Part shown: positions 1 to 64,000 of the stretch, in pieces | Layout: every line of letters starts with the position of its first letter | Position numbering within the stretch: position 1 is the stretch's first letter | NCBI GenBank assembly: GCA_958366945.1 | Contig: CATXCY010000002.1 | Coordinates: 66,917 to 130,916, forward strand | DNA length: 64,000 nucleotides | Reading direction: 5' to 3' | DNA from: an uncultured bacterium | GTDB taxonomy: Bacteria; Vulcanimicrobiota; Xenobia; Xenobiales; Xenobiaceae | Notes under the pieces: model-generated | Told to the model about the DNA's origin: nothing | Database searches by the model: none | What the model saw: only the letters and a program-made list of their open reading frames with translations | Made by a program: the position numbers and the translations under genes

Positions 1-5
1 ACAAG

Positions 6-1289
6 TTAAAAGTTACTTGGAGAAGATTTCCTTTTCTCTGAGGGTAGCTGTCCCGATATATGATCGCCGGGGTAGCGGCAACATTCAGACATAGGAACAC
101 GATAATATCTAGGGTTGATAGGTTCATCCCATTCATAAAAAACATTATGGCCGCATTGAGAAAGTAGAGTAGGGATTATTATTAGCCAGAGAGTGATAAG
201 TATAACTTTTGAGTAAGTAGAATTGGCTAAACTTTTGATGCCAACAGACACTAGAAGTGCAAAAGCTGGCATAATAAAAATTAAGTTTCTGGTAATAATC
301 AGAGGTTGAACGATTAAAGAGATAATCCAATGTGTAATTAAGGGCACAATAAGCCAAGCCGATATAGTCAGTATACGCAAATCATTTTGGATTCGATAAT
401 CTTGCCAAGCTTTTTTTAATCCTATAGCTAAAAAGGCGGCTATAGAGATGAGAGTAATTAAAGAAGTGGGATGAAGTAAATATTCTTTTAGACCTACCAA
501 ACAACAATAAATATTTAGATAAAGGTTGAGGCTTAAAGGCGGGTAAGCACTCATGCGCCCTAGGGCTTGGCTGTCCCAAAAGGGCATAGGCAAAAAGGCC
601 AACAAAGAGAGTAAAGCGGAGGTGATTAAGCCTCGGCGCAACTTAATATATTGTTGATTGTGCTCTGAATTTGAGCATGTATACAGATAAATAATTAACC
701 AATGAGCTGGAAGCAAAGTTAAATTATTGAGGCTAGTGTAAATATTGATAACGGTTAAACAGTGATAGATAAACCAGTTTTGCCAGTTTGGCTTAGATAA
801 AATTTTGCCTAAAGCACAAGTGAGAAGTATGGCAGCCAAAATGCTAAAAATATGATAACGCAAATAATTAGAGTAAAATTGATGGCAGCCATTAACGGTA
901 AGTAACGCAGTGGCTAGAAGGGCTGTATATTTGTCGGTATAATTTTTGCCTAATTGGAAGAAAACAGCCAGGCCTATAAGAGCACCTAATAACGAGCTGA
1001 GGCGGCAAGTAAAAACTGTGTCGTCATGTAAAATGCGTCCAGTAAATTCTTGCCAAGGATGTTGAATAAATTTGTAATAGAAAAGGCCGTTTATTTCTAT
1101 GGGATCGGCGCCGTGCTCCGGCTGGAAATATTCATAAACGGAACGATAAGAGAGAGTGTTGGTGCCTGGCTCATCGCGAAAAAAACCGCAGCCTTGGAAT
1201 TGACGAAAGCGTATCAAGAAAGCTCCCAACAATAGGCTCAGCAGAAGTATGGCAACTAATACTTTAGAATATAGAGTGGAGATATTCAT
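6..1289 (-). CDS. Polytopic membrane protein, candidate GT-C (ArnT/PMT_2-like) glycosyltransferase
   Basis: 427-aa ORF with many hydrophobic spans. The first TM is followed by a loop with a DEP motif (FFRDEPGT), as in GT39/ArnT-type transferases. Family call is from the remembered pattern only. Confidence 0.4.
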   Translation of the reverse strand: MNISTLYSKVLVAILLLSLLLGAFLIRFRQFQGCGFFRDEPGTNTLSYRSVYEYFQPEHGADPIEINGLFYYKFIQHPWQEFTGRILHDDTVFTCRLSSLLGALIGLAVFFQLGKNYTDKYTALLATALLTVNGCHQFYSNYLRYHIFSILAAILLTCALGKILSKPNWQNWFIYHCLTVINIYTSLNNLTLLPAHWLIIYLYTCSNSEHNQQYIKLRRGLITSALLSLLAFLPMPFWDSQALGRMSAYPPLSLNLYLNIYCCLVGLKEYLLHPTSLITLISIAAFLAIGLKKAWQDYRIQNDLRILTISAWLIVPLITHWIISLIVQPLIITRNLIFIMPAFALLVSVGIKSLANSTYSKVILITLWLIIIPTLLSQCGHNVFYEWDEPINPRYYRVPMSECCRYPGDHISGQLPSEKRKSSPSNF

Positions 1290-1316
1290 GACTAAAAGTG
1301 ACAGTCGGTTTCCTTT

Positions 1317-2135
1317 TTAGGGAGCGTCTCTTTTTTTATCGGTGGACAAGTTATAAAATAAATGTAGGTTGCGACTGCATATTTCTTGTAACTGTGTAGG
1401 GCTAACTGACCAATAGGGAGCTAAAAAAATAGCTAATTCTCTTAGCAAGTCTGATGAAGAAGCTCCCCAGGGAGCATCACTTTCCAGTAAAAGCTTTGAG
1501 AGCGGAATAACTTTAGCTAAGGATGCTAATTTTTGGCGCTCGGTATCTGCCGCTGTAGTGCTCGCTTTTATAAGTAATTTGCTATTTAAGGAAATATAAA
1601 AATTAAGTTTAATTAGACGCGAAGCTAATTCTGGCGCTCCCCAAAAAGCGTGAATTAAGCTTTTTTGTAGCGGTTCTTTTAGCTCAGAAAAAGCATTGAA
1701 TAAGTGTCCGTAGCTTTTTACACAATGAATAACCATAGGTAAAGCATATTTTCTAGCTAATTGGTATTGAAATGTAAAAAGTTTATGTTGCCAAGCAAAA
1801 TTTGGCTGCTGACTATGTACTTTGTCAAAGCCTATTTCGCCTATGGCACAAGGATAAGGAAAAGAATTTAACCAGTTTTCCAGGGAGTGCAAATAACTTT
1901 GCAATTTTGTCTCCCCCTGAGGATCTGTAGCTAGAGTTTCGGCTAGCCAAGGATGTAAACCTAAAACGAAAGGTTGCCTATATTGACAGCTCCACTGGCG
2001 CAATTTCCCCCACTCCTGTGGGCATGCTGAAGCTCCCACACCTTCTATAACAGTCTTTGAGTGTGTACAATTGTCAGTGGAAGTGGACGCAGAACTGGAA
2101 ATGCTTAGAGGATGAAAATGCGCATCTAAAAGCAA
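1317..2135 (-). CDS. TatD-family metal-dependent hydrolase
   Basis: N-terminal HxH (LLDAHFHPL), IGEIGFD, VIHCV, IHAFWG and ESDAPW motifs. TTG start with an AGGAG about 10 nt upstream. Confidence 0.8.
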   Translation of the reverse strand: MLLDAHFHPLSISSSASTSTDNCTHSKTVIEGVGASACPQEWGKLRQWSCQYRQPFVLGLHPWLAETLATDPQGETKLQSYLHSLENWLNSFPYPCAIGEIGFDKVHSQQPNFAWQHKLFTFQYQLARKYALPMVIHCVKSYGHLFNAFSELKEPLQKSLIHAFWGAPELASRLIKLNFYISLNSKLLIKASTTAADTERQKLASLAKVIPLSKLLLESDAPWGASSSDLLRELAIFLAPYWSVSPTQLQEICSRNLHLFYNLSTDKKRDAP

Positions 2136-2304
2136 AAGTATTCATCTCCTAAATCGTCAAATTTAGGCGTTTCTATTCGCTGTCAGCAAGGGAAATTGCC
2201 TGCGCCTGAGAGCTAAAGGAAGTTGACGATTATTCAGCTAAATGCTCAACATATAGGGCTCGGCCGAAACCAGAGCCAAAGTCATTTTTGAATCGGAGGA
2301 CAAT

Positions 2305-2814
2305 ATGGAAGTTTCTGAAGCTATTAGAAAACGTCGCAGTATCCGTCGCTATAAAGCTGGTGCGGTAATTCCGCGTGAACATTTTGAGAAAATTTTGGAA
2401 GCGGCTATGATGGCTCCCAGCGCTTGTAATACTCGCCCTTGGGAGTTTTATGTTGTGACTAATCGCGAGACTCTCGCTCGTTTACAGCAAGTGATGCCTT
2501 ATGCTTCCATGTTGAGTACTGCTTCAGCTGCTATTGTAGTTTATGGTTTGCCTCAAGTACAAAGTGGCATTTCTGACGGTTTTTGGGTTGTAGACTGTGG
2601 CGCTTGCACGGAAAACATCTTACTTGAAGCTGCTGGTTTGGGCTATGGTACTTGCTGGTGTGGAGTTTATCCTAAAGAGAAAAATATTGAAGGAATATGC
2701 TCTGTTTTGGGCACTAAAGGAGTACCTTACAGTTTAATAGCTATTGGTGTACCTGATGAAGAACCCGTGGCTCGCGGTAAATACGAAGAGGCTAAGGCTC
2801 ATTTTATAGAGTAA
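2305..2814 (+). CDS. Nitroreductase-family protein
   Basis: 169 aa. RRSIRRY near the N-terminus, SACNTRPWEF, and the size are typical of small FMN nitroreductases. GGAGG lies upstream of the ATG. Confidence 0.85.
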   Translation: MEVSEAIRKRRSIRRYKAGAVIPREHFEKILEAAMMAPSACNTRPWEFYVVTNRETLARLQQVMPYASMLSTASAAIVVYGLPQVQSGISDGFWVVDCGACTENILLEAAGLGYGTCWCGVYPKEKNIEGICSVLGTKGVPYSLIAIGVPDEEPVARGKYEEAKAHFIE

Positions 2815-2866
2815 AGTCGCTATTTTTTCTGCTTTTCATAAAATTCGAACGAATGTTTAAATAAAA

Positions 2867-2918
2867 GAAAGCCCCGTTGCTTTAGGTTCAATTTGGAGCA
2901 GCGAGGCTTCCTTTTTGG
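2867..2918. terminator. Rho-independent terminator between convergent genes
   Basis: Arms gaaagccccgttgct (2867-2881) and agcagcgaggcttc (2897-2910) pair with one mismatch, followed by cttttt. An A-run on the other side gives a T-run for the minus strand. Confidence 0.55.
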
Positions 2919-2937
2919 GGAGAAGTTAGGCTTGGCT

Positions 2938-5529
2938 TTAAGGGGCTATAACGCGTAAAAATGCTTCAACTACTTGTGGATCAAAAGCCGATCCTGAACC
3001 ACCTTTTATAATTTCGCACGCATCGTAAACAGAATACGTTTTGCTACCTGGTCTCCTTTGAGTTAAAGCGTCAAAAGCGTCACAAACGGCAATTATACGT
3101 GCTGCTAAAGGAATACGATCTCCTGTCAAACTGTCTGGAATGCCGCGTCCATCCCAGCGTTCGTGGTGAGCACGAATAACTGGACAAAGTGCTCGTAAGC
3201 TTGGTACCGAATTTATAATTTCTTCGCTATAGCGAGGGTGGTCCTTAAGAAAATTGTATTCTTCAGGCTCTAAGTGTCTAATAGTTTGTAATAACCACTC
3301 CGGCCATCTGAGGCGACGGGCTCCTTTAGTTTGCAATGCCTCTTGATACTCATCTGAAGTGATATAGTTAAATAAATCGTCTTGCTTATTGGCGTCTTCT
3401 TGCTGGAAAAATATATCTATTTCTCCGATGTCTTTAAACATGGAACCGTATTCTATTTGACGACGCGTTCTAACATCGTCAATTTTTAGTTCGGCGGCAA
3501 TTTTTTCTCCCCACTCGGCTATACGTACCAAATGATCGTAAGCGGCTTTTCCACCTAGGCGAACCATAAGAATTGCACCGTTAATGCCATTTTCTTCTGC
3601 GTTATGTGAAGATGTCTGAGAAGCGCACAACTGTTGGAACAAGTCGGAAACAGACGGCCGTTCAGCGGCGTTGCTAGCTCCGTAGCGTCGGCTGCTGGCA
3701 GGAATATACTTAGTGCGCATACCTTCCATGCGTATAGGAGCTTTGGTACTCAGAATAAGCTTACCTACCCATCCCGTTTCTATATTCTCCAAATTTTCGT
3801 TGTAAGGCTCGTGTGCTGAAGGAGAAAGGTGCAAAGGATATTTCTTGTCCAGTCCTTCTAAGCGCTTGGCAAAGGCTTCATTAAAGGAGACTTCTTCTTC
3901 CTCGTTTGTGCCATAGTAATCACAAGCTTGGCTGAGTTTGAGCATACTGCTTCTCATGGTCTTGCTTGTTGAAGAGCCAAAAGGCATAGAAGGTAACTTG
4001 CTGCCGATTGTCGCTCCTGGAACTGGTGCAAGAGAGTCTGCAGGAGCCATTTTTATAGGCGTGCTGCTGCGGCCAATTTGTCTTTTTACTCTGGGCTGAT
4101 AGAGAGAGTCTAATACTGGTGAGTAAACTGGAATACGTGAATTGGCTGGGCGCCCACCAAAATTGAGAGCTAACTCTAGGCGAATTTTAGCCATAGGCAC
4201 GCTTGAATCGACAGGTCGACTCTCTGTCGCTACAGCGGATCTGTTTTGAGATGCTGAAGTGTGTTTCGGCGCTGTGGCCAGAGCAAAAGTAGAGTCTGGC
4301 TTACGGAAAGCTTGAGGTGCCGCTAAAGCGTTTGGCATATTCATTAAAGGAGTACTGCCGGGAGGGAGTATGGGCTTGCCCACAAGAGGAGGCAAAGGAG
4401 TAGGTTTGGGAATAGATACAGCAGTGCCCAATGGGGACGAAGGCTGCTGTGGTAAAGATAGTTGCGCAGAAGTGGCATTTGCAGCGTTTGTTGGAACGGC
4501 AGTGGAAGAGGAAATGGAACCGCTGTCAGTGGCTCCATCGGTTGGTTCGGCCTGAGCGTTGGGTTCGTTGTCGGTGCTATTGTTGATAGACGGAATTAAG
4601 GGCATTTGTCCAGCTTTGGGAGTAAAAGTTGAGGCAAATACTGATTTACGCTCTTCTTGGGCCTGGGCTCTGGCTTCTTTGCGGCTCACTTCGCGGAAAG
4701 GCGACTTATTCAACTGATTCATAATCAGTTTACTGGAAGTGGTTTGCAACTGAGGAGCAGCGTTAGGATTTTGCAAGGGGGTAGAAGCCAGAGGCGTAAA
4801 GGTGCCTGGCTTAGAAAAAGCTTTACGCGGGGCAACCTTAGGAATGTAAGTTCGGGCCTCAGCTTTTTCTTCTTCCTCTTTTTTCTTGGCGCTGCGAAGA
4901 GTATATGGCAAAGCTTCTTGCTTGAGGGTTTGTTTAGCCCAAGAAGCATTTCTATCGACACTGCCACTAAGATCGATGCGTTGTCTGGCTGCTGTTTCGT
5001 TTAAGATAACTTGAGTTTTGTCCAGTTGGCGTTCTGAACTAACTCCACGCAATATGTCCTCGATATTGACTTCTTTTTCCAGCAACTCGGCTCCGCTGGG
5101 CAATTCTGCTTCAGGATCTGGTTTGACATGCTGGGCAGAAATAAGAGCTGTTTTTAAACTGTTAGACTCTGAGGCTTGAGTAGAAGAAGGTACAACAGGA
5201 ACAGCTGTTTTGGAGGCGCTAAGATCACGCAGTTTCTTCAAATTCTCAGAGTTGAAGGAATCATCCGGAACTTTAGCTGTCTCTTCATCGCCATCAGAGC
5301 CGATAGGAGTATTTTTTGCATAAGCTCTGAGCTTTTTGTACAGTTCATCGTAAAGTGCTAAAAGCTCTTTTGGAGTAGGCGGAGCCGATTTCTTTTTGGG
5401 CGGTTTTCTGCCGGGTGCACTGTTTATAGCCAGTCCGCTGTTCATAATAGGCGTAGTAGACTGGCTGGAAGAACGCATAGTATCGTCATTCCCAGAAGAT
5501 GATGAATTGCTCCGGTTGCTTAAGGTCAT
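2938..5529 (-). CDS. HD-GYP-domain protein with a long low-complexity N-terminal region (degenerate HD motif)
   Basis: The C-terminal ~250 aa carry HHERWDGRGIPD, IIAVCDAFDALT and FDPQVVEAF (HD-GYP signature). The first ~600 aa are Ser/Thr/Pro/Ala/Lys-rich with no recognisable domain. Confidence 0.8.
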   Translation of the reverse strand: MTLSNRSNSSSSGNDDTMRSSSQSTTPIMNSGLAINSAPGRKPPKKKSAPPTPKELLALYDELYKKLRAYAKNTPIGSDGDEETAKVPDDSFNSENLKKLRDLSASKTAVPVVPSSTQASESNSLKTALISAQHVKPDPEAELPSGAELLEKEVNIEDILRGVSSERQLDKTQVILNETAARQRIDLSGSVDRNASWAKQTLKQEALPYTLRSAKKKEEEEKAEARTYIPKVAPRKAFSKPGTFTPLASTPLQNPNAAPQLQTTSSKLIMNQLNKSPFREVSRKEARAQAQEERKSVFASTFTPKAGQMPLIPSINNSTDNEPNAQAEPTDGATDSGSISSSTAVPTNAANATSAQLSLPQQPSSPLGTAVSIPKPTPLPPLVGKPILPPGSTPLMNMPNALAAPQAFRKPDSTFALATAPKHTSASQNRSAVATESRPVDSSVPMAKIRLELALNFGGRPANSRIPVYSPVLDSLYQPRVKRQIGRSSTPIKMAPADSLAPVPGATIGSKLPSMPFGSSTSKTMRSSMLKLSQACDYYGTNEEEEVSFNEAFAKRLEGLDKKYPLHLSPSAHEPYNENLENIETGWVGKLILSTKAPIRMEGMRTKYIPASSRRYGASNAAERPSVSDLFQQLCASQTSSHNAEENGINGAILMVRLGGKAAYDHLVRIAEWGEKIAAELKIDDVRTRRQIEYGSMFKDIGEIDIFFQQEDANKQDDLFNYITSDEYQEALQTKGARRLRWPEWLLQTIRHLEPEEYNFLKDHPRYSEEIINSVPSLRALCPVIRAHHERWDGRGIPDSLTGDRIPLAARIIAVCDAFDALTQRRPGSKTYSVYDACEIIKGGSGSAFDPQVVEAFLRVIAP

Positions 5530-5613
5530 GGCTGGCTCACCTAATTAAAAAATGAATGGACAAGAATTTTTATGGTTGATCTCGAGCCGCTCCGGCAAAA
5601 AAAATATTTTTAG

Positions 5614-6216
5614 CTAAGGTTTGTCGTCGCCGTCGAAGTCGTCGGGATCTAAATTGTCAATAAATTGGGACAAAGTGTCATCTTCAGCTGTTAAATTTTG
5701 TACAGCGTTGGAACCTGAACTCTCTTGGTCTTCATTGGCCTCGTCATCACGATCTGATTCTTCTTCACCTACATAAAAGACGTCTTCTTCAGCTTTTGGA
5801 GTGTCAAAACTTATGCTTTTAACTCCTTCAGAGCGCAACACTTCTTCTTCGGCATAAATAGGAGCGTCGGCTCGAAGAGCTATGGCTATACTATCTGAAG
5901 GACGTGCGTCTATAGTAATTTCTTCACCATTTTTTAATAGCACTAACTTGGCATAAAAAGTGCTGCGCACAACTTTAGTAATGATAACTTCTTTGATAGA
6001 AGCGCCAAGACTGTTAATGATTGTTTTTATAAGATCGTGAGAAGTAGGGCGAGGAACTTCCGTACCTTCCATGGCTAAAGCAATGGCTGTCGCTTCAAAC
6101 ACGCCTATGGTAATGGGGAGACTATGATTTTGATTCTCATCAGTCAGAATTACGACTGGGTCGTGGGCAATAATGTCGATACCTAACTTGTAGACTTGCA
6201 TTTTGCAAAGAGCCAT
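5614..6216 (-). CDS. Bifunctional nuclease (BFN/DUF151) family protein with an acidic C-terminal tail
   Basis: PITIGVFEATAIALAMEG, PRPTSHDL and IDARPSDSIAIALR match the BFN-domain pattern. The last ~60 aa are Asp/Glu-rich. Confidence 0.7.
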   Translation of the reverse strand: MALCKMQVYKLGIDIIAHDPVVILTDENQNHSLPITIGVFEATAIALAMEGTEVPRPTSHDLIKTIINSLGASIKEVIITKVVRSTFYAKLVLLKNGEEITIDARPSDSIAIALRADAPIYAEEEVLRSEGVKSISFDTPKAEEDVFYVGEEESDRDDEANEDQESSGSNAVQNLTAEDDTLSQFIDNLDPDDFDGDDKP

Positions 6217-6410
6217 AGATGAAAGAACCTTTCACTGCGGGAATATTACGCCTGTATCCCGTCTCTCTGATATTGGCTAACTAATTTCGACTATAACTCT
6301 CCAGATCCTAGTTTACCTTGTGGTGATAATCTAAAATAACGGTCTAGGCAGGCGGAGATCTTCTTTTGCAGTAGAAAAGCTGAAGCTTGATTAGGAGCTT
6401 GGGGACAAGT

Positions 6411-7031
6411 ATGAGTAGTGATTGTAAGTTAAATATTGCTCTTATAGGCAATAGCGAAAATTTAATTACCTGGGGAACTATTTTATCCAGAAAAGGACTG
6501 ACTTTAAGTGGCATTTATATGCCTGCTCATTGGGCTGCTTTGGCTAGCGTTTTGCTCTTGGGATGCCCTGCCTATAGTACTGGCTTGGAAACTGCCGAAT
6601 CTGGGGAACTTCTGTTTATCGAAGCCGATTTCTTCGCAACTTGGGAAGAAACTGAAAAGCAGCAGATCCTTCAAGTTAAGGGGCCTCGGGCTATTGTTTT
6701 CGTGCATTTTAATGGAGCCGTTCAGGCTGAAAAGTCAGACGAAGAGAAGCTCGACAAAGTATCTCAACAATTAGTTAGTCGCGCCAATATCGCTAATAAA
6801 TATCTGGACAATTGCGAATTTTATGATCTACAACTCTATGGCTCTTTGCCTCTTATTGGTAAAGATGTCCTTAGAGTAGACGAAGTTTGTGCTGGGCGTC
6901 CTCACGAGCCGAATCCAAGTGAAGATTATGTTTTGAGTTGTGCGGGTGTAACATTTGTGCTTAGGCCTTGGCAAGATGAACATAGTCAGGAAGCCGGTAT
7001 CGGTCGCATAATTGAAACCGTGCTCGGCTAA
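6411..7031 (+). CDS. Hypothetical protein, Rossmann-like N-terminus with a degenerate glycine motif
   Basis: The ORF opens at 6387 (TTG); the ATG at 6411 is preferred. NIALIGNSENLITWGTILSRKGLTLSGIY resembles a beta-alpha-beta dinucleotide fold but lacks GxGxxG. Confidence 0.4.
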   Translation: MSSDCKLNIALIGNSENLITWGTILSRKGLTLSGIYMPAHWAALASVLLLGCPAYSTGLETAESGELLFIEADFFATWEETEKQQILQVKGPRAIVFVHFNGAVQAEKSDEEKLDKVSQQLVSRANIANKYLDNCEFYDLQLYGSLPLIGKDVLRVDEVCAGRPHEPNPSEDYVLSCAGVTFVLRPWQDEHSQEAGIGRIIETVLG

Positions 7032-7047
7032 GGGAGGTTATATTTAA

Positions 7048-7770
7048 GTGGGTGAACGTTTTTCTGTGGCAGTAGTTACCGATTGGCAAGGAACGGCAGG
7101 CCCGGCTATTTGCAATGCTCTGATCCAGGCCGGTTTTAGTGTCTTGATAAACGGTCCTCAAGACGTGCTTTTCAATATCCCTCCTTCTGACGCTATGGGT
7201 AAAGTGTTGGCTCAGCCTTTCGATACTACCAACGAGCAAGAAGTGCAAGAAACTTTTTTAACTTGCGCCAATCATTTGGGCGGTATTGATGTTTTGGTCA
7301 ATAACAACTACTTTTGGAATGACGCGGCTTTGGGTGACATCACGGAAAAGATGTGGGAAGAAGTAATCAATCGCGGCTTAAAGAGTACCTTCTATTGCAG
7401 CAGAGCGGCTAGCCGTTTTATGAAAGCTCAGGGCTATGGCAAAATTATTAATGTTATAAGTTCATCTGCGTTTAACGGAGTTTATACCCAATTTGCTTCT
7501 GTTTGTGCTGGCATCCATTCTTTAACAAAATCGTTAGCCAAAGAGTTGGCTCCGGAAGTGAGAGTTAATTCTGTGGCTCCCGGCCTTATTGATGAGCCTT
7601 GGATAGACGAGGGAGGCAAAGATCTCAGAGAAATGCTCATTAGAGATATTTTGCTTAAACGTTTGTGCTCCAATGATGATATAGCTGAAGCTGTCAATTA
7701 TTTAGCTTGCGGAGCCGATTTTATGACTGGCCAGATGCTTGTTTTAGACGGTGGAGAGTGCTTGCATTGA
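7048..7770 (+). CDS. Short-chain dehydrogenase/reductase (SDR) fold protein, predicted catalytically degenerate
   Basis: SDR-like throughout (DVLVNN, RVNSVAPGLI, the MTGQMLVLDGG C-terminus). However TGxxxGxG reads TDWQGTAG, NNAG reads NNNY, and the YxxxK position reads FASVC. GTG start. Confidence 0.7.
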   Translation: MGERFSVAVVTDWQGTAGPAICNALIQAGFSVLINGPQDVLFNIPPSDAMGKVLAQPFDTTNEQEVQETFLTCANHLGGIDVLVNNNYFWNDAALGDITEKMWEEVINRGLKSTFYCSRAASRFMKAQGYGKIINVISSSAFNGVYTQFASVCAGIHSLTKSLAKELAPEVRVNSVAPGLIDEPWIDEGGKDLREMLIRDILLKRLCSNDDIAEAVNYLACGADFMTGQMLVLDGGECLH

Positions 7771-7882
7771 TGTTAACTTCGACAGTGCTTTTTTAGCTGT
7801 TTGTTTTGCTAAATGCAAGAATTTAAAGCAATAATCGCCGACAGTTGCTCTATTGGGCGACTGTCTTTACTTGATAAATTTT

Positions 7883-10288
7883 ATGATTAGAAACAATAAT
7901 CCGATTGTCGCAATTTTAAGTTGCTTTATGTCAATAGCGTTGCTTTTTAGCTTAACGCTTTCTGCCAGCGCCGATCCTGGCAACTCTCGGCCAAAATCTG
8001 CTGAAGCTACAGGCGCTTCGGCTGTAGAATTGCACAACTTACGTGAACTCAGTCTGGGCTTTTGTCCGGGGCAGGCACGCGCTGTTTCTTATCGCACTGC
8101 CGCCAGAGTTACAAGTGATGAAGGCATGGTGTTTGGGCCTGGTACAGGTGAAGAAATCGGTCTTTACAATCCCGAAGGCTCAATTTGCTGCAGCCAAGGA
8201 CGCTTTTTTGTTTTTTTAGATAAACATTGGTTGACCAGTACCAATTTGTCTACCGGCAAACAAGTAGCCAAAGTGGCTATAAAGAGTGAAGACGGCCAAA
8301 TTGTTATGGTGCAAGATAGTGTTACTATTTTGCGTCAAGGCGATCTTGTGTCTGCATATCGTCAAGATACTTTACAATTGCTTTGGAAACATGATTTTTC
8401 AGATGATCTGGGATCACTTTCTGAAAATATGGCTTGTTGGCCGAATTATATTTGCCTTGTAGGTCAAGAAAAAGTTGAAGATGGCTCTTTCCGCGCCGCT
8501 CTAATCAGAGTAAGTGATGGCCAAATAGTTTGGCAAAACGTATTTAAAGGCAGCTGTTTGGGGCTAGCTGCTGCAGCAGAAAATGCTTATATAGCTATAG
8601 CTGATGGCAAAACTAAAAATAATAATTCTGTAGGCGTTGCCAAAAATGAGCATATTTTTGCCATCAATTTAGAGCGCAGAGAGATTAACTCTCTGCCTAT
8701 AACTCATTTCGCCCGTTTCTATGCCCACGGCAACCGTTTGTATCTCTTTACTGCCGAGCCATTTGAAACTGAGCTTAACTATAGGCTCTCTACCTATTCT
8801 TCTGCATTACAAAGACTTAATGAATCAGATGGCATAGTTTGTGAGTCTTTGCCTAAGTGGATCGATTTTGGTGACGATAAAGTCAGCATTCTTTGCCATG
8901 TGAGAGTTAGTTTTGGCAGTTGGAATTTCATGACTATTTCTTCCGAGGACGGTGCGCTAAGTTCTTCGGTAGTAGATAATAGAGAAATAGTGCAAGCTAT
9001 ACCTGATAAAGTCGGTACTTGGCTGTTTTTACGTGAAGAAGGAGTTCGCTATCCTGGCTTATTTTTGCTTACCGAAGATAGTTTAGTTCCCGCTGCTGAT
9101 TGCGCTATGGAATTAGCCGACAGCACTTATTTAGGATGCAATTCCGCTATTATTGGCGGTTTGCTGTATGCTTGGGGATTTGAAGATAATAACCAAAATT
9201 TGCAACTTTTTATTTTGGATTTTGACAAAAATTCTAGCTCAATTTGGACAGATAAAAGTATCAAGTCGGCCGATTTAGCTTTATATGGTTTAGCTCCAGC
9301 CATAGTAGAAAAGACCAATGATTGGCTTACCGGTGAAACTTTTAGCACTTTTAAAGTTATTAACCCCACACAAGGTGGCTTTAGCTTTACGTCCGAAAAA
9401 ATTAAAGGCGATTTTTGTAGTAGTGCGATAGGGGAGAAGGAAAATATCTATGTACTTACTTCCCAAGGAGAGTTAAACGCTCTTAGTGCCGATGGGCGCT
9501 TGATTGGCAAACCGGTGGACAATGCCTTTTTTGACTGGACTAAGTGGAACAATTTAGTTGGAGTTCTCTTTTTAACCGGTTGCATTCTATGGTTTATTGT
9601 TCAGGCTAAACGCGGTAAAAAATTATTTATTCGCAAGATTGCCGGTTTAAACGCGTTAGATGAAGCTGTCGGTCGCGCTACCGAAATGGGCAAGCCTGTT
9701 TTATATATTCCCGGCGTTGGCGAAATAGACGATACACAAACTATGGCTGCTCTATCTGTTTTGGGCCATGTTAGTAGCTGCACTGCTGAATATGATTGCC
9801 CTATTATGGTGCCCAATTGCAGTCCAGTGGTTATGTCCATGGCTCAAGACGCTGTCAGTCAAGCTTACTTAAAAGCCGGTAGGCCAGATTCATATGTGAG
9901 CGACTACATATGTTACCTGTCCGGTGAGCAATTCGGCTTTGCGGCTGGAGTTTGCGGTTTAATGGTGCGTGAAAAACCGGCGGCTGTTCTCTATATGGGT
10001 ACCTTCTTGGCTGAAGCTCTTATGTTAGCCGAGACGGGTAATTCTACAGGCGCTATTCAAATAGCCGGTACGGCCAGCGCTTCGCAATTGCCTTTCTTCG
10101 TGGCCGCTTGCGATTATACGCTTATCGGTGAAGAATTATATGCCGCTTCGGCTTACTTGTCAGATGATCCCATGCAAATAGGCTCTCTCAAAGGCCAAGA
10201 TGCTGCTAAGGCTTTAATTATGGCTTTAATTATTGTAGGGGTTATTTGTTTAAGCTTAGGTTGCGATTGGATAAATTGTTTGTGGTAG
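7883..10288 (+). CDS. Signal peptide + periplasmic PQQ/BamB-like beta-propeller + TM + conserved C-terminal domain, function unknown
   Basis: The ORF opens at 7853 (TTG); the ATG at 7883 gives MIRNNNPIVAILSCFMSIALLFSLTLSASA/DPG. Repeated xGxxxWxxxF strands are present (LLWKHDF, IVWQNVF). A TM lies near aa 570, followed by a ~220-aa domain ending in another TM. Confidence 0.6.
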   Translation: MIRNNNPIVAILSCFMSIALLFSLTLSASADPGNSRPKSAEATGASAVELHNLRELSLGFCPGQARAVSYRTAARVTSDEGMVFGPGTGEEIGLYNPEGSICCSQGRFFVFLDKHWLTSTNLSTGKQVAKVAIKSEDGQIVMVQDSVTILRQGDLVSAYRQDTLQLLWKHDFSDDLGSLSENMACWPNYICLVGQEKVEDGSFRAALIRVSDGQIVWQNVFKGSCLGLAAAAENAYIAIADGKTKNNNSVGVAKNEHIFAINLERREINSLPITHFARFYAHGNRLYLFTAEPFETELNYRLSTYSSALQRLNESDGIVCESLPKWIDFGDDKVSILCHVRVSFGSWNFMTISSEDGALSSSVVDNREIVQAIPDKVGTWLFLREEGVRYPGLFLLTEDSLVPAADCAMELADSTYLGCNSAIIGGLLYAWGFEDNNQNLQLFILDFDKNSSSIWTDKSIKSADLALYGLAPAIVEKTNDWLTGETFSTFKVINPTQGGFSFTSEKIKGDFCSSAIGEKENIYVLTSQGELNALSADGRLIGKPVDNAFFDWTKWNNLVGVLFLTGCILWFIVQAKRGKKLFIRKIAGLNALDEAVGRATEMGKPVLYIPGVGEIDDTQTMAALSVLGHVSSCTAEYDCPIMVPNCSPVVMSMAQDAVSQAYLKAGRPDSYVSDYICYLSGEQFGFAAGVCGLMVREKPAAVLYMGTFLAEALMLAETGNSTGAIQIAGTASASQLPFFVAACDYTLIGEELYAASAYLSDDPMQIGSLKGQDAAKALIMALIIVGVICLSLGCDWINCLW

Positions 10289-10327
10289 TTTTGTTTTTAA
10301 GAGTTATTTATGTGCAGAGGTTAAGTT

Positions 10328-10990
10328 ATGAAGCGTGAGATTCCTTTGCTGATTACTTCCATAGCCGGCTTGGTTATGATTGTGCAATTTTATACTTACC
10401 CACTCAATTGGTTGGGCGATCTATTCAATGATTTTTACAATATCATTTTGACTTTCGCTTTTGTGTTGGGGGCTTTAAGTCTTTTTGCCGTCAATGGCAA
10501 AAAAATACTCAGTCAGACTCCGGGATGGGGCTACAACTTAGTATTGCTTATTTCCTTGGTGGTAACTCTAGTTTGCGGATTATTTTTAGCTCCCCAAGGT
10601 AAGTTGCCTACCGATGAGGGGACAGCTTTTAGTTGGATCTTTGACAATATCTTTACTCCTTTGTCGGCAGCTACTTATAGCTTGTTGGCTTTTTATATAG
10701 CGTCAGCTTCTTTTAGAGCTTTTAGGGCGCGATCTTGGGAAGCTACCTTACTTCTGGTAACTGCTTTTATAGTTATGCTTTTTAGGGTGCCTTTGGGAGA
10801 GCACTTGTGGCACGCTTTGCCTATTGTCGGACAGTATGATATTGCCAAATTTATTGAAGATTGGCTGATGGGAGCTTTTAACGCGGCTGGCCAAAGAGCT
10901 ATTCTTTTAGGAGCTTCGGTCGGTTTAATTTCTGTATCATTAAAAATACTTTTGGGCATTGAACGCTCTTACTTGGGAGGCTCCGACTAA
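10328..10990 (+). CDS. Integral membrane protein, function unknown
   Basis: 220 aa with about 6 hydrophobic spans. Its stop overlaps the next start (TAATG at 10988-10992). Confidence 0.6.
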   Translation: MKREIPLLITSIAGLVMIVQFYTYPLNWLGDLFNDFYNIILTFAFVLGALSLFAVNGKKILSQTPGWGYNLVLLISLVVTLVCGLFLAPQGKLPTDEGTAFSWIFDNIFTPLSAATYSLLAFYIASASFRAFRARSWEATLLLVTAFIVMLFRVPLGEHLWHALPIVGQYDIAKFIEDWLMGAFNAAGQRAILLGASVGLISVSLKILLGIERSYLGGSD

Positions 10991-11829
10991 TGTTAGCCAA
11001 ATTGGCCCATTTGGATAGGCGTTGGATCTTTTTAGCTTTGGCTCTGTCCGTGGTTATACCTTTGCTTTGGCCGCCGGAATTGCCGGTTGAGCCCAGTCCT
11101 TTAAGCAAGAAATTTTACAATACTGTAGAGCAATTGCCAGAAGGCTCTTACGTCTGTTTGTCCTTTGATTATGGGCCGGGTACCAAAGTTGAGTGCCATC
11201 CTATGGCTGTAGCTATGTTGCACCACCTTTTCCGTCGCCAATGTAAAGTTGTCTGTATCGCTTTATGGCCTGAAGGTAGCTTGTTTGCTAGAGAAGCTTT
11301 GCAACAAGTGGCTCCTCAATACAATGCCCAAGACGGAATTGATTACGTAAATTTAGGCTATAAAAATGGTGGCGAAGTTGTGTTAAGAGCTATGGGCGAA
11401 AGCTTTAGTTCTATGTTTCCGGCCGATTTGGCTGGTCGACCTACCGAGAGCCTACCTATTATGCAAGAAGTTAAGGGCTGGGAAAGTTTCGCTCTGGTTT
11501 GTGATTGGTCTATGGGAAGACCCGGTTTAGCTGAATTTGTGCGTGTAGTTGTAGGACAATACCATCGTCCTTTGCTTTCTGGCACTACTGCTGTAACTAC
11601 TCCAGAAGCTTATCCATTTCTAAACTCCGGTCAGGTAATCGGCCTTTTGGGCGGTTTGCGTGGAGCCAGCGAATATGAAGTTTTGATAGGCTTAAAAGGC
11701 GGTCAGGCTACTAGAGGTATTGACGCTCAATCAATAGCCCATTTCTTCGTGGCTTTTTTAATCATTTTGGCCAATGTTATTTACTTTTCTGAACGTTGGG
11801 CCGACAAAAATAACGGCAAAAAGCTGTAG
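10990..11829 (+). CDS. Bitopic membrane protein (N- and C-terminal TM), distantly similar to the C-terminal domain of the 7883-10288 product
   Basis: 279 aa. By-eye similarity to the upstream protein: GSYVCLSFDYGPG...HPMAVAMLHHL vs GKPVLYIPGVGE...QTMAALSVLGHV, and LLSGTTAVTTPEAYPF vs QIAGTASASQLPFF. Translationally coupled to the previous gene. Confidence 0.6.
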   Translation: MLAKLAHLDRRWIFLALALSVVIPLLWPPELPVEPSPLSKKFYNTVEQLPEGSYVCLSFDYGPGTKVECHPMAVAMLHHLFRRQCKVVCIALWPEGSLFAREALQQVAPQYNAQDGIDYVNLGYKNGGEVVLRAMGESFSSMFPADLAGRPTESLPIMQEVKGWESFALVCDWSMGRPGLAEFVRVVVGQYHRPLLSGTTAVTTPEAYPFLNSGQVIGLLGGLRGASEYEVLIGLKGGQATRGIDAQSIAHFFVAFLIILANVIYFSERWADKNNGKKL

Positions 11830-11847
11830 AGAGGCTGAAAAATAGAA

Positions 11848-12495
11848 ATGGAAGCTCATTCTTTAAGCGATATGGTGGGAATGTGGATAGGCGTTTGCCT
11901 AACCATGTTTATTTTTAGCTTTCTTTACAAAGATAATCCCTTTTATAAGTTGGCAGAGCATATCTTTGTGGGCGTGTCGGCTGGCTATTGGATGTGCATA
12001 GGTTACTGGCAAGTAATTTACCCCAACTTGATTTTAAAATTGCAAGCTGGAGATTGGCGCTACCTCATAGCAGCCGCGTTAAGTATTATGCTTTTGGCGC
12101 GTGTTTGCCCAAAATATGCTTGGCTGAGTCGCTGGCCCCTGGCTTTTATGGTCGGTATTTTTGCTGGTTATAATATCGTTTATACGATGGAAGCTCAGGT
12201 TTTGCGCCAGTTGGAAGCCACAATTGTGCCTCTCTGGGGATGCGCCAGTTGGAAAGCATTTTTTATAAATTTAATTATTGTCACCGGTGTTTTGAGTGGC
12301 CTTATGTATTTTTACTTTTCCAAAGAACATAAGGGAACGCTTTGGGGAAAGACAGCTCAATTCGGTATTGGCGTTTTAATGATTTCCTTTGGAGCAGCTT
12401 TCGGATATACTGTAATGGCCAGAATCTCTCTACTTATAGGCAGAGTTATGTATATACAAGACGTTTGGCAAGCTACTGTGCGCTTTTTTAGTTAA
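11848..12495 (+). CDS. Integral membrane protein, function unknown
   Basis: 215 aa with about 6 hydrophobic spans. Lies 18 nt after the previous gene. Confidence 0.6.
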   Translation: MEAHSLSDMVGMWIGVCLTMFIFSFLYKDNPFYKLAEHIFVGVSAGYWMCIGYWQVIYPNLILKLQAGDWRYLIAAALSIMLLARVCPKYAWLSRWPLAFMVGIFAGYNIVYTMEAQVLRQLEATIVPLWGCASWKAFFINLIIVTGVLSGLMYFYFSKEHKGTLWGKTAQFGIGVLMISFGAAFGYTVMARISLLIGRVMYIQDVWQATVRFFS

Positions 12496-12553
12496 AAATT
12501 CTAGAAGAAACATAAACGAATACCTCGATAGCGAAAGAGAGGGACTGTGAGCT

Positions 12554-13717
12554 ATGGCTAACGATACTCGAAGTAGCACTTCCAATTTTGCCAACGGCAG
12601 GCGAGAGGAAGGAGAATCTTCGCCTGACAGAATGGGCAGCACTCAATTTGAGGTAAGCGACTCCGAGTTGTCGGCGGAAGACTTAGAGGCTGTGTCTTCT
12701 GGGGCTATGTTTTTCGAAACGATTGGCTATAACAGTACGGGCGGTGGTGCTGAAGTTTACAGATTGTTAGGCCAAGTGGTTAGAAAAATTGAAGGCCTGG
12801 GCGATGCTTTTATCTACTTCTTGCGCTGTTTAGTCGTGGCTATTGCTCTAATTTGTGGCTCTTGCTTTTTATATAAAAATTTCTTTTGCGTTACACGTAA
12901 CTATGACCACGATATTTTATGGATCCTGGCAATCTTATTGCTTGCTTCGATAATTTGTCTCTTCTTAAGTGTAACTTTTGCAGCTAGAACGACTTCACAA
13001 AGAGAGCAAATTGCCCAAAGATACAAAGATGGCTATGCTCGTGAAAACTTAACGTATAAAAATATCTCTTCACCTTGTAATTCACTCACTTTAAGTTTCT
13101 ACAATCATGGGCGTTTCCTATTTTCTGTAGCTGCCTATACTCTTGCTTCTGTAGTTTGCATTGGGACTCTTTTAGGCTTTTTATATGTTGGCATTCTATT
13201 TTTTAGCTCTGAATCAGCTGGCGAATTTGTAAGCTTTTTGCCTTATTTGTCAATTATTCTGGTAGTATTGATAATTGCTTTTGTGGTAGTTTGCTGGCAA
13301 AAAACTGTAGTGGGCTATTCTTTAACTTTTGATAAACAAGGTATAAAAGGCGAATATTACTATTGTAACAATACTAAGATGCGCTTTATTGATGCTTATA
13401 CTAACGTCTCTCCCAGTGAAGTTCGCTATTCCGATTTAATTAGAAGTTGTGGAGACTACATTGTGTGGGAAAATTTCCTTTGTTTTTCTTACCATAAAAA
13501 CTGCTTGGTTCTGTGGAAGAGCAATCGGCCTAAATTTAACTTTAGGACTACTATGTTGATACAATTCGATTTCTACCCAAGTATTGAAGAAGATTCAGAC
13601 CCCAGACCTTTAAGGATTTGTGGCACTGAGAATGAAATAAGCGAACTAAGGGATTTTTTATCCAGTTTTATGCCTTGTTTACCTGCATTCGGTCAGGATT
13701 GTCAGGCTATTGTTTAG
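12554..13717 (+). CDS. Membrane protein, 4 TM + C-terminal YcxB/PH-like domain (paralog 1 of 6)
   Basis: Acidic N-terminal tail and 4 hydrophobic spans. C-terminal motifs are LTFDKQGIKGE, IVWENFLCFSYHKNCLVLW and PLRICGTENEISELRDFLSSFMP. Confidence 0.7.
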   Translation: MANDTRSSTSNFANGRREEGESSPDRMGSTQFEVSDSELSAEDLEAVSSGAMFFETIGYNSTGGGAEVYRLLGQVVRKIEGLGDAFIYFLRCLVVAIALICGSCFLYKNFFCVTRNYDHDILWILAILLLASIICLFLSVTFAARTTSQREQIAQRYKDGYARENLTYKNISSPCNSLTLSFYNHGRFLFSVAAYTLASVVCIGTLLGFLYVGILFFSSESAGEFVSFLPYLSIILVVLIIAFVVVCWQKTVVGYSLTFDKQGIKGEYYYCNNTKMRFIDAYTNVSPSEVRYSDLIRSCGDYIVWENFLCFSYHKNCLVLWKSNRPKFNFRTTMLIQFDFYPSIEEDSDPRPLRICGTENEISELRDFLSSFMPCLPAFGQDCQAIV

Positions 13718-13756
13718 CTTTTTGCTCTATTGAGAAATCGAAGGAGGACCGACACT

Positions 13757-14809
13757 ATGAGTGACTATTTCCATGATGATGAATTGGAAGAACTCGAGCG
13801 ACAAGACGACGGTATAGATCCTTTTGAAGGTGTAAGCGAAGAGGAAAAACGGAAAGTTCTTCTTACGATAGAGCAGATGATGTTCAGTGATACTTCGCTC
13901 TATTGTTTGCGTGGTGCAGCTGTATTGCTAGATATTTTGATTTTTACTTGGGTATTTAACTCAGTAGGCGCTGCTGGTGGTTGCAAAGGTGTTGGCCCTA
14001 TGGGGGCGCTTTATCTTCTGGCTATAGTTTTTTGTTGCCTGGTCTCTTGTACAGCCTTTGAATTGAAAAATTGTAAGCAGCGAGTCGAAGAACAATTACA
14101 AGCTGAAAAAGAACAAAAAGCTGAAGCTGAATTGCAAAAGCGTTTATCTGGAATCGGCACTTTAACAATTACAGACAAGGTTGCTTCTAAGCGCGTAGCA
14201 GCACGTTTGCTACTTTATGTAGGCTCTATATTCGCTCTTTCGATTATTATATTCGGTTTGGGAATTGGCCTTACCGACAGCTTTGACAGCCTCATGCGTG
14301 ATATATGTGCCCCTGGATGGAAAAATTTCTTTGTGTTCCCTGTATCTATGGCTGTATTTATGTCCATGGGGCCGATTTGTTTAGTTGTATTCGCTTGGCA
14401 AGGATCATGTTTAACTTTCAATAAATCTGGTATTAGCGGCGAAGTCTACAACGCTTTTCAAAAGGCTGAAAATGTAATTGACTATTGTGCCGAAAAAAAC
14501 AGAAAAACTGGCCATATTATTAAACGTTACTACGATATAGATATTGAATCCCAACCCAATTGTATAAAATGGACCAATTTTAAATGTTTCTCAGTGCATC
14601 GCAATTGCATAGTGCTTTGGCAAAAAGAACATATGCAAGCCAGTTTTCTGGCTAAATTGTATGTTAAGCTCGGCTGGAATCTTTGCCTCAATCAGTACCC
14701 ATTGAGAATTTTAGGTACGCCTGCTGAACTATCCGAGCTTAAGCATATGCTAGGTCAAATTATACCTAGCTGTTGCAATTTTTTACCTGGAGAAAAAGCC
14801 ATTCTTTAG
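13757..14809 (+). CDS. Membrane protein, 4 TM + C-terminal YcxB/PH-like domain (paralog 2 of 6)
   Basis: The ORF opens at 13730 (TTG). The ATG at 13757 has AAGGAGG (13741-13747) upstream. Motifs are LTFNKSGISGE, IKWTNFKCFSVHRNCIVLW and PLRILGTPAELSELKHML. Confidence 0.7.
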   Translation: MSDYFHDDELEELERQDDGIDPFEGVSEEEKRKVLLTIEQMMFSDTSLYCLRGAAVLLDILIFTWVFNSVGAAGGCKGVGPMGALYLLAIVFCCLVSCTAFELKNCKQRVEEQLQAEKEQKAEAELQKRLSGIGTLTITDKVASKRVAARLLLYVGSIFALSIIIFGLGIGLTDSFDSLMRDICAPGWKNFFVFPVSMAVFMSMGPICLVVFAWQGSCLTFNKSGISGEVYNAFQKAENVIDYCAEKNRKTGHIIKRYYDIDIESQPNCIKWTNFKCFSVHRNCIVLWQKEHMQASFLAKLYVKLGWNLCLNQYPLRILGTPAELSELKHMLGQIIPSCCNFLPGEKAIL

Positions 14810-14933
14810 GAGAAAGAAGTTCGCTAAGCTGCCACAATATAATAAATTGAGGCAAGAACTTAGTGTAAGTAACCGAAAGTTATTGCTAAATGGTGTCAAT
14901 ATCTAATGATTGTCCCTAAGGAGCGCAAAGACT

Positions 14934-15677
14934 ATGAGTGACGATTCCGGCTATCATTATGATTCTTCGGATAACGATGAATTCTCTGGCAGCAGCTTTT
15001 CTGACAATGCTTATGACACAAATCAATCTGTGGTAATAGATTATGAGTTTTCTCTGAAAAGTTTAATGGCTGTTTTGGCTTTTAAAATTGTTTATGCTCT
15101 TCTTTTCTGTATTATATTCGCTCTTATATGGCCATTCTTCTCAGAACATAAAAATGCAGAAGATTCATTCACTTTTTTCTTTTTTCTCAATCTTATTAAC
15201 CCTATGTCCTGGGCAGTGGGGGCTATTATTCCTTGCCCCTTTAGATTTATCAAACAATATCATGTGATATTCTCTTATTATGGTATAAGCGGTAGTGCTG
15301 AGAGTTGGTTGTGTGAAAAGCTTGATTTAGATAAAGCAGTTACACCTACTAGGTATATTCGCAACGGCCCTGAAACCTCTTTGCTTCCTAAATTTACTTT
15401 AAACGAAGTTGTCGATACTAAATATATCTCTTGGGAAAATTTTCACAGTTTTACTTGCCACAAAGATTGTATAATGCTATGGAGAGAAGCTGAGCCGCCC
15501 ATTAAGAAAAAATCTGCTCAATGGGCTGTGCAAACGGGCTTCAGTTTAGATGACACAATTGCTCCGCTGCGTGTTTGTTGTAATGATATAAATGAATTGC
15601 GCAAATTGCGAGATTTTTTAGCTGAGCGTTTACCTGAAGTACATACTAATTATGCTGGATTAAGAGTCATTTTTTAA
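14934..15677 (+). CDS. Membrane protein, 2 TM + C-terminal YcxB/PH-like domain (paralog 3 of 6)
   Basis: The ORF opens at 14910 (TTG). The ATG at 14934 is preceded by AAGGAG. Motifs are YYGISGS, ISWENFHSFTCHKDCIMLW and PLRVCCNDINELRKLRDFLAERLP. Confidence 0.7.
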   Translation: MSDDSGYHYDSSDNDEFSGSSFSDNAYDTNQSVVIDYEFSLKSLMAVLAFKIVYALLFCIIFALIWPFFSEHKNAEDSFTFFFFLNLINPMSWAVGAIIPCPFRFIKQYHVIFSYYGISGSAESWLCEKLDLDKAVTPTRYIRNGPETSLLPKFTLNEVVDTKYISWENFHSFTCHKDCIMLWREAEPPIKKKSAQWAVQTGFSLDDTIAPLRVCCNDINELRKLRDFLAERLPEVHTNYAGLRVIF

Positions 15678-15712
15678 CTAACTGTCGATAAGCATAGTGA
15701 AGAGGAGTTATC

Positions 15713-16378
15713 ATGGAAGATAGTTTTTATCAAGAGTCTGATAGTCTCGATTCTGTAACTGTAAATTGCAAATATAATTATGGAAAGAACTTTGAACTTA
15801 TACTTTTGTGTCTAGTTTTTTCTGTTATTGTTATCACTATTACTGGTGCATATATTTTTGCGATGATGGGAATGTGGAAAGATTTCTTCTATGCGATAGC
15901 CCATCCAATTCAAAGATGGAACGACGTGTGTATGCTCGTCTTCTTATGTGTGCTTCTTTTTGCTACTTCTCTTGTCATTTGCATAAATGGAATTGGCAGT
16001 TATACCTTGGTTTTCGATAATAATGGCATTACTGGAACTTACTCAAATTGGGCTATTAGTAACGGAGATTTCATAGACGCTATAACTGTAAAAAATAGGT
16101 ATACAAGGTATACCATTTTTGATGTTGACTATGTCGAAGGAAATAGATACATCTCTTTAGATAGTTTCAAAAGCTTTTCTCGCTACAAAGATTGTATAAT
16201 ACTCTGGCGCACTAAACATCCTCAGGATACGTTTGGAATGCGTTTTTTCTTGCGTTACAATTCCTGGGGCTTACTTCCTAAGGGCAATTGTCCCTTAAGA
16301 GTTTGCAGTAATGGATCTGATCTGGCTAATTTACAAGATTTTCTGTCTCAGCGTTTGCCGCAAGTTCAGCCTTTGTAA
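15713..16378 (+). CDS. Membrane protein, 2 TM + C-terminal YcxB/PH-like domain (paralog 4 of 6)
   Basis: Motifs are LVFDNNGITGT, ISLDSFKSFSRYKDCIILW and PLRVCSNGSDLANLQDFLSQRLP. GAGGAG lies upstream. Confidence 0.7.
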   Translation: MEDSFYQESDSLDSVTVNCKYNYGKNFELILLCLVFSVIVITITGAYIFAMMGMWKDFFYAIAHPIQRWNDVCMLVFLCVLLFATSLVICINGIGSYTLVFDNNGITGTYSNWAISNGDFIDAITVKNRYTRYTIFDVDYVEGNRYISLDSFKSFSRYKDCIILWRTKHPQDTFGMRFFLRYNSWGLLPKGNCPLRVCSNGSDLANLQDFLSQRLPQVQPL

Positions 16379-16483
16379 GCTCTAGTAAAACATAAGCAGT
16401 TTTAACTTCCTAAGCAGTAATTAAGTTTGCCTCGGTCAAATAAACAAGCTGGAACAATACTAACTTTTTAGTGGAGGCTAGCT

Positions 16484-17251
16484 ATGTTTCAAGAAATTGG
16501 AGATTATCTTAATCGCTACCAGGATGATCTGTATAGAGACAGAGCCACTGAAGTTCCTTATTCGGCTTTAGTTGTCTTTCATAAACAATATTATGGCAAG
16601 GGTTGGACTAAGTTTTTTAATTTTTGTAAACCTATTATAGTTGTGTCTGTAGTTGCAGGTTCCGTCGGTTACGCGTCTATAGTCGGCTGGGGGGTACTTT
16701 TCCATACTTTTACAGCCTGGCAATTAGTTGGAGCTATTTGTGCTTTTATAGCTTGTGTGGCTTTGGGGCTAAGCTTCGGGGATCATAAAGACACGGAGCA
16801 AACTCTCATCTTTACTGATAAAGGTTTAACTGTAGTTATTCCCGGAGATTACAGTAGTCGCGGTTTGACTACCTCGGAAAATATCTTAAAATTCTGCTTC
16901 TCGAGTAGTCGAAAAACTATCCCAGAAAAGGTAGTAAAATATCCTCCTTTTGCTTCCTCTCCGGAAGAAGAGATGGCTTGGAATAATTTCCGCAGCTATT
17001 CTGTTATTCATCACAAAAAGCGGGACAATGTCTCTATAAAATTGTGGCTAGTCGACGATCCTAAGTCGGGAAGCCAAAACGCCCGCCGTTTAAGAGAAAA
17101 ACAGCTTGACTGTGTAGAAATTTATCTGCGCGACGATGGAGGAAGATACACTGGGTATAATGATGAAAAATCTGAGTTGGATGCAACTATAAAATTCTTA
17201 AACGACAGAGTCTCATTGCCTTTGTATTCTGAAGAACAAGTAGAAGATTAG
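16484..17251 (+). CDS. Membrane protein, 2 TM + divergent C-terminal YcxB/PH-like domain (paralog 5 of 6)
   Basis: Motifs are LIFTDKGLTV, MAWNNFRSYSV, IKLW and SELDATIKFLNDRV. GGAGG lies upstream. Confidence 0.6.
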   Translation: MFQEIGDYLNRYQDDLYRDRATEVPYSALVVFHKQYYGKGWTKFFNFCKPIIVVSVVAGSVGYASIVGWGVLFHTFTAWQLVGAICAFIACVALGLSFGDHKDTEQTLIFTDKGLTVVIPGDYSSRGLTTSENILKFCFSSSRKTIPEKVVKYPPFASSPEEEMAWNNFRSYSVIHHKKRDNVSIKLWLVDDPKSGSQNARRLREKQLDCVEIYLRDDGGRYTGYNDEKSELDATIKFLNDRVSLPLYSEEQVED

Positions 17252-17315
17252 GATTTAATTGCTGCGGCAAACGGATGGGGGGCAACAAGCAAAAAGGTAT
17301 ACATGTATTCATTCT

Positions 17316-17342
17316 GAAAAGGGCGCTGGGCGCTTTTTTTAT
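17316..17342 (+). terminator. Possible weak intrinsic terminator/attenuator inside the paralog array
   Basis: In gaaaagggcgctgggcgcttttttt, a GCGC/GCGC stem is extended by G-U and A-U pairs and followed by T7. Confidence 0.4.
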
Positions 17343-17373
17343 TAGAAAATGTAACTGATTAGAGGAAAGAAAA

Positions 17374-17874
17374 TTGAGTAAAAAACATCGTCGGAACGAG
17401 CGTAATCAGGCTAAAAAGAACGAATTGATGCTCCCTTTATCCATTAAGCAGCATCCGGCAGCCAGACGTCCTTGGCTCACTGCAGTGATTGTACTCTTTT
17501 TATTTTTGATGGTCTTTTCTATGTTTAGTTCTAAAGCTGGCTGGAGTGGTTTATTGGTACCGGCTCTTTTGCTGGGCATTATTTTGCATGGTTTGGTTCC
17601 TTATTTTTTCCCCACTACTTTTACTTTCGATAAGGAACAAATAACTGTCAGCCGCTTTGGTAAGCCCTCTATTTTTAAGTGGGATGATTATCGCTCTTAT
17701 TCAGTTCAGGGTAACGGTTTTGTACTGTGGATGGAAATGCATCCAGCTTCCAAAACTTCTTCTTTTTCTGCCTACTTTAAGAGTTTACGCAACTCCGTTT
17801 TTTTGCCTTTAGATGAAGAGGCTATGCAAAAAGTAGAGCCTTTAATTGCTAAAAAATTGGTCAAAACAGAGTAG
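17374..17874 (+). CDS. Membrane protein, 2 TM + minimal YcxB/PH-like domain (paralog 6 of 6)
   Basis: Basic N-terminus and a TM hairpin. Motifs are FTFDKEQITVSRFGKPSIFKWDDYRSYSVQGNGFVLW and VFLPLDEEAMQKVEPLI. TTG start (an in-frame ATG 18 codons later is an alternative). Confidence 0.6.
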   Translation: MSKKHRRNERNQAKKNELMLPLSIKQHPAARRPWLTAVIVLFLFLMVFSMFSSKAGWSGLLVPALLLGIILHGLVPYFFPTTFTFDKEQITVSRFGKPSIFKWDDYRSYSVQGNGFVLWMEMHPASKTSSFSAYFKSLRNSVFLPLDEEAMQKVEPLIAKKLVKTE

Positions 17875-17886
17875 GCAAAGGTTAGT

Positions 17887-18222
17887 ATGAAGATAAATTG
17901 GCGAGAAATGTGGTCTCTGGAGGAACCTTCCAATATAGAAGAAAGCAGAGAAGAAACGGAAAAAGACATTAAAAATATCGCCAGTTCGGTAGTGGCGATC
18001 CATTTGGGCATTCCGGCTTTATGGCTTTTAGAGTCTTGTAAGCCACTATCTTTTATAGCTAACCAAGCTTTGGTCTTTTTCTCTCCGGCGGCTAATTTTG
18101 TAGGACTCGACTCTTGGTGGCGTAAAGCGACGACAATTTCTTCCCGACGTTCCAACGTGGAAGCTTTTATAGAAGCTATCGAGCAATTGGAAATAAAAAA
18201 ACATGAACAAGAAAATAGATAA
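17887..18222 (+). CDS. Small hypothetical protein with a central hydrophobic region
   Basis: 111 aa, starting 12 nt after the previous gene. Its 3' end overlaps the next gene by 20 nt. Hydrophobic segment: VVAIHLGIPALWLLESCKPLSFIANQALVFF. Confidence 0.45.
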   Translation: MKINWREMWSLEEPSNIEESREETEKDIKNIASSVVAIHLGIPALWLLESCKPLSFIANQALVFFSPAANFVGLDSWWRKATTISSRRSNVEAFIEAIEQLEIKKHEQENR

Positions 18223-20005
18223 AGATTCTATCCGTTCTATCTTGGCTACAGATTGTGGCAGCACTACTACCAAAGCCATTTTAATTGAAAAAGGGCCTGA
18301 GGGCTTTCGTTTACGGGCTAGAGGAGAGGCCCCTACTACTGTAGAGGCTCCAGCCGAAGACGTTACTCAAGGTGTGCGCAACGCTATTACTGAGCTTTCT
18401 GAGTTAATTGGGCGTCCTCTTTTAGATGAAAATGGACAACTTATTAAGCCTTACGATGGAAAGCAAGGGGTGGACATTTATCTTTCCACTTCGTCGGCCG
18501 GCGGCGGTTTGCAAATGATGGTAGCTGGTGTAGTAGCCAAAATGAGCTCAGAAAGTGCCCAACGAGCCGCCTTAGGCGCCGGAGCCGTCGTAATGGAAAC
18601 ACTTTCTTCTAACGATTCGCGTCGTCCTTACGAAAAAATTGAGCTTATTCGCAAGCTTCGTCCCGATATGGTTTTGCTTTCTGGTGGCGTTGATGGTGGC
18701 GTGCAAAAACATGTGGTGGAAATGGCCCAACTTTTTAGCGCCGCCGATCCGCGTCCTCGCTTGGGGGTAAACTATAAGCTGCCGGTTATTTTTGCTGGCA
18801 ATAAAGATGTACGCGAGCAAATTAAGAAGATTTTAGGCTCAAAAACAGCTTTAGAAATAGTTGATAATATTCGTCCTACTTTGGAAGAAGAAAATCTTCA
18901 GCCTGCTCGTCTTAAAATTCAGAGTCAATTTTTAGAGCATGTCATGGCCCACGCTCCAGGGTACCCAAAACTTATGGCCATGACAGACGAGCAAATTATG
19001 CCCACGCCGGCAGCTGTGGGAATGATTATGGAGCGGGTGGCCCAAACGCGTTCGATTAACATTTTGGGCGTTGATATCGGCGGCGCCACGACTGACGTGT
19101 TTTCCGTATTCGACGGCCATTTCAATCGTACCGTGTCGGCCAACTACGGTATGAGTTACTCTATTTCCAACGTGGTAGCTGAAGCCGGTTTGAAAAACGT
19201 TATGCGTTGGGTTCCCTTTGATGTAGACGAGCCTCAGTTGCGTAATCGCATCAAAAATAAAATGATTCGTCCGACTTCTATACCTTATCTTATGGAAGAT
19301 TTGGAAATAGAGCAGGCTATCTGTCGCGAGGCTTTGCGTCTTTCCTTTGAACAACACGCTTTGTTGGCCGACGGCTTAAAAGGCGTACAGCACCAGGCTG
19401 AAATAGGCTCAATTTTTAGCCAAGGTGAGAAACGCTCACTTATAGATCCTATGCGTTTAGATATGCTTATCGGCTCCGGCGGCGTACTTTCTCATGCACC
19501 TGAGCGTTGGCAAACGGCTTGGATGTTACTTGATTCATATCTACCTTGCGGCATTACTCAGTTGGCTGTCGATTCTATTTTTATGATGCCGCAACTGGGA
19601 GTGCTTTCTTCTATTTTGCCTGAAGCTGCTGCTTATGTCTTTGAGAAAGATTGTTTAATTGAATTAGGCACTTGTATAGCTCCTCGCTTTACTAACGGTA
19701 AAGCGCTGGCTCCTGGCCAAGATTTGCTTAAAGTTGAGCTTGAAGGTCAAGCGCCTTTCACTTTGCATATGGGAGAAATTAAGGTAAAAAAGTTGCCAGT
19801 AGGGCAAAATATTAAGGCTCGTTTATTCCCTCTAAGTCGCACCGATGTGGGGCGAGGAGCTGAGCAAATTGTAGAGTGTGTGCTTAAAGGCGGTACAACG
19901 GGGTTAATATTTGATGGGCGCGGTCGTGAACCGTTTGTACTTCCTCAGGAACGTTCGGTTCTTATCAACAAACTTCAAGAATGGAAGGCAGCTTTAAAGG
20001 GATAA
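18203..20005 (+). CDS. GlmL/MutL-family (glutamate mutase component L-like) ASKHA actin-fold ATPase
   Basis: Phosphate-1-like ILATDCGSTTTKAILI, SSAGGGLQM, LLSGGVDGG, and a second nucleotide motif ILGVDIGGATTDVF. 600 aa, longer than the clostridial GlmL I remember. Confidence 0.7.
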   Translation: MNKKIDKDSIRSILATDCGSTTTKAILIEKGPEGFRLRARGEAPTTVEAPAEDVTQGVRNAITELSELIGRPLLDENGQLIKPYDGKQGVDIYLSTSSAGGGLQMMVAGVVAKMSSESAQRAALGAGAVVMETLSSNDSRRPYEKIELIRKLRPDMVLLSGGVDGGVQKHVVEMAQLFSAADPRPRLGVNYKLPVIFAGNKDVREQIKKILGSKTALEIVDNIRPTLEEENLQPARLKIQSQFLEHVMAHAPGYPKLMAMTDEQIMPTPAAVGMIMERVAQTRSINILGVDIGGATTDVFSVFDGHFNRTVSANYGMSYSISNVVAEAGLKNVMRWVPFDVDEPQLRNRIKNKMIRPTSIPYLMEDLEIEQAICREALRLSFEQHALLADGLKGVQHQAEIGSIFSQGEKRSLIDPMRLDMLIGSGGVLSHAPERWQTAWMLLDSYLPCGITQLAVDSIFMMPQLGVLSSILPEAAAYVFEKDCLIELGTCIAPRFTNGKALAPGQDLLKVELEGQAPFTLHMGEIKVKKLPVGQNIKARLFPLSRTDVGRGAEQIVECVLKGGTTGLIFDGRGREPFVLPQERSVLINKLQEWKAALKG

Positions 20006-20008
20006 AAT

Positions 20009-21139
20009 ATGAGCAGCGCTTATGTGCCAGGATTAAAAGTTACCGATCATGCAGAATTAAAAATTGAGAGGCGCTTACCGCTTAAGGGCAGCGTTGTGGT
20101 AGCCAAAGGTGATACTGTTAGCTGGAATACGGTTGTGGCCAATACTTTTTTGCCGGGCAGCGTCGAGTTGGTTAATGCTGCGGCCAAACTGGGGATCTCT
20201 CCGGAAGAAGTGCCCCAAGCTATGCTTAAAAGTGAGGGCGACCAAGTATCTAAAGGTGAAACTTTGGCTCGCAGCAAGGGCTTTTGGGGGTTGTTTCGCT
20301 CCAATCTTGCTTCTCCTATTAGCGGCACAGTTGAATCTGTCTCCGAAGTTAGTGGCTTAATCGTTTTGCGGGCGCCTTCTGTACCCGTCGAAATAAATGC
20401 TTATGTCGATGGTATAGTTGAAGATATCCTACCTGAAGAGGGAGTTATTATCAGAACTTCGGCTGTTTATATCCAAGGTATCTTTGGTATAGGCGGTGAG
20501 ACAGCTGGAGAAATTTGCATTTTTACTGAAGATCCCGATGAAGAATTGCAAATCGAGCGTCTTAGTGAAGCTTATAAAGGCAAAATTCTGGTCGGAGGAG
20601 CTTTAGTTACGGCCGATTTCTTGCGTAAAGCTGTGCAATATGGTGTGAAAGCTGTGGTAACTGGTGGCATTTCTGACGCCGATTTAGCCGATTTTTTGGG
20701 TTATGACTTAGGAGTAGCTATTACTGGCTCTGAAGATAAAGGCATTACCTTAATTGTTACTGAGGGCTTTGGCAAGATCGCAATGGCTGAGCGCTCTTTC
20801 AATTTGCTCAAACGCTGTGTCGGCCGTTGGGCTTCCGTTTCCGGAGCTACTCAAATTCGAGCTGGAGTTATTCGTCCAGAAATAATTATTGCTGATAATG
20901 TTGACTCTAAGCCCAGAGAAGAAAAATCCACTGCTGTCTCGTCTGGTTTACATATCGGTTCTAAAGTGCGTCTTATTCGCGAACCTGATTTCGGAAAAAT
21001 AGCTATAGTAGCTGAATTGCCTTCAGAAGCCGAGCTTATCCCCACTGGAGCTAAAGTTCGCGTAGCCAGAGTAAAATTGGACGATGGCCGCTTGCTTTCT
21101 TTGCCCAGAGCTAATTTGGAAATAATTGAAGAAAGTTAA
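20009..21139 (+). CDS. Hypothetical protein with barrel-sandwich-hybrid-like N-terminal motifs and a Rossmann-like middle region
   Basis: Starts 3 nt after the ASKHA gene. KGDTVSWNTVVA and EGDQVSKGETLA resemble lipoyl/biotinyl-type hybrid hairpins. Also GKILVGGA...GVKAVVTGGI and TEGFG. Confidence 0.55.
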   Translation: MSSAYVPGLKVTDHAELKIERRLPLKGSVVVAKGDTVSWNTVVANTFLPGSVELVNAAAKLGISPEEVPQAMLKSEGDQVSKGETLARSKGFWGLFRSNLASPISGTVESVSEVSGLIVLRAPSVPVEINAYVDGIVEDILPEEGVIIRTSAVYIQGIFGIGGETAGEICIFTEDPDEELQIERLSEAYKGKILVGGALVTADFLRKAVQYGVKAVVTGGISDADLADFLGYDLGVAITGSEDKGITLIVTEGFGKIAMAERSFNLLKRCVGRWASVSGATQIRAGVIRPEIIIADNVDSKPREEKSTAVSSGLHIGSKVRLIREPDFGKIAIVAELPSEAELIPTGAKVRVARVKLDDGRLLSLPRANLEIIEES

Positions 21140-21280
21140 AATTAGCTCTATTTTTTTAATCTATTTTTTATCGATTCAGCAGGTATACAACCAGTGGTGT
21201 GGGTATGTGAGAGCGAGATTTGTTGAGGTTTTAAGTCTGTGAACGCTAATTGTACAATAGAAAATACCCAAGATGCCAAT

Positions 21281-23131
21281 ATGGAAGCAGCTGAAATAGG
21301 AGCTGAATTTCCTATCAATCCGGAACTTTTGGAGTGGAAAAAAACAGCCGATATCAAAACTTTGCCCGAACTTATTCGGCGCACTGTAGATGAATACGGA
21401 AGTTGCCCTTATTTGGGAGTCCGTGTCGGCAGTGAATATAAATTTAAAACTTACAACGAAATTTACCAAGAGATCGTCTTTTTTGCTTCGGCTTTATTGG
21501 GAGTTGGTTGTCAAGTAGGGGATAGAGTAGCCAACTTTTCGGCTAATTGTGTGGAATGGCCGGTTGTCGATTTTGGTTCTTCACATGTTGGATGTGTCCA
21601 TGTGCCCATGTATGCCACTTTGAGCCAGAGTGAGTTTGCTTATATCGTTAAAGATTGTGGAGCTAAAGTTCTCTTTGTACTCACCAAAGAACAGTTGCAA
21701 AAGGCTATAGCTTCTGAAGCTGATTTGCGGGATCTCAAGCATATTGTTGTTTCTTCAGCTATAGATTTAAGCGGTATTCAGAGCACTAAGCAACTCTGGA
21801 CTTGGCAAGATTTCCTCCGTTACGGTCGTGTACATTTAAGCCGCTACCAATCGCGTATAGAAGATATCGTAAGCTCCATAAAAACTACCGATGTGGCCAG
21901 CATTATTTATACTTCGGGTACAACTGGTAATCCTAAAGGCGTTATGCTTATGCATGGCAACTTCTGTAGTCAGGTTGTCTCTTTAAAAAAGGTAGTAGGT
22001 ATCAATCATGAAGATGTACACCTCTCTTTCTTGCCTGTAGCTCACGTCTTTGAGCGCATTTTCTTCTACTTGAATACTTATGTCGGCGCTTCACTTGGTT
22101 TTGCTCAGAGTTTAATTACTGTTTTGCAAGATATGCAAGTTTTGCGTCCGACTACTTTTACTAGTGTGCCGGCTTTATATATTAAAATTCATGATCGGGC
22201 CGTCTCCCATATGACCGGTTTTAAGAGCAAACCTTTTAAGTGGGCTATGAAAGTAGGGCGCTCTTACAATGCCAACAAACGTTTAGGCAAGGTAGACCGA
22301 GCCGGTCGTATTATTCATGCTATTACTCGCAAGATGCTTTTCAGCGATTTGTTCAAAAAATTTGGCGGCCGCATTCGCCTTTTTGTCTCTGGTGGAGCTC
22401 CTTTGCCTGCGGATGTGTGTGAATTTTTCCTTGATTTAGGCTTTACTATGCGTGAAGGCTATGGCTTAACTGAAACTGCTCCGGTTATATGCATAAATAG
22501 CGCTGACGATATTTGCCCTGGCTCGGTGGGCCCGGCTGTGCCTTTCAGCTCTTTAAAAATCGCCGAAGATGGAGAAATTCTCACTAAAGGCCCGAACGTT
22601 ATGCGTGGCTATTTCAAAAATTTGGAAGCAACTAAAGAAGTTATTGATTCGGAGGGGTGGTTCCATACTGGTGACGTGGGCTATATTGAAGACTCCAAGC
22701 TTTTTATTACCGATCGTAAGAAGAATCTTTTGGTACTTTCCAATGGTAAAAATGTTGCCCCCAGCCAGATTGAAGCTTCTATTCTGAAGAGTGAGTGGAT
22801 CAACTCAGTAGTTTTAGTCGGCAACAACCGCAGTTGCGTTGGCGCTATCGTAGTGCCCAATTTTGAAAAATTACGCTCTTTCTGCGATAGCAAAAAGATT
22901 AGTGCTGAAAATAATAGCGATATGGTAGCTCATTCTGCTGTCCAGGAACTAATTTGTAACGAAATAAATGAAGCTTGTGCTTCTTTCTCCCCTTACGAGA
23001 AAGTAAAACGCTTCTTTATTTCGCCTCGAGAGTTCTCTTTTTCTATGGGTGAGCTGACGCCTACTCAGAAAGTCAAGCGCTGTGAGGTAGAGAAAAACTT
23101 TAGCGCTGAAGTTGAAAAGATGTTCGGCTAG
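21281..23131 (+). CDS. Long-chain-fatty-acid--CoA ligase (AMP-forming acyl-CoA synthetase)
   Basis: AMP-binding signature IIYTSGTTGNPKGVML, plus GYGLTET and TGDVG...DRKKN. The ORF opens at a GTG at 21239; the first ATG is at 21281. Confidence 0.85.
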   Translation: MEAAEIGAEFPINPELLEWKKTADIKTLPELIRRTVDEYGSCPYLGVRVGSEYKFKTYNEIYQEIVFFASALLGVGCQVGDRVANFSANCVEWPVVDFGSSHVGCVHVPMYATLSQSEFAYIVKDCGAKVLFVLTKEQLQKAIASEADLRDLKHIVVSSAIDLSGIQSTKQLWTWQDFLRYGRVHLSRYQSRIEDIVSSIKTTDVASIIYTSGTTGNPKGVMLMHGNFCSQVVSLKKVVGINHEDVHLSFLPVAHVFERIFFYLNTYVGASLGFAQSLITVLQDMQVLRPTTFTSVPALYIKIHDRAVSHMTGFKSKPFKWAMKVGRSYNANKRLGKVDRAGRIIHAITRKMLFSDLFKKFGGRIRLFVSGGAPLPADVCEFFLDLGFTMREGYGLTETAPVICINSADDICPGSVGPAVPFSSLKIAEDGEILTKGPNVMRGYFKNLEATKEVIDSEGWFHTGDVGYIEDSKLFITDRKKNLLVLSNGKNVAPSQIEASILKSEWINSVVLVGNNRSCVGAIVVPNFEKLRSFCDSKKISAENNSDMVAHSAVQELICNEINEACASFSPYEKVKRFFISPREFSFSMGELTPTQKVKRCEVEKNFSAEVEKMFG

Positions 23132-23154
23132 ATTCTCTTTGGGCTAGCGATATA

Positions 23155-23200
23155 ATAAAGGCCGAGCTGCTTCTATAAAAAGTAGTCCGGCCTTTATTAT
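23155..23200. terminator. Bidirectional rho-independent terminator
   Basis: ataaaggccg (23155-23164) pairs with cggcctttat (23188-23197). A/T runs flank both sides, between convergent genes. Confidence 0.7.
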
Positions 23201-23217
23201 TCTATTGTTAGATTATA

Positions 23218-24153
23218 TTAGCTTTTTACAGCTCCGGCAGTTATGCCTTTTATAAAATGTTTTTGTATAGCTAAGAAGAGTAAAATTAGAGGCAAAGTCG
23301 CTGCTACTGAGCCTGCGGCTACTACGCGAAAATCACTATCGAAGCTGGAAGATAAATAGGCTAAGCCTACGCTTAAGGGATAATGTGAATCAGACTTTAA
23401 AACAACCAGCGGCCAGAGAAAGGCATTCCAATTAGCAGTGAAAGCAAATAAAGCTACGGTAGCTTGAGTAGGTAAAGTAAGGGGCAAACAGACATGGCGG
23501 AATATTTCCCATTCATTGCAACCATCTAAGCGAGCAGCATCTTCCAACTCTTGAGGAATACTTAGAAAGGCCTGGCGACATAGTAATATTGCAAAGACAC
23601 TGACAGCGCCTGGCAAGATTACTCCAGCCATAGTATCGTACAAGCCTAGGCTTCTTATGGTAGCAAAATTGATAATAATGTTAGCCTGACTTGGTAGAGC
23701 CAAAGTAGCCATTAAAATAAAGACGACTAAGCCTTTGCCCTTAAATTGAAAACGGGCTAGTGGATAGGCGGCCAGAGCGGATAAGCTTACTTCTAAAATT
23801 ACTCCAAAGGCACAATAAACTAACGTGTTGAAAAAAAAACGCAACATGGGAAGCTGATCTTGAGCCCCAAGGAGGCGTTGGTAATATTCGCCTGTCCATA
23901 TTTGTGGCCAAAGAACATTCCAACCAGAACCGTAAACTCCGTCTGCGCGGCAAGAAGTGACGAAGAGCCACCAAAAGGGAGCTAGAGCAGCTCCTAAGAG
24001 AAGTAAAATAAAAATAAGCTTTAAAGCTTGGCTTGATGATTTGATAATTTTGGATAAAAGAAAGTTCACGTTGTCCTTAGTGGTGGCAGCATTCCGTTTT
24101 GGGGTAAGTCGCTTTCTTCTTGCTTCCTCGGTTACACTCGGCGCAAGTTCCAT
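23218..24153 (-). CDS. Carbohydrate ABC transporter permease (MalG/binding-protein-dependent family)
   Basis: 6 TM and an EAA loop (ELEDAARLDGCNEWEIFRHVCLPL). The ATG at 24153 overlaps the Fur-family gene by 77 nt. An in-frame GTG at 24068 would remove the overlap. Confidence 0.8.
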   Translation of the reverse strand: MELAPSVTEEARRKRLTPKRNAATTKDNVNFLLSKIIKSSSQALKLIFILLLLGAALAPFWWLFVTSCRADGVYGSGWNVLWPQIWTGEYYQRLLGAQDQLPMLRFFFNTLVYCAFGVILEVSLSALAAYPLARFQFKGKGLVVFILMATLALPSQANIIINFATIRSLGLYDTMAGVILPGAVSVFAILLCRQAFLSIPQELEDAARLDGCNEWEIFRHVCLPLTLPTQATVALFAFTANWNAFLWPLVVLKSDSHYPLSVGLAYLSSSFDSDFRVVAAGSVAATLPLILLFLAIQKHFIKGITAGAVKS

Positions 24154-24508
24154 ATAAAAAGACTACATGCTCATCAACGATAAAATCGCTGGGAATATTA
24201 TGTATATCTGCCCCTATGCAGCAGTCTATTTCGTAAACTTTACCACAATTTTTGCAATGAAAATGGTGATGGTGATGCTTGCCAGCAATTTCATAACAAG
24301 CGCTTTTGCCCGGAATTTCTACGGCTTTAAAAATGCCGTCTTCAGTGAAAAATTTTACACTGCGATAAACAGTGGCTATGCCTAAGTTCGGTAACAAACG
24401 TTGTGAAGCGGTCAAGATCTCTTGAGGAGATAGAGGACGATCGGCCTCTTTTACCACTTGGCGGATGATGTTTCTTTGTTGTGTTCCGCGTCTGACGACT
24501 TTACTCAC
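24077..24508 (-). CDS. Fur-family metalloregulator (Fur/Zur/PerR not resolved)
   Basis: Winged-helix GIATVYRSVKFF, a His-rich HHHHHFHCKNCG, and a second CxxC (CAEC). Confidence 0.8.
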   Translation of the reverse strand: MSKVVRRGTQQRNIIRQVVKEADRPLSPQEILTASQRLLPNLGIATVYRSVKFFTEDGIFKAVEIPGKSACYEIAGKHHHHHFHCKNCGKVYEIDCCIGADIHNIPSDFIVDEHVVFLYGTCAECNRGSKKKATYPKTECCHH

Positions 24509-24679
24509 ACTAAACCTCTTTTGCTGGCAGTTGCTTATGTGAATTATTAGGCAATTGCTCTCTAAATGTAACCCACAAACAAGAGCGGGGGCTGTTTCAT
24601 TTATTGAAAGCTAGCTCCCGCTTTGTCTATTTGCTTTTATTATATATATTCAAGCATAACTCTGGTTGTTCCTTATCTA

Positions 24680-26749
24680 CTAAGGATGAGAGAAAATAAA
24701 AGTCTGATCATCGGAAGTAAACTTTTTACTCCATTTTCCGGTGATTTCGCGAGCTCTCTTTCCTCTGCTTTTCCAGGTGATAGTTATGTTGTAGGTCTCG
24801 TCAAGATTGGCTTCGTCACAGCGCAGTTCTGTGTAATTGTCGCCGTTGTCGTCCCACCAAGTATTTTGCCAGTGCTTACTGAGGTTGCCATCTTGAGTAA
24901 CTTCAATTTTAGAAATGTACAGGCGGCGATCTCTAGGGCCAACACGCAAACTTTCGGCTTTAACGGTAAAATTGCCAGTTTTGACAGCTTCTTCACCATC
25001 GACAGTTTGATCTTTGGGAAGTTTTTTCAGTTCTACTTTTACTCTTTTAGTTTGTCCGTCATTGATCGCAATTTTGCCACGACCGACCTTATAGCCAGAC
25101 TTAGAGACAGAAATGCGTACTAAACGATCAGGAGGAACGTTTCTAATGATAAAAGCTCCACTCTGGTCGGTTAAACCACGCTGACCACTGCTTAAAGCCA
25201 CTCTAGCTCCTTTGATCGGTCGCCCTTGATAAGAGACTACTTCGCCTACTAAGGTGGCATTGCCGCTTATACTGGAAGCGCCGGGCAGTAAATAAGAAGC
25301 GTCATCATCTGAGGCTGCTTCTCGCAACTTGCTCTGAATTTGACTTTGCTTTTCGTAGTAGTTTGCATTATTTTTTTGTTGTTCGGCTTCCAGGGCTGCA
25401 TCATCTGGAGAAACGGCCTTTACTGCCTTAGCTTGTGGAGCAGATTCGCTCTTGGAGCTTGTATTAGCTTTGCTAAGGTCTATGTTATTTAAGTCGTATT
25501 CTACGTTGGCGATCTCTTTATCGATAGAGCTTAATTTATTGACAGAAGCCGAACTGGCAGATTTGGAAACGGAGCTTTTGGCTGCTGTCTGTTGCGCAGC
25601 GGCTTTAGGAGCGGTAGTTGCAGACTTAGTAGCAGACTGAGTAGCGGGCTTAACGCCGACGTATGCTTTGGAGGTTGATGGCTTAGCGGATACAGCTTTG
25701 CCTGTTGTGCCTGTTTTGACAGTCGAGGTGGCCGCTTTGGCCAAGTTGGTTTTGTGGGAGGAAATGGCTACTAAATTGGCTGTACTCGGACGGCCGTTGA
25801 CGCTGACTCGCAAGGAGCCGGAAGGTATGCCTTGAGCCATTTTAAATTTTATATAGTTGGGCTGCCAATCTAAAATACTGCTATTAGGCAAAGCCATACC
25901 GGCAATAGAAACGGTGCCAGTTTCTCGGCTGCCTAAGCGGCTGCCTTTTACGAAGACAGTATCGCCCACAGCTGGACTGGCTGGGGATACTTGAGCTACT
26001 TCAGGAAAAGCTTGTACTGGTAAATCGATATTCCAATTTAAGCGTAAAGGCTCGCGACAATATAAAGCAAAAATTTGGCCTGGAGCCACTAGACTATTTA
26101 AGCTTTTGCCCGCTTTTGTCCAGCGGCCGTTGACGAAGGTATTGCTATCTGGAGAAATCCAAGTTCGCTGTGGCCAACTGGCTCTCTCTTTAAGATCGGC
26201 AGGTACAATAGTTTGGCCACTCATATTAGTAAGAGTGACTGCAGGGGTGTCAATCGCTTTCATACTTGGCAAGCCAACCAAGTTCCAACCTGGTTGCAAA
26301 CTGGTAGCAATAGGTTGCTGAGATAGTTGCTTTTTGCTTGTAAAGTAAATCTTACAAGGCGAATCAGAATACGTTATGTAAGCTAAGCCTGGCTCTAAGC
26401 TTTGAGGATTATTTACGGGATCGATAGGTATGTAAGAATTGCGGCTCATTTTATAGAGCATACGCTTTAGGCCCCAGACCGATTCAACTTGGCTGACGGG
26501 GAAAGAAACTATTTGCCAACCGGCTACAGCACTTATGGAGCTGGCTTTGCCAATAACAGGAGGAACGGTTTGGGCTGAATAGGTGATAACTGGAGGGGGA
26601 GCTGCAGGCAAAGGAGGAGGAGCCTCTTGGCCTACAGTTTGGGCCGACACTTTAGAGCTGAATAGGCAGCTTAAGAACAATACCGCTAAAAGTATTCCTA
26701 GGCAACGGCTTTGCGGTTGAGGCCGATTGCTTGGCATCTTTCTTTTCAC
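24680..26749 (-). CDS. Secreted multidomain protein (IPT/TIG-like + carboxypeptidase-regulatory-like domains, Ser/Ala/Lys-rich linker)
   Basis: Signal peptide LFSSKVSAQT. IPT-like GDTVFVKGSRLG...VSVNGRPS, and CarboxypepD_reg-like GEVVSYQGRPIKGARVAL...SGAFIIRNVPP. Confidence 0.6.
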   Translation of the reverse strand: MKRKMPSNRPQPQSRCLGILLAVLFLSCLFSSKVSAQTVGQEAPPPLPAAPPPVITYSAQTVPPVIGKASSISAVAGWQIVSFPVSQVESVWGLKRMLYKMSRNSYIPIDPVNNPQSLEPGLAYITYSDSPCKIYFTSKKQLSQQPIATSLQPGWNLVGLPSMKAIDTPAVTLTNMSGQTIVPADLKERASWPQRTWISPDSNTFVNGRWTKAGKSLNSLVAPGQIFALYCREPLRLNWNIDLPVQAFPEVAQVSPASPAVGDTVFVKGSRLGSRETGTVSIAGMALPNSSILDWQPNYIKFKMAQGIPSGSLRVSVNGRPSTANLVAISSHKTNLAKAATSTVKTGTTGKAVSAKPSTSKAYVGVKPATQSATKSATTAPKAAAQQTAAKSSVSKSASSASVNKLSSIDKEIANVEYDLNNIDLSKANTSSKSESAPQAKAVKAVSPDDAALEAEQQKNNANYYEKQSQIQSKLREAASDDDASYLLPGASSISGNATLVGEVVSYQGRPIKGARVALSSGQRGLTDQSGAFIIRNVPPDRLVRISVSKSGYKVGRGKIAINDGQTKRVKVELKKLPKDQTVDGEEAVKTGNFTVKAESLRVGPRDRRLYISKIEVTQDGNLSKHWQNTWWDDNGDNYTELRCDEANLDETYNITITWKSRGKRAREITGKWSKKFTSDDQTFIFSHP

Positions 26750-26918
26750 AGAATTATTTTATCTCCCAATTGTTTGAAGAGGCTCGGAGCTTGCATACTT
26801 CATAGAAACAGCGTCGCTTGAGGTCGACTGATTCTGTTTTCGAACCGCTTATTTACCATAAAGTTTAGCAACAATCTTCTGTTTCTGAAAGTGTGTAAAC
26901 TGTTTTTGGCTGGGTATT

Positions 26919-28106
26919 TTATAAAGGCAAATTTTCTAAATAGATCTTTTGACTAATTTGTGGATCTTTTTCTAAAACATGGCTCGAATTTAGTAAGGCT
27001 TGAGTAAGATCGCTAAGTTTAAGTGTGTCTGTTTTAGGTAAAAAACAGAGCGAATTGGCAAAATGACGTCCTAAAGTATGGCAAGCTAAAGCTAAAGCTT
27101 GGTATTGCTCCGGACTAACTGGTAAAGAGCTAGAAACTAACTCTTGCTCAATTTCAGGCGGAATAGGTTGAGCTTGGCGCAATTCACTGTTGCTTTCTTG
27201 CTGATAAAATTCTTCCCAAGCGAGCAAACAACAATAAAAAGCTTGAGTGAATTTTTGGCTATATTGGTGAGGAGTTTGGGAAACTTCCTTGCTAGAACCA
27301 GCACTTTGGCTTAAGTCTCTGATTGGATAATTGTTGGAGCTGGGGCCCAAATTTTCTCCTATAGCTGTTAGTTTATTGGAAGAAAGGCCTAAAGCTCTTT
27401 GGCGCAAGATGTCCCATACCACTTGCGGCTCGTGCCACGCGGCCAATAATGAGCAACAATCGGCGAAAGCTTCATGGACGGCGGCGGTTTCAAAGTCTTG
27501 ATAGTTGTAATGATGTCGACTGTCTAAAATGGCATGACCAGTTTCGTGGCTGATTGCATCGGGATGTATATATTCGGCGTTGTGGCTCAGCCCGATACAC
27601 TTAAATGGAGCTTGTTGGTAAAAAGGCAAGTTGCTTTGTACTTGAGGATGGCCTATGACAATTGGTAAAGGCCCGTTGCTTAAAGCGAAGTCCCGTCCCA
27701 AATCGGCTGAAAAGGAGTTTAGCGTCTTTTGCGCCGTTTGTATGGCTTGCAAATGCTGCCCCGAGCATTTGAGCGAATTTGCTTCAATTTGAGGCAAAAT
27801 TTCCTCTAAATTGCGCTCGGGGCCATAGTGCCACACCTCAAAATCTTGGCTGCGTGCTACTACAGGCACACGCCAATGCTCGTAAAATGAACGCCATTCC
27901 GGCCCTTGCTGCGGCGGCAATTGATCGGCTTGGGAGGTAACGGCAGATATTTCACTTTTGTCTTGAGGCTGTGCGCTTAAAACTTCCAAACTTTCAGCCA
28001 ATTCAGTAGGGACAGCTCGGTTGGGAGCTGCGTGAGTGCGGCAATTTAAGCTGAAGCCATTTAAAGGACGATAAGTTAGGCTATCAATTGCCGCATATTG
28101 GTACAT
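26919..28106 (-). CDS. Gluzincin (thermolysin/M4-like) metalloprotease candidate without a signal peptide
   Basis: HETGH (HExxH) is followed ~20 residues later by HEAFAD, which matches the NEAxSD third-ligand motif of M4 enzymes. No N-terminal hydrophobic signal. Confidence 0.5.
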   Translation of the reverse strand: MYQYAAIDSLTYRPLNGFSLNCRTHAAPNRAVPTELAESLEVLSAQPQDKSEISAVTSQADQLPPQQGPEWRSFYEHWRVPVVARSQDFEVWHYGPERNLEEILPQIEANSLKCSGQHLQAIQTAQKTLNSFSADLGRDFALSNGPLPIVIGHPQVQSNLPFYQQAPFKCIGLSHNAEYIHPDAISHETGHAILDSRHHYNYQDFETAAVHEAFADCCSLLAAWHEPQVVWDILRQRALGLSSNKLTAIGENLGPSSNNYPIRDLSQSAGSSKEVSQTPHQYSQKFTQAFYCCLLAWEEFYQQESNSELRQAQPIPPEIEQELVSSSLPVSPEQYQALALACHTLGRHFANSLCFLPKTDTLKLSDLTQALLNSSHVLEKDPQISQKIYLENLPL

Positions 28107-28370
28107 GTCAGTCGGCCCTTTCCTTTACTCGTACTTAGGCCGACAGCTTTGGTTCGGGGAGATGTCAGCCTTTGTACTCAGAGTATGGCAGACAAAAGTG
28201 AAAAAAATTATATCGTACTATTAAGTACTGATTGCCGCCGTTTGACAAAAATGTAAATATGTCAGTTTGTGTTGGGCGTTCATTTTTCGCTGCCCGCAAG
28301 GCGGCTTAGGGCGGCTGAGAAATTTTGTGCTTTAGCTATAAGCCGGATAAGAAAAATCCCGGCGCACTAA

Positions 28371-28411
28371 AATAAAAAAGCCGCTCCGACTTCCAATCTG
28401 GTCGGAGCGGC
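28371..28411 (-). terminator. Rho-independent terminator of the SRPBCC gene
   Basis: gccgctccgac (28380-28390) pairs with gtcggagcggc (28401-28411). The A-run at 28373-28379 gives a T-run on the minus strand. Confidence 0.75.
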
Positions 28412-28447
28412 TCGTTAACGGATAACATTTGTGGCTTGACGAGAAAC

Positions 28448-29560
28448 TTAATCGTCTTGATCGTCCAGCTCTTCGCCGGGATTAGGCACAGGATCCGGCT
28501 CTTCGTCCTCTGGCTCAAGCGGAGGCGGAGGCAGCTCACTTTCTTCAAAAGAATCGGCGCTCTGGATGAGCTCTTCTTTTATTTTGGCTGCTTGCTCTTC
28601 GGCTTCGCGAGTCATGCGCAAGAGCTCATCTTCGCTATTGCCAGCTTGTAAAATTTCTTGAGCTGCTGCCAGGGCTGCCGCTTGAGCTTCGGCTTGCATT
28701 TTGGCTTGGCGCTCAGCTTCTTTGGCCGCCTTGCGGGCAGCGATAGTTTGGCGTGCTTCTTCTTCAGCTTTTAAGATGATGTGAAGCACGCTGACAGCTT
28801 GCTCCATAAAGCGGTTGATCTCGGCCAATTTTTCGTCGCTAATGGTATCGCCGTAAGTAGAACCGCGTACCAAAATAGCCGTGCGCTCGGCGCTGCCTGT
28901 AAAAGACTTAAATTCTATAAAACCGGTAATTTCTCGCCAGGTGACCAAAAGCTCATGGCTAGTTACGGCCATGACTTTCCCTGTAAGATTCATGCCGTTT
29001 TTAAGCTTTAAGCTTACTGGGGTGCCAGGATCGCCGATAGAACCAGACTTGGCTAGCCACTTAGTCAAACCGTCTTCGTCCTTGTAATAGTGCATAAGGC
29101 GACTATTTTCGTAGGGAGCGGTAATAATGGCAAAAAAAGTACGGCGGTTTTTATTCCAAAAGTTCTCTACATAGGTCTTAAATAAGGCCAAAGACATTTC
29201 CCAGCCAGATTTTGCGTCGCCTGCTCCGGCTTGACCTTCAGCACCTGGGCCCGTTTCGACTATTTCCACACGACAGCCATTCCCATAAGAGCGTATGGAA
29301 ATATTGAGCGTTTGTGTACCTAAGCCGGGAATAAGCGACTTCATAACTACTTTTTTGGGCGGAATAATGGTCGGCAAATAATAGTCTATGCTGAAGCCAA
29401 ACTTCTCCCAAGTCATAGTTAAGGTACCGCCATAACCAGGCCAACCCACAACCTTATCACAGAACCAGCGAGACAAATGCTCCGGTTCTGTCCAGGCTTC
29501 AAAGGCACGCTCTGGGGCAACTTTAGTAATTGTATATCGTCTTATTTCCGGGACGCTCAT
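28448..29560 (-). CDS. Tandem SRPBCC/AHSA1-like domain protein with a coiled-coil and acidic tail
   Basis: PERAFEAWTEPEHLSRWF is a typical AHSA1/SRPBCC N-terminus. A second similar domain follows. The C-terminus is an Ala/Glu/Lys/Gln coiled coil and then a Pro/Glu/Asp tail. Confidence 0.65.
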   Translation of the reverse strand: MSVPEIRRYTITKVAPERAFEAWTEPEHLSRWFCDKVVGWPGYGGTLTMTWEKFGFSIDYYLPTIIPPKKVVMKSLIPGLGTQTLNISIRSYGNGCRVEIVETGPGAEGQAGAGDAKSGWEMSLALFKTYVENFWNKNRRTFFAIITAPYENSRLMHYYKDEDGLTKWLAKSGSIGDPGTPVSLKLKNGMNLTGKVMAVTSHELLVTWREITGFIEFKSFTGSAERTAILVRGSTYGDTISDEKLAEINRFMEQAVSVLHIILKAEEEARQTIAARKAAKEAERQAKMQAEAQAAALAAAQEILQAGNSEDELLRMTREAEEQAAKIKEELIQSADSFEESELPPPPLEPEDEEPDPVPNPGEELDDQDD

Positions 29561-29788
29561 AAGCTCTAAGAAGTTCGCTCGATTTTTGTGAATTCCTAGT
29601 CCTTTAGGAGTCGCCGTTCTCTTGTGTTTCCCTGCTTAGTTGACAACAGATCGAATATTGTAAGCCCTTATCGATGTTAAAAAATGTGCGGGCAGTTGTT
29701 CTTGAGGGCGGAATAAGTAGGCTCTTCTTGAATAAGTCGGCGGCGCGTATAGTTCTATTAAGTTTCGCATTATAGAGAGGTCTACTCC

Positions 29789-31702
29789 ATGTATACTTTT
29801 ATTTCCGCTCCAATTTTCCATGCTGCAATTCCACCATATTGCTGTAGGCTTAATGGCAGTAATCGTTTACTTCTTCGTTTACGTTTAAGTCAAGAATTGG
29901 CTGTTGAAAATGTTTATGTGCGTACGGCTCCAGAAGGGGAAGAGCGTTTTATAGAAGCTGCTCGCAAGCCACAAAGTGAAGCGCCGGAATTGGCCAAACG
30001 CTACGACAATAGGTGGGAATGGTGGGAAGCTTATGTAGAAGTGGACGTGCCCTTATTGCACTATCGTTTTTGCTGTGTAACGGCTAAGGGCAATCTTTAT
30101 TTTAATGCCAAAGGTTTATGTTCTTTTACTCCTTTAGACAGAGACGACTTTAAGGTCTCTTTGGTAAATGAACCTCCTGAATGGGTGCAAGACTCAATCT
30201 TCTATCAAATTTTCCCGGAGCGCTTCTGTTGTGGCGATAGTTCTACCAATGTGAAAGATGGAGAATACACTTTAGCTGGTAAAACTGCCAAAGCCTTTGC
30301 TTGGAGCGATCCCGTAGATCAATCTTCTGGCAATTGCTCTTTTTATGGCGGAGATTTGCCTGGCATTACTTCCAAATTGGATTACTTGTGTGAATTAGGC
30401 GTAAACGCTCTGTATTTAACGCCCATTTTTACTTCTCCGAGCAACCATAAGTATGATGTGGCTGATTACTATAATGTAGATCCGCACTTTGGCGGCAATA
30501 AAGCTTTAGCTCAATTGCGTCAAGCGACTAAAGACAGACATATGCGTTTGGTGCTCGATTTAGTACCCAACCATTGCGGCGATCATAATGAATGGTTTAA
30601 AAAAGCCAGGCAGGATAAAAACGCTCCGGAGTATTCTTTCTTTACTTTCTATAACGACAACCCTGATCAATACGAAATGTGGCTGGGAGTAAGCACTTTG
30701 CCACGCTTAAATTATCGCTCTCAAGAATTGCGCCGACGCATGTATGCCGATAGAGATTCTATTATGCGTCGTTGGTTACGTGAGCCTTATTCTATAGACG
30801 GTTGGCGTTTAGATGTTGCTAATATGCTGGCCAGACAAAAAATGGATCAATTAGGTCACGAAATAGGCCGAGAAATGAGACAAGCAGTCAAAGAAGAAGC
30901 TCCGCAAACTTGGCTTTTGGGCGAACAATTTTTCGATCCGAGTGATTATCAACAAGGCGATGAGTTTGATGCTTCCATGAATTATCGAGCTTTTTGTATG
31001 CCTATGAACCAGTGGATGGCCGGTTTTGATTTTGAAGCTTTTAAAGGTAAAGGTTGGGGCGATAAAGCACCTCTGGCTGATATAGATCTTGTGGAACAAA
31101 TGCAAAGCTTCCGAGCTGCTATTCCTGAGAAAAACGCTCTCAATATGCTTAATTTATTGGGCAGCCACGACTTGCCACGCGTTAGAACTTTCAATCAAGG
31201 TAAATCTACGAAAGCATCTGCTCTTTACATTTTTATGTTTGCTTATCAGGGAGTGCCTTGCATTTATTATGGCGATGAAATAGGTATGGAAGGTGGCAAA
31301 GATCCCGATAACCGTCGTCCCATGATTTGGGATCGAACCCAATGGCATAGCCGTATGCTGGCAATCATGGAAAAATTGTGCGCTGCACGCAAACAAGTAG
31401 AAAGCTTGCGCCGCGGTGGTTTGCAATGGCTTTACGCTGAAGGTGGTAGTTTGGCTTTTATGCGTGAAGGCCAAGGCCCCAGAGCTATTTGTGCTATTAC
31501 CAGAGAAAATCGGCCTATTGAAAGTAGTGAGTCTGGCGTTTCTACACATACCGCTATTTCCGTTAAAGCAGCCGCTTTACCTGAAGGCACACGCTTTAGG
31601 GGAGTAATTTACAATTCAACTGCTGTGGTTAAAGATGGTATGCTGTCTGTTATTCCTAAGCAAATAGGCGGTGCGGAAATTTGGGTTGAAGAAATTGATT
31701 AG
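29789..31702 (+). CDS. GH13 alpha-amylase-family enzyme, MalZ/neopullulanase-like
   Basis: GH13 regions are YGGDLPGITSKLDYLCELGVNALYLTPIF, LVLDLVPNHCG, DGWRLDVANML, LLGEQF and LLGSHDLPR. The N-terminal extension is like maltodextrin glucosidase. Confidence 0.85.
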   Translation: MYTFISAPIFHAAIPPYCCRLNGSNRLLLRLRLSQELAVENVYVRTAPEGEERFIEAARKPQSEAPELAKRYDNRWEWWEAYVEVDVPLLHYRFCCVTAKGNLYFNAKGLCSFTPLDRDDFKVSLVNEPPEWVQDSIFYQIFPERFCCGDSSTNVKDGEYTLAGKTAKAFAWSDPVDQSSGNCSFYGGDLPGITSKLDYLCELGVNALYLTPIFTSPSNHKYDVADYYNVDPHFGGNKALAQLRQATKDRHMRLVLDLVPNHCGDHNEWFKKARQDKNAPEYSFFTFYNDNPDQYEMWLGVSTLPRLNYRSQELRRRMYADRDSIMRRWLREPYSIDGWRLDVANMLARQKMDQLGHEIGREMRQAVKEEAPQTWLLGEQFFDPSDYQQGDEFDASMNYRAFCMPMNQWMAGFDFEAFKGKGWGDKAPLADIDLVEQMQSFRAAIPEKNALNMLNLLGSHDLPRVRTFNQGKSTKASALYIFMFAYQGVPCIYYGDEIGMEGGKDPDNRRPMIWDRTQWHSRMLAIMEKLCAARKQVESLRRGGLQWLYAEGGSLAFMREGQGPRAICAITRENRPIESSESGVSTHTAISVKAAALPEGTRFRGVIYNSTAVVKDGMLSVIPKQIGGAEIWVEEID

Positions 31703-31906
31703 AAATTAAGCAAAAAAGCTCTAAAATTGGTACTTTTTAGGCCAAAGAGCTTATCACAAGTTTCGCTATGAACTTAAAAATATAGCGGAATATTTTTGCT
31801 TTGGCAGCAAAATGCACAATATTCCCTTTATTGTGTGCAGGATAAAAAAGGACATTGTCTAAAACGATGCCAGTTTTTTAACCATTTTTTTTGGAGTGTA
31901 TATACT

Positions 31907-33115
31907 GTGGCCGACATCAACCTCGACAGAGTAAAAAAAATTATCAACGAATTAGAAGCTAACCCTACTGATCTTTACAACAACAGCTTCTTTATTACTT
32001 GGCGCTACCCCAAAGAGACCATCAACGCCGTTCTTTTAGTGGCTGAAGCTTTGCAGCGTTTAAATCGCGCCGGCAAGTCCGTAAAAGTTTTCGATACCGG
32101 GTTAGGTTTGTCCATCTTCCGCGATAAGTCCACCCGTACCCGTTATTCCTTCAAGTCCGCTTGCAACATGCTCGGCTTGGGCACCGAAGAACTCGACGAG
32201 AGCACTTCCCAGATCGCTCACGGTGAGACCGTTCGCGAAACCGCTACCATGATTTCTTTCTTAACCGAAGTTATCGGTATTCGTGATGACATGTTCATTG
32301 GCGAAGGTCACCGCTATCAGAAAGAAATGTCCGATTCCATTCAGGAAAGCTACGAGCATGGCATTTTGCCTAACCGCACTTCCGTAGTCAACTTACAGTG
32401 CGACCTCGACCATCCCACCCAGGCTTTGGCCGACTTGAGTCACATCATCGAGCGTTTCGGTGGCGTAGAAAACTTGCGTGGTAAGAAAGTGGCCATGACT
32501 TGGGCCTACTCTCCCAGCTACGGTAAGCCCCTCTCCGTTCCTCAGGGTATCATCGGTTTGATGAGTCGTTTCGGTATGGATGTAAGCTTGGCTTACCCCG
32601 AAGGTTACGATCTGTTGGATGAGCCCGTCGAAGCCGCTCGCAAGTTCTCCCAGGAGACCGGCGGTAGCTTCAACATCACCCACTCCATGGAAGAAGCTTT
32701 CGAAAATGCTGACATCGTCTATCCTAAGAGCTGGGCTCCCTTCACTGTAATGCAAGAGCGCACCGAGTTGCTTCGTTCCGGCCGCGCTTCCGAGCTCAAG
32801 GCCCTCGAAGAGAGAGCTTTGGCCCACAACGCTACCCACAAAGATTGGGAATGCACTGAAGAGATGATGAAACTTACCCGCAACGGTAAGGCTCTCTATT
32901 GCCACTGCTTACCCGCCGACATCAGCGGCGTCAGCTGCAAAGAAGGCGAATGCGCCGCTTCCGTATTTGAGCGCTACCGCTTAGATACCTATGCCGAAGC
33001 TGCCCACAAGCCTTTCGTAATTGCCGCTATGATCTTGCTCACCCGCTTCCAGAACCCCGTCAACACTCTCGTTCAGCTCCTCGAGCGCGACAGAGAGCGT
33101 CGCATCGTACGCTAG
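31907..33115 (+). CDS. ygeW: Knotted carbamoyltransferase, YgeW type
   Basis: Long stretches match E. coli YgeW as I remember it: SQIAHGETVRETA, VNLQCDLDHPTQ, MTWAYSPSYGKPLSVPQGIIGLM, IVYPKSWAP and HCLPADISGVSCKEGE. GTG start at 31907 with GGAG 10 nt upstream. The ORF track start at 31796 is probably too early. Confidence 0.85.
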   Translation: MADINLDRVKKIINELEANPTDLYNNSFFITWRYPKETINAVLLVAEALQRLNRAGKSVKVFDTGLGLSIFRDKSTRTRYSFKSACNMLGLGTEELDESTSQIAHGETVRETATMISFLTEVIGIRDDMFIGEGHRYQKEMSDSIQESYEHGILPNRTSVVNLQCDLDHPTQALADLSHIIERFGGVENLRGKKVAMTWAYSPSYGKPLSVPQGIIGLMSRFGMDVSLAYPEGYDLLDEPVEAARKFSQETGGSFNITHSMEEAFENADIVYPKSWAPFTVMQERTELLRSGRASELKALEERALAHNATHKDWECTEEMMKLTRNGKALYCHCLPADISGVSCKEGECAASVFERYRLDTYAEAAHKPFVIAAMILLTRFQNPVNTLVQLLERDRERRIVR

Positions 33116-33149
33116 TTCTTTAAGCTTAGTCGCTTGACAATTTAGGCTA

Positions 33150-33201
33150 AAGCCTCTCGCTGAATAGTTCCTCTTAGGAAAAGAAGCGAGAGGCTTTTTT
33201 T
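33150..33201 (+). terminator. Rho-independent terminator of ygeW
   Basis: aagcctctcgct (33150-33161) pairs with agcgagaggctt (33185-33196), followed by T7. Confidence 0.8.
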
Positions 33202-33231
33202 AGATAAGTGAGTTCGCGCTTATATGTGGCG

Positions 33232-33286
33232 CAACTAAAAAATAAAGCAGCTTGCTTTTAATGGTTGAAAGCAAACTGCTTTTTTC
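33232..33286. terminator. Bidirectional terminator (serves the minus-strand htrA-like gene)
   Basis: aaagcagcttgcttt (33244-33258) pairs with aaagcaaactgcttt (33268-33282) at 14 of 15 positions. T-runs follow on both strands. Confidence 0.7.
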
Positions 33287-33316
33287 TATACTGACTAGAA
33301 ACTAAAAAATAATCTC

Positions 33317-34720
33317 TTATTTCTCTTTGTCAGTTTTGGAAGGATCGGCTACGCCGTAAGTAGAGGTATCGATAAGACAAAATACTTTAATTAAGCCGCG
33401 CTTGGCAGTAATCAGGAAGTGCTTATCATTTTTGACACTATTTAAGGCATCTTTTAGATCCTTGGCATTGTGAATGGGCTTGTCGTTTATTTTAGTAATG
33501 ACGTCGCCCACTGAGAGACTAGCGTTGGCCGCTGCAGAACCTTTTTCTACCTTGGAAACGAGCATACCGTCACGGTCTAAAAGGCGATATTCCAATTCGG
33601 AAGCTACAGTAATTTCGTTGGCAATAAAACCATAACTGGTTTCGATATCGTTGGTAGTTACGTTGGGCTGTACGCCTAAAATTGCCGCAGTTTCATGCTT
33701 TTTGCCATTGCGGATATATTCAATGGGCACCTTGGCATTGGGCAATAATTGAGCGACTTCTAATTTGACACGATTTAAAGCTTCATCACTGTCAGCATTG
33801 ACCGTTTTGCCATTGAGCTTGGTAATAACATCACCGCTGCGTAAGCCGGCTTTATAGGCAGGGCTGTCTTTAGTTGTGTCGCTAACTAAGAGACCGCGCA
33901 AGTCTGGTTGTTTAGTGAAGGCTGCATATTCTTCGGTAAAGGGTTGCATAAATATGCCCAACCAGCCGCGTTGAATATGGCCCTCTACCTCGAGGCGGCT
34001 ATCAACGTCTTTAACTATATTGGAAGGAATAGTAAAGCCTTGGCCGCGACCTACGCCGATCGAGTTGATGCCGATGACTTCTCCATTCATATTGACCAAA
34101 GGACCACCGGAGTTACCGGGATCGATTAAAGCGTCAATTTGGATAAAGTCGTTAATAAGAGGTACGCCGTTGTCGGCTCCAGGAATAAAACGTCCTTTTC
34201 CGCTGACGATACCGAAAGAAACGGTACGGTCAAAACCGTAAGGGTTACCTACAGCAATAATCCATTCTCCGACTTGTACTTTATCGGAGTCTGCTAACTG
34301 GGCGTAAGGTAAAGCGCGGTTAGGTTTAATTTTCAAGAAAGCCAAGTCGGTTTGCTGGTCGTCACGGATGATTTCGGCAGTATATTTACTTTTATCATCT
34401 AGGATAACCGTGATTAGCTGAGCCTTATCGATAACGTGATAATTGGTTACGATTTTACCATCGGGAGATAAAATCAAACCGCTTCCGGTAGCTTTACGCC
34501 TCTGATTGCCGACTTTGGAGAGCACTTCGATATGTACTACGGTGCTCTTGATGTGATCGGAAATTTTTATAATATGCTCTTGCATGCTATTAAAAAGAGC
34601 ATGGCCTTTGCTTATAGGCTGAGTAGGCTCCTCGGCCCAAGCGGCGCTGGGAACAGCCAAACAAGCGGCAGAAGCTAAGGTGATAACTAAAGTTTTAAAA
34701 GAAAAAGGGAAGTTCTTCAT
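33317..34720 (-). CDS. HtrA/DegP-family periplasmic serine protease with two PDZ domains
   Basis: Signal peptide, trypsin-fold motifs (DLAFLKI, GNSGGPLVN) and two PDZ-like regions (GDVITKLNGK, GDVITKINDK). Confidence 0.9.
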   Translation of the reverse strand: MKNFPFSFKTLVITLASAACLAVPSAAWAEEPTQPISKGHALFNSMQEHIIKISDHIKSTVVHIEVLSKVGNQRRKATGSGLILSPDGKIVTNYHVIDKAQLITVILDDKSKYTAEIIRDDQQTDLAFLKIKPNRALPYAQLADSDKVQVGEWIIAVGNPYGFDRTVSFGIVSGKGRFIPGADNGVPLINDFIQIDALIDPGNSGGPLVNMNGEVIGINSIGVGRGQGFTIPSNIVKDVDSRLEVEGHIQRGWLGIFMQPFTEEYAAFTKQPDLRGLLVSDTTKDSPAYKAGLRSGDVITKLNGKTVNADSDEALNRVKLEVAQLLPNAKVPIEYIRNGKKHETAAILGVQPNVTTNDIETSYGFIANEITVASELEYRLLDRDGMLVSKVEKGSAAANASLSVGDVITKINDKPIHNAKDLKDALNSVKNDKHFLITAKRGLIKVFCLIDTSTYGVADPSKTDKEK

Positions 34721-34788
34721 AGCCGCTCTTTTTTCGTAACTAGAAGCAGCAGCCCTGCCCCAAAAAAAAGGGAAAGGGCGCCTTCATT

Positions 34789-37700
34789 CTATAGAGGATG
34801 TTCCTTCTTCCAGCGCATTTCCAACCATTCGGTTATGCTTGGCTGTACGGTTTTGGCTATAGCCGCTTTGAGATCTAATCCTTGCTTGAGAAATTCGGCA
34901 ATTTTATATTTCCAAGAAGGCCAGTGGCGCTCTAAATCGCGTGACATCAATTCTTGTAAGGTAAGCATTTGCTTATCAAGATTTAATGAATAGAAGCAAG
35001 ACTCAGGACGATTTACAAAAGGCTCGCCTCCCCAAGCGTCTGGAGCCATAGCTTTAAGCCAAGCATTCATGCCCATACTATTCATTTGTTGTTGCCGCCA
35101 TTTCAGCAATTCTTGATAGAAATTGTTTTCAAAAATCAAAGCTTCAACCGGATCGGCGAATACTTTTAAGCAAGCTCTTATTGAGGTTAAGTCCATCCAC
35201 TTATTGCTAGTGAGGCGCAACTCTTTGTCGTAAGAATTGGGATCTTCACGCTCTTGCAATACGCCAAATTTAAAAGCGGAAGCTAGCAAAAGAACGACGT
35301 TAAAATGAGTACGTTTATCGACTTTAAACAAAGATTTTAGTTTGACATCTTTGCGAGCTTGCATAGCTCGGTTTCCTCTAACCAGTGACTCCAAGTAAGC
35401 ATCTTTGTATTCCGATATTTCCAAATCGGCTAAAGCAAAGCCACTTGTTAACTCTACAAAATCTAAGGTTTCGGAAGTTGGTTCGTCGATAATCGATCCA
35501 GGTACAGAAAAATGCGCTTTTTGGAGAGCTTGAGTTAGACACTCTGCCTGTTGGCGACTTTGCATATTAGATTCGAGAGCTTCGTTAAGCTCGTTGGCAC
35601 AAGTATCGAAACTAACCAGAACTTGTCTTTGTGCTGAATTGTTGGGCAAGTTGAACGGCGCCGCATAAACGAACTGTGAAGCAATAGCATTGCCAATAGC
35701 GTTTAACTTTTTGCCTAATTTCTCCTCAGGATAGCTCTTTAAAAACTCGTCTACAGTTTTGGGATCGTGCATAGGATAGAGCTTGGCCACTACATCTCTA
35801 AGAGCAGAAAGCCAATCTGGCAAAGAATAACGTGTTGGCAAGTCGAGCAAATTAAAGTCTGTAAGTTGATCTAGAGCCTTAACAAATAACATTAAATCTG
35901 GAGGAGAAGCGTGAGAAGCAATGTAACTGACCGCTTCTTGAGAGGAAATTAAAGGCTCGTCGGCATCTTCTAAAATTTGTTTGTACAAATGGCGATTGGA
36001 ACTTTTAAGATCCGAAATAGAATCGTCTAAAAAATGACGCAATTTATGCAAACGTTTAGTTGTATTTTCGCAAACGTTGATCATATTGAAGAAAGCATTC
36101 ACTTCTTCGCGTCCTACGTAGCTGACAAATACGTTCTCGTAATATTCGGTAATAACTTTGCCCGCTTCCTCCAAAGGCGTAAAATCAACTTTTCGCATCA
36201 TTCTCTGCCAGAGAGAAGGTTTGAAGGTGGCCAAACTTGCGATAGCTTTGTTCTTTTGCTCTTCAAGACGGATCATCTCCGATTTGGCATTGTTGGTACG
36301 TTCGTGCAAAGCGCTCAAGCTAAAAGAAAGCTGTTTATTCACTTCGTCGATCATACTTTGCATGGCGATACCGTTATGCTGTCTATTTACCGTATCGCTG
36401 ATTACATTATCTATACCAATGACAAAATCATCGCTTATATCTTTAGTCGTTTGGGCCAGAGCTGCAAAAAAGCCTGGCTGGGTTTCGCATTTGTCGGCTA
36501 ATTTTTGTAACTCGGAATCGAAAGTTTGGCAATAAGTTACTAGTTCTGCTCCATAAAGCGGCTTTTGGTATACTTCGTCCAACTTTTGTTTGATAAAGGA
36601 AGCGGCGTCGTAAAGGCCGTTTTCCAACTGTCGCCAACATTTAGTATAGCGTCGGTGGACTTCCAAGGAGTCTAGGTTGCGGGTTTTTATAAAATCTTTG
36701 CCCATTTCCAGGCCGCGTACGTTGTCTTGCTCTAAGTCTTTTTCGAAGAAAAGATTATAAAGCTCGGCCACAACCGCTTGACTGGACAAGTTTCGAGCTA
36801 CGCTCAAGATCTTTTGTGTCGGGCGGGCTACTTGGTAAGAATGCAAGTCTGCATAGTTGCAATTGTCGGTTTCGTTACTGGCATCGGTTGAGTTTATTGC
36901 CAAAAATGAGGGCTCGTTTTGAGGCTGAATGGCCACCAAGCTTTGAGCTAAACGGCTATATAAAGGGGTCGATTCGAAATACCAGTAAGTCAAGCGCACC
37001 AAGGTATGACTGAGCGTTTGGCTTTCCAACTCATCGTTAAATTTCTCTAAGCTATTGAAAAGCACAATATCGTAAACCGGAGTGAAAGATTCTTTAAGAT
37101 CCACTCTGCCATTTGTCTTTTGGGTGGTTTCGCTTTCGTTTTGGGCTTCTTCGCTTTCTTTGTGCTCTTTACCCAAGCCTGGATTTACGTTTCTGACGTT
37201 TTCGGCTAAATAAATATCCAACTTAGCCAAAATTTCGGCAGTGCTCTCGTCACGTTTATTGGCTTTGCTTTCATCTTCGGGAATTTCCCAAAGGTCGACT
37301 TCGTCGAGATCGCAGGCAAATTTATGTAAAGTTGATTCATCCATCCAATGGTTGAGCTCGATTAAACCGGCGTAGATATTGGCGGCTGTAGTTTCTGATT
37401 CTGGCAATTGCTTAGAGTAGGGGAAGAGGGCGATAATTTTGTGCTTAATTGACAAACTTTCCAATTGAGCTCTAAGCAAATAAGCTAAGTCTATGTGAGC
37501 TGAACTGGTGCCGCCTCCGAGAGAAGAGCAAACAACTACTTGTATTTCGCTTTCATCTTGACTCTGAGCTGTCAGTTCTTTTACTTGCTCTTTGAAAGCT
37601 TCGGCAATTTGTACAATATTGATGATTAAAGCTAAGCGTCCTAAAGCTTTAGAACCGAACAAGCCGCTGCCTGGCTCCAAAGTCATGGGAAAATTGGGTA

Positions 37701-37950
37701 ACCAGCTATCCAAAACCTTAGATTGTGAGCGCAATTGGATTGCTCTGGTGCCTTTAAGTGTGTCTAAATAAATGCTTTTTATTAGCGGAGATGGAGAAAA
37801 AGACTCAACAGAAGCACGGGCTGTGTCGAGTAAAAGGCCTCTGACTGACGTAGAATAGGCTTCAGCTACGGTGGTTACGGCTTTATGTACTGCCTGACAG
37901 CCGATATTGCCTAAACCTACAAACAAAAACTTAGTCTGATCTTTAGTCAC
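34789..37950 (-). CDS. Giant tubulin/FtsZ-superfamily (Tubulin_2-like) protein with a long helical C-terminal region
   Basis: N-terminal FLFVGLGNIGCQAV (T1-like), VVVCSSLGGGTSSAHIDLAYLLR (T4-like GGGTGSG variant) and ANIYAGLIELNHW. About 650 further residues have no recognised domain. Confidence 0.55.
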   Translation of the reverse strand: MTKDQTKFLFVGLGNIGCQAVHKAVTTVAEAYSTSVRGLLLDTARASVESFSPSPLIKSIYLDTLKGTRAIQLRSQSKVLDSWLPNFPMTLEPGSGLFGSKALGRLALIINIVQIAEAFKEQVKELTAQSQDESEIQVVVCSSLGGGTSSAHIDLAYLLRAQLESLSIKHKIIALFPYSKQLPESETTAANIYAGLIELNHWMDESTLHKFACDLDEVDLWEIPEDESKANKRDESTAEILAKLDIYLAENVRNVNPGLGKEHKESEEAQNESETTQKTNGRVDLKESFTPVYDIVLFNSLEKFNDELESQTLSHTLVRLTYWYFESTPLYSRLAQSLVAIQPQNEPSFLAINSTDASNETDNCNYADLHSYQVARPTQKILSVARNLSSQAVVAELYNLFFEKDLEQDNVRGLEMGKDFIKTRNLDSLEVHRRYTKCWRQLENGLYDAASFIKQKLDEVYQKPLYGAELVTYCQTFDSELQKLADKCETQPGFFAALAQTTKDISDDFVIGIDNVISDTVNRQHNGIAMQSMIDEVNKQLSFSLSALHERTNNAKSEMIRLEEQKNKAIASLATFKPSLWQRMMRKVDFTPLEEAGKVITEYYENVFVSYVGREEVNAFFNMINVCENTTKRLHKLRHFLDDSISDLKSSNRHLYKQILEDADEPLISSQEAVSYIASHASPPDLMLFVKALDQLTDFNLLDLPTRYSLPDWLSALRDVVAKLYPMHDPKTVDEFLKSYPEEKLGKKLNAIGNAIASQFVYAAPFNLPNNSAQRQVLVSFDTCANELNEALESNMQSRQQAECLTQALQKAHFSVPGSIIDEPTSETLDFVELTSGFALADLEISEYKDAYLESLVRGNRAMQARKDVKLKSLFKVDKRTHFNVVLLLASAFKFGVLQEREDPNSYDKELRLTSNKWMDLTSIRACLKVFADPVEALIFENNFYQELLKWRQQQMNSMGMNAWLKAMAPDAWGGEPFVNRPESCFYSLNLDKQMLTLQELMSRDLERHWPSWKYKIAEFLKQGLDLKAAIAKTVQPSITEWLEMRWKKEHPL

Positions 37951-38039
37951 GTCTTTTTTCCCTCTCAGTAAGCTCTTTCCGCTATTTATTTTTTATATTA
38001 GTCGCCTGATTAAGCGTTTCTGTTGTTTCTAGTATGGTT

Positions 38040-38825
38040 TTATTGAAGCAACTTGGCCAGCCGCTCTCCAAAAAGGCGACAAGCGTTGGCTGCGGTTTGC
38101 TGGGCCGTTTCTTCGACGCTTTGACCGCGCAATTGGGCAATATGGGGCAATGTATATTCTTTTAGCCAAGCTGGCTCACAAATGCGTCCACGCTTGGGAA
38201 CGGGAGCCAAATAGGGCCCGTCTGTTTCGATAAGTAGCCTGTCTGACGGACATTTTGCGGCAATTTCGGCCACATCTTTTAATTTGGGAAAAGTGACCAT
38301 GCCAGTAATACCTATATAAAATCCCAGAGCTAAATATTTTTGAGCAGTTTCCCAATTTGAGCTGCAGCAGTGGATCACTCCGCCCTTATGGGGGACTCCG
38401 AATTTTTGCAAAAATTGCAACATATCTGTATCGGCTTCGCGAATATGTAAAATTACAGGCAAATCGGCTTTCTGGGCCAACTTAAAATTTTTTTCCAAAC
38501 ACTTTAATTGTTGCTCTGGTGAGGAAAAATTATAATGATAGTCTAAACCAATTTCACCTATGGCCACGGCGTAAGGAAAGAGCTTTTCTACGCCTTTTAA
38601 GGCCTCGTCACTTAAGCTATCTGCTTCATGAGGATGAATACCTACGGCTGGTAAAATCGAACTTTCTTCTTGGCTTAGGGCCACAGCGCTTTGTGAAGTA
38701 GGCAAGTCGGTGCCGGGCACTATGAAAGCGCTCACCCCTAATTGCTTGGCTTCAGCGATAAGCTGCGAGCGATTAGTTTGATATTCTTCGCTATTGAGAT
38801 GAATGTGAGTATCAGCAATATTCAT
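38040..38825 (-). CDS. TatD-family hydrolase (YcfH-like)
   Basis: Carries the ADTHIHL, IGEIGLDYH, ILHIREA, VIHCCS and ETDGPYLAP motifs. Confidence 0.9.
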   Translation of the reverse strand: MNIADTHIHLNSEEYQTNRSQLIAEAKQLGVSAFIVPGTDLPTSQSAVALSQEESSILPAVGIHPHEADSLSDEALKGVEKLFPYAVAIGEIGLDYHYNFSSPEQQLKCLEKNFKLAQKADLPVILHIREADTDMLQFLQKFGVPHKGGVIHCCSSNWETAQKYLALGFYIGITGMVTFPKLKDVAEIAAKCPSDRLLIETDGPYLAPVPKRGRICEPAWLKEYTLPHIAQLRGQSVEETAQQTAANACRLFGERLAKLLQ

Positions 38826-39105
38826 TTTCTAAAAAAGAAGGCGGCACGCCTAAAAAGAAATGGCGACCGTAAAAAAAGCTTAAAATAGAATGCCGGTTCA
38901 CTAAAGAACTGGCAAAATAACCGAAGAAAATTTCTATGTATCAGCTTCTCTCACCTTGCTAAGCGTTAAGGTGCTTCCTCAACTTTGGCAGGCTAAGCGA
39001 AGAATGAAGAGAAACAAGGCGCCCTGCCTATGAAAACGGGGCGGATTTTGTCCTACTATGTGTAGGGAAGAATGGACGCCAAAGTGGGAGAATTTGGCAT
39101 GATCG

Positions 39106-41388
39106 TTGGCTATGCACAATAAATTACGGAGTTTTACTTTTATAATTGCTTGTTTGATGTGCTTGTGCTTAAGTGGACAAGCTTGGGCCGACCCTTCAGA
39201 AGAAGAGGACGGAGTGGCCCCTGTTCTTATTAAAATTCCTGATGATCCTTTAAACAGCGGCGGAGCTTCAGTTGACAGCAGTTCTTCAACTAAGGTGAAA
39301 CCTTCTCAAGCTGCTCCTGCACCCAAAGTGAAGTCGTCTTCCAAGACCTCTTCGGTTAAGGCTTCTACTAAGAGCCACAATCGCTCTAGAAGCACAAAGA
39401 AAATTAACAGCTCTAAAGGATTCCCTTGGGGACGTCACTACACCAGGAAAACTACTAGTAGTAAAAAGACGCACACCCAGCCTTCGGTCCCTGCGCCTGC
39501 TGCAGCTCCTTCTTATAATAAAAATAAAGCTTCTTCAGGTTCAACTTCGACAAATGTAAAGGCCTCTGACTCCAAAGCTGTCGATTCTAAAAAAAATACT
39601 GGCAATACGACGACAGTAAACACGACTAGACGCGGACGGGCCAGCAACCCTAAGCAAGCTTCTGCCGATTTGCCTGCACAAATTGTTGTCGGTTCGCCTA
39701 AAAATATCAACGTAACGGCTAAAGGTAGAAATTATACCCTGACTGTACGTACTACTGGTATTGAAGATGAGTATTTTGTGCCCATTGAAGCGCCGGGTAT
39801 AAAATCGATCGCTTCCGCTTTTGGAGCTTCATCTTGGAATTGGAATCAAAGAGCCAAAACGCTTAGTGTTACTCGCAATGGCAAGACCAATACTCTAAAA
39901 ATTGACCAAATGCAAATGGCTGATTCTTTGGGCGGTCGTACGCTAGATGTAGGCATTAGAGAAATATCCGGCACTTATTTTTGCCCTATTTCTATTTTGG
40001 AAGACTTCTTGGATGTACGTGTTACTATAGATAATGCCAAAGGCAAAGGTTGGGTCGATCCGTTGATTACTTCTGTACGTTTGGATGGAAGTGGATCTGA
40101 TTTAACGTTAAATGTAGTTGCCAGTGCTCCGGTAACTTTTTCGACTTTTAAACTTTCCAAGCCGGATCGTTATGTTATAGACGTAGCTGGTGGCGTTTTA
40201 GATACTACCAGTTTGAGAGTAAATCATCCGGAAATAGGTGACATTCGCCTCGGACAATTCTCTTTGGGACCGGCGGTATCGCGTATAGTTGTGCCGACTA
40301 CTCCAAAGCTTAGAATCTCTCCTCCGGCTGCTCGCACTGGCACAAACTTCAAGTTTGCGCTCAGCTTACCTCAGTCAGCCGTTTCACAATATAAAGATGA
40401 AAAAGTAGTCAGTTGTGACATCGGCCGCTTCAGCGCCGCCAGCTCTGCCAGCAGCAATGTTACCGTCGCTTTCAGTGGCCCAGTGGCTTACGAATGGCGC
40501 CGCTTAACTGAAGGTAAAAATCGCTTTGTTATCGATTTCAAGCACGTTATTTTCCCTGATAATAAGGTCGCTAAAAAAATTGATGGCAAACTTGTGGAGC
40601 AAGTTCGCATTTCTCAATATGCCGCTAAGCCAGTACCTATTACTCGTGTAGTTCTCGACTTAAACGATGCTGTTAGCGTCAAAGTTAGTTCTGGTACTGC
40701 CCCCAATAGTATTTGCTTGGCTATTTCTGAAGACAAGATCGATACTAATATGGCCGTCTTGAGCGGATCTGGCGCTTTGAGCGGCACTTCCTCATATACA
40801 GCCATTGGTGGAGGAGGCAAAACTATTTGTATCGACGCTGGCCATGGTGGTTCTGACTCCGGGTGTGTAAGCAACGCTTACGGCTATATGGAAAAAGATG
40901 TTACTTTGGATATTTGCTTGAAAATGGCTGACAATTTGCGCCGTCGTGGCTGGAATGTCGTTATGACCAGAGAAACAGACCGTGATGTTACTTGGGCCGG
41001 CTCTTCCAATACTCAAGAACTTGGCGCTCGTGTCGATGTCGGAGCCAATGCCAACGCTGATATTTTTGTTAGCGTCCATTGTAATGCTGCCGCTTCAAGT
41101 GCAGCCGAAGGTACTTCTTTGCATGTCTATAAGCGCTCTGATCGCGCTTTGGCTGAGTGTATTTATCCCCACTTGTTGCGAGCCAGCGGTCGCTACGATC
41201 GTGGTATTCAGCAAGATCGTTTCTTCGTATTAGTTCACTCGCAAATGCCGGCCGTGTTGGTCGAAACGGCTTTCCTTAGCAATACAACCGAGGCCAAGTT
41301 GCTCGGCGATCCCAACTATCGTCAGTCGATAGCTGATGGATTAGCTGATGGTGTTTGCATTTACGCTTCAAAATACCTTAACAAGTAG
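39106..41388 (+). CDS. N-acetylmuramoyl-L-alanine amidase (Amidase_3) with AMIN-like and Cu-amine-oxidase-N-like domains
   Basis: Signal peptide CLSGQAWA/DP and a Ser/Lys/Thr-rich linker. A stalk-like domain (YFVPIEAPG...TYFCPISILEDFL) and two AMIN-like motifs (DRYVIDVAG, NRFVIDFKH). The catalytic domain has ICIDAGHGGSDSG, FVSVHCNA and ETAFLSN. TTG at 39106 or ATG at 39112. Confidence 0.85.
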   Translation: MAMHNKLRSFTFIIACLMCLCLSGQAWADPSEEEDGVAPVLIKIPDDPLNSGGASVDSSSSTKVKPSQAAPAPKVKSSSKTSSVKASTKSHNRSRSTKKINSSKGFPWGRHYTRKTTSSKKTHTQPSVPAPAAAPSYNKNKASSGSTSTNVKASDSKAVDSKKNTGNTTTVNTTRRGRASNPKQASADLPAQIVVGSPKNINVTAKGRNYTLTVRTTGIEDEYFVPIEAPGIKSIASAFGASSWNWNQRAKTLSVTRNGKTNTLKIDQMQMADSLGGRTLDVGIREISGTYFCPISILEDFLDVRVTIDNAKGKGWVDPLITSVRLDGSGSDLTLNVVASAPVTFSTFKLSKPDRYVIDVAGGVLDTTSLRVNHPEIGDIRLGQFSLGPAVSRIVVPTTPKLRISPPAARTGTNFKFALSLPQSAVSQYKDEKVVSCDIGRFSAASSASSNVTVAFSGPVAYEWRRLTEGKNRFVIDFKHVIFPDNKVAKKIDGKLVEQVRISQYAAKPVPITRVVLDLNDAVSVKVSSGTAPNSICLAISEDKIDTNMAVLSGSGALSGTSSYTAIGGGGKTICIDAGHGGSDSGCVSNAYGYMEKDVTLDICLKMADNLRRRGWNVVMTRETDRDVTWAGSSNTQELGARVDVGANANADIFVSVHCNAAASSAAEGTSLHVYKRSDRALAECIYPHLLRASGRYDRGIQQDRFFVLVHSQMPAVLVETAFLSNTTEAKLLGDPNYRQSIADGLADGVCIYASKYLNK

Positions 41389-41469
41389 TCTACTTGGCCT
41401 ACCTTATTTTGTAATATCGACTGCCGCGAGTGGCGGTTGGAGTTTGGGGTAGGCGTCGACCATACAACT

Positions 41470-41512
41470 GGGGCAGAGCTTCACAATTTCGAAGCTACTG
41501 CCCCTTTTTGTT
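41470..41512 (+). terminator. Rho-independent terminator of the amidase gene
   Basis: ggggcagagcttc (41470-41482) pairs with gaagctactgcccc (41491-41504), followed by ttttt. Confidence 0.75.
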
Positions 41513-41548
41513 TGCTTGATAGGGCAGGAGCTTATCTGTAGTTGCTGA

Positions 41549-43390
41549 ATGGCGTCCTTTATGAACAGTTCGGAACGCATTCAAGCCGCTTTGGCGGGGG
41601 CAGAGGTCGATAGACCTCCTTTTTCTTTTTGGTACAATTTTGGTTTGCAGCATATGTCCGGTGACGCAGTCGCCGATGTGCATATCGCTTTTGCCAGACG
41701 CTTTGAACTCGATTATCTTCGAGTAATGAATGGATATCCTTATCCTTTGACCAACTTGCGCAGCTTTGACAAAGCTAGCGATTTCTTACAGATTCCTTAC
41801 ATTGTAGCCGAAGAGGGATACTGGGGAGATCAGCTGAGAGCTTTGGATAAAATTGTGCGCTCTTTGAAGAGCGACGACGTTTGGGTTGTCGATTCTGTGG
41901 ACAGCCCCTGGACAGTTTTGTGCAAATTGTCCAGCCCTGATATGGTACTGACTACGGCTAGACGCCGTCCGGAAATAGTTAAGGCCGCTTTAGAGATTAT
42001 TTCCGCCTCTCAGGTAAAATATGTCCAAAAAGCCATGGAACTTGGCATTAAAGGTATTTTCTTTACCTTAACCGAGGCTGCTTACGATGTGCTCGATCCT
42101 CTGAGCCACGAAGAGCTTTGCCAACCTTTCAACAATAGAGTTTTGGAAGCTGCCGCGTCTGCTCCGTTTAATATTTTACGTATTGACAGCAAGCGTCTTT
42201 ACTTCGATACGCTTGAATCTTACAAAACTCAAGTAGTCAGCTGGCCTCATTTCGCTGCCAAGCAATCTTTGCGTAATGGCATAGCCGAATGGAAACGCTC
42301 TGTTTTGGGAGGCATCAACCATGAGACTATAGCCTACGAGAGTCCCAATAAGATTAATGCCTACTTTGAGAAGTATGCTGAAGAATTCTTCCAGCCAAAC
42401 GTGCTGGTCGGCCCTAGCGGTGTCTTGCCTACCGATATTTCTACCTATGTTTTAGACGGTATCGGTGATGCTATTAGAAGATTGCCTAGCATGGGACGTA
42501 TGTTGCGTAAAGCCGCTTCTAGAGAGCGTGCTGTCGCTCGTCCTGCCAGTATGGAAAGCCACTATGCAGACTATGCTAAGGAAGAATTGCGTAACTATAC
42601 TCGCCGTGAAAAGCCGGTTGTTCCTGAGTTCGAAAGTGAAGCTGCCGCCAACGATATTGAAACTGCCGCTGTTGCAGAGGCTCAGCCTCAGATTGTCGCT
42701 GCTCCCACAGCTGCTGTCTCTTTGGAAGAGCAAGATTTCTCCGCTACTGAAGCTGCTCCTAAGGCCGAGCATGTACGCATTGTTGAGCATCCTGCTGAAG
42801 AAAAGGCTGAGCCTGTTGCCGAAGCTGCTTCCGAAACTAGACGCGCTCCTCGTTGGGCTGCTCGTTTAGTCCGCCGTGATTACGAACGCGATGACCGCGA
42901 CCAAGAGGAACGTGCTCCTCGCGAATTTGCTAAGGACGATCCTCGCCGTTTCGATATGGCCTATCGTCAAAATGATAGAGGCTACGGACGTCGCGAAGGT
43001 GATGAACGTATATCTGAGCGTTATCCTCGTCGCGGTGACCACAAATTTGAGCGCGGTGGACGTGGTGACAAGCGCAACGATCGCTATGCTGGTCGTGAAG
43101 GCCGTCGCGATGATCGTTTCGGCGGTCGCAGTGACAAGCGCAGTGAGCGTTTCTCTTCTGGTCGTTCCGGTTACGGTGAGCGCCGCTCTGGTGAGAAAAG
43201 CTTTAGCCGTGGCGATAAGCGCAGCGACCGCTTCTCTTCCTCTCGCGACGGCCGTCGTGTCGAGCGTTTCGGCAGCCGCAATGGTAGAAGTGAGCGCGGC
43301 AGTAGTGAACGTTCCGTCGGCCGTTCTTATGACAGAAAAAATGATGGCGGTATCAAGCGCATTCGCGTGCCCCGTGATCGCCGCTCCTAA
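41549..43390 (+). CDS. URO-D (uroporphyrinogen decarboxylase/MtaA)-like domain fused to a long Arg/Asp/Glu/Ser/Gly-rich tail
   Basis: The N-terminal SERIQAALAGAEVDRPPFSFW and ~330 aa resemble the URO-D-like TIM barrel. An Ala/Glu linker follows. The last ~170 aa contain degenerate repeats (GDKRNDRYAGR, SDKRSERFSSGR, GDKRSDRFSSSR, RRVERFGSR). Confidence 0.6.
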   Translation: MASFMNSSERIQAALAGAEVDRPPFSFWYNFGLQHMSGDAVADVHIAFARRFELDYLRVMNGYPYPLTNLRSFDKASDFLQIPYIVAEEGYWGDQLRALDKIVRSLKSDDVWVVDSVDSPWTVLCKLSSPDMVLTTARRRPEIVKAALEIISASQVKYVQKAMELGIKGIFFTLTEAAYDVLDPLSHEELCQPFNNRVLEAAASAPFNILRIDSKRLYFDTLESYKTQVVSWPHFAAKQSLRNGIAEWKRSVLGGINHETIAYESPNKINAYFEKYAEEFFQPNVLVGPSGVLPTDISTYVLDGIGDAIRRLPSMGRMLRKAASRERAVARPASMESHYADYAKEELRNYTRREKPVVPEFESEAAANDIETAAVAEAQPQIVAAPTAAVSLEEQDFSATEAAPKAEHVRIVEHPAEEKAEPVAEAASETRRAPRWAARLVRRDYERDDRDQEERAPREFAKDDPRRFDMAYRQNDRGYGRREGDERISERYPRRGDHKFERGGRGDKRNDRYAGREGRRDDRFGGRSDKRSERFSSGRSGYGERRSGEKSFSRGDKRSDRFSSSRDGRRVERFGSRNGRSERGSSERSVGRSYDRKNDGGIKRIRVPRDRRS

Positions 43391-43411
43391 ATTTTTTCAA
43401 AATAAATGATA

Positions 43412-43456
43412 GAAGGTCGGCTCAGCTTTCAAGCTTGGCCGACTTTCTATTTTTTT
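43412..43456 (+). terminator. Rho-independent terminator
   Basis: gaaggtcggc (43412-43421) pairs with gccgactttc (43438-43447), followed by tattttttt. It overlaps the 3' end of the convergent ECF S-component gene. Confidence 0.65.
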
Positions 43457-44016
43457 GAGTGTTTGGCGTCGGCCGATGGTGGAAGCATTTGGGCAGCAAT
43501 TTCCAAGTAAGATGACGGCAGGCAACGCAAGGAGCAGGCTACTAACCAAGTATAAAGCGGAATATGGAAGATTTGAGCCGGTAGGGAAGCCCAACTTATA
43601 TAGCGCCAAGTGGTAAACCAATTGGGAGTTGGTTGGAATAGTATGTGCTGGAAGAGCGGAACCAAAAAGAACTTGGTTAGCAATTGACTTGCAGCAATAA
43701 CCCCAAAGAGGCGCCACCAAGAGCGCGGCTGCCTACCCAATAATTTCGCTGGCAAATAGCCAGTTAAGCCTTGGGTAAGAGTGAAGCCGGGAAAATAAGG
43801 GCCGCTAGGAAAAATAACCCAGCCCAAGATGTCGCTAATGGCGCCTACCCAAAAACCGGCTTTGGGTCCCAAAAAGAAACCGGATAAGATAATGGGAAAA
43901 GCGACAAACCTAAAGAAGCCGTGCATAATCGGCGGGGCGGGCAGGGCTCTTAAGGCTAAGGTTATGGCTATAAAAGCAGCCATATAAGTAATTGTTGAAG
44001 TTTTATAAGCAGACAA
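43447..44016 (-). CDS. ECF transporter S component, folate (FolT)-like
   Basis: 6 TM. ILSGFFLGPKAGFWVGAISDILGWVIFPSGPYFPGFTLTQGLTG matches the folate-family S-component pattern. TTG at 44016 or ATG 11 codons downstream. Confidence 0.65.
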   Translation of the reverse strand: MSAYKTSTITYMAAFIAITLALRALPAPPIMHGFFRFVAFPIILSGFFLGPKAGFWVGAISDILGWVIFPSGPYFPGFTLTQGLTGYLPAKLLGRQPRSWWRLFGVIAASQLLTKFFLVPLFQHILFQPTPNWFTTWRYISWASLPAQIFHIPLYTWLVACSLRCLPSSYLEIAAQMLPPSADAKHSKK

Positions 44017-44181
44017 AGAATTTATGACATTTTAATTCCCGATGGGAAACAAATTTTTTTATTATATCTTAATTAGAAGTAAGGGGAAACAGCTTTGTGA
44101 CTTGTAAATAAAAGCTCACGTAGTTACCGAATAAATATTGTGCAAATTAGAGCATAAACAAATAAGCTGAGAGCGTATAGC

Positions 44182-45834
44182 ATGAATTCTTTCTACTCAA
44201 AAAGATGGCTTCTGCTTTGTGTGGCCATAGCTGGAACCGCCTTGAGCCTTACTCAAGCCGGTAGCTGTTCGCCTGAAGCAGAAAGTGTACCTGCCCGAAG
44301 TGTTAGCGCTTCTTCGGGGACGACGAGCGGTGCAATAACTTTTGAAGCTGACAAAGCTGGAAAAAGTGTTCGCGAGCAATATAAGTCCGTAATGCAGGTC
44401 GATCAAAAAAAATTGGAACGGCTGAGAAAAGAAGCTTCTATTCCTGAAGACGCAGCTCCGCTGACTTTATTTCAAGCTGAAGAGTATGCTTTGAAATATA
44501 GTCCTACTTTGCAATCGAGCAAATATGCAGCCATGGTTTCCCACGAACAATTGGGCCAATGGCTTAGCAATATTTACCCTTCTATTTCTTTTTCGGCCGG
44601 TTTTACTCATAGTGGTATGTTTGTCAGCCAAAATGAAAGCACTATGACTGATCCCACTACTGGCCAGACTATTAAAGTGGCTTCCGGAGGTAACAGCCGT
44701 TCCAGCAGTCGAGTCAATGCCGGCATTACGGCCAGTCAAACTCTTATAGATTTGAGCCGTCGTCCGCGTCTGCGCCGTGCCGAATTGGCCGAAGCTTCAG
44801 CGTTAGCCGATTTAGAAAGTCAACGCCAGCAAGTATTACTCGATGTACGCAAGGCTTGGTTCGCTTGTTATATCGACCAAACTTTGCTGATGATTGCCTT
44901 AGACAATGCGCAAAATCGTGAAATTCGTTTAAACGAAGCTCGCCAGCACTATGAAACTGGCACTAAAGCCAAAGCTGACGTAGTGTCTGCCGAAGCCGAT
45001 TTAGCTTCAGCTCAACACGAAGTAGTGAAGGCTAAAACCCAACTTATGATAGATTGGGTTGCGCTCAATGTGAGTATGGGTCGCTCTGAGGACGCTCCCT
45101 ATCAATTGACTTTGGATCCTTATTGGGAACACTTAGGAGAACTCGATTCTGACAAGTTATTAAAAACAGCTTTGGCCAACCGTTCTGAGTTGCTCAATTG
45201 TCAAATCGCGTTGCGTTCTGCCTTAAACGAATTGGACGTAATTCGTACCGATGGTTATCCTACTTTACGGGCTAGCGCCAACGTGGGAGGCAGCGGCTCT
45301 CTTTCACCTTTTGAAGGCAACTGGAGCGTAGGATTGAGCCTTAATTGGTCTTTATTCGATGGATATTTGCGCAAATATGAAGAGAGTGCCCAGAAGATAA
45401 AAGCTAGAGCCTTGGCTGAAGATTTTCAGAATCAGCGCTTAAAAATTTTCCAAGAAGTAAAAAGCGCTGAAGTGTCTTTGCGTCAGTCTGAAGCTTCTAT
45501 CGCCTCAGCTGAAGCTGCTATGGCTTCGGCTCAAGAAAAGTATCGCTTAGCTGCTGCCCGTTATAAAGTCGGCGTAGGCACCAGCGTAGAAGTTTCCGAT
45601 GCTGAAGTTAGCTTATCCCAGGCTCAAGTCAATTATGCTTCTGCTTTAAACGATTTGCGCATTGCCAAAGCCGTAATGATAAAAGCTTTGGGCGTAGACG
45701 ATATGGATAATTTGCCTGAGCTTAAAGAAGAAATAAGTTTAGATTCCGTTCCGGAGCTTCCGCAAATATTTGATAGCGGTGCTTCGGCAGAAAAAATAAA
45801 AGCTGAATTCCCAAGCCTTAGAGAGGAAAAATAA
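44182..45834 (+). CDS. TolC-family outer-membrane efflux protein
   Basis: Signal peptide and two repeated alpha-barrel halves with typical TolC motifs (LTLFQAEEYALKYSPTL, LNELDVIRTDGYPTL, VGVGTSVEVSDAEVSLSQAQ). Confidence 0.85.
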   Translation: MNSFYSKRWLLLCVAIAGTALSLTQAGSCSPEAESVPARSVSASSGTTSGAITFEADKAGKSVREQYKSVMQVDQKKLERLRKEASIPEDAAPLTLFQAEEYALKYSPTLQSSKYAAMVSHEQLGQWLSNIYPSISFSAGFTHSGMFVSQNESTMTDPTTGQTIKVASGGNSRSSSRVNAGITASQTLIDLSRRPRLRRAELAEASALADLESQRQQVLLDVRKAWFACYIDQTLLMIALDNAQNREIRLNEARQHYETGTKAKADVVSAEADLASAQHEVVKAKTQLMIDWVALNVSMGRSEDAPYQLTLDPYWEHLGELDSDKLLKTALANRSELLNCQIALRSALNELDVIRTDGYPTLRASANVGGSGSLSPFEGNWSVGLSLNWSLFDGYLRKYEESAQKIKARALAEDFQNQRLKIFQEVKSAEVSLRQSEASIASAEAAMASAQEKYRLAAARYKVGVGTSVEVSDAEVSLSQAQVNYASALNDLRIAKAVMIKALGVDDMDNLPELKEEISLDSVPELPQIFDSGASAEKIKAEFPSLREEK

Positions 45835-47414
45835 TGAAGCGGATTCTGATAATTTTAATCATTGTCGCCATTGCTGTGGGCGGGGGATTCCTGTTCATGC
45901 GTTCGCGCAGTGCTAACGATAAACAAGTTTTCAGAACTAAGCCTGTAAGCAAAGGCACCATTCAGTCGGTGGTGACGGCTACTGGCGAACTTACGGCCGT
46001 AACCGCTGTCGATGTTGGTTCTGAAGTTTCAGGCGTAATCGATAAAATTTATGTCGAGCACAACTCAAAAGTAAAAAAAGGCCAAATCTTGGCTCAAATT
46101 AACCCTGAAACTTTGCAAGCGCAAGTTGACAAAGCTGAAGCCAGCTTGGCTCGTTATCGCTCTTCTTACGATAATGCCGTCTCTAAAGCCGACAATTCCA
46201 AAGCTTCTGTCAAAAAAGCTGAGGCTTCTTTACTTTCCCAGCAAGCTCAAGCTAAAAAGAGCCAAGCGGCCGTGGAAAATGCTCGAGCTAATGTCTCCAA
46301 TTCTCAAGCCAATTTCCACACTGCCAAAGCCAATTTGGCTAAGAGTGAAGCCGAATATGCCAATGCCAAAGCCAATTACGAGCGTTGGAATAAGCTTTTT
46401 GTTCAAGATTTAGTCTCACGCAGCGAGCGCGACGATGCTTACACTTCTATGCTGACTAGTAAAGCCTCGGTTGAAGCTTCCAAAGCTGGCTTAGACGCGG
46501 CCAACGCCTCTCTCAAGAGTGCTCAAATTGATTTGCAATCGGCCCTGATTAGTTACGAAGGTGCCCAGGCCGATGTAGAAGCAGCTCGCATTCAGGTGGA
46601 GGCGGCTCGCGATGATGCTGCCGCTTCTGAAGCTTCAGTAACAGGTGCTGCTGCTGACGTCAAACAAGCTGAAGCCAGCTTAAATTCAGCTAAAGTAGAT
46701 TTAAGCAAGACTAGCATCACTTCGCCTATTGACGGCATTGTGCTTAGCATTGAAGTTTCCGAAGGTCAAACGGTAGCTTCTCAATATCAAACTCCTGAAT
46801 TATTTAAGTTGGCCCAAAACTTAGACTCTATGCAAGTTGAAGCTACTGTGGATGAAGCCGATATCGGTCAAATTCACGTTGGTGATAAAGCTAGTTTTAC
46901 TGTCGATGCTTGGCCCGACAAGATCTTCCAAGGCAAAGTTCAAGAAGTGCGTAAGGCCGCTGAAACGACCAATAATGTAGTAACTTTCCCAGTTATTATT
47001 GCCACTAACAACCCTGATATGTGCCTTATTCCAGGTATGACTGCTACAGTTAATATCCAAACTTTAAAACATAGCGATATTCTTCTGGTGCCTAGTGCCG
47101 CTTTGCGCTTTAAACCCAGCGAGGCTGTGAACATTTCTGGCACAGACAATAAAGCTGCCGAGGAAGTAGCTAGTACTTCTACTAGTGGCGATATTGTTGA
47201 AAAGAAAGCTATTCGCGTCCTTTATATAGAGGATAAAGACGATCCCACCGGATTGGTACGTATAGAAGTAACGACAGGATTAACTGACGGTACCAATACG
47301 GAAGTAGAGTCCCCTGATTTGAAGGAAGGAGATTTGGTCGTAGTGGGCAGCACCGACAAGAGCTTGGTAAAATCAAGCAACCGTAATAAGAAACGTGGCG
47401 GCCCTCCCTTCTAA
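45834..47414 (+). CDS. HlyD/MacA-type periplasmic adaptor with an extended coiled-coil hairpin
   Basis: TAATG overlap with the TolC-like gene. N-terminal TM and lipoyl-like half motifs (VSGVIDKIYVEHNSKVKKGQILAQI, ITSPIDGIVLSIEV). The coiled coil is ~190 aa and rich in Ala/Ser/Lys/Gln. Confidence 0.85.
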   Translation: MKRILIILIIVAIAVGGGFLFMRSRSANDKQVFRTKPVSKGTIQSVVTATGELTAVTAVDVGSEVSGVIDKIYVEHNSKVKKGQILAQINPETLQAQVDKAEASLARYRSSYDNAVSKADNSKASVKKAEASLLSQQAQAKKSQAAVENARANVSNSQANFHTAKANLAKSEAEYANAKANYERWNKLFVQDLVSRSERDDAYTSMLTSKASVEASKAGLDAANASLKSAQIDLQSALISYEGAQADVEAARIQVEAARDDAAASEASVTGAAADVKQAEASLNSAKVDLSKTSITSPIDGIVLSIEVSEGQTVASQYQTPELFKLAQNLDSMQVEATVDEADIGQIHVGDKASFTVDAWPDKIFQGKVQEVRKAAETTNNVVTFPVIIATNNPDMCLIPGMTATVNIQTLKHSDILLVPSAALRFKPSEAVNISGTDNKAAEEVASTSTSGDIVEKKAIRVLYIEDKDDPTGLVRIEVTTGLTDGTNTEVESPDLKEGDLVVVGSTDKSLVKSSNRNKKRGGPPF

Positions 47415-47427
47415 GCGATAAAAGATT

Positions 47428-48645
47428 ATGAGTTGGTTTATGATTATGCGCATTGCAGGCTTAGCTCTGCTGCGCAATAAGATGCGTTCCTTCCTGACAA
47501 TGTTGGGCATTATTATCGGCGTTTCTACCGTTATTACTATGGTAGCGCTTGGTACTGGTACGCAAAATTCCATTCAGTCCAGCATTGCCAATTTGGGAAC
47601 CAATACTATTACAGTTTCTGCCTGGTCTGTACGCCAAGGAGGTGCCCGCAGCGGCGCTTACGGAAGTTCGCGCCTTACTGTTCAAGATAGCGAAGCTATT
47701 CACGAAGCTGTGCCCGATTTGGCCCAGGTCAGCCCTATTACCCAAAATACTGCCCAGGTAATTTTTCAGGAGCAAAACTGGTCGACTACGGTAGTGGGCT
47801 GTGCCGAAGGCTACCAAGCTATAAAAAGTTGGAATTTAACCAGAGGCCGTTTCATTACTGATGAAGATGTGCGCGGTCGCGTAAAGGTGTGTGTCTTGGG
47901 CGCTACCGTAGCTGACGAATTGTTCGCTAGTGCCAACCCTATAGGTCAGAGCGTGCGTATTAACAAAACGCCTGTTTTAGTTGTGGGTGTATTGGAAGCT
48001 AAAGGTGATGGAGGCTTTGGCCCCAGTCAAGACGATACGGTTTTGGTGCCCTATACTACAGCTATGTATCGTCTGTTCAGCTTGCGTTATTTGCGCAATA
48101 TCCAATGCTCGGCCAAAAGCGAAGATGTAGTTGATAGTTGTGTCGACGACATTACCGCTTTATTGCGTGCTCGTCACCGTTTACAAGACAGTGATGAAGA
48201 TGATTTTAGGGTAAATACTCAAGCAGAATTAGCCAGTATGATGGCCGAATCTACTCAGACGTTTACTCTTTTCCTGGGCGGTATTGCCTCAGTTTCATTG
48301 CTTGTAGGTGGTATCGGCATTATGAATATTATGTTGGTATCCGTTACTGAGCGAATACGTGAAATCGGTATTCGTATGGCCTTGGGAGCTAAAGGAAGCG
48401 ACATTTTGCGTCAATTCTTGGTTGAGTCGCTAATGTTGAGTTTAGTAGGTGGTGTGATAGGCGTAATTTTAGCTTTTATCTTAACTACTTTAGCTTCGAA
48501 GTTTATGTCTATGAGTATGCAAATTTCGCCTGCAGCTATTGTAATGGCTGTGGTCTTCTCGGCTACAGTAGGTGTTTTCTTCGGACTTTATCCTGCCGTA
48601 CAAGCTTCTAAGCTCGATCCTATTCAGGCCCTACGCCATGAATAG
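47428..48645 (+). CDS. MacB/FtsX-type ABC transporter permease (no fused ATPase)
   Basis: 405 aa. TM1 plus a periplasmic MacB_PCD-like domain, then the FtsX triple TM (GGIGIMNIMLVSVTERIREIGIRMALGA). Ends with LDPIQALRHE. Confidence 0.85.
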   Translation: MSWFMIMRIAGLALLRNKMRSFLTMLGIIIGVSTVITMVALGTGTQNSIQSSIANLGTNTITVSAWSVRQGGARSGAYGSSRLTVQDSEAIHEAVPDLAQVSPITQNTAQVIFQEQNWSTTVVGCAEGYQAIKSWNLTRGRFITDEDVRGRVKVCVLGATVADELFASANPIGQSVRINKTPVLVVGVLEAKGDGGFGPSQDDTVLVPYTTAMYRLFSLRYLRNIQCSAKSEDVVDSCVDDITALLRARHRLQDSDEDDFRVNTQAELASMMAESTQTFTLFLGGIASVSLLVGGIGIMNIMLVSVTERIREIGIRMALGAKGSDILRQFLVESLMLSLVGGVIGVILAFILTTLASKFMSMSMQISPAAIVMAVVFSATVGVFFGLYPAVQASKLDPIQALRHE

Positions 48646-48671
48646 TGGTAAAAAATAGTTTGTGAAGCTAT

Positions 48672-48718
48672 AAATAAAAGAGCTCTACTCGAATAATTCG
48701 GGCAGAGCTCTTTTATTT
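48672..48718. terminator. Bidirectional rho-independent terminator
   Basis: Perfect 15-nt inverted repeat: aaataaaagagctct (48672-48686) and agagctcttttattt (48704-48718). Confidence 0.75.
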
Positions 48719-48730
48719 ATGTTGGATCTT

Positions 48731-49114
48731 TTATTCTACTTCCAAACGGATTTTCATAGAATTAGTGCGTTTGTGGCCGCTAGTTTGAGCGAAATGCAAC
48801 TCGCCTGAACCTCTGGCGTTGCTGCTGGAAGAATCGAAATAAAAGACTTTGCATCCGTTTTCCGGATCGTCGTCAGAGGGCTGCTGGAATTTCTCAACGC
48901 CGGCTAAGGGAAAATGCTTGCTGGTGCGAGTGAGTTCAGTTTCGATAGAAGTTTCTCCGCCAGTTGGAAATTCGATTCCGAACAGGCCGGTATCATAGTC
49001 TATCTCTAAGATTCCAGGTCGTGCAGGGTAAATGCGTCCTTTTTTCTTCAGCTCTTTGTAAAGGGGTGAAGGAGGACGGTGTAGAGTAGGGACGGATAGG
49101 GGGGTGGCCGACAA
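48731..49114 (-). CDS. Hypothetical protein
   Basis: 127-aa ORF between a terminator and the radical SAM gene. No motif recognised with confidence (ILEIDYDTGLFGIEF is faintly DUF2283-like). Confidence 0.35.
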   Translation of the reverse strand: MSATPLSVPTLHRPPSPLYKELKKKGRIYPARPGILEIDYDTGLFGIEFPTGGETSIETELTRTSKHFPLAGVEKFQQPSDDDPENGCKVFYFDSSSSNARGSGELHFAQTSGHKRTNSMKIRLEVE

Positions 49115-49219
49115 GTTATGCCTCCGGCATATATTATTAACCGATTTAGTCAGTTTAACTATAAAGCCAAACTATATAGAATCGGCTGAAGTTTTTGAGT
49201 AATTCTTTGAAGGAAGTAC

Positions 49220-50608
49220 TCAAGTAGTTTGGTTTTGAGGAGTGCGTTTAGTTTGTTTGGCCCACCAGCGCTCGCGCTCGATATTAGCTTCAGAGCCTGA
49301 CTCATGCAAGCCTATATCGACAGCTAGCTCACCTTTGCCGCAATAGCTTCCTATTTTCCTATCAACGTTAAGAGGATCGCAAGCCGTAATATAGCCTATA
49401 AGTAAGGGAGCGTTGGGAAGTTGGCGTAAATTCCACCCCAACTTCAGACGGATAAACAAACTAAAAAAGTCGGGCAGTAGTTTCAACGCTTTGAAACTCA
49501 GCAAGGAGAAACATAAGCGCAGGAACCACAGGATCTTATCTAGAGATGTCTTCGCTTGAGGGAGCATATCCAACACAGGCTCAACTTTTTGCCAATTTAC
49601 AAAATCGGAAATTGGTAAAAATTGCTTGTTGTGCCTGATTAAAAGGTTATGTTGTACGTATAGACATTTACGTACGCCCAAGAAAGACAGCAAAGCAAAG
49701 TAAAGCTTCTGGAAATAGAAACACTCTTGTCTGGGACATAGGCCTCCGCTTTGTTCATATACTAAGTCTATGACTTGATCGGGCATAAGCAAAGAATCGC
49801 TTTGGCGGAAATAGCCCAGAGCACGAGTTCCTAAGAACATTACTTCGCGTATAAAGGTGTGATTTTTGGCATAGTCGAGCACTTTACCAATTTCATGCTC
49901 GTTGCATTGGGGCATTACTACCATGACCAAACTGGTCGCTATGCCAAGTTCTTCCAAATTTTTCAAAATCTTCAGCTTAATATGGGTAAGACGGGCACCT
50001 CTTATGCGCATATAGGCTTCGTCATCGAAACCATCAAACTGAAGAAAAACTTCGTCTAAGCCGGCTTCTTTCAAAGATTTTGCGTAGCCGGGATCGGCCA
50101 ACTTAAGGCCATTAGTGTGCAAAGAAGCAATATGGCCATGTTTGCGAATTTCTTGCAAAAATTGAGGCAAATCTGGACAAAGTGTCGGCTCGGCAGATAT
50201 TAAATCTATTTTTAACTTGCGCCCCTTATGGCGATCCATAAAAGCAACTAATTGTTCCAATTTAAGATCGGGAACGGGCGGAGGAGTTTCTTTGGCATTG
50301 GATTCGGCACTAGCTAAGCAAATTGGGCATTGCAAATTGCATTTCTCTGTCATGCGAATAAGGTAATCGCGTTGCCTCAATTCTTTGTTTTGCATTACCG
50401 AAAAGAAATAACGATCCAAAGGCGCATAATAATTGGCATGCTCAGAAAGTAAACACTGGAAATGTCCATGCTCAGGACACTCTTTGTAAAGGTATACTTT
50501 CCCTTCGGCTTCCACTACTTTGGCAAGCACATCCTTTAAACAAATAGGACATACGGAATAGGTGCTGCGTATTGGTTTCGGCTCAGTGCACATTATGAAA
50601 AATCCCAA
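49220..50608 (-). CDS. Radical SAM protein with an N-terminal Cys-rich (rubredoxin/Zn-ribbon-like) domain, Tes/GDGT-MAS (MJ0619)-like
   Basis: CxxxCxxC (CNLQCPIC) is preceded by CPICLKDVLAKVVEAEGKVYLYKECPEHGHF. The C-terminal third is hydrophobic. TTG at 50608 or ATG at 50593. Confidence 0.75.
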   Translation of the reverse strand: MGFFIMCTEPKPIRSTYSVCPICLKDVLAKVVEAEGKVYLYKECPEHGHFQCLLSEHANYYAPLDRYFFSVMQNKELRQRDYLIRMTEKCNLQCPICLASAESNAKETPPPVPDLKLEQLVAFMDRHKGRKLKIDLISAEPTLCPDLPQFLQEIRKHGHIASLHTNGLKLADPGYAKSLKEAGLDEVFLQFDGFDDEAYMRIRGARLTHIKLKILKNLEELGIATSLVMVVMPQCNEHEIGKVLDYAKNHTFIREVMFLGTRALGYFRQSDSLLMPDQVIDLVYEQSGGLCPRQECFYFQKLYFALLSFLGVRKCLYVQHNLLIRHNKQFLPISDFVNWQKVEPVLDMLPQAKTSLDKILWFLRLCFSLLSFKALKLLPDFFSLFIRLKLGWNLRQLPNAPLLIGYITACDPLNVDRKIGSYCGKGELAVDIGLHESGSEANIERERWWAKQTKRTPQNQTT

Positions 50609-50816
50609 AAAAGCCAGCTAACTGGTGTATTTCAGAATGCTTTCCAGCCTGTACAAGGAATCCTGCCATTTAACTTTTATAAAATGTTTTTTTGACGATA
50701 GAGATCCTCAGCCTTGAAGTTGTGTTATATTAAGGCGTATTGGCTGTGCTTTAAAGGATATTTATGCGGCAAGCGGGGGAAATAAAGCTTGGCACCAGCC
50801 CAAGGACAATTTTTTT

Positions 50817-52694
50817 ATGAATTTTCAATCATTTGTTAAAAAATTCAGCGTTTTGTATGTGGTGATTTTCTTACTTATACCAACTCAGGAAGTTGATGCT
50901 GAGGGAATTTGGCGTGAGGTAAAGGGAAAAGATCGTACTCATGTTGTTAAAAGTGGCGAAAATCTGTATACCATAGCCAAAAATTATGGATTAGCTATTG
51001 AACATTTAGCTTTTGCCAATGGACGTGATCCTAACAATATCAATGTCGCTCCCGGTACATCATTACTTATTCCTGGACGTAGAGTTTTGCCTAGCAATCC
51101 TCCGGACAATGGGCTGGTAGTCAATTTGCCAGAGCGTGGTGTCTATCTTTTCCGCAATGGCTCTTTTGAAAAATTTTATCCTATCGCTATTGGTCAGCCT
51201 GGCAAGTTTGAAACTCCTACAGGTAGCTATACTATCGAATCGCGCACCAAAGATCCGGCTTGGTTCCCTCCTGCATGGTCTGGCTTAAAAGATGAAGTAG
51301 TGCCCGCTGGTCCAGACAATCCTTTAGGCGATCGTTGGATTGGCATAACTGCTCCAGGCATAGGCTTCCACTCTACTACTGCTCCTATGTCTATTGGTCA
51401 AGCCGTTTCGCACGGATGTATGAGAATGTACCCCAACTCTGTACATGAGCTTTTTGAAAAAGTGCAAGTTGGTTGGCCTGTACGTATCGATTATGAAGTA
51501 TCTAAAATAGGGTGTGATTATGATGAAGATCGCTATTATTTGGTAACATATCCCGATATTTACAAGAAAAATTCACTGACCAAATCGGTAAATAAAACTT
51601 TGCAAGATGTCGGCTTGTCTGTGGCTCCCGAAGATTTGAAGTATTTTGCTAAAACTGATGGCGTATGCAAAGAACTTTATGTTAGTGGTGTCAGCGTTTC
51701 AGTAGGTGCCCAGCGCTTGCGTGAATGGCCGATTGAGCCTTCTATGGTCGATGGAAGTATTTGGGGCTCTCCCAAAATTGCTGCGGCTGTCGGCTTAAAT
51801 GTAGAATGGGACAACGATAAACAAGTTGTTAAAGTAAGTCGCAATAAAGAAATTCTTTATTTCCCTGTCAACGACAACTATGTGCTCGACTTCAACGATG
51901 TGCCCGTAGGTTGTAAGGCCTGGGTGGCTGGCTCGGCCCGCAAGGTCGGCTCGGCAACTATTATTCCTTTGCGTCCGATTTTGCAAGCATTTAAAGTGCC
52001 CAACCAATGGATTGAGGAAGAACGCGAATTGCGTTTATCCGTATTGCCAAAAGTTAAAGCTAAGCCCAAAACCGCACAAGCTGTCCATAAAAATGGGGCG
52101 CCTACCGCCACAAAGCCTACTCCTAAGGCAGCGTCTACTCAACCTAAAGCTGCAGTCGAGCCTAAAGCTACCGAGCCTAAGATAGCGCCTACTCAGCCGA
52201 AAGCTGCAGTCGAGCCTAAAGCTACCGAGCCTAAGATAGCGCCTACTCAGCCGAAAGCTGCAGTCGAGCCTAAAGCTACCGAAGTAAAAGCTACCGAGCC
52301 TAAGGCAGCGCCTACTCAGCCGAAAGCTGCAGTCGAGCCTAAAGCTACCGAAGTAAAAGTTACCGAGCCTAAGGCAGCGCCTACTCAGCCTAAAGCTGCA
52401 GTCGAGCCTAAAGCTACCGAAGTAAAAGTTGCCGAGCCTAAGGTAGCGCCTACTCAGCCTAAAGCTGCAGTCGAGCCTAAAGGTGGAAAATACAGCTCTC
52501 CAAGTGTGCCTGCTCCTCCAGCCGTCAAATCTAGTGAGCAGCCAGCTTTAATTGTGCCCAAAGCCGCTCCTTTACCTGAGGAAAAAGATACCGATTTGGA
52601 AGACACTCAGGAAAAAGTAAAGTATCGCACTTGGCACAAGGCTCAGCAGCAAAATTTTATGCCTGAGCCGCAAAACGATATCGGTATCGATTAA
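50817..52694 (+). CDS. LysM + YkuD L,D-transpeptidase with a Cu-amine-oxidase-N-like domain and a Pro/Lys/Ala/Thr/Glu repeat tail
   Basis: LysM (HVVKSGENLYTIAKNYG) and the YkuD active site (GFHSTT...SHGCMRM). A stalk-like domain is followed by PTQPKAAVEPKATE repeats. Confidence 0.85.
   Translation: MNFQSFVKKFSVLYVVIFLLIPTQEVDAEGIWREVKGKDRTHVVKSGENLYTIAKNYGLAIEHLAFANGRDPNNINVAPGTSLLIPGRRVLPSNPPDNGLVVNLPERGVYLFRNGSFEKFYPIAIGQPGKFETPTGSYTIESRTKDPAWFPPAWSGLKDEVVPAGPDNPLGDRWIGITAPGIGFHSTTAPMSIGQAVSHGCMRMYPNSVHELFEKVQVGWPVRIDYEVSKIGCDYDEDRYYLVTYPDIYKKNSLTKSVNKTLQDVGLSVAPEDLKYFAKTDGVCKELYVSGVSVSVGAQRLREWPIEPSMVDGSIWGSPKIAAAVGLNVEWDNDKQVVKVSRNKEILYFPVNDNYVLDFNDVPVGCKAWVAGSARKVGSATIIPLRPILQAFKVPNQWIEEERELRLSVLPKVKAKPKTAQAVHKNGAPTATKPTPKAASTQPKAAVEPKATEPKIAPTQPKAAVEPKATEPKIAPTQPKAAVEPKATEVKATEPKAAPTQPKAAVEPKATEVKVTEPKAAPTQPKAAVEPKATEVKVAEPKVAPTQPKAAVEPKGGKYSSPSVPAPPAVKSSEQPALIVPKAAPLPEEKDTDLEDTQEKVKYRTWHKAQQQNFMPEPQNDIGID
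52131..52482 (+). repeat. In-frame tandem repeats (2 x 54 bp, 3 x 69 bp, 1 partial) inside the L,D-transpeptidase gene
   Basis: Units start at 52131, 52185, 52239, 52308, 52377 and 52446. The 69-bp units equal the 54-bp unit plus a 15-bp insert (gaagtaaaag(c/t)t(a/g)cc). Units differ by only 0-4 nt. Confidence 0.95.
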
Positions 52695-52727
52695 ATTATT
52701 CTATCTTTTTGTGGAGTTGAATAAATT

Positions 52728-53252
52728 TTGTTTTCAAAAAAAAGCTTTTGCCAAATAATTCTAGGCACTTCTTTGCTGTTGTCGGCTTGTACTGGCACAA
52801 CTTCAGACGGCCCTAATCCTGGTGCTATTGTTCCTGGCCAAGGAGTCAGAGAAGTTGTTCTCTTCGATACCCAAGATAAAGTAGAAAAAAACTTGGGACA
52901 GCCTGAAACTGTCACTAAAAATCCTTTCAATCCAGGTAATGTAATTGTTCAGTACCCTTCTAAAGGTTTGGAAATTTCTTATTTGGATGGAACTGTTGGC
53001 AGCATTTTACTTTATTCTGCTGGACCTAAAGACGGCGTCACTTGGCAAACTTATCAAGGTTCTACGGCCGAAGGCTTGTGGCCTGAATCTAGCTTAAAAA
53101 CTGTAAAGTCTAAGCTTGGACAGCCTCTAAAAGAACTGCCTCAAGCGATAGTTTATCCCGGTTTGTGGATTCGTTTAGATTCTAAAGGCCAAATAGAAAG
53201 CTTCAGTATAAGCAAAGATGAAGCCAACCAATTAAAAGAACTGGGCGATTAA
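52728..53252 (+). CDS. Lipoprotein, function unknown
   Basis: Lipobox LLLSAC after a short basic N-terminus. TTG start with GGAG 12 nt upstream. An A8 tract lies at codons 3-6. Confidence 0.6.
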   Translation: MFSKKSFCQIILGTSLLLSACTGTTSDGPNPGAIVPGQGVREVVLFDTQDKVEKNLGQPETVTKNPFNPGNVIVQYPSKGLEISYLDGTVGSILLYSAGPKDGVTWQTYQGSTAEGLWPESSLKTVKSKLGQPLKELPQAIVYPGLWIRLDSKGQIESFSISKDEANQLKELGD

Positions 53253-53270
53253 GTTTAGAGCATAGGCCCA

Positions 53271-53319
53271 CAAAAAAAGGCACAGCTTCTTCTCCATTTG
53301 TGAGTAAGAGGCTGTGCCT
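53271..53319 (-). terminator. Rho-independent terminator of the TPR gene
   Basis: ggcacagcttct (53279-53290) pairs with agaggctgtgcc (53308-53319). The A7 at 53272-53278 gives a T-run on the minus strand. Confidence 0.7.
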
Positions 53320-53347
53320 TGTCGATCTATAAAATAGTTAGATTTCC

Positions 53348-53905
53348 TTAAGCTTTAGTTAAAGCATCTAAATCATGCTTAGCATAAGCGTTATTGGGAT
53401 CGAGCTCTAAAGCTTTTTTCAAACTCTCAATAGCTTCTTCTGTTTTGCCCTTTTGAGCCATGACGTTGCCGCGCAAATAGTGAACCATGCTATTATCGTT
53501 ATCTAAACCGGAAGCTTGGACAAGTTGCTCGAGAGCCAAATCTAAATAGGCTCCTCCTTTTTGGGCATAGAGGTTGGCTAACATAATCCAGCCGTCGATA
53601 TTCATATAATTTTCGCGTAAGCTTTTTTGAATAAAATCTACAGCAGGGTCTATGAAACCGGCGGTACCATAAATTTCGGCCAACTTGTAAAGCACTTCCG
53701 CGTCACGCGGATCAAACTTATAAGCTTCGGTGAATTCTTGAACAGCTTCTTTTATTTCTCCGGCTTCGTAGCAACGCTTGCCACGTTCGCGATGAAGCTC
53801 AGCCATGCGATAATGTTCGTTACTCATTGTCATAGCACAATTACCTTCTACTGCAGAGTATTTCTCCAGCTCCTGTTTCTGCCATAATTGGCCAGAAACC
53901 TCCAC
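53348..53905 (-). CDS. TPR-repeat protein
   Basis: Four to five 34-aa TPR-like units (for example AVQEFTEAYKFDPRDAEVLYKLAEIY and AIESLKKALELDPNNAYAKHDL). Confidence 0.8.
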   Translation of the reverse strand: MEVSGQLWQKQELEKYSAVEGNCAMTMSNEHYRMAELHRERGKRCYEAGEIKEAVQEFTEAYKFDPRDAEVLYKLAEIYGTAGFIDPAVDFIQKSLRENYMNIDGWIMLANLYAQKGGAYLDLALEQLVQASGLDNDNSMVHYLRGNVMAQKGKTEEAIESLKKALELDPNNAYAKHDLDALTKA

Positions 53906-53921
53906 AAAAGCTCAATATCGG

Positions 53922-54992
53922 TTACTTTCTGCTAGCTACTCCTTGAGTTGTTTTGCCAAAATCAAGCCAGTGATTAGCATCAATCCATTCGATGGTCTTT
54001 TGAGCCCAATAAGCATGGACTTTATCATTAGGATGATTTTGTGGTTGTCTGGCAACGCGATATTCTGGCCCGTTGAACCTAAAATTGCCTATATTGACGA
54101 CACCTTGAAGCTCTGGCGCTCGCTCACCTGGCATTATAGGATCCATATCAAAAATGGCCAGGCGAACTCGGTGGCGTTTGGCAGTAGCTTCCATTTCTTT
54201 AATAAGTGCTGCTGTAAGTTTGCGGTATTTCATCTCTTGTTGCTCAGGAGATTGTCTTTGCTCCAGTTTGTAAAGAGCCAAGTAGTAATAGTAACGTATA
54301 AAACTATAGGCTGAAGAGCTAAGAGAGGCGAAATTATCTAAAGTATAATAAGGGCGAGTATGTAAACGACCAAAAAGATCAAATTCGGCATAAGGGCCCA
54401 GACGATACTTTTGGTTAGGAGCTGGCAATAAATGTAATTTAGCGCTGCGTGGGCCGTGATCTCTAATATAAAAATAGATGACGCCGTCATAATGGCGCTG
54501 TTCCAACCAATATTGCATAGTTAGCAAACATTGGTAAGTACCATAACCTTTGACGCCAAAGTTATCAAAACGAGTGCGCGGATAATGCTTATTTAGTAAC
54601 CAAACTAAAGTTTGCTCGTCGGCTACTCCCATGCCGAAAGTTTGTGAGCAGCCCACGACTAAAACGCGTGAATCATAATCAGTCTTTTCGCTGCTCCAGC
54701 TGCGGCGTGAAGTGTCAGCGTTAGTATTTTCCAAGACGTTGGGATCTTCTTTGGAAATGACGCTGCCGCGCACGGAAATATGATCAGTCAATTTTAACCA
54801 ATCATAAAGCGGATCTGAATCGCAACGGGCTAGGACGCTTTGCGGATAGTAGCCGTGCGCTCGCAAATATACTTCGGCTTGCAAAAAAAGAAACAGAGCA
54901 AAAACTATAACTAAGTAAATGACTCTTTTAAAACCGCAGCTGGGGGCCAGGCCGCGCCGCCAATTTATGTCAGAGAAATTAATTTTAAACAT
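53922..54992 (-). CDS. Membrane-anchored SGNH/GDSL-like hydrolase candidate
   Basis: N-terminal TM. Block-I-like VLVVGCSQTFG (GCS instead of GDS) and block-V-like NHPNDKVHAYWA near the C-terminus. Confidence 0.4.
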   Translation of the reverse strand: MFKINFSDINWRRGLAPSCGFKRVIYLVIVFALFLFLQAEVYLRAHGYYPQSVLARCDSDPLYDWLKLTDHISVRGSVISKEDPNVLENTNADTSRRSWSSEKTDYDSRVLVVGCSQTFGMGVADEQTLVWLLNKHYPRTRFDNFGVKGYGTYQCLLTMQYWLEQRHYDGVIYFYIRDHGPRSAKLHLLPAPNQKYRLGPYAEFDLFGRLHTRPYYTLDNFASLSSSAYSFIRYYYYLALYKLEQRQSPEQQEMKYRKLTAALIKEMEATAKRHRVRLAIFDMDPIMPGERAPELQGVVNIGNFRFNGPEYRVARQPQNHPNDKVHAYWAQKTIEWIDANHWLDFGKTTQGVASRK

Positions 54993-55021
54993 ATACCCAA
55001 AAACTTAAGTTGGCGGCGCGG

Positions 55022-56686
55022 TTACAAGGCATGCGTCTCAAGGGGCCAGGCCAGCTCTATACCGTGTTCGACCAATTCATTTTGGAATAAACGCCTTTTT
55101 TCTGTATTAGCGTGTAATTGGCCGGGCTTGATATGTTCGGCTAAGCAATAAGCGGCACACAGAGCGGCCGATTCACCTACATTCCATTCCACCGGATGGA
55201 GGCGATAACAGCCGTTAGTTATGTGAGTAACGGAAAGATTTTTGCCTCCAGCTAAAAGATTTTCCGTATTTTGAGGGATGAGAGCGCCTAAAGGTATCTG
55301 GAAAGGCAAGGCGCTTACATCTATATAGTTATCGCCTGCAGTAGAAGGATGTAAATCTAGACGATAGGCACCTATACCTACGCTGTCGGCAAAATCGGCC
55401 GCTTTAACTTGAGCATCACTTAAGCCTGTAATAGCTTGGCGGGCTTCTAAGCTGACATGTTGTTCCAACACTGTGAAGAGGCCTTTCAGACGTCGTGATT
55501 CTCTGATGTAAGGAGCGGCCGCCAAGCCGTCGGAAGTTTGGGTAATATCTGGACGCAAGGCCAAGCCCGGCCAACCCGTTTTACCGTCAGCGCGAGGAGC
55601 TTCTGTTTGCATCCAATAAAGCATACTTAAGCTCAGTTGCCTGGCCCCTTCCAAGTGTTTTTGTTTTTCTGCCTCAGGCACGTCGATAACATTGCCTAGC
55701 AAATAATCTATTTGCGGCCAATTGACCAATACTATATCGGAAGTACCCTGAGGATAATTAAAATTGGCCGCACAAGAGATGCGACGGAAAGTCCACAAAT
55801 CCATAGGGCCGCGTTCTGGCTGGGGATGGATTGGATGAAAAGAGCGCACTACCGGTTGTAAAGTAATAGGATGGGTAGCTTGCCAAGATAGTAAAGGGCC
55901 GCCCCAACTCGGATTTACGTCAGGAATGTAAGAACGCCAAAAATAATAATCTTTAGGCTTGGCTATGACACTATCTCTGTTAGGTTGATAATCGATCACA
56001 AAACACCAGGAAATAGCTTGCTGATTTTGTGGGTTGGCCTTTAAGGGAGCATGGGGCTCTTGAGTTTCGCTTTGAGCCTCGCTGCCGATAGAATAATCTG
56101 TGCCTGTAAGAGGCAGTAAATCTCCAGTTTCGGTAGCATCAATAAAGTAAGGAGCAATTATACGATAAAGTTTGGAGTTGCCGTCAACTTGCTTCTGAGC
56201 TACAGTTACAGAAATAATTTTATTGCCTTGTTTTTCGGCGTGAATAGGATCGCTATGCAATAATACGGCCAACTGACCAGAACTAATGTAAGGGCGCAAA
56301 ATAGCTTCAATAACAGCAGAGCTGACGGCCGGTTCATGACATAAAGCGGAAACGCAACCTTCGCCTGGATTGAGTCTTTCCCAACGAGCTAAAGCTTCGG
56401 CTTTTAAAGGGTACCATTGGCGATAATAAGAGCGCACATATTGACGGAATTGGCGATACGATTGGGTAGATCCGCAACTTTCAATCCAAGGATGCTCGTC
56501 AGGAGGCACCGCTTGGGAAGTAAATTGACCGCCCAAACGATCGTAGGTTTCCGTAATAACTACTTTTAAGCCTCGGCGCAAAGCAGCCCAGGCAGCGGCA
56601 AAACCGCCTGTACCTCCGCCTATAATGGCCAATTGACAATCTAATTGAACATTTTCTTGATTGGGACAGAGCGTTGAGGCGATCAT
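55022..56686 (-). CDS. FAD-dependent oxidoreductase (FAD_oxidored/PF12831-like)
   Basis: N-terminal dinucleotide motif LAIIGGGTGGFAAAWAALRRGLKVVITE followed by GGQFTSQ. Confidence 0.7.
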   Translation of the reverse strand: MIASTLCPNQENVQLDCQLAIIGGGTGGFAAAWAALRRGLKVVITETYDRLGGQFTSQAVPPDEHPWIESCGSTQSYRQFRQYVRSYYRQWYPLKAEALARWERLNPGEGCVSALCHEPAVSSAVIEAILRPYISSGQLAVLLHSDPIHAEKQGNKIISVTVAQKQVDGNSKLYRIIAPYFIDATETGDLLPLTGTDYSIGSEAQSETQEPHAPLKANPQNQQAISWCFVIDYQPNRDSVIAKPKDYYFWRSYIPDVNPSWGGPLLSWQATHPITLQPVVRSFHPIHPQPERGPMDLWTFRRISCAANFNYPQGTSDIVLVNWPQIDYLLGNVIDVPEAEKQKHLEGARQLSLSMLYWMQTEAPRADGKTGWPGLALRPDITQTSDGLAAAPYIRESRRLKGLFTVLEQHVSLEARQAITGLSDAQVKAADFADSVGIGAYRLDLHPSTAGDNYIDVSALPFQIPLGALIPQNTENLLAGGKNLSVTHITNGCYRLHPVEWNVGESAALCAAYCLAEHIKPGQLHANTEKRRLFQNELVEHGIELAWPLETHAL

Positions 56687-56803
56687 TTTTATAAAACTCC
56701 TTGGGCTTTAGCTGAGTTGTTTGCCTATAGTTGGCAAAAGCCCAGAGCTCTTCGCTTTATCTATGGTGAATACCGCCTTTATCTCCATTAAAGAGAGGAA
56801 AAA

Positions 56804-56849
56804 GCGAAAAAAATCCGCTTGAGTTAGTAAAAACGAACTCAAAGCGGAT
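56804..56849 (-). terminator. Rho-independent terminator of the antiporter gene
   Basis: atccgcttgagtt (56813-56825) pairs with aactcaaagcggat (56836-56849), with a 1-nt bulge. The preceding A-run gives T7 on the minus strand. Confidence 0.7.
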
Positions 56850-56890
56850 CTTGTTTTATTAGTCAGAGATAACTGAGCTAGAGTTATACA

Positions 56891-58708
56891 CTACTGAGCT
56901 GGTGCCGGAGTGGAAGTGTCCGGCTTTTGTGTAGGTTCTTGCTTAGAAGAAGCTGTCTCAACTGTTCCTTTCTTGCTCGAATTGCGCACTAAGATTGGAC
57001 TATATTGCTTGGTACGCACATCTTGAATAAATTCATCGATAGTTACATCTTTAACTTTCAACAAAATCATAATATCACGCATCATAGTCAGACTAGCTTC
57101 GTATTCCGGCACTAAAGCTTCGCTGCAACCGTGTTTAACTAGCTCTTTCATGTGCTCCAAACTGCGGGCCCTGGCCATTACTTTGAGCTTAGGATTGATA
57201 GTATGGACAGCTTCTTGCACCATGGTTGAATCGATAGGATCCGGAATAGTAATAATGAGCAAAGCTGCTTTGTCTAAGTCTGCAGCTTTCAATAAATCGG
57301 TAGAAGTAGCGTTGCCTCCAATAACAGCATAGCCGTCTTCTTTGGCTTTTTTGACGCGTTGAGGATGAGATTCGATTATTAAAATTGGCGTAGAATTGGG
57401 GATAGCTTCAGCTAAGAAGCTGCCCATATAACCGTAACCTACTATAACTACATGATCTTTGAAGCCAACCTGAGGCATAGGAATACTGTTGGAAGGTTTC
57501 GTTTTGGTGCGCTTTCTCCACCATTGGTAGATAGGATCGGCCATATTGGCAAAAAGCGGAGTTATAGCAATAGTAATAGCGGCTACAGTAATGCACAGTA
57601 AATAAATATCTTGGCTAATACCTTGGCTGGAAATACCAGTGCGAGCCAATACGAAGGCAAATTCACCGACTTGGAACATGTAAAGTCCTACGGCAATAGG
57701 CATAATATTGACGTAACCGAATAAGCGGGTGGTGATGCCAAAAATAAGTACTTTACCTACTAAAAGCACGCCTATGGTGATAGCAATTAAGCCCCAGTGG
57801 TTGATGACAAATTGAGGCTGAATCAACATACCGACAGAGCAGAAGAAGAGTAAGGAAAACAAGTCTCGCAAAGGAGTAATTTCACTTAAAGCGTGATGGC
57901 TAAATTCCGAACGAGAGAGAATCATACCCGCTAAGAAAGCGCCAAAAGCGAAGGAAAGTCCGATAGCGTAAGTAAGCAAGCCTAAGCCTAAACCAAAGGC
58001 TAAAACTGTTACCATAAAGAGTTCGCGAGAGCCCAGAGCGGCAATTTTGGCAATGAATTTAGGAACAGCTGGAGATCCAATAACTACAACTGCAGCAATT
58101 AAGATCACCGATTTAACTATAGCCATGCCCAAAATATCCAAGCCTTGACTTAAATTGCTCAATTCGGGCAATAAAATCAACATGGGGATAACGGCTAAGT
58201 CTTGGACAATAAGTATGGCAGTCATGACTTGGCTAGATAAAGTACCGGTTAGCCCTTTTTCACCTAATATTTTCAGAACTACCATAGTACTGGAGACGGA
58301 GATAATACACCCGAACCAAATGCAATGTACCCAATTCCAGCCGAAACAAGCTCCTAAGCCATAGCCTAAACCTACGCAAGCCAAAATTTGTATAGGCGTG
58401 CCGATTAAAGCAATTTTTTTAACAGGCGATAACTTTTCAACTGGAAATTCTAAGCCAGCGCTAAAAAGCAACAGAGCTACGCCTATATCGGCTAAAACTT
58501 CGATTTGTTCTACATAAACTACTTTAGGGCCCATAGTATTGGGGCCAATAAGGATACCTGCCACAATATAGCCCAAGAGGGCGGGCATTTTTAAACGCTG
58601 GGCGATCAATCCGCAAACCAGCGCTACGACGACGATTTGTACAATATCTCCGGCTATTCCCACTGAATTGTCCTTTTGTATAGAATTTTTGGCTTTGACA
58701 CACAACAA
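56891..58708 (-). CDS. CPA2 monovalent cation:proton antiporter (Kef-type) with a C-terminal RCK/TrkA-N domain
   Basis: About 12 TM Na_H_exchanger-like core (LLGYIVAGILIGP), then a Rossmann motif HVVIVGYGYMGSF. Confidence 0.85.
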   Translation of the reverse strand: MLCVKAKNSIQKDNSVGIAGDIVQIVVVALVCGLIAQRLKMPALLGYIVAGILIGPNTMGPKVVYVEQIEVLADIGVALLLFSAGLEFPVEKLSPVKKIALIGTPIQILACVGLGYGLGACFGWNWVHCIWFGCIISVSSTMVVLKILGEKGLTGTLSSQVMTAILIVQDLAVIPMLILLPELSNLSQGLDILGMAIVKSVILIAAVVVIGSPAVPKFIAKIAALGSRELFMVTVLAFGLGLGLLTYAIGLSFAFGAFLAGMILSRSEFSHHALSEITPLRDLFSLLFFCSVGMLIQPQFVINHWGLIAITIGVLLVGKVLIFGITTRLFGYVNIMPIAVGLYMFQVGEFAFVLARTGISSQGISQDIYLLCITVAAITIAITPLFANMADPIYQWWRKRTKTKPSNSIPMPQVGFKDHVVIVGYGYMGSFLAEAIPNSTPILIIESHPQRVKKAKEDGYAVIGGNATSTDLLKAADLDKAALLIITIPDPIDSTMVQEAVHTINPKLKVMARARSLEHMKELVKHGCSEALVPEYEASLTMMRDIMILLKVKDVTIDEFIQDVRTKQYSPILVRNSSKKGTVETASSKQEPTQKPDTSTPAPAQ

Positions 58709-58717
58709 AACAAGCCG

Positions 58718-60838
58718 CTAATAGTAGCTTTGCTCTAAAGTTGATTTTTCCAATTTGTATATGGCCGCTTGCGAATTTGCATAAATAGGAAGTCCGTAAC
58801 GTTTGGAAAGTTCGTTTTGAAAGTGTTTATAAACTTCTTGGCTATGCCCGGGAGCCAGCCAAGCACAATTAGCCTTATGCAATACCAAATAGCGCAAGCC
58901 GCCTTGAAAAACTAACTCTGCGTCTCTTTTTACTACATTATTAGTTATATTGCCCGCCTTTAAATCCTGGTCAGTAGAGGAAGCGGATTCTTTATTAAAA
59001 CGCGAAGGGGTTGCATCTCCTGTGAAACAGCGTGGCAAATCTTCTCGACCGTACAAAATTTCTGAACTACCTTCATTAGGATAAGCAGCTCTAATTGTAG
59101 TTGGGGCACATATTTCGTTTAATTCTAAAAATTTGGCAATATAGGCATTGTTGCGAGCTAGCCAGCTTAAAGGACGTTTGCCGTGAGCTGAAGGGCAACC
59201 GTGTAAAAATTGGGTTTGCCACACATTGGTGCAATATCCCAGAGGCAAATCTAAGGTGGCATATTGGCCAGGTTGAGCGGCCAAAAAAGCACACCAAGCT
59301 GGTGTTTTAGCCGGAAAAGCAGGGTAGTAAGCGCCGCCAATTTGTGGGCCTGTCGAAAATAAACGTATATTTTGGCCGCTCATAGTAAAAAATGCCACAA
59401 GGCTTAGCGCTAACGTACAGCTTAAAATGGCTTTGGCTCGCCCCCCTGGCGAGGTTTGCAGCCAATTTTCGCTAACGGTTTGGCTTAGGAAGGTAGTGCC
59501 AAAAACTAAACAAGTTAAAACCAAGGGCCAAACCGTTTGGGGTGTGCGCCAGTAATAAAATAGGCCGCTGCATCTGGCTAAGTAGGCCAGGGGGGCGCGT
59601 ATAGGCTGCCCGGCGGCATCAAGGAGCAGAGCGCCGTTCCAAGTTAAGTAAGGGCCCAAACCAATAAGAGCCAACACCGAAGCCAACCAGAACCACAGCA
59701 GAGCTGGACTTTTTCTAACTTTGAGCCAACAAGGAAAGAACAATACAATTGCTGTCAGTAAAGGAGTAAGCAACTGAGCACCGTGGTGCACTATGATTCT
59801 TTGGCCCGAGTGAGGTGGGCTTAAAGTTAGTTGGCTCATGCGCTCGAAGGCTCGGCTCTCTTCATGGGCCCGCTCCAGTGGGGCGCTCTGTTGGTAACGG
59901 TGTAAGTCAGGATCGATATGTAAAACATACAAGGCCGCCGGGCAAGCTGTCAGCGCTGTGAGCACAACGCACCAGGCTAAGCGCTTCAGCGACATTTTGT
60001 CCAAAAAGGCCGCTCTAGTGGTCAATAAGGCTAGACCAACCAAAGTGAGGAGAGCGGCCCAGATCCAGTATACGCCGGCGGCAGCCAGGACTGATAAGGC
60101 TAAAAGCCAGTAAGCTGCCGCCGGTATAGGCGAAGATGGGGAAGATGCTGAAGCGCTTAGTTTGGCGGCCTGTGGCCTTGGCGGCGCCTTTAGCGTTTGC
60201 TCTTCCTCGGATTGGGCATGGAGGCATTGGGAAGAAATAGAGTCTGAGGAAGCATATAGTCGGCTGGGGCGAGTGAAAATTAAAGCTAAGGCAGCTAAAG
60301 CTAAGATGGCAGGCAGGCTGAAGAGCTGGGGAATGTGGCCCCAGCCGATCATTTGTTTGGTAAAAGGCGCCGCCAAAACAGGCAGGCCGCTGCCTAAAGC
60401 GAGTAGCCAGCCTAACATTTTGCGCCGAGAATTTGTCTGGCTTGGAGTAGAGCTCAGCTGAAGTACAGCCCAAGCCAAGCCCAACGCACTGAGCCAAACA
60501 GCGCTGGCTACGCTTAGGTTCCACCAGGACGGCCAAGAAAAAAACAATTGCCAAAAGCAGCCGATTAACGTATGCAAATATGATTTATGGGTAATAACCA
60601 GATTTATATTTTGAGGAAATTCCCAAGCTTGGCTAGTTAGAGGAAAATGGCCTTGCTTTAAATTATCGGCTACGGCTCTTGTAAGCACCATTTCATCGAA
60701 AGTGTCGTCGGTAACGCAGCCTAAAGCTAAGGGAGAAGAGCTAAACCAAACATTTTTTGATAGATAAAAAATGATGATTGCATAAATGAAGGCTATAAGA
60801 ACCAATTTTAGCTTTTGACTTTTGAAAAAATTGGACAC
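58718..60838 (-). CDS. Large polytopic membrane protein, function unknown (possibly GT-C-like)
   Basis: 706 aa with more than 12 hydrophobic spans, an Ala/Pro/Ser-rich loop and a soluble C-terminal ~150 aa. GTG start. Ends 9 nt before the antiporter gene. Confidence 0.5.
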   Translation of the reverse strand: MSNFFKSQKLKLVLIAFIYAIIIFYLSKNVWFSSSPLALGCVTDDTFDEMVLTRAVADNLKQGHFPLTSQAWEFPQNINLVITHKSYLHTLIGCFWQLFFSWPSWWNLSVASAVWLSALGLAWAVLQLSSTPSQTNSRRKMLGWLLALGSGLPVLAAPFTKQMIGWGHIPQLFSLPAILALAALALIFTRPSRLYASSDSISSQCLHAQSEEEQTLKAPPRPQAAKLSASASSPSSPIPAAAYWLLALSVLAAAGVYWIWAALLTLVGLALLTTRAAFLDKMSLKRLAWCVVLTALTACPAALYVLHIDPDLHRYQQSAPLERAHEESRAFERMSQLTLSPPHSGQRIIVHHGAQLLTPLLTAIVLFFPCWLKVRKSPALLWFWLASVLALIGLGPYLTWNGALLLDAAGQPIRAPLAYLARCSGLFYYWRTPQTVWPLVLTCLVFGTTFLSQTVSENWLQTSPGGRAKAILSCTLALSLVAFFTMSGQNIRLFSTGPQIGGAYYPAFPAKTPAWCAFLAAQPGQYATLDLPLGYCTNVWQTQFLHGCPSAHGKRPLSWLARNNAYIAKFLELNEICAPTTIRAAYPNEGSSEILYGREDLPRCFTGDATPSRFNKESASSTDQDLKAGNITNNVVKRDAELVFQGGLRYLVLHKANCAWLAPGHSQEVYKHFQNELSKRYGLPIYANSQAAIYKLEKSTLEQSYY

Positions 60839-60910
60839 AAATGCTCGCTCCGAAGTTTTAGGAATCGATTGAATTTCGCCTTGAAATGGCTCTGGCTATA
60901 CGTATAAATA

Positions 60911-63724
60911 TTAGATGTGCACTATATCTTGCAAAAACTTGCCAGTCCAAGAATACGGATTTTGGGCTATATCTTCAGGAGTGCCGCAAGCTATTATTTG
61001 ACCGCCACGTTCACCACCTTCAGGCCCCAAATCGATAAGCCAGTCGCAGCATTTTATGACGTCTAAATTGTGCTCAGTAATAATCATAGAGCTGCCAGCT
61101 TCTACCAAGCGGCGCAAGACGCCCATAAGTTTGGCCACGTCGTCGAAATGGAGACCGGTAGTAGGTTCATCTAAAATGTAAAGAGTACGTCCCAAAGCTT
61201 TTTTAGAAAGTTCCCCAGCTAACTTAATGCGCTGAGCTTCGCCGCCGGAAAGAGTAGTGGCTGCTTGGCCTAAGCGAATATAACTTAAGCCCACATCATA
61301 GAGAGTTTGCAACTTGGAGCGAATTTTGGGATAGTTGGCAAAAAATTCCAATCCTTCTTCTACAGTCATATCTAAAACTTCGGCAATAGTTTTACCTTTA
61401 AAGTGGATTTCCAAAGTCTCGCGATTATAGCGCTGTCCTTGGCAAACTTCGCAAGGCACGCAAACGTCAGGCAAAAAGTTCATCTCGATTTTAAGTATGC
61501 CTTGGCCTTGGCAAGCTTCACAGCGGCCGCCTTTAATATTAAAGGAAAAACGACCAGGTTTATAACCGCGCATTTTCGCTTCTGGAGAGGAGGCAAACAA
61601 AGTGCGAATAGCGTCAAACATACCTGTATAGGTAGCTGGATTGGAGCGAGGAGTACGTCCAATAGGCGATTGGTCGATTACGATCAATCTATCGATAAGT
61701 TCTGCACCTTCAATTTTGTCACATTGGCCTACATCTTCAACTTTTAAGCCCAAATGTTTAGCTAAATGTTTATAAAGTATTTCATTAACCAGCGTGCTCT
61801 TTCCAGAGCCGGAAACTCCAGTAACGCCAATCATTAAACCTAAGGGAAACTCTACATCGATATTTTGCAAGTTATTTTGCTTGCAACCATAAAGATTGAT
61901 TTGCTCATGGCCTCGAGAACGGCGCGGATAAGGAATAGCAATAGACTTGCGTCCACTTAAATAAGCGCCAGTTAAAGAACGTGGTTCGTTGAGCACATCT
62001 TGTAAAGTACCGGAAACTACTACCTCTCCGCCATGTACACCGGCGCCAGGGCCAATATCGACAATATGATCAGCTGCTTTGATGGTATCTTCATCATGTT
62101 CGACAATAACTAAAGTGTTGCCTAAATCGCGCAATTTTTTCAATGTCTCTAAAAGACGCTGATTGTCGCGTTGGTGCAAGCCTATGGAAGGTTCGTCCAA
62201 AATATAGAGTACGCCCACCAAACCGGAGCCAATTTGGGTTGCTAAACGAATGCGCTGAGCTTCGCCGCCAGAAAGAGTAGAGGCTGCCCGATCTAAGCTC
62301 AAATAATCTAAGCCAACATTGATTAAAAATTGGAAGCGGGCCTTGAGCTCGCGTACTATAGGCGTGGCAATAGCTTGATTTTTCTCTGATAAAGTTAAAC
62401 TCTCTAGCCATTGTTGCGCTTTAACAATGGATTTGGTACATAATTGAGCAATAGTTAAATCGTCGACAGTAACGCAGCGAGCTTCTGGCTTTAAGCGAGC
62501 GCCGTTGCAAGCTGGGCAGACAGAATTGACGCGAAATTGGTTTAGTTCTTCTATAGCCCATTCCGAGCTGGCTTCTTGGTAGCGTTTTTCCAGCATAGGC
62601 AAAGCGCCGGCAAAATTGGGAATATAACCATTAGCTTGGCAACCGTAAAGAATTAAATGTTTTTCTTCTTCTTTAAGATCTTGCCAAGGCTTGTCTAAAT
62701 CGATTAGTCCCAGCTCGGCTAATTTTTCGGCTTGGCTCCAGAACCAAGTTTCGCGCATATGGTAACGCAGCGAATGAATAGGCTTGCCCCAGGGAGCTAA
62801 AGCGCCTTCATTTAAACTTAAACTTGGGTCGGGAATAACTAAATTTAAGTCTAGTTTAGATACGAAGCCTAAGCCGCTGCATTCTGGGCAAGCTCCAAAA
62901 GGCGAGTTAAAAGAAAAGAGGCGCGGCTCCAATTTGGCAAAAGAGAGGCCACATTCCAAACAAGCCAAATTCTGGCTATAAAGTTGCTCGCCACCAGCTA
63001 AATTTTGCAATAAAATAACGCCTTCGCCTAGTTTTAAAGCTAGTTCTACCGATTCGGCAATGCGATGGCGGGCAGAAGGCTTAACTACAATGCGGTCAAC
63101 AACTATTTCTATATTGTGGATAACGTAGCGATCTAGATGGGGCAAATCGCCTTCATCGTCTAGGCGAATAATATCGCCATCAATTCTGACGCGACTGAAG
63201 CCTTTATTGAGCGTGTCTTGCAACAATTTTTGGAATTGACCTTTGCGGCCGCGAACTAGAGGCGCCAAAATATTAAACTTTGAGCCTTCAGGGTTATTAA
63301 AAATTATGTTTACAATTTGATCCAGGGTTTGAGGAAATATTTCGCGGCCGCATTGGGGGCAGTGAGGCAAGCCGGCCCGAGCGTAGAGCAAACGCAAATA
63401 ATCATAAATTTCGGTAACCGTACCTACTGTGGAACGTGGGTTAGCCGAAGTGCCTTTTTGATCGATAGAAATTGCTGGCGAAAGGCCGTCTACGCTGTCT
63501 ACGTCTGGCTTGTCTAGGCGGCCCAAAAATTGACGAGCGTAAGAGGAGAGCGATTCCATATAGCGTCGGCGCCCTTCAGCATAGATGGTATCAAAAACTA
63601 AAGACGATTTGCCCGAGCCGGAAAGGCCGGTAACTACGGTCATTTTATCGCGCGGAATAGTTAAATTGATATTTTTTAAATTGTTTTCCCGCGCCCCTTT
63701 AATGATGATTTCTTCTAAAGCCAT
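60911..63724 (-). CDS. uvrA: Excinuclease ABC subunit A
   Basis: Two ABC ATPase modules ([20 protein letters not shown], two LSGGE signatures), Zn-finger Cys pairs, and a typical N-terminus [12 protein letters not shown]. Confidence 0.97.
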
Positions 63725-63741
63725 GTTCTTTTCGTTTTTTA

Positions 63742-64000
63742 TTAGATTTTGCGTTGCCGCGCTTTGCTTTTTTTATTTCCAGTTACAATGGTAGATTTTG
63801 GCGCCGCTTCGGCTTTCTTGCGATGCTTGAAAGGCAAACTTTTGTCGCTTTCAGCTAGCTCCAGGGCTGCAGCGGCGGGCAAGCCTTCCAACACTGAGCT
63901 TAGTTGCCTTTTTAAAGAGTACATTTGATCGCGCAAAGCGGCTGCTGTTTCAAATTGCATTTCAGAAGCGGCTTTAAGCATAGCTTCTTCTACTTTGTCG
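63742..64000 (-). CDS. uvrB: Excinuclease ABC subunit B, C-terminal end (gene continues past the window edge)
   Basis: UVR domain motif [24 protein letters not shown], followed by a basic tail. The stop lies 17 nt upstream of the uvrA start. Confidence 0.8.

Follow-up and report, generated by a model that had tools for sequence, protein, structure and literature searches.

The uninterrupted run of open reading frames (ORFs) between positions 7853 and 21139 of the window, which is the whole stretch of 64,000 nucleotides analyzed, raises the question of whether these genes encode one cellular system, several, or none at all. All of them, and the two hairpins described below, are located on the + strand. 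A sequence-only reading had described 14 unidirectional genes here; the common orientation was found as described, but 13 ORFs, g01 to g13, were counted, and none of the gaps fits another gene. The compact layout that had been noted, with gaps of 124 nt or less, was also found, the largest gap being 122 nt between g09 and g10, and so were the three overlaps or near-overlaps, 1 nt at g02/g03, where the g03 start overlaps the g02 stop (ATGA), 20 nt at g11/g12, and a distance of 3 nt between g12 and g13. Instead of the twelve membrane products claimed, transmembrane (TM) segments were predicted in eleven, with g11 being borderline. The two soluble products are indeed an actin-fold ATPase of the ASKHA type, g12, and its partner, g13. 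As had been stated, no component of the block matches a housekeeping family. Comparison with solved structures yielded no match for any component, and neither did a scan of ten of the proteins, all except g06 to g08, with the PADLOC models for known anti-phage defence.

A run of this kind may arise by chance from same-strand ORFs without functional unity, or from spurious ORFs, and an internal hairpin at 17316 to 17342 plus gaps of about 100 to 120 nt would permit separate transcription units. This explanation is effectively refuted by comparative genomics, because conserved orthologs with an unchanged order were found in many phyla for eight of the 13 ORFs, and the remaining five are conserved in close relatives. 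The same comparison divides the block into three parts, module A with g01 to g04 (7883 to 12495), module B with g05 to g09, and module C with g10 to g13 (17374 to 21139). Three sub-modules had been postulated before; A and C are each conserved, but B does not form a third conserved one.

On its 5' side, the block is bounded by a strong terminator-like hairpin at 7840 to 7865, 3' of an upstream SDR gene, with an 11-bp stem, a dG of -18.6 kcal/mol, and a z score of -5.0; an equal stability was reached in 0 of 200 shuffles. The TTG start at 7853 of the listed g01 ORF falls within this hairpin, and the ATG at 7883, which gives a canonical signal peptide, is the likelier start. The internal hairpin at 17316 to 17342, already noted from the sequence, was confirmed (dG -12.6 kcal/mol, z -2.7, followed by U7) and sits exactly at the border between the lineage-specific g05 to g09 and the conserved g10 to g13. 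It is possibly a partial terminator or attenuator and could uncouple transcription of both modules. A terminator scan 3' of g13 found none, so that transcription may continue into the acyl-CoA-synthetase-like gene located downstream.

Module A combines a DUF6754 protein with three families that have no Pfam match. The predicted order of g01 (7883 to 10288) is signal peptide, variable periplasmic domain, TM segment, cytoplasmic DUF6754 domain, and C-terminal TM segment, with TM segments at residues 15-40, 565-586, and 781-811. The DUF6754 domain (PF20539) was matched at full length by the C-terminal 250 residues (386.7 bits versus a cut-off of 27; profile positions 3-253 of 257). It occurs in 2233 representative clusters of a 50%-identity library and in more than 8000 clusters at 90%, and it is about 50 to 60% identical across phyla. 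Searches of the literature found no paper naming the domain, the family being a domain definition only; function, partners, and structure are all absent from the family record, and a link to g02 to g04 or to g10 to g13 was found neither in the literature searches nor in the source names.

An extracytoplasmic propeller had been assigned to g01. The match of g01 itself to PQQ_2 stayed sub-threshold (20.4 bits versus 27.6), but relatives support the assignment, with PQQ_2 matches in 14 of 59 family members (best E-value 1.9e-33) and a significant one also in P0009, which is 68% identical to g01. Judged from these relatives, the periplasmic domain of g01 is a probable PQQ/BamB-like beta-propeller. 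Across the family, the N-terminal domains vary (propeller, FN3, unknown) and the core is constant. This variability would suit a trans-membrane sensor, in which the periplasmic domain of g01 senses an envelope or environmental cue, the g01 to g04 cassette transmits it, and cytoplasmic output or adaptation falls to a module of the PH-like proteins together with the ATPase pair. The expansion of small membrane adaptors in g05 to g10 and the recurrence of DUF4388/PATAN and response-regulator genes in the neighborhood would agree with such a role. A sensor is nevertheless improbable, since no component contains a kinase, cyclase, HAMP, PAS, or DNA-binding domain, four conserved membrane subunits with about 55 to 60% cross-phylum identity would be unusual for sensors, and the neighbors are housekeeping genes.

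The DUF6754 domain contains many invariant polar residues (R, E, C214-D215-Y216, E221-E222, and K247), which may alternatively indicate a membrane-associated enzyme complex, for instance, for the modification of lipids or envelope polymers. The invariant Cys-Asp-Tyr and Glu-Glu residues would then be catalytic, and g12/g13 would use ATP to activate or repair the enzyme. For reactivases of the ASKHA type that act on a partner enzyme, such as DdrA/B and EutA, there is an established precedent, and AccA and nucleotidyl-transferase genes recur close by. On the other hand, neither a recognizable catalytic fold or motif nor a cofactor-binding signature was found, and Foldseek found nothing, so that an enzyme complex is quite unlikely. 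The DUF6754 model has a pLDDT of 65, and of less than 50 in the most conserved stretch, so neither a docking surface nor an active site can be named.

The second cassette gene, g02 (10328 to 10990), encodes a membrane protein with about six TM segments; it follows immediately 3' of g01 in nearly all loci, and its alignment (A5) has a mean column identity of 51%. The third, g03 (10990 to 11829), has a predicted layout of an N-in TM segment, a periplasmic alpha/beta-like domain of about 210 aa, and a second TM segment, and the fourth, g04 (11848 to 12495), again encodes a membrane protein with about six TM segments. No Pfam match was found among 72 members of the g02 to g04 families and no PDB match for any of the three; in g02 and g04, no transporter signature was found and no invariant Cys in their alignments, and the two are not homologous to each other by hhalign. 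The order g01-g02-g03-g04 was kept in nearly every DUF6754 locus with enough DNA, in more than 10 phyla of a survey of about 79 species genomes. Bearers of the cassette include Zixibacteria, Ignavibacteria, Fermentibacteria, WOR-3, Stahlbacteria, Cloacimonadota, Planctomycetota, Poribacteria, Desulfuromonadaceae, and Vulcanimicrobiota, and 24 of 78 loci contained two or three cassettes in tandem.

Module B starts with g05 (12554 to 13717; alignment A1), a protein with four TM segments whose cytoplasmic domain at the C terminus carries the motif W-x-x-F-x-S-F...LW, followed by its paralog g06 (13730 to 14809), by g07 (14910 to 15677) and g08 (15713 to 16378), each with two TM segments and this C-terminal domain, and by g09 (16484 to 17251), the most divergent paralog. 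Alignment and locus comparison confined g05 to g09 to close relatives, and g05 to the loci L001 to L003 only. Module B probably arose from g10 by local expansion. A diversified family of adaptors as a sub-module of its own, as formerly suggested, was not recovered, because of g05 to g10 only g10 is conserved, and this inside the ATPase module. The PH-like character attributed to these six proteins is weakly supported by sub-threshold matches, to DUF6585 with 17.6 bits versus 27.7, to bPH_6 in 1 of 23 members, and to YcxB in 2 of 23.

Module C begins with g10 (17374 to 17874), a 2-TM protein whose N-terminal tail is basic and whose predicted cytoplasmic domain, of about 90 aa, is possibly PH-like. 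Its orthologs are located upstream of g11-g12-g13 in many loci, and an HMM made from other phyla only recovered g10 at an E-value of 1e-21. The small conserved protein g11 (17887 to 18222) contains a hydrophobic helical hairpin with the motif LTVPAI.FLES.KPLSF.GSQ, and 25 of its orthologs are encoded directly 5' of g12.

The 600-aa ATPase g12 (18203 to 20005) matched the MutL/GlmL profile PF13941 over all its positions, 1-450 of 450, with 410.7 bits versus a cut-off of 27, but remained below the cut-offs for GlmL, with 229.2 bits versus 475 for NF040745 and 159.8 versus 204.05 for TIGR01319, and it carries an additional C-terminal domain of about 115 aa. By sequence, g12 is a distinct subfamily of MutL/GlmL. 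In 19 orthologs, the motifs D17-C-G-S-T-T-T-K24, D291-I-G-G-A-T-T-D298, and S425-G-G-x-L-S-H431 were invariant, which are the phosphate-1, phosphate-2, and adenosine motifs of ASKHA proteins; the mean column identity across phyla was 69% and the identity about 60%. No relatives of g12 were found in the PDB, and literature searches for PF13941 found nothing. An assignment as GlmL proper was rejected with regard to the curated cut-offs and to the B12-dependent mutase subunits (GlmS/GlmE, OraS/OraE), none of which was found in the block or among the scanned large ORFs of the window; in other loci, the conserved neighbors of g12 are g10, g11, g13, and the cassette. The soluble 376-aa protein g13 (20009 to 21139) consists in its AF2 model (pLDDT 85) of an N-terminal barrel-sandwich hybrid, a beta-barrel, an alpha/beta domain, and a C-terminal KOW/SH3-like domain, with Foldseek matches at the domain level only (NusG/KOW and PA-like). 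Its N terminus scored sub-threshold for RnfC_N (22.8 bits versus 25.6) and NqrA_N (17.5 versus 25), and the model reached a Foldseek probability of 0.08 with RnfC (8ahx_C), while itself showing the barrel-sandwich fold. Across phyla, g13 is about 54% identical.

Whether modules A and C belong together was evaluated by their co-localization across taxa, the check that the sequence-only reading had proposed. They are repeatedly adjacent across phyla, although adjacency is not obligatory. Modules A and C were neighbors in about 30 to 45% of the loci in both search directions: g12/g13 were located in the flanks of 12 of 39 DUF6754-anchored loci, and the cassette beside g13 in 11 of 31 g13-anchored metagenome loci, or in 10 of 22 when the flanks spanned 5 kb or more. 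The top neighbor family of the cassette was g12/g13, and the top neighbor of g13 outside module C was the cassette. Among 47 loci with both modules, 41 were co-oriented, with gaps often of 4 to 400 nt, and the arrangements differed, with C before A, A before C, or both divergent. This variation argues for selection on proximity and against frozen ancestry, and the reciprocal adjacency across phyla supports a functional link.

The partner module was outside the retrieved flanks in about 55 to 70% of the loci. The locus-tag prefixes IJT10, HYU63, and M1269 were common to both hit lists, indicating both modules in the same genome but apart. In WOR-3, g13 is located apart from both g12 and the cassette, g12-g13 stand alone in locus L166, and no gene fusion occurred among 394 family members. 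Modules A and C may thus be independent of each other despite their frequent synteny. The cassette would then be a membrane complex sufficient in itself, for instance, a secondary transporter or a factor for envelope biogenesis or scaffolding, and g12/g13 a cytoplasmic chaperone- or reactivase-like pair for a soluble enzyme, as GlmL is believed to be for glutamate mutase. The membership of g12 in the GlmL/MutL family and the glycine-cleavage genes directly 5' of g10 to g13 in 14 loci agree with this explanation, and characterized GlmL proteins are thought to be enzyme chaperones rather than transport motors. It is still unlikely, because the adjacency is reciprocal, in many phyla and several arrangements, and often with gaps of 4 nt, because g12/g13 are accompanied by two membrane proteins, g10 and g11, and because no B12-mutase gene or other candidate client gene was found in the block or among the scanned large ORFs of the window.

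Of the proposal of one undescribed membrane-associated system, the link between A and C was retained, and B as a third module was not. The conserved parts qualify well as a candidate for a cell-envelope machine not described so far, and a single two-module envelope system, with the ATPase module working on or regulating the membrane cassette, is the reading preferred here, tentatively and with not quite an even chance of being correct. Module A would be a four-subunit complex of the cytoplasmic membrane that exposes a fast-evolving periplasmic "receptor" domain (g01) and a conserved periplasmic domain (g03), and presents the highly conserved DUF6754 domain to the cytoplasm. The cytoplasmic ATPase pair g12 and g13 would be held at the membrane by g10 and g11. 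According to the positive-inside rule, DUF6754, the C-terminal domain of g10, and both ends of g03 are predicted to be cytoplasmic, so that the soluble g12/g13 would share this compartment with them. Assuming contact between module C and the cassette and coupling to ATP, binding and hydrolysis of ATP by g12/g13 would drive or gate conformational work in the cassette, which may carry a substrate or a component of the envelope through the cytoplasmic membrane or out of it; transport or translocation would be the likeliest activity. One ATPase module may serve one to three paralogous cassettes differing in their periplasmic domains, and g05 to g09, as fast-evolving lineage-specific relatives of g10, may diversify the membrane tether.

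Non-polymerizing proteins of the actin superfamily include diol dehydratase reactivase, EutA, and glutamate mutase (PMC5597319). Close to g12 are the GlmL/MutL accessory protein of glutamate mutase and the related ASKHA reactivases EutA and DdrA/PduG: g12 matches the whole of PF13941 and keeps the ASKHA ATP-binding motifs, and it has a smaller partner of its own, g13, as is the case for DdrA/DdrB; it differs from GlmL in its scores below the curated cut-offs, the extra domain, the lack of a B12 mutase nearby, and its conserved neighbors, which are membrane proteins. In type IV pili, small bitopic proteins anchor an actin-fold protein at the membrane (PilM-PilN-PilO). Module C resembles this arrangement in organization only, since g12 is encoded straight after g10 and g11, which could tether it to a multi-subunit membrane platform. 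There is no sequence relationship, pilus, secretin, and PilB/PilT genes are missing, and PilM belongs to another ASKHA branch. Group II ECF transporters, shared ABC ATPases of the MsiK type, and MacB/FtsEX mechanotransmission are analogies for one ATPase module per genome region that serves one to three paralogous cassettes with different periplasmic domains, and for membrane subunits bearing periplasmic domains. These are analogies only. The ATPase here has an actin fold; no ABC_tran ATPase or cognate permease family was found in the block, and no homology to ECF S/T or FtsX. The N terminus of g13 may resemble RnfC_N/NqrA_N, with sub-threshold scores, and two subunits of about 215 aa with about six TM segments plus a membrane-anchored subunit with a periplasmic domain recall NqrD/E and NqrC. 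In contrast to Rnf/Nqr, the block lacks Rnf-Nqr, FMN_bind, and Fe-S domains, and g02/g04 are devoid of conserved cysteines.

Only one of the eight conserved components could be assigned to a functional family; of the other seven, six are without a Pfam family, and g01 has DUF6754 only. Conserved components are about 40 to 60% identical across more than 10 phyla, with about 55% for DUF6754, and gcv, accA, era, and ppdk are among the housekeeping neighbors of the modules. High conservation in a housekeeping setting is a pattern typical for core cellular machines and points to such a machine rather than a mobile accessory. A further-reaching interpretation, which is doubtful at present, would be that the cassette and the GlmL-type ATPase module represent an ancient, unrecognized class of envelope machine, that is core in many mostly uncultivated phyla, such as the FCB candidate phyla, Planctomycetota, Vulcanimicrobiota, and others. 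This machine would be a primary transporter, a translocase, or a mechanotransducer, and would draw its power from an actin-fold ATPase instead of an ABC, P-type, AAA+, or rotary ATPase. If the modules cooperate, this would be the first known membrane system energized or controlled by a GlmL-type actin-fold ATPase, and would provide a function for the large DUF6754 family.

Genes for TBDT-ExbB-ExbD-TonB were located directly 3' of the cassette in Fermentibacteria, WOR-3, and Stahlbacteria, and an outer-membrane beta-barrel gene 3' of lone copies of g13, which speaks for a link of the system to the envelope. Both modules were also present in MAGs assigned to Singulisphaera, so that the system may be testable there if cultured strains likewise carry both.

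Within the + strand block at 7853–21139, the data support two modules that are conserved and functionally linked, and between these a lineage-specific expansion. The first module is a cassette, g01 to g04 (7883–12495), encoding a DUF6754 protein and three membrane proteins, and the second is an ATPase module, g10 to g13 (17374–21139). The sequence-only reading had counted 14 genes, but the block contained 13 consecutive open reading frames, g01 to g13, encoding products of 111 to 811 aa, and the gaps were too short for another gene. Instead of the twelve membrane proteins of that reading, hydropathy gave 11, with transmembrane segments in g01 to g11; g12 and g13 were without such segments, in agreement with its two soluble products. 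The intergenic gaps ranged from −20 to +122 nt, and the three near or actual overlaps were present as described, an ATGA at g02/g03, 20 nt at g11/g12, and a distance of 3 nt at g12/g13. The internal hairpin at 17316–17342 was also confirmed (dG −12.6, z −2.7, with U7 directly after it) and was located exactly at the border between g05–g09 and g10. A second, strong hairpin at 7840–7865 (dG −18.6 kcal/mol, z −5.0), 3′ of the upstream SDR gene, covers the nominal g01 start TTG 7853. Starting translation at ATG 7883 gives the protein a classical signal peptide (…SLTLSASA, followed by DPG), and this codon is the likelier start. No terminator was found 3′ of g13 and no Rfam RNA family in the window.

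Only a few of the products could be assigned to families. The C terminus of g01 was a DUF6754 domain at full length (386.7 bits), and its N terminus gave a sub-threshold PQQ_2/BamB-like propeller signal. The product of g12 belonged to PF13941 (MutL/GlmL-family actin-fold ATPases, 410.7 bits), scored under the curated GlmL cut-offs, and contained an additional C-terminal domain of about 115 aa; its ATP-binding motifs were invariant, and the mean column identity of the orthologs was 69%. The sole family match of g10 was a sub-threshold one to DUF6585. No family was found for g02, g03, g04, g05 to g09, or g11 in Pfam or NCBIfam, the latter scan covering g01 to g06 and g10 to g13, and 72 orthologs of g02, g03, and g04 revealed no consistent Pfam family at a lenient threshold. 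PADLOC defence models had zero matches to the 10 block proteins other than g06 to g08. The barrel-sandwich domain of g13 matched RnfC_N, NqrA_N, and biotin-lipoyl domains, all sub-threshold; membership of the block in Rnf/Nqr was rejected, with cofactor motifs absent and zero family hits.

Sequence-profile searches of the PDB with the DUF6754 domain, g02, g03, g04, g12, and g13 gave zero meaningful matches. The AF2 model of DUF6754 was poor (pLDDT of 65, below 50 in the stretch of highest conservation) and produced zero Foldseek matches at an E value of ≤0.001; it points to a Rossmann-like beta-alpha start between a pair of transmembrane helices. The g13 model was good (pLDDT of 85) and comprised a barrel-sandwich hybrid at the N terminus, a beta-barrel, an alpha/beta domain, and, at the C terminus, a KOW/SH3-like domain; Foldseek matches were KOW/NusG and PA-like at the domain level only, with a global match absent. 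According to the positive-inside rule, the N-terminal domain of g01 and the g03 domain are predicted to be periplasmic; the DUF6754 domain, the domain of g10, and the g03 tails are predicted to be cytoplasmic, on the same side as g12 and g13.

The DUF6754 domain was searched against 1.84 billion representative proteins and matched 2,233 clusters, 830 of them at an E value of ≤1e-30, with identities of 50 to 78% among the non-self matches listed and of 97% in the protein of a close relative (P0002). A scan with one genome per GTDB species yielded 595 confirmed loci, and 79 of these were kept. The kept loci were from Zixibacteria, Ignavibacteria, Fermentibacteria/Aegiribacteria, WOR-3, Stahlbacteria, Cloacimonadota, Coatesbacteria, Edwardsbacteria, Planctomycetota (including Singulisphaera MAGs), Poribacteria, Desulfuromonadaceae, and Vulcanimicrobiota, the closest genome being a MAG of “Candidatus Bruticola” (class Xenobia of Vulcanimicrobiota). 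When the six-frame open reading frames of the kept loci were searched with the window proteins, the order g01-g02-g03-g04 was retained in essentially all loci with enough DNA, and tandem cassettes, two or three, occurred in 24 of 78. Ideas of an internal duplication or of “subunit mimicry” were rejected because hhalign comparisons within the cassette (DUF6754 with g03, g02 with g04) and of the cassette domains with g13 revealed no relationship.

The DUF6754 domain is joined to N-terminal regions of widely differing length, with a PQQ-type propeller in 14 and FN3 in 2 of 59 homologs and the rest unrecognized. A sensor is one reading of an assembly with such a variable, predicted periplasmic domain and a cytoplasmic ATPase; it is considered quite unlikely.

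In many phyla, g12 and g13 adjoin the cassette at DUF6754 loci, usually with g11 and often with g10. Starting from the DUF6754 domain, the ATPase module was beside the cassette in 12 of 39 loci. In the reverse direction, metagenome contigs scanned with an alignment of g13 gave 80 loci, with g12 immediately 5′ of g13 in 35 of the 51 having room, itself preceded by g11 and g10 orthologs, and with the cassette adjacent in 11 of the 31 loci that had flanks of 3 kb or more and in 10 of the 22 that had 5 kb or more. Unbiased clustering of neighboring open reading frames returned g12/g13 as the top neighbors of the cassette and the cassette as the top neighbor of g13 beyond its own module. Both modules were together in 47 loci, 41 of them co-oriented and commonly 4 to 400 nt apart. 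A chance run of same-strand genes is a highly improbable explanation of the block. The ATPase module preceded the cassette in Fermentibacteria, Planctomycetota, and Desulfuromonadaceae and followed it in this window and in L004, L011, L043, L120, and L152; divergent arrangements were found in Ignavibacteria and Zixibacteria (L017, L026, L065, and L069). Alternatively, two independent systems may be kept in frequent synteny, which is rather unlikely. Counter-examples to the association were WOR-3, with g13 alone, and one locus (L166) with g12-g13 but no cassette within 10 kb. Modules that were apart could nevertheless reside in the same genome, as the locus-tag prefixes IJT10, HYU63, and M1269 were common to both match lists. 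No gene fusions were found by a Rosetta-stone search of 394 collected family proteins. A tandem duplication of the ATPase pair, g10-g12-g13-g11-g12-g13, was present in L108, L123, and L157 and partially in L130 and L150, suggesting that g10 and g11 can each pair with their own g12/g13.

The sequence-only reading had treated the block as one system of three sub-modules, and comparison across taxa upheld the recurrent adjacency of the cassette and the ATPase module but not the third sub-module as a whole. Its members, g05 to g10, share a cytoplasmic tail, two or four transmembrane segments, and a domain of 90 to 130 aa with the motif W-x-x-[FY]-x-S-[FY]…[VI]-x-L-W. A hidden Markov model built from g10 orthologs of other phyla alone retrieved the window g10 (E value of 1e-21) and missed g05 to g09, so that g10 is part of the conserved ATPase module. 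Profile-profile comparison (hhalign) of g05 to g09 with g10 orthologs gave a probability of 15%, confined to the shared motif. Genes g05 to g09 were confined to the three closest relatives (L001 to L003), with fewer copies even in Bruticola sp. (L003), and are a low-GC, Xenobia-specific expansion of the same architecture, probably derived from g10. The GC content was 0.37 to 0.40 across g05 to g10 (window 12000–18000) versus 0.43 to 0.46 in the flanks, which fits a recent origin or fast evolution of the expansion.

Recurrent neighbors of the modules were housekeeping or envelope genes. In Fermentibacteria (L006, L010, L018, and L084/L085), WOR-3 (L025 and L039), and Stahlbacteria (L008), a SusC-like TonB-dependent receptor (TBDT) and ExbB-ExbD-ExbD-TonB were located immediately 3′ of the cassette. 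The genes gcvT and gcvPA/PB were immediately 5′ of g10-g13 in 14 loci (L006, L010, L018, L029, L071, L105, L106, L109, L111, L135, L146, L154, L160, and L162); the lipoyl-like barrel-sandwich domain of g13 is without a conserved lysine. PPDK, AccA, Era, and DUF4388/PATAN proteins were further recurrent neighbors.

In the preferred mechanism, at a little less than even probability, the cassette with its four subunits would be acted on by a GlmL-type ATPase pair, tethered by g10/g11, which would perform or gate work there in an ATP-dependent manner. The g12/g13 pair would be anchored to the membrane through g10/g11, the cassette would owe its specificity to its variable periplasmic domain, and a single ATPase module would serve one to three cassettes. 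The activity considered most likely, in view of the TonB/TBDT association, is transport or translocation across the cytoplasmic membrane. Interaction of the modules, ATP coupling, and transport are each a step that we infer from co-localization. Alternatively, the modules may represent a membrane enzyme and its ATP-dependent activator, which is unlikely. A literature search on DUF6754, PF13941, and GlmL plus ASKHA found nothing relevant, and family members are named “hypothetical,” “DUF6754 domain-containing,” “fibronectin type III domain-containing,” or “KOW domain-containing” in the databases. To our knowledge, no transporter, secretion system, motor, or respiratory complex of a described class shares the composition of the block, which therefore appears to be new as a system, with a function that is predicted only.

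A lone g13 was followed in 12 metagenome loci (L091:5647–6528, L089, L095 to L097, L115, L121, L122, L124, L127, L138, and L149) by a gene for a predicted outer-membrane beta-barrel protein of about 290 aa without a Pfam family, and then by AccA and DUF4388/PATAN or Era. DUF4388/PATAN proteins recurrently adjoined either module where the two were apart, after g04 in L008, L024, L025, and L039 and near a lone g13 in L089, L095, L121, and L124; this domain has been tied to how the type IV pilus motor is regulated (bioRxiv 10.1101/2021.06.11.447907).

Nothing in the context suggests a mobile element or defence island. The rest of the window contained ordinary chromosomal genes, such as those for UvrA, HtrA, an amidase, an L,D-transpeptidase, and an efflux set of OEP (TolC-like), HlyD, and MacB/FtsX (44182–48645, + strand), which indicates that the organism has an outer membrane. 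On the − strand, 34789–37950 encodes a large tubulin-like protein of 1,053 aa, here in a Vulcanimicrobiota-type genome, whose N terminus matches Tubulin_2 (PF13809, E value of 2.7e-15). Upstream of the block, also on the − strand, are genes for an 863-aa HD_5 (HD-GYP-like) protein (2938–5529) and a bifunctional-nuclease-domain protein (5614–6216), and both show synteny in L001, the relative with 83% identity.

Follow-up and report, generated by a model that had tools for sequence, protein, structure and literature searches.

Six tandem paralogous membrane proteins with a predicted PH-like domain beside a conserved actin-fold ATPase gene cluster in gut Xenobia

Why would a bacterium carry six similar genes for small membrane proteins in a row, directly between a set of membrane protein genes and the gene for an actin-fold ATPase? 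The window analysed here consists of 64,000 nucleotides of DNA from an uncultured gut bacterium. Its positions 12554–17874 contain six intact open reading frames, p1 to p6, all on the + strand and at the coordinates given in a preliminary description of the locus made from its sequence. That description took the genes for old duplicates kept under selection, named diversified receptors, adaptors and immunity-like proteins as possible roles, and proposed, among other checks, profile alignment of the six proteins, a survey of copy number and linkage in other genomes, and dN/dS by domain part.

The six proteins share a common plan, consisting of an N-terminal tail, a short strand, two or four membrane helices and a cytoplasmic domain of ~90–140 amino acids. 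The first two, p1 (12554..13717, + strand, 387 aa) and p2 (13730..14809, +, 359 aa), each have an acidic N-terminal tail, four membrane helices and a putative PH-like C-terminal domain (residues ~251–387 and ~226–359, respectively). In p3 (14910..15677, +, 255 aa) an acidic tail and two membrane helices precede a predicted PH-like domain with a hypervariable insert at residues ~121–160. The remaining three also have two membrane helices. They are p4 (15713..16378, +, 221 aa), with a strand termed beta0 and a predicted PH-like domain; p5 (16484..17251, +, 255 aa), in which this domain is divergent; and p6 (17374..17874, +, 166 aa), which has a K/R-rich tail, an HPAA motif, beta0 and a minimal version of the domain. 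The acidic tails of p1–p3 are seen in the translations, and a hydropathy scan gives the same helix counts (four in p1 and p2, two in p3–p6) as the preliminary description. The gaps between genes, from p1 to p6, are 12, 100, 35, 105 and 122 nt. The TTG codons annotated as starts of p2 and p3 probably lie 7–9 codons too far upstream. The alternative start of p2 may be an ATG 27 nt downstream, while p3 probably starts at 14931 and is 248 aa long; its ortholog P0025 starts at the internal MSxDSG of p3 (MSNDSG in P0025). The inter-helix loops of all six proteins are short and K/R-poor, and the K/R-rich segments are the N-terminal p6 tail and, in p1 and p2, the central loops. Because of this positive-inside pattern the C-terminal domain is predicted to be cytoplasmic, and each hairpin is predicted to expose just 9–22 residues on the outside.

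Similarity among p1–p4 is detected directly by BLASTP (E 4e-7 to 1e-21, identity 25–33%), for example between p1 and p2, p3 or p4 (E 1e-21 to 9e-13) and between p4 and p3 (E 4e-18). The BLASTP similarity of p5 and p6 to the others is just marginal. Profiles were therefore compared with hhalign after adding orthologs (p1–4; p5 with pX, a further copy found in some species; the p6 family). The p6 family profile matches that of p1–4 with a probability of 97.4% (E 1e-11) and that of p5+pX with 93.4% (E 2.5e-7), and p1–4 matches p5+pX with 87.8% (E 3e-6); the same profiles against three unrelated membrane proteins of the locus, used as controls, give probabilities of at most 1%. The motifs TLTFdkxGI, WxNFxSFS, LW and PL and the C-terminal helix align in all six proteins and their orthologs. 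Judged by sequence similarity the six are paralogs that share a membrane hairpin and a small beta-rich C-terminal domain, as had been proposed, with BLASTP supporting p1–p4 and profile–profile comparison supporting p5 and p6.

AlphaFold models of p4 (m52b512eda6de, pLDDT 81.8) and p6 (m9861077f11a7, pLDDT 82.0) show the same topology of beta0, two membrane helices, strands and a C-terminal helix. The strand before the first helix is confidently predicted in both (residues 14–20 of p4 and 22–26 of p6), and in the hydropathy scan as well as in the models the two membrane helices lead directly into a small, beta-rich cytoplasmic domain that ends in a helix. In the p6 model this domain has seven strands and the terminal helix. 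The models thus predict a PH-like superfold, in which an alpha helix at the C-terminus closes a sandwich of about seven beta strands. The top 50 Foldseek matches of p6 in the PDB are nearly all PH, PTB or FERM-F3 domains, FACT, Rtt106 and EROS, with probabilities up to 1.0, yet E-values of just 0.014–0.6. For p4 the same search gives nothing significant. Its best match is the C-terminal domain of TBC1D23 (E 0.14), which we take to have a PH fold, and the PH-like assignment therefore leans mainly on p6 and the predicted models.

Membership in YcxB (PF14317) or one of the Pfam bPH families, with which the domain had initially been associated, is not borne out at the sequence level. No Pfam family, YcxB included, reaches its gathering score for any member of the family. 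YcxB does not match any of the six window proteins at E ≤ 1, and it is absent from the 25 most frequently matched of the 36 Pfam families found in a scan of 23 family members at E ≤ 10. The best YcxB score (13.8 bits against a gathering score of 23.3, E 0.05) comes from a distant ortholog, L065. Of bPH_1 to bPH_7 and similar Pfam families only bPH_7 turns up; its two matches, to one member (E 0.068) and to one distant ortholog (E 0.023), stay below the cut-off of 25 bits. The most frequent sub-threshold match is DUF6585 (PF20226), itself uncharacterised, which is seen in 8 of the 23 members scanned (best E 9e-5). In p6 this match (E 0.0027; 17.6 bits, below the gathering threshold of 27.7) runs from the segment before the hairpin through the two helices into the first strands, and may be driven by the membrane helices. 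A p6 profile finds nothing among PDB sequences at E ≤ 10, and only 18 matches came out of 1.84 billion representatives searched exhaustively with a profile. The family defined here is without an entry in Pfam, NCBIfam or the PDB.

Bacterial PH families in which a cytoplasmic PH domain follows two membrane helices at the N-terminus have been described before (PMC2817789). The array proteins resemble bPH_2/DUF1200 (YdbS/YdbT type), DUF2244 and the YcxB-like PF14317 in that a hairpin is followed by a small cytoplasmic PH-like sandwich and a C-terminal helix. They differ in that p1–p6 and their distant orthologs fall below every Pfam threshold, a conserved strand and the HPAA motif precede the hairpin, and the genes are linked to one particular cluster of eight genes. 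Tandem arrays of 3–7 diverged copies are not known from any of these families.

The only full-length structural match to p6 is EROS/CYBC1, the eukaryotic chaperone of NOX2 (PDB 8kei chain D; TM-score 0.40/0.41 over 169 columns), which ranks second for p4. EROS carries two membrane helices inserted within its PH domain, and it contacts its client membrane protein through both parts (PMC11161758). By analogy the array proteins could be client-specific assembly chaperones of the EROS/Ycf4 type, whose hairpin and PH-like domain would hold a nascent polytopic subunit until its assembly, and the expansion would then supply chaperones for different clients. The use of both hairpin and PH domain by EROS speaks for this, as does the rapid evolution of the p1–p4 hairpins (described below), which fits changing intramembrane partners. 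However, a TM-score of 0.40 is under the usual level for a shared fold, and sequence similarity to p6 is undetectable; EROS/Ycf4 families are also absent from the 25 most frequently matched Pfam families. The clients might be the membrane proteins of the locus (D and mem1–mem3, below) or unrelated proteins, but in other phyla p6 adjoins the gene for a small protein and that for the ATPase rather than membrane protein genes. The present evidence would fit a stable adaptor as well as a transient chaperone, and we regard the chaperone function as unlikely.

The array is physically linked to the modules on both sides, as first described. The upstream module begins with a DUF6754 protein, D (7853..10288, +, exact start uncertain; Pfam PF20539, E 5e-116). 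Its N-terminal extracytoplasmic part is variable (dN/dS 0.22–0.27) and weakly matches a beta-propeller family, and its C-terminal DUF6754 domain is conserved (dN/dS 0.02–0.03). D is followed by the membrane proteins mem1 (10328–10990, +), mem2 (10990–11829, +) and mem3 (11848–12495, +), which have no family match in Pfam or NCBIfam and whose genes always come after DUF6754 in other phyla. Downstream of p6 lies a gene designated small (17887..18222, +), encoding 111 aa with hydrophobic segments and overlapping the start of the next gene by 20 nt. A profile of this protein finds matches in 54 of 80 loci with the ATPase gene, mostly directly upstream of it. The ATPase itself (18203..20005, +, 600 aa; Pfam MutL PF13941, E 1e-122) is a MutL/GlmL-like actin-fold (ASKHA) protein, expected in the cytoplasm, that keeps ~60% identity across more than 15 bacterial phyla. 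It shares PF13941 with the GlmL/MutL accessory proteins of B12-dependent mutases, a likeness that concerns the context of the array only. Unlike those proteins it has no adjacent mutase gene, lies in a membrane-protein cluster, and scores far below the NCBIfam GlmL equivalog cut-off (229 versus 475 bits). The last gene, R (20009..21139, +, 376 aa), encodes an RnfC_N/biotin-lipoyl-like barrel-sandwich hybrid domain, which Pfam recognises weakly in the window and above the gathering score in ortholog L064; R follows MutL in 56 of the 80 loci.

Comparison of these loci sets p6 apart from its neighbours. A single p6-like gene lies directly upstream of small and MutL in 29 of 80 loci (p6 HMM matches, E 1e-17 to 6e-3, in a database of ~1e4 ORFs), from phyla that include Zixibacteria, Eisenbacteria, Latescibacteria, Deltaproteobacteria, Gemmatimonadetes, Dormiibacterota and Planctomycetota. 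The commonest order is p6-s-MutL-R-D-m1-m2-m3 (s, small; m1–m3, mem1–mem3), found in 15 loci in addition to partial versions. Relatives outside the expanded clade have one copy in the order D-m1-m2-m3-p6-s-MutL-R (L017, L018 and L023) or p6-s-MutL-R alone (L008), and in gut Xenobia the cluster is permuted so that p6 falls between the membrane genes and the ATPase genes. As p6-like genes were seen in just 29 of the 80 loci, the machine may work without p6, or p6 may be too divergent to be recognised in the others. The preliminary description had treated p6 as one more divergent paralog. The homology stands, but p6 is the ancestral, strongly constrained copy of the array and a component of the conserved eight-gene cluster. 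It is a small inner-membrane protein with a K/R-rich cytoplasmic tail, a beta strand, a two-helix hairpin, a PH-like beta-sandwich (in the predicted model) and a C-terminal helix cap. In the window p6 adjoins small and MutL, and p1–p5 are tied to the cluster solely through their homology to p6. The HPAA motif is conserved in p6 across phyla and lost in p1–p5, which may therefore no longer bind the partner of p6.

The other five genes are a tandem, lineage-specific expansion of one gene that is known only from gut Xenobia (Eremiobacterota/Vulcanimicrobiota), where total copies number 3–7. In one sub-lineage the extra copies p1–p5, and in some species pX, have accumulated upstream of p6. Each orthogroup is deep in the tree, and copies have been gained and lost between species: p3 is missing from L003 and L004, p4 is duplicated in L001 and L002, a p5-like ortholog occurs in Bruticola (L005/L006), and the presence of p1, p3, p4b and pX varies between closely related species. 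Orthologs of p1 in L001, L003 and L011 share only 48–77% identity, and those of p2 51–67%. The dN/dS of p6 is 0.03–0.04, that of the flanking genes 0.01–0.09 and that of p1–p5 0.12–0.35, with an outlying p5 comparison to L003 (0.47) in which dS is only 0.025; all ORFs of p1–p5 are intact at a dS of about 0.4–2.3. The deep orthogroups and these values agree with the earlier proposal of old duplications kept under purifying selection. By domain part, the core WxNFxSFSxHKxCxxLW is 97–100% identical between the window and L011, and the variable parts of p1–p5 are the membrane hairpins and an insert. The hairpins of p1–p4 evolve fastest (identity 25–50%, omega 0.3–0.66). Sliding windows approach an omega of ~1 locally, and in no window is omega significantly above 1.

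A dN/dS 5–10 times that of p6, local windows near an omega of 1, loss of the conserved N-terminal motif of p6 and the coming and going of copies between close species are also what would be expected if p1–p5 were largely redundant duplicates under relaxed constraint, with no distinct role and a copy number set by neutral birth and death. However, all copies are intact in every genome examined even at a dS of 0.5–2.3, near or beyond saturation, where neutral duplicates would have decayed. The overall omega and the near-identical core also argue against drift, as does the persistence of orthogroups p1, p2, p4 and p5 in several species. Drift of this kind seems to us improbable.

The comparison of the window with L003 reveals a further feature. 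The flanking genes are 94–100% identical, and p1, p2 and p4 are 48–52% identical with dS above background, so that p1–p4 behave like a cassette that varies between strains, something that a simple model of a housekeeping adaptor does not predict. Small, diversified membrane proteins encoded in tandem are a typical feature of immunity islands, and the neighbouring D protein is variable in its extracytoplasmic part too, which would fit an immunity, receptor or anti-phage set that conflict with toxins, phages or the host keeps polymorphic. Against this, the founder gene p6 is a conserved single-copy part of a housekeeping-like cluster, and the few exposed residues per hairpin and the absence of windows with omega significantly above 1 offer little sign of such conflict. 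PADLOC gives no match for the six proteins and four neighbours, Pfam and NCBIfam searches reveal no toxin, nuclease, secretion or defence genes in the flanks, and no viral fold matches were found. The immunity-like option of the preliminary description is thus very unlikely.

Architecture and gene order suggest instead, tentatively and with somewhat less than even confidence, that p1–p6 are diversified membrane adaptors for an uncharacterised machine. As a membrane-embedded adaptor, p6 would use its PH-like domain, and perhaps its HPAA tail, to dock the ATPase and the barrel-sandwich protein, as a soluble pair, on the membrane subunits. With the PH-like core kept and the hairpins, tails (acidic in p1–p3) and loop insert diversified, p1–p5 would therefore serve as further or alternative adaptor subunits that may form mixed oligomers, and their variety could link one machine to a range of membrane partners or conditions. 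Such paralog-specific partners would offer an experimental route to the role of the conserved cluster. In effect, the expansion in gut Xenobia amounts to a natural experiment that singles out the PH-like membrane protein as the component of the system that is modular and evolvable, and the link between this family and a cluster with so conserved an ATPase extends the sparse functional context of bacterial PH-like domains.

A more far-reaching version of the adaptor reading, which we think has a rather small chance of being right, is that the eight-gene cluster is a widespread, undescribed membrane machine driven by the actin-fold ATPase, with the PH-like protein as its specificity/adaptor subunit. 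In gut Xenobia copies of this subunit would have built up into a cassette that differs between strains. Recombination would swap this cassette along with the outward-facing part of the DUF6754 protein, and phages, competitors or the host would maintain it through diversifying selection. The array would then be a programmable front end to an otherwise invariant engine.

A minor observation concerns an identical 16-nt stretch shared by two genes of the array. Its second copy lies at 16185–16200, as initially described, and its first at 15460–15475 rather than at 15470–15485.

The six consecutive plus-strand ORFs between 12554 and 17874 lie exactly where the preliminary description had placed them. 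They encode proteins of 387, 359, 255, 221, 255 and 166 aa (p1–p6, in order) and are separated by gaps of 12–122 nt. A hydropathy scan matches the proposed topology, p1 and p2 each having four membrane helices and p3–p6 two, and the acidic N-terminal tails of p1–p3 are real. The loops within the hairpins are short and poor in Lys and Arg, and K/R-rich segments are found in the N-terminal tail of p6 and in the central loop of p1 and of p2. This distribution of charge indicates that the C-terminal domains most likely lie on the cytoplasmic side. Pairwise BLASTP relates p1–p4 to each other at 25–33% identity (E 4e-7 to 1e-21); p5 and p6 give marginal matches only. When orthologs were gathered from related genomes and compared as profiles, all paralog groups were linked. 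p1–p4 match the broad p6 family with 97.4% probability (E 1e-11), p5 together with pX (an additional family member of some relatives) matches the p6 family at 93.4% (E 2.5e-7), and p1–p4 match p5 and pX at 87.8% (E 3e-6). Compared with three unrelated proteins encoded at the locus, these profiles give 1% or less. The main observation of the preliminary description, an array of six paralogs, is thus confirmed by the ORFs, helices, tails and both kinds of comparison.

The TTG starts listed for p2 (13730) and p3 (14910) are mechanical and probably lie too far upstream; in P0025, the ortholog of p3, the start is an ATG that is internal in the window (14931). In one relative (L001) the p1 and p2 genes share 4 nt, which suggests translational coupling. 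Promoter matches are no commoner than in shuffled sequence. Terminator-like matches are somewhat above it (28 against 17.8, sd 4.4), and none falls in the intergenic gaps of the array. The whole window (1–64000) contains no tRNA genes and no Rfam matches at gathering score.

AlphaFold2 models of p4 and p6 (pLDDT 81.8 and 82.0) show an identical order of elements: a short strand, two long membrane helices, five to six strands, a short helix, a strand and a C-terminal helix. The p4 model has an additional insert following the second strand. The top 50 Foldseek matches of p6 in the PDB are almost exclusively PH-like folds (probability up to 1.0, E only 0.014–0.6), including Rtt106, FACT Spt16/Pob3/SSRP1, the PTPN21 FERM domain, PTB domains, the Sin1 PH domain and EROS; among viral structures nothing meaningful was found. 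For p4 no PDB match is significant, and the best two are the C-terminal domain of TBC1D23, a PH fold, and EROS. The latter (8kei_D), a chaperone of NOX2, is the sole full-length match to p6 (TM-score 0.40 over 169 columns). In EROS two membrane helices interrupt the PH domain (PMC11161758), a split that p4 and p6, with their predicted strand ahead of the first helix, may share. A role for p6 and its paralogs as EROS-like assembly chaperones would fit this likeness, and is judged unlikely. Bacterial PH families anchored in the membrane by two N-terminal helices have been described before (PMC2817789). For the six proteins and for their orthologs in distant genomes, Pfam, NCBIfam and PADLOC scans gave nothing above threshold; among the Pfam matches listed below it are YcxB (PF14317) once at 13.8 bits, bPH_7 twice (E 0.02–0.07) and DUF6585 in eight members. 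The earlier reading of the domain as YcxB-like or bacterial PH-like therefore holds at the level of the fold, and not as membership of YcxB or of any curated bPH family. Both the hairpin plus PH architecture and the fold are of known kinds. No curated library includes the family itself.

The array is preceded by genes for a DUF6754 protein (7853–10288) and three membrane proteins, mem1–mem3 (10328–12495), and followed by those for a 111-aa small protein (17887–18222), a 600-aa MutL/GlmL-like ASKHA ATPase (18203–20005) and a barrel-sandwich protein, R (20009–21139). The ATPase retains about 60% identity in more than 15 phyla, and 80 loci encoding it were surveyed. An HMM of the small protein matches 54 of these loci, R is present in 56, and the DUF6754 and three membrane proteins each occur in 32–34. 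A p6-only HMM finds one ORF in 29 loci, of about 117–290 aa (mostly 135–200 aa), directly upstream of the small protein. These ORFs have one or two hydrophobic helices where the hydropathy scan was run, and their conserved motifs are HPa ahead of the hairpin, LPT.Y behind it, and W..F, GV.L and RG. The commonest order, p6–small–MutL–R–DUF6754–mem1–mem2–mem3, is seen in 15 loci in addition to partial versions; in Xenobia it is permuted to DUF6754–mem1–mem2–mem3–p6–small–MutL–R. Outside Xenobia the p6-like copy number never exceeds one. With a single gene at a conserved position in many phyla and additional copies only in Xenobia, p6 is an integral and ancestral part of a widespread cluster of eight genes without annotation, and p1–p5 are a Xenobia-specific expansion of it. 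The cluster, which is conserved in more than 15 phyla, occupies 7853–21139 in the window and 4194–11350 in L030, and is also represented by L064 and L023. A mixed six-paralog profile, run exhaustively with HMMER against 1.84 billion representative proteins, returned only 18 at E<=1e-3, from close relatives; this profile was too diffuse to extend to other phyla, and the p6-only profile did so in a small, context-selected database. Sequence searches of the PDB returned no match to the p6 profile, the ATPase or R. Literature searches returned no papers for DUF6754 or PF13941 and nothing relevant for GlmL/ASKHA. Neither the tie to a pan-phylum cluster nor the tandem diversification in one gut lineage was found in the libraries or literature searched.

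The nearest genomes are MAGs from the human gut (Hadza), from baboon and from rumen, and carry the labels UBP9, Candidatus Bruticola or Eremiobacteraeota; NCBI taxonomy places Bruticola in Vulcanimicrobiota, class Xenobia. Even close relatives differ in paralog content. The window and L011 have p1–p6, to which L001 and L002 add a second p4 (seven copies). L003 carries p1, p2, p4, pX, p5 and p6, and L004 the same set from p2 onward. The Bruticola loci (L005 and L006) have a four-helix copy, a p5-like copy and p6, and four loci from more distant Xenobia (L008, L017, L018 and L023) have p6 only. pX (L003 7357–8244; L004 7431–8333), absent from the window, lies between p4 and p5 and encodes 295–300 aa; it is divergent, combining the hairpin-plus-domain plan with a long low-complexity Ser/Arg/Asn-rich C-terminal tail. 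In a neighbour-joining tree every paralog forms its own deep orthogroup, so the duplications are old, as had been proposed. Nucleotide identity between paralogs is limited to a single 16-nt stretch, which together with the deep orthogroups rules out recent amplification. One copy of this stretch is at 16185–16200, as first reported; the other is at 15460–15475 rather than 15470–15485. The human-gut MAG containing L002 (CAAGRW010000192.1) bears a Candidatus Riflebacteria label. The proteins of this locus are almost the same in sequence as those of L001, which comes from a Hadza gut MAG without a label, and the locus is collinear with those labelled UBP9, Bruticola or Eremiobacteraeota; given the placement of its relatives in Xenobia, the label is probably wrong.

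Between the window and four relatives, dN/dS is 0.01–0.09 for the flanking genes and p6 (0.03–0.04 for p6 itself), whereas p1–p5 show 0.12–0.35; a value of 0.47 for p5 against L003 is unreliable because dS is only 0.025. All array and flanking ORFs are intact despite dS of about 0.4–2.3, in agreement with the proposal that the copies are kept under selection. Near-neutral redundancy of the extra copies is contradicted by this long persistence of intact, constrained ORFs, and is considered improbable. Protein identity to L001 is 96–98% for the flanks, 93% for p6, 81% for p5 and 57–71% for p1–p4. Divergence within p1–p4 is greatest in the membrane hairpins (25–50% identity, omega 0.3–0.66), the p3 insert and the p1 loop are near-neutral, and the WxNFxSFSxHKxCxxLW core is 97–100% conserved between the window and L011. 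No omega convincingly exceeds 1; the sliding-window peak of 1.39 spans no more than 30 codons and falls short of significance. Compared with L003 the window is a mosaic: mem2 and mem3 (10990–12495) and p5 (16484–17251) are almost identical (dS 0.005–0.05), whereas adjacent genes have dS of 0.5–2.3, with p1, p2 and p4 at 48–52% identity and dS 1–2.3. This pattern indicates recent between-species recombination around a variable p1–p4 cassette. Such cassette-like variability is the sole support for the array being an immunity or defence set, an option raised in the preliminary description. Against it stand the conserved founder gene p6, the predicted cytoplasmic location of the C-terminal domain, and the absence of toxin or defence genes nearby and of PADLOC matches, and we regard it as very improbable.

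The role that we tentatively favour, at somewhat less than even odds, is that of an adaptor. With its PH-like domain and conserved tail, p6 would tether or scaffold the soluble ATPase/R pair onto the membrane subunits. p1–p5, in which the domain core is kept and the hairpin, tail and insert are varied, would serve as alternative adaptor subunits, and the paralogs may be assembled in mixed oligomers. Bacterial PH domains are capable of oligomer assembly (PMC2817789). The array is a solid entry point to an uncharacterised conserved system, and nothing so far points to an unusual mechanism.

A GDC-P/GcvP2_C gene, for a glycine-cleavage P-protein subunit, lies directly upstream of the cluster in several phyla that are not related to one another, among Desulfuromonas, WOR-3 and Eisenbacteria (L060 3151–4587; L037 3283–4713; L079 2774–4216; L030 1535–4207). 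Because R has a lipoyl/biotinyl-like barrel domain, this neighbourhood may be a functional hint. In the rumen MAG RUG807 (L018 7793–10157), the gene after p6 and the small protein encodes a divergent GlmL-like protein of 460 aa (29% identity), and a close 600-aa MutL ortholog (80%) is on a separate contig without p6 or membrane genes (L007 2894–4702).

The DUF6754 domain keeps about 60% identity in many phyla, always with the three membrane-protein genes following it. The N-terminal extracytoplasmic part of the protein (7853–9500) is strain-variable (56–76% identity, dN/dS 0.22–0.27), and the C-terminal domain is 93–98% identical (dN/dS 0.02–0.03). The N-terminal part is shorter in other phyla, and some carriers are annotated as fibronectin type III domain-containing. 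A hairpin with an 11-bp stem and, after it, a T-rich tract (7840–7865) overlaps the listed TTG start of this ORF (7853). It may be the terminator of the upstream SDR gene (7048–7770), in which case the real DUF6754 start would be farther downstream.
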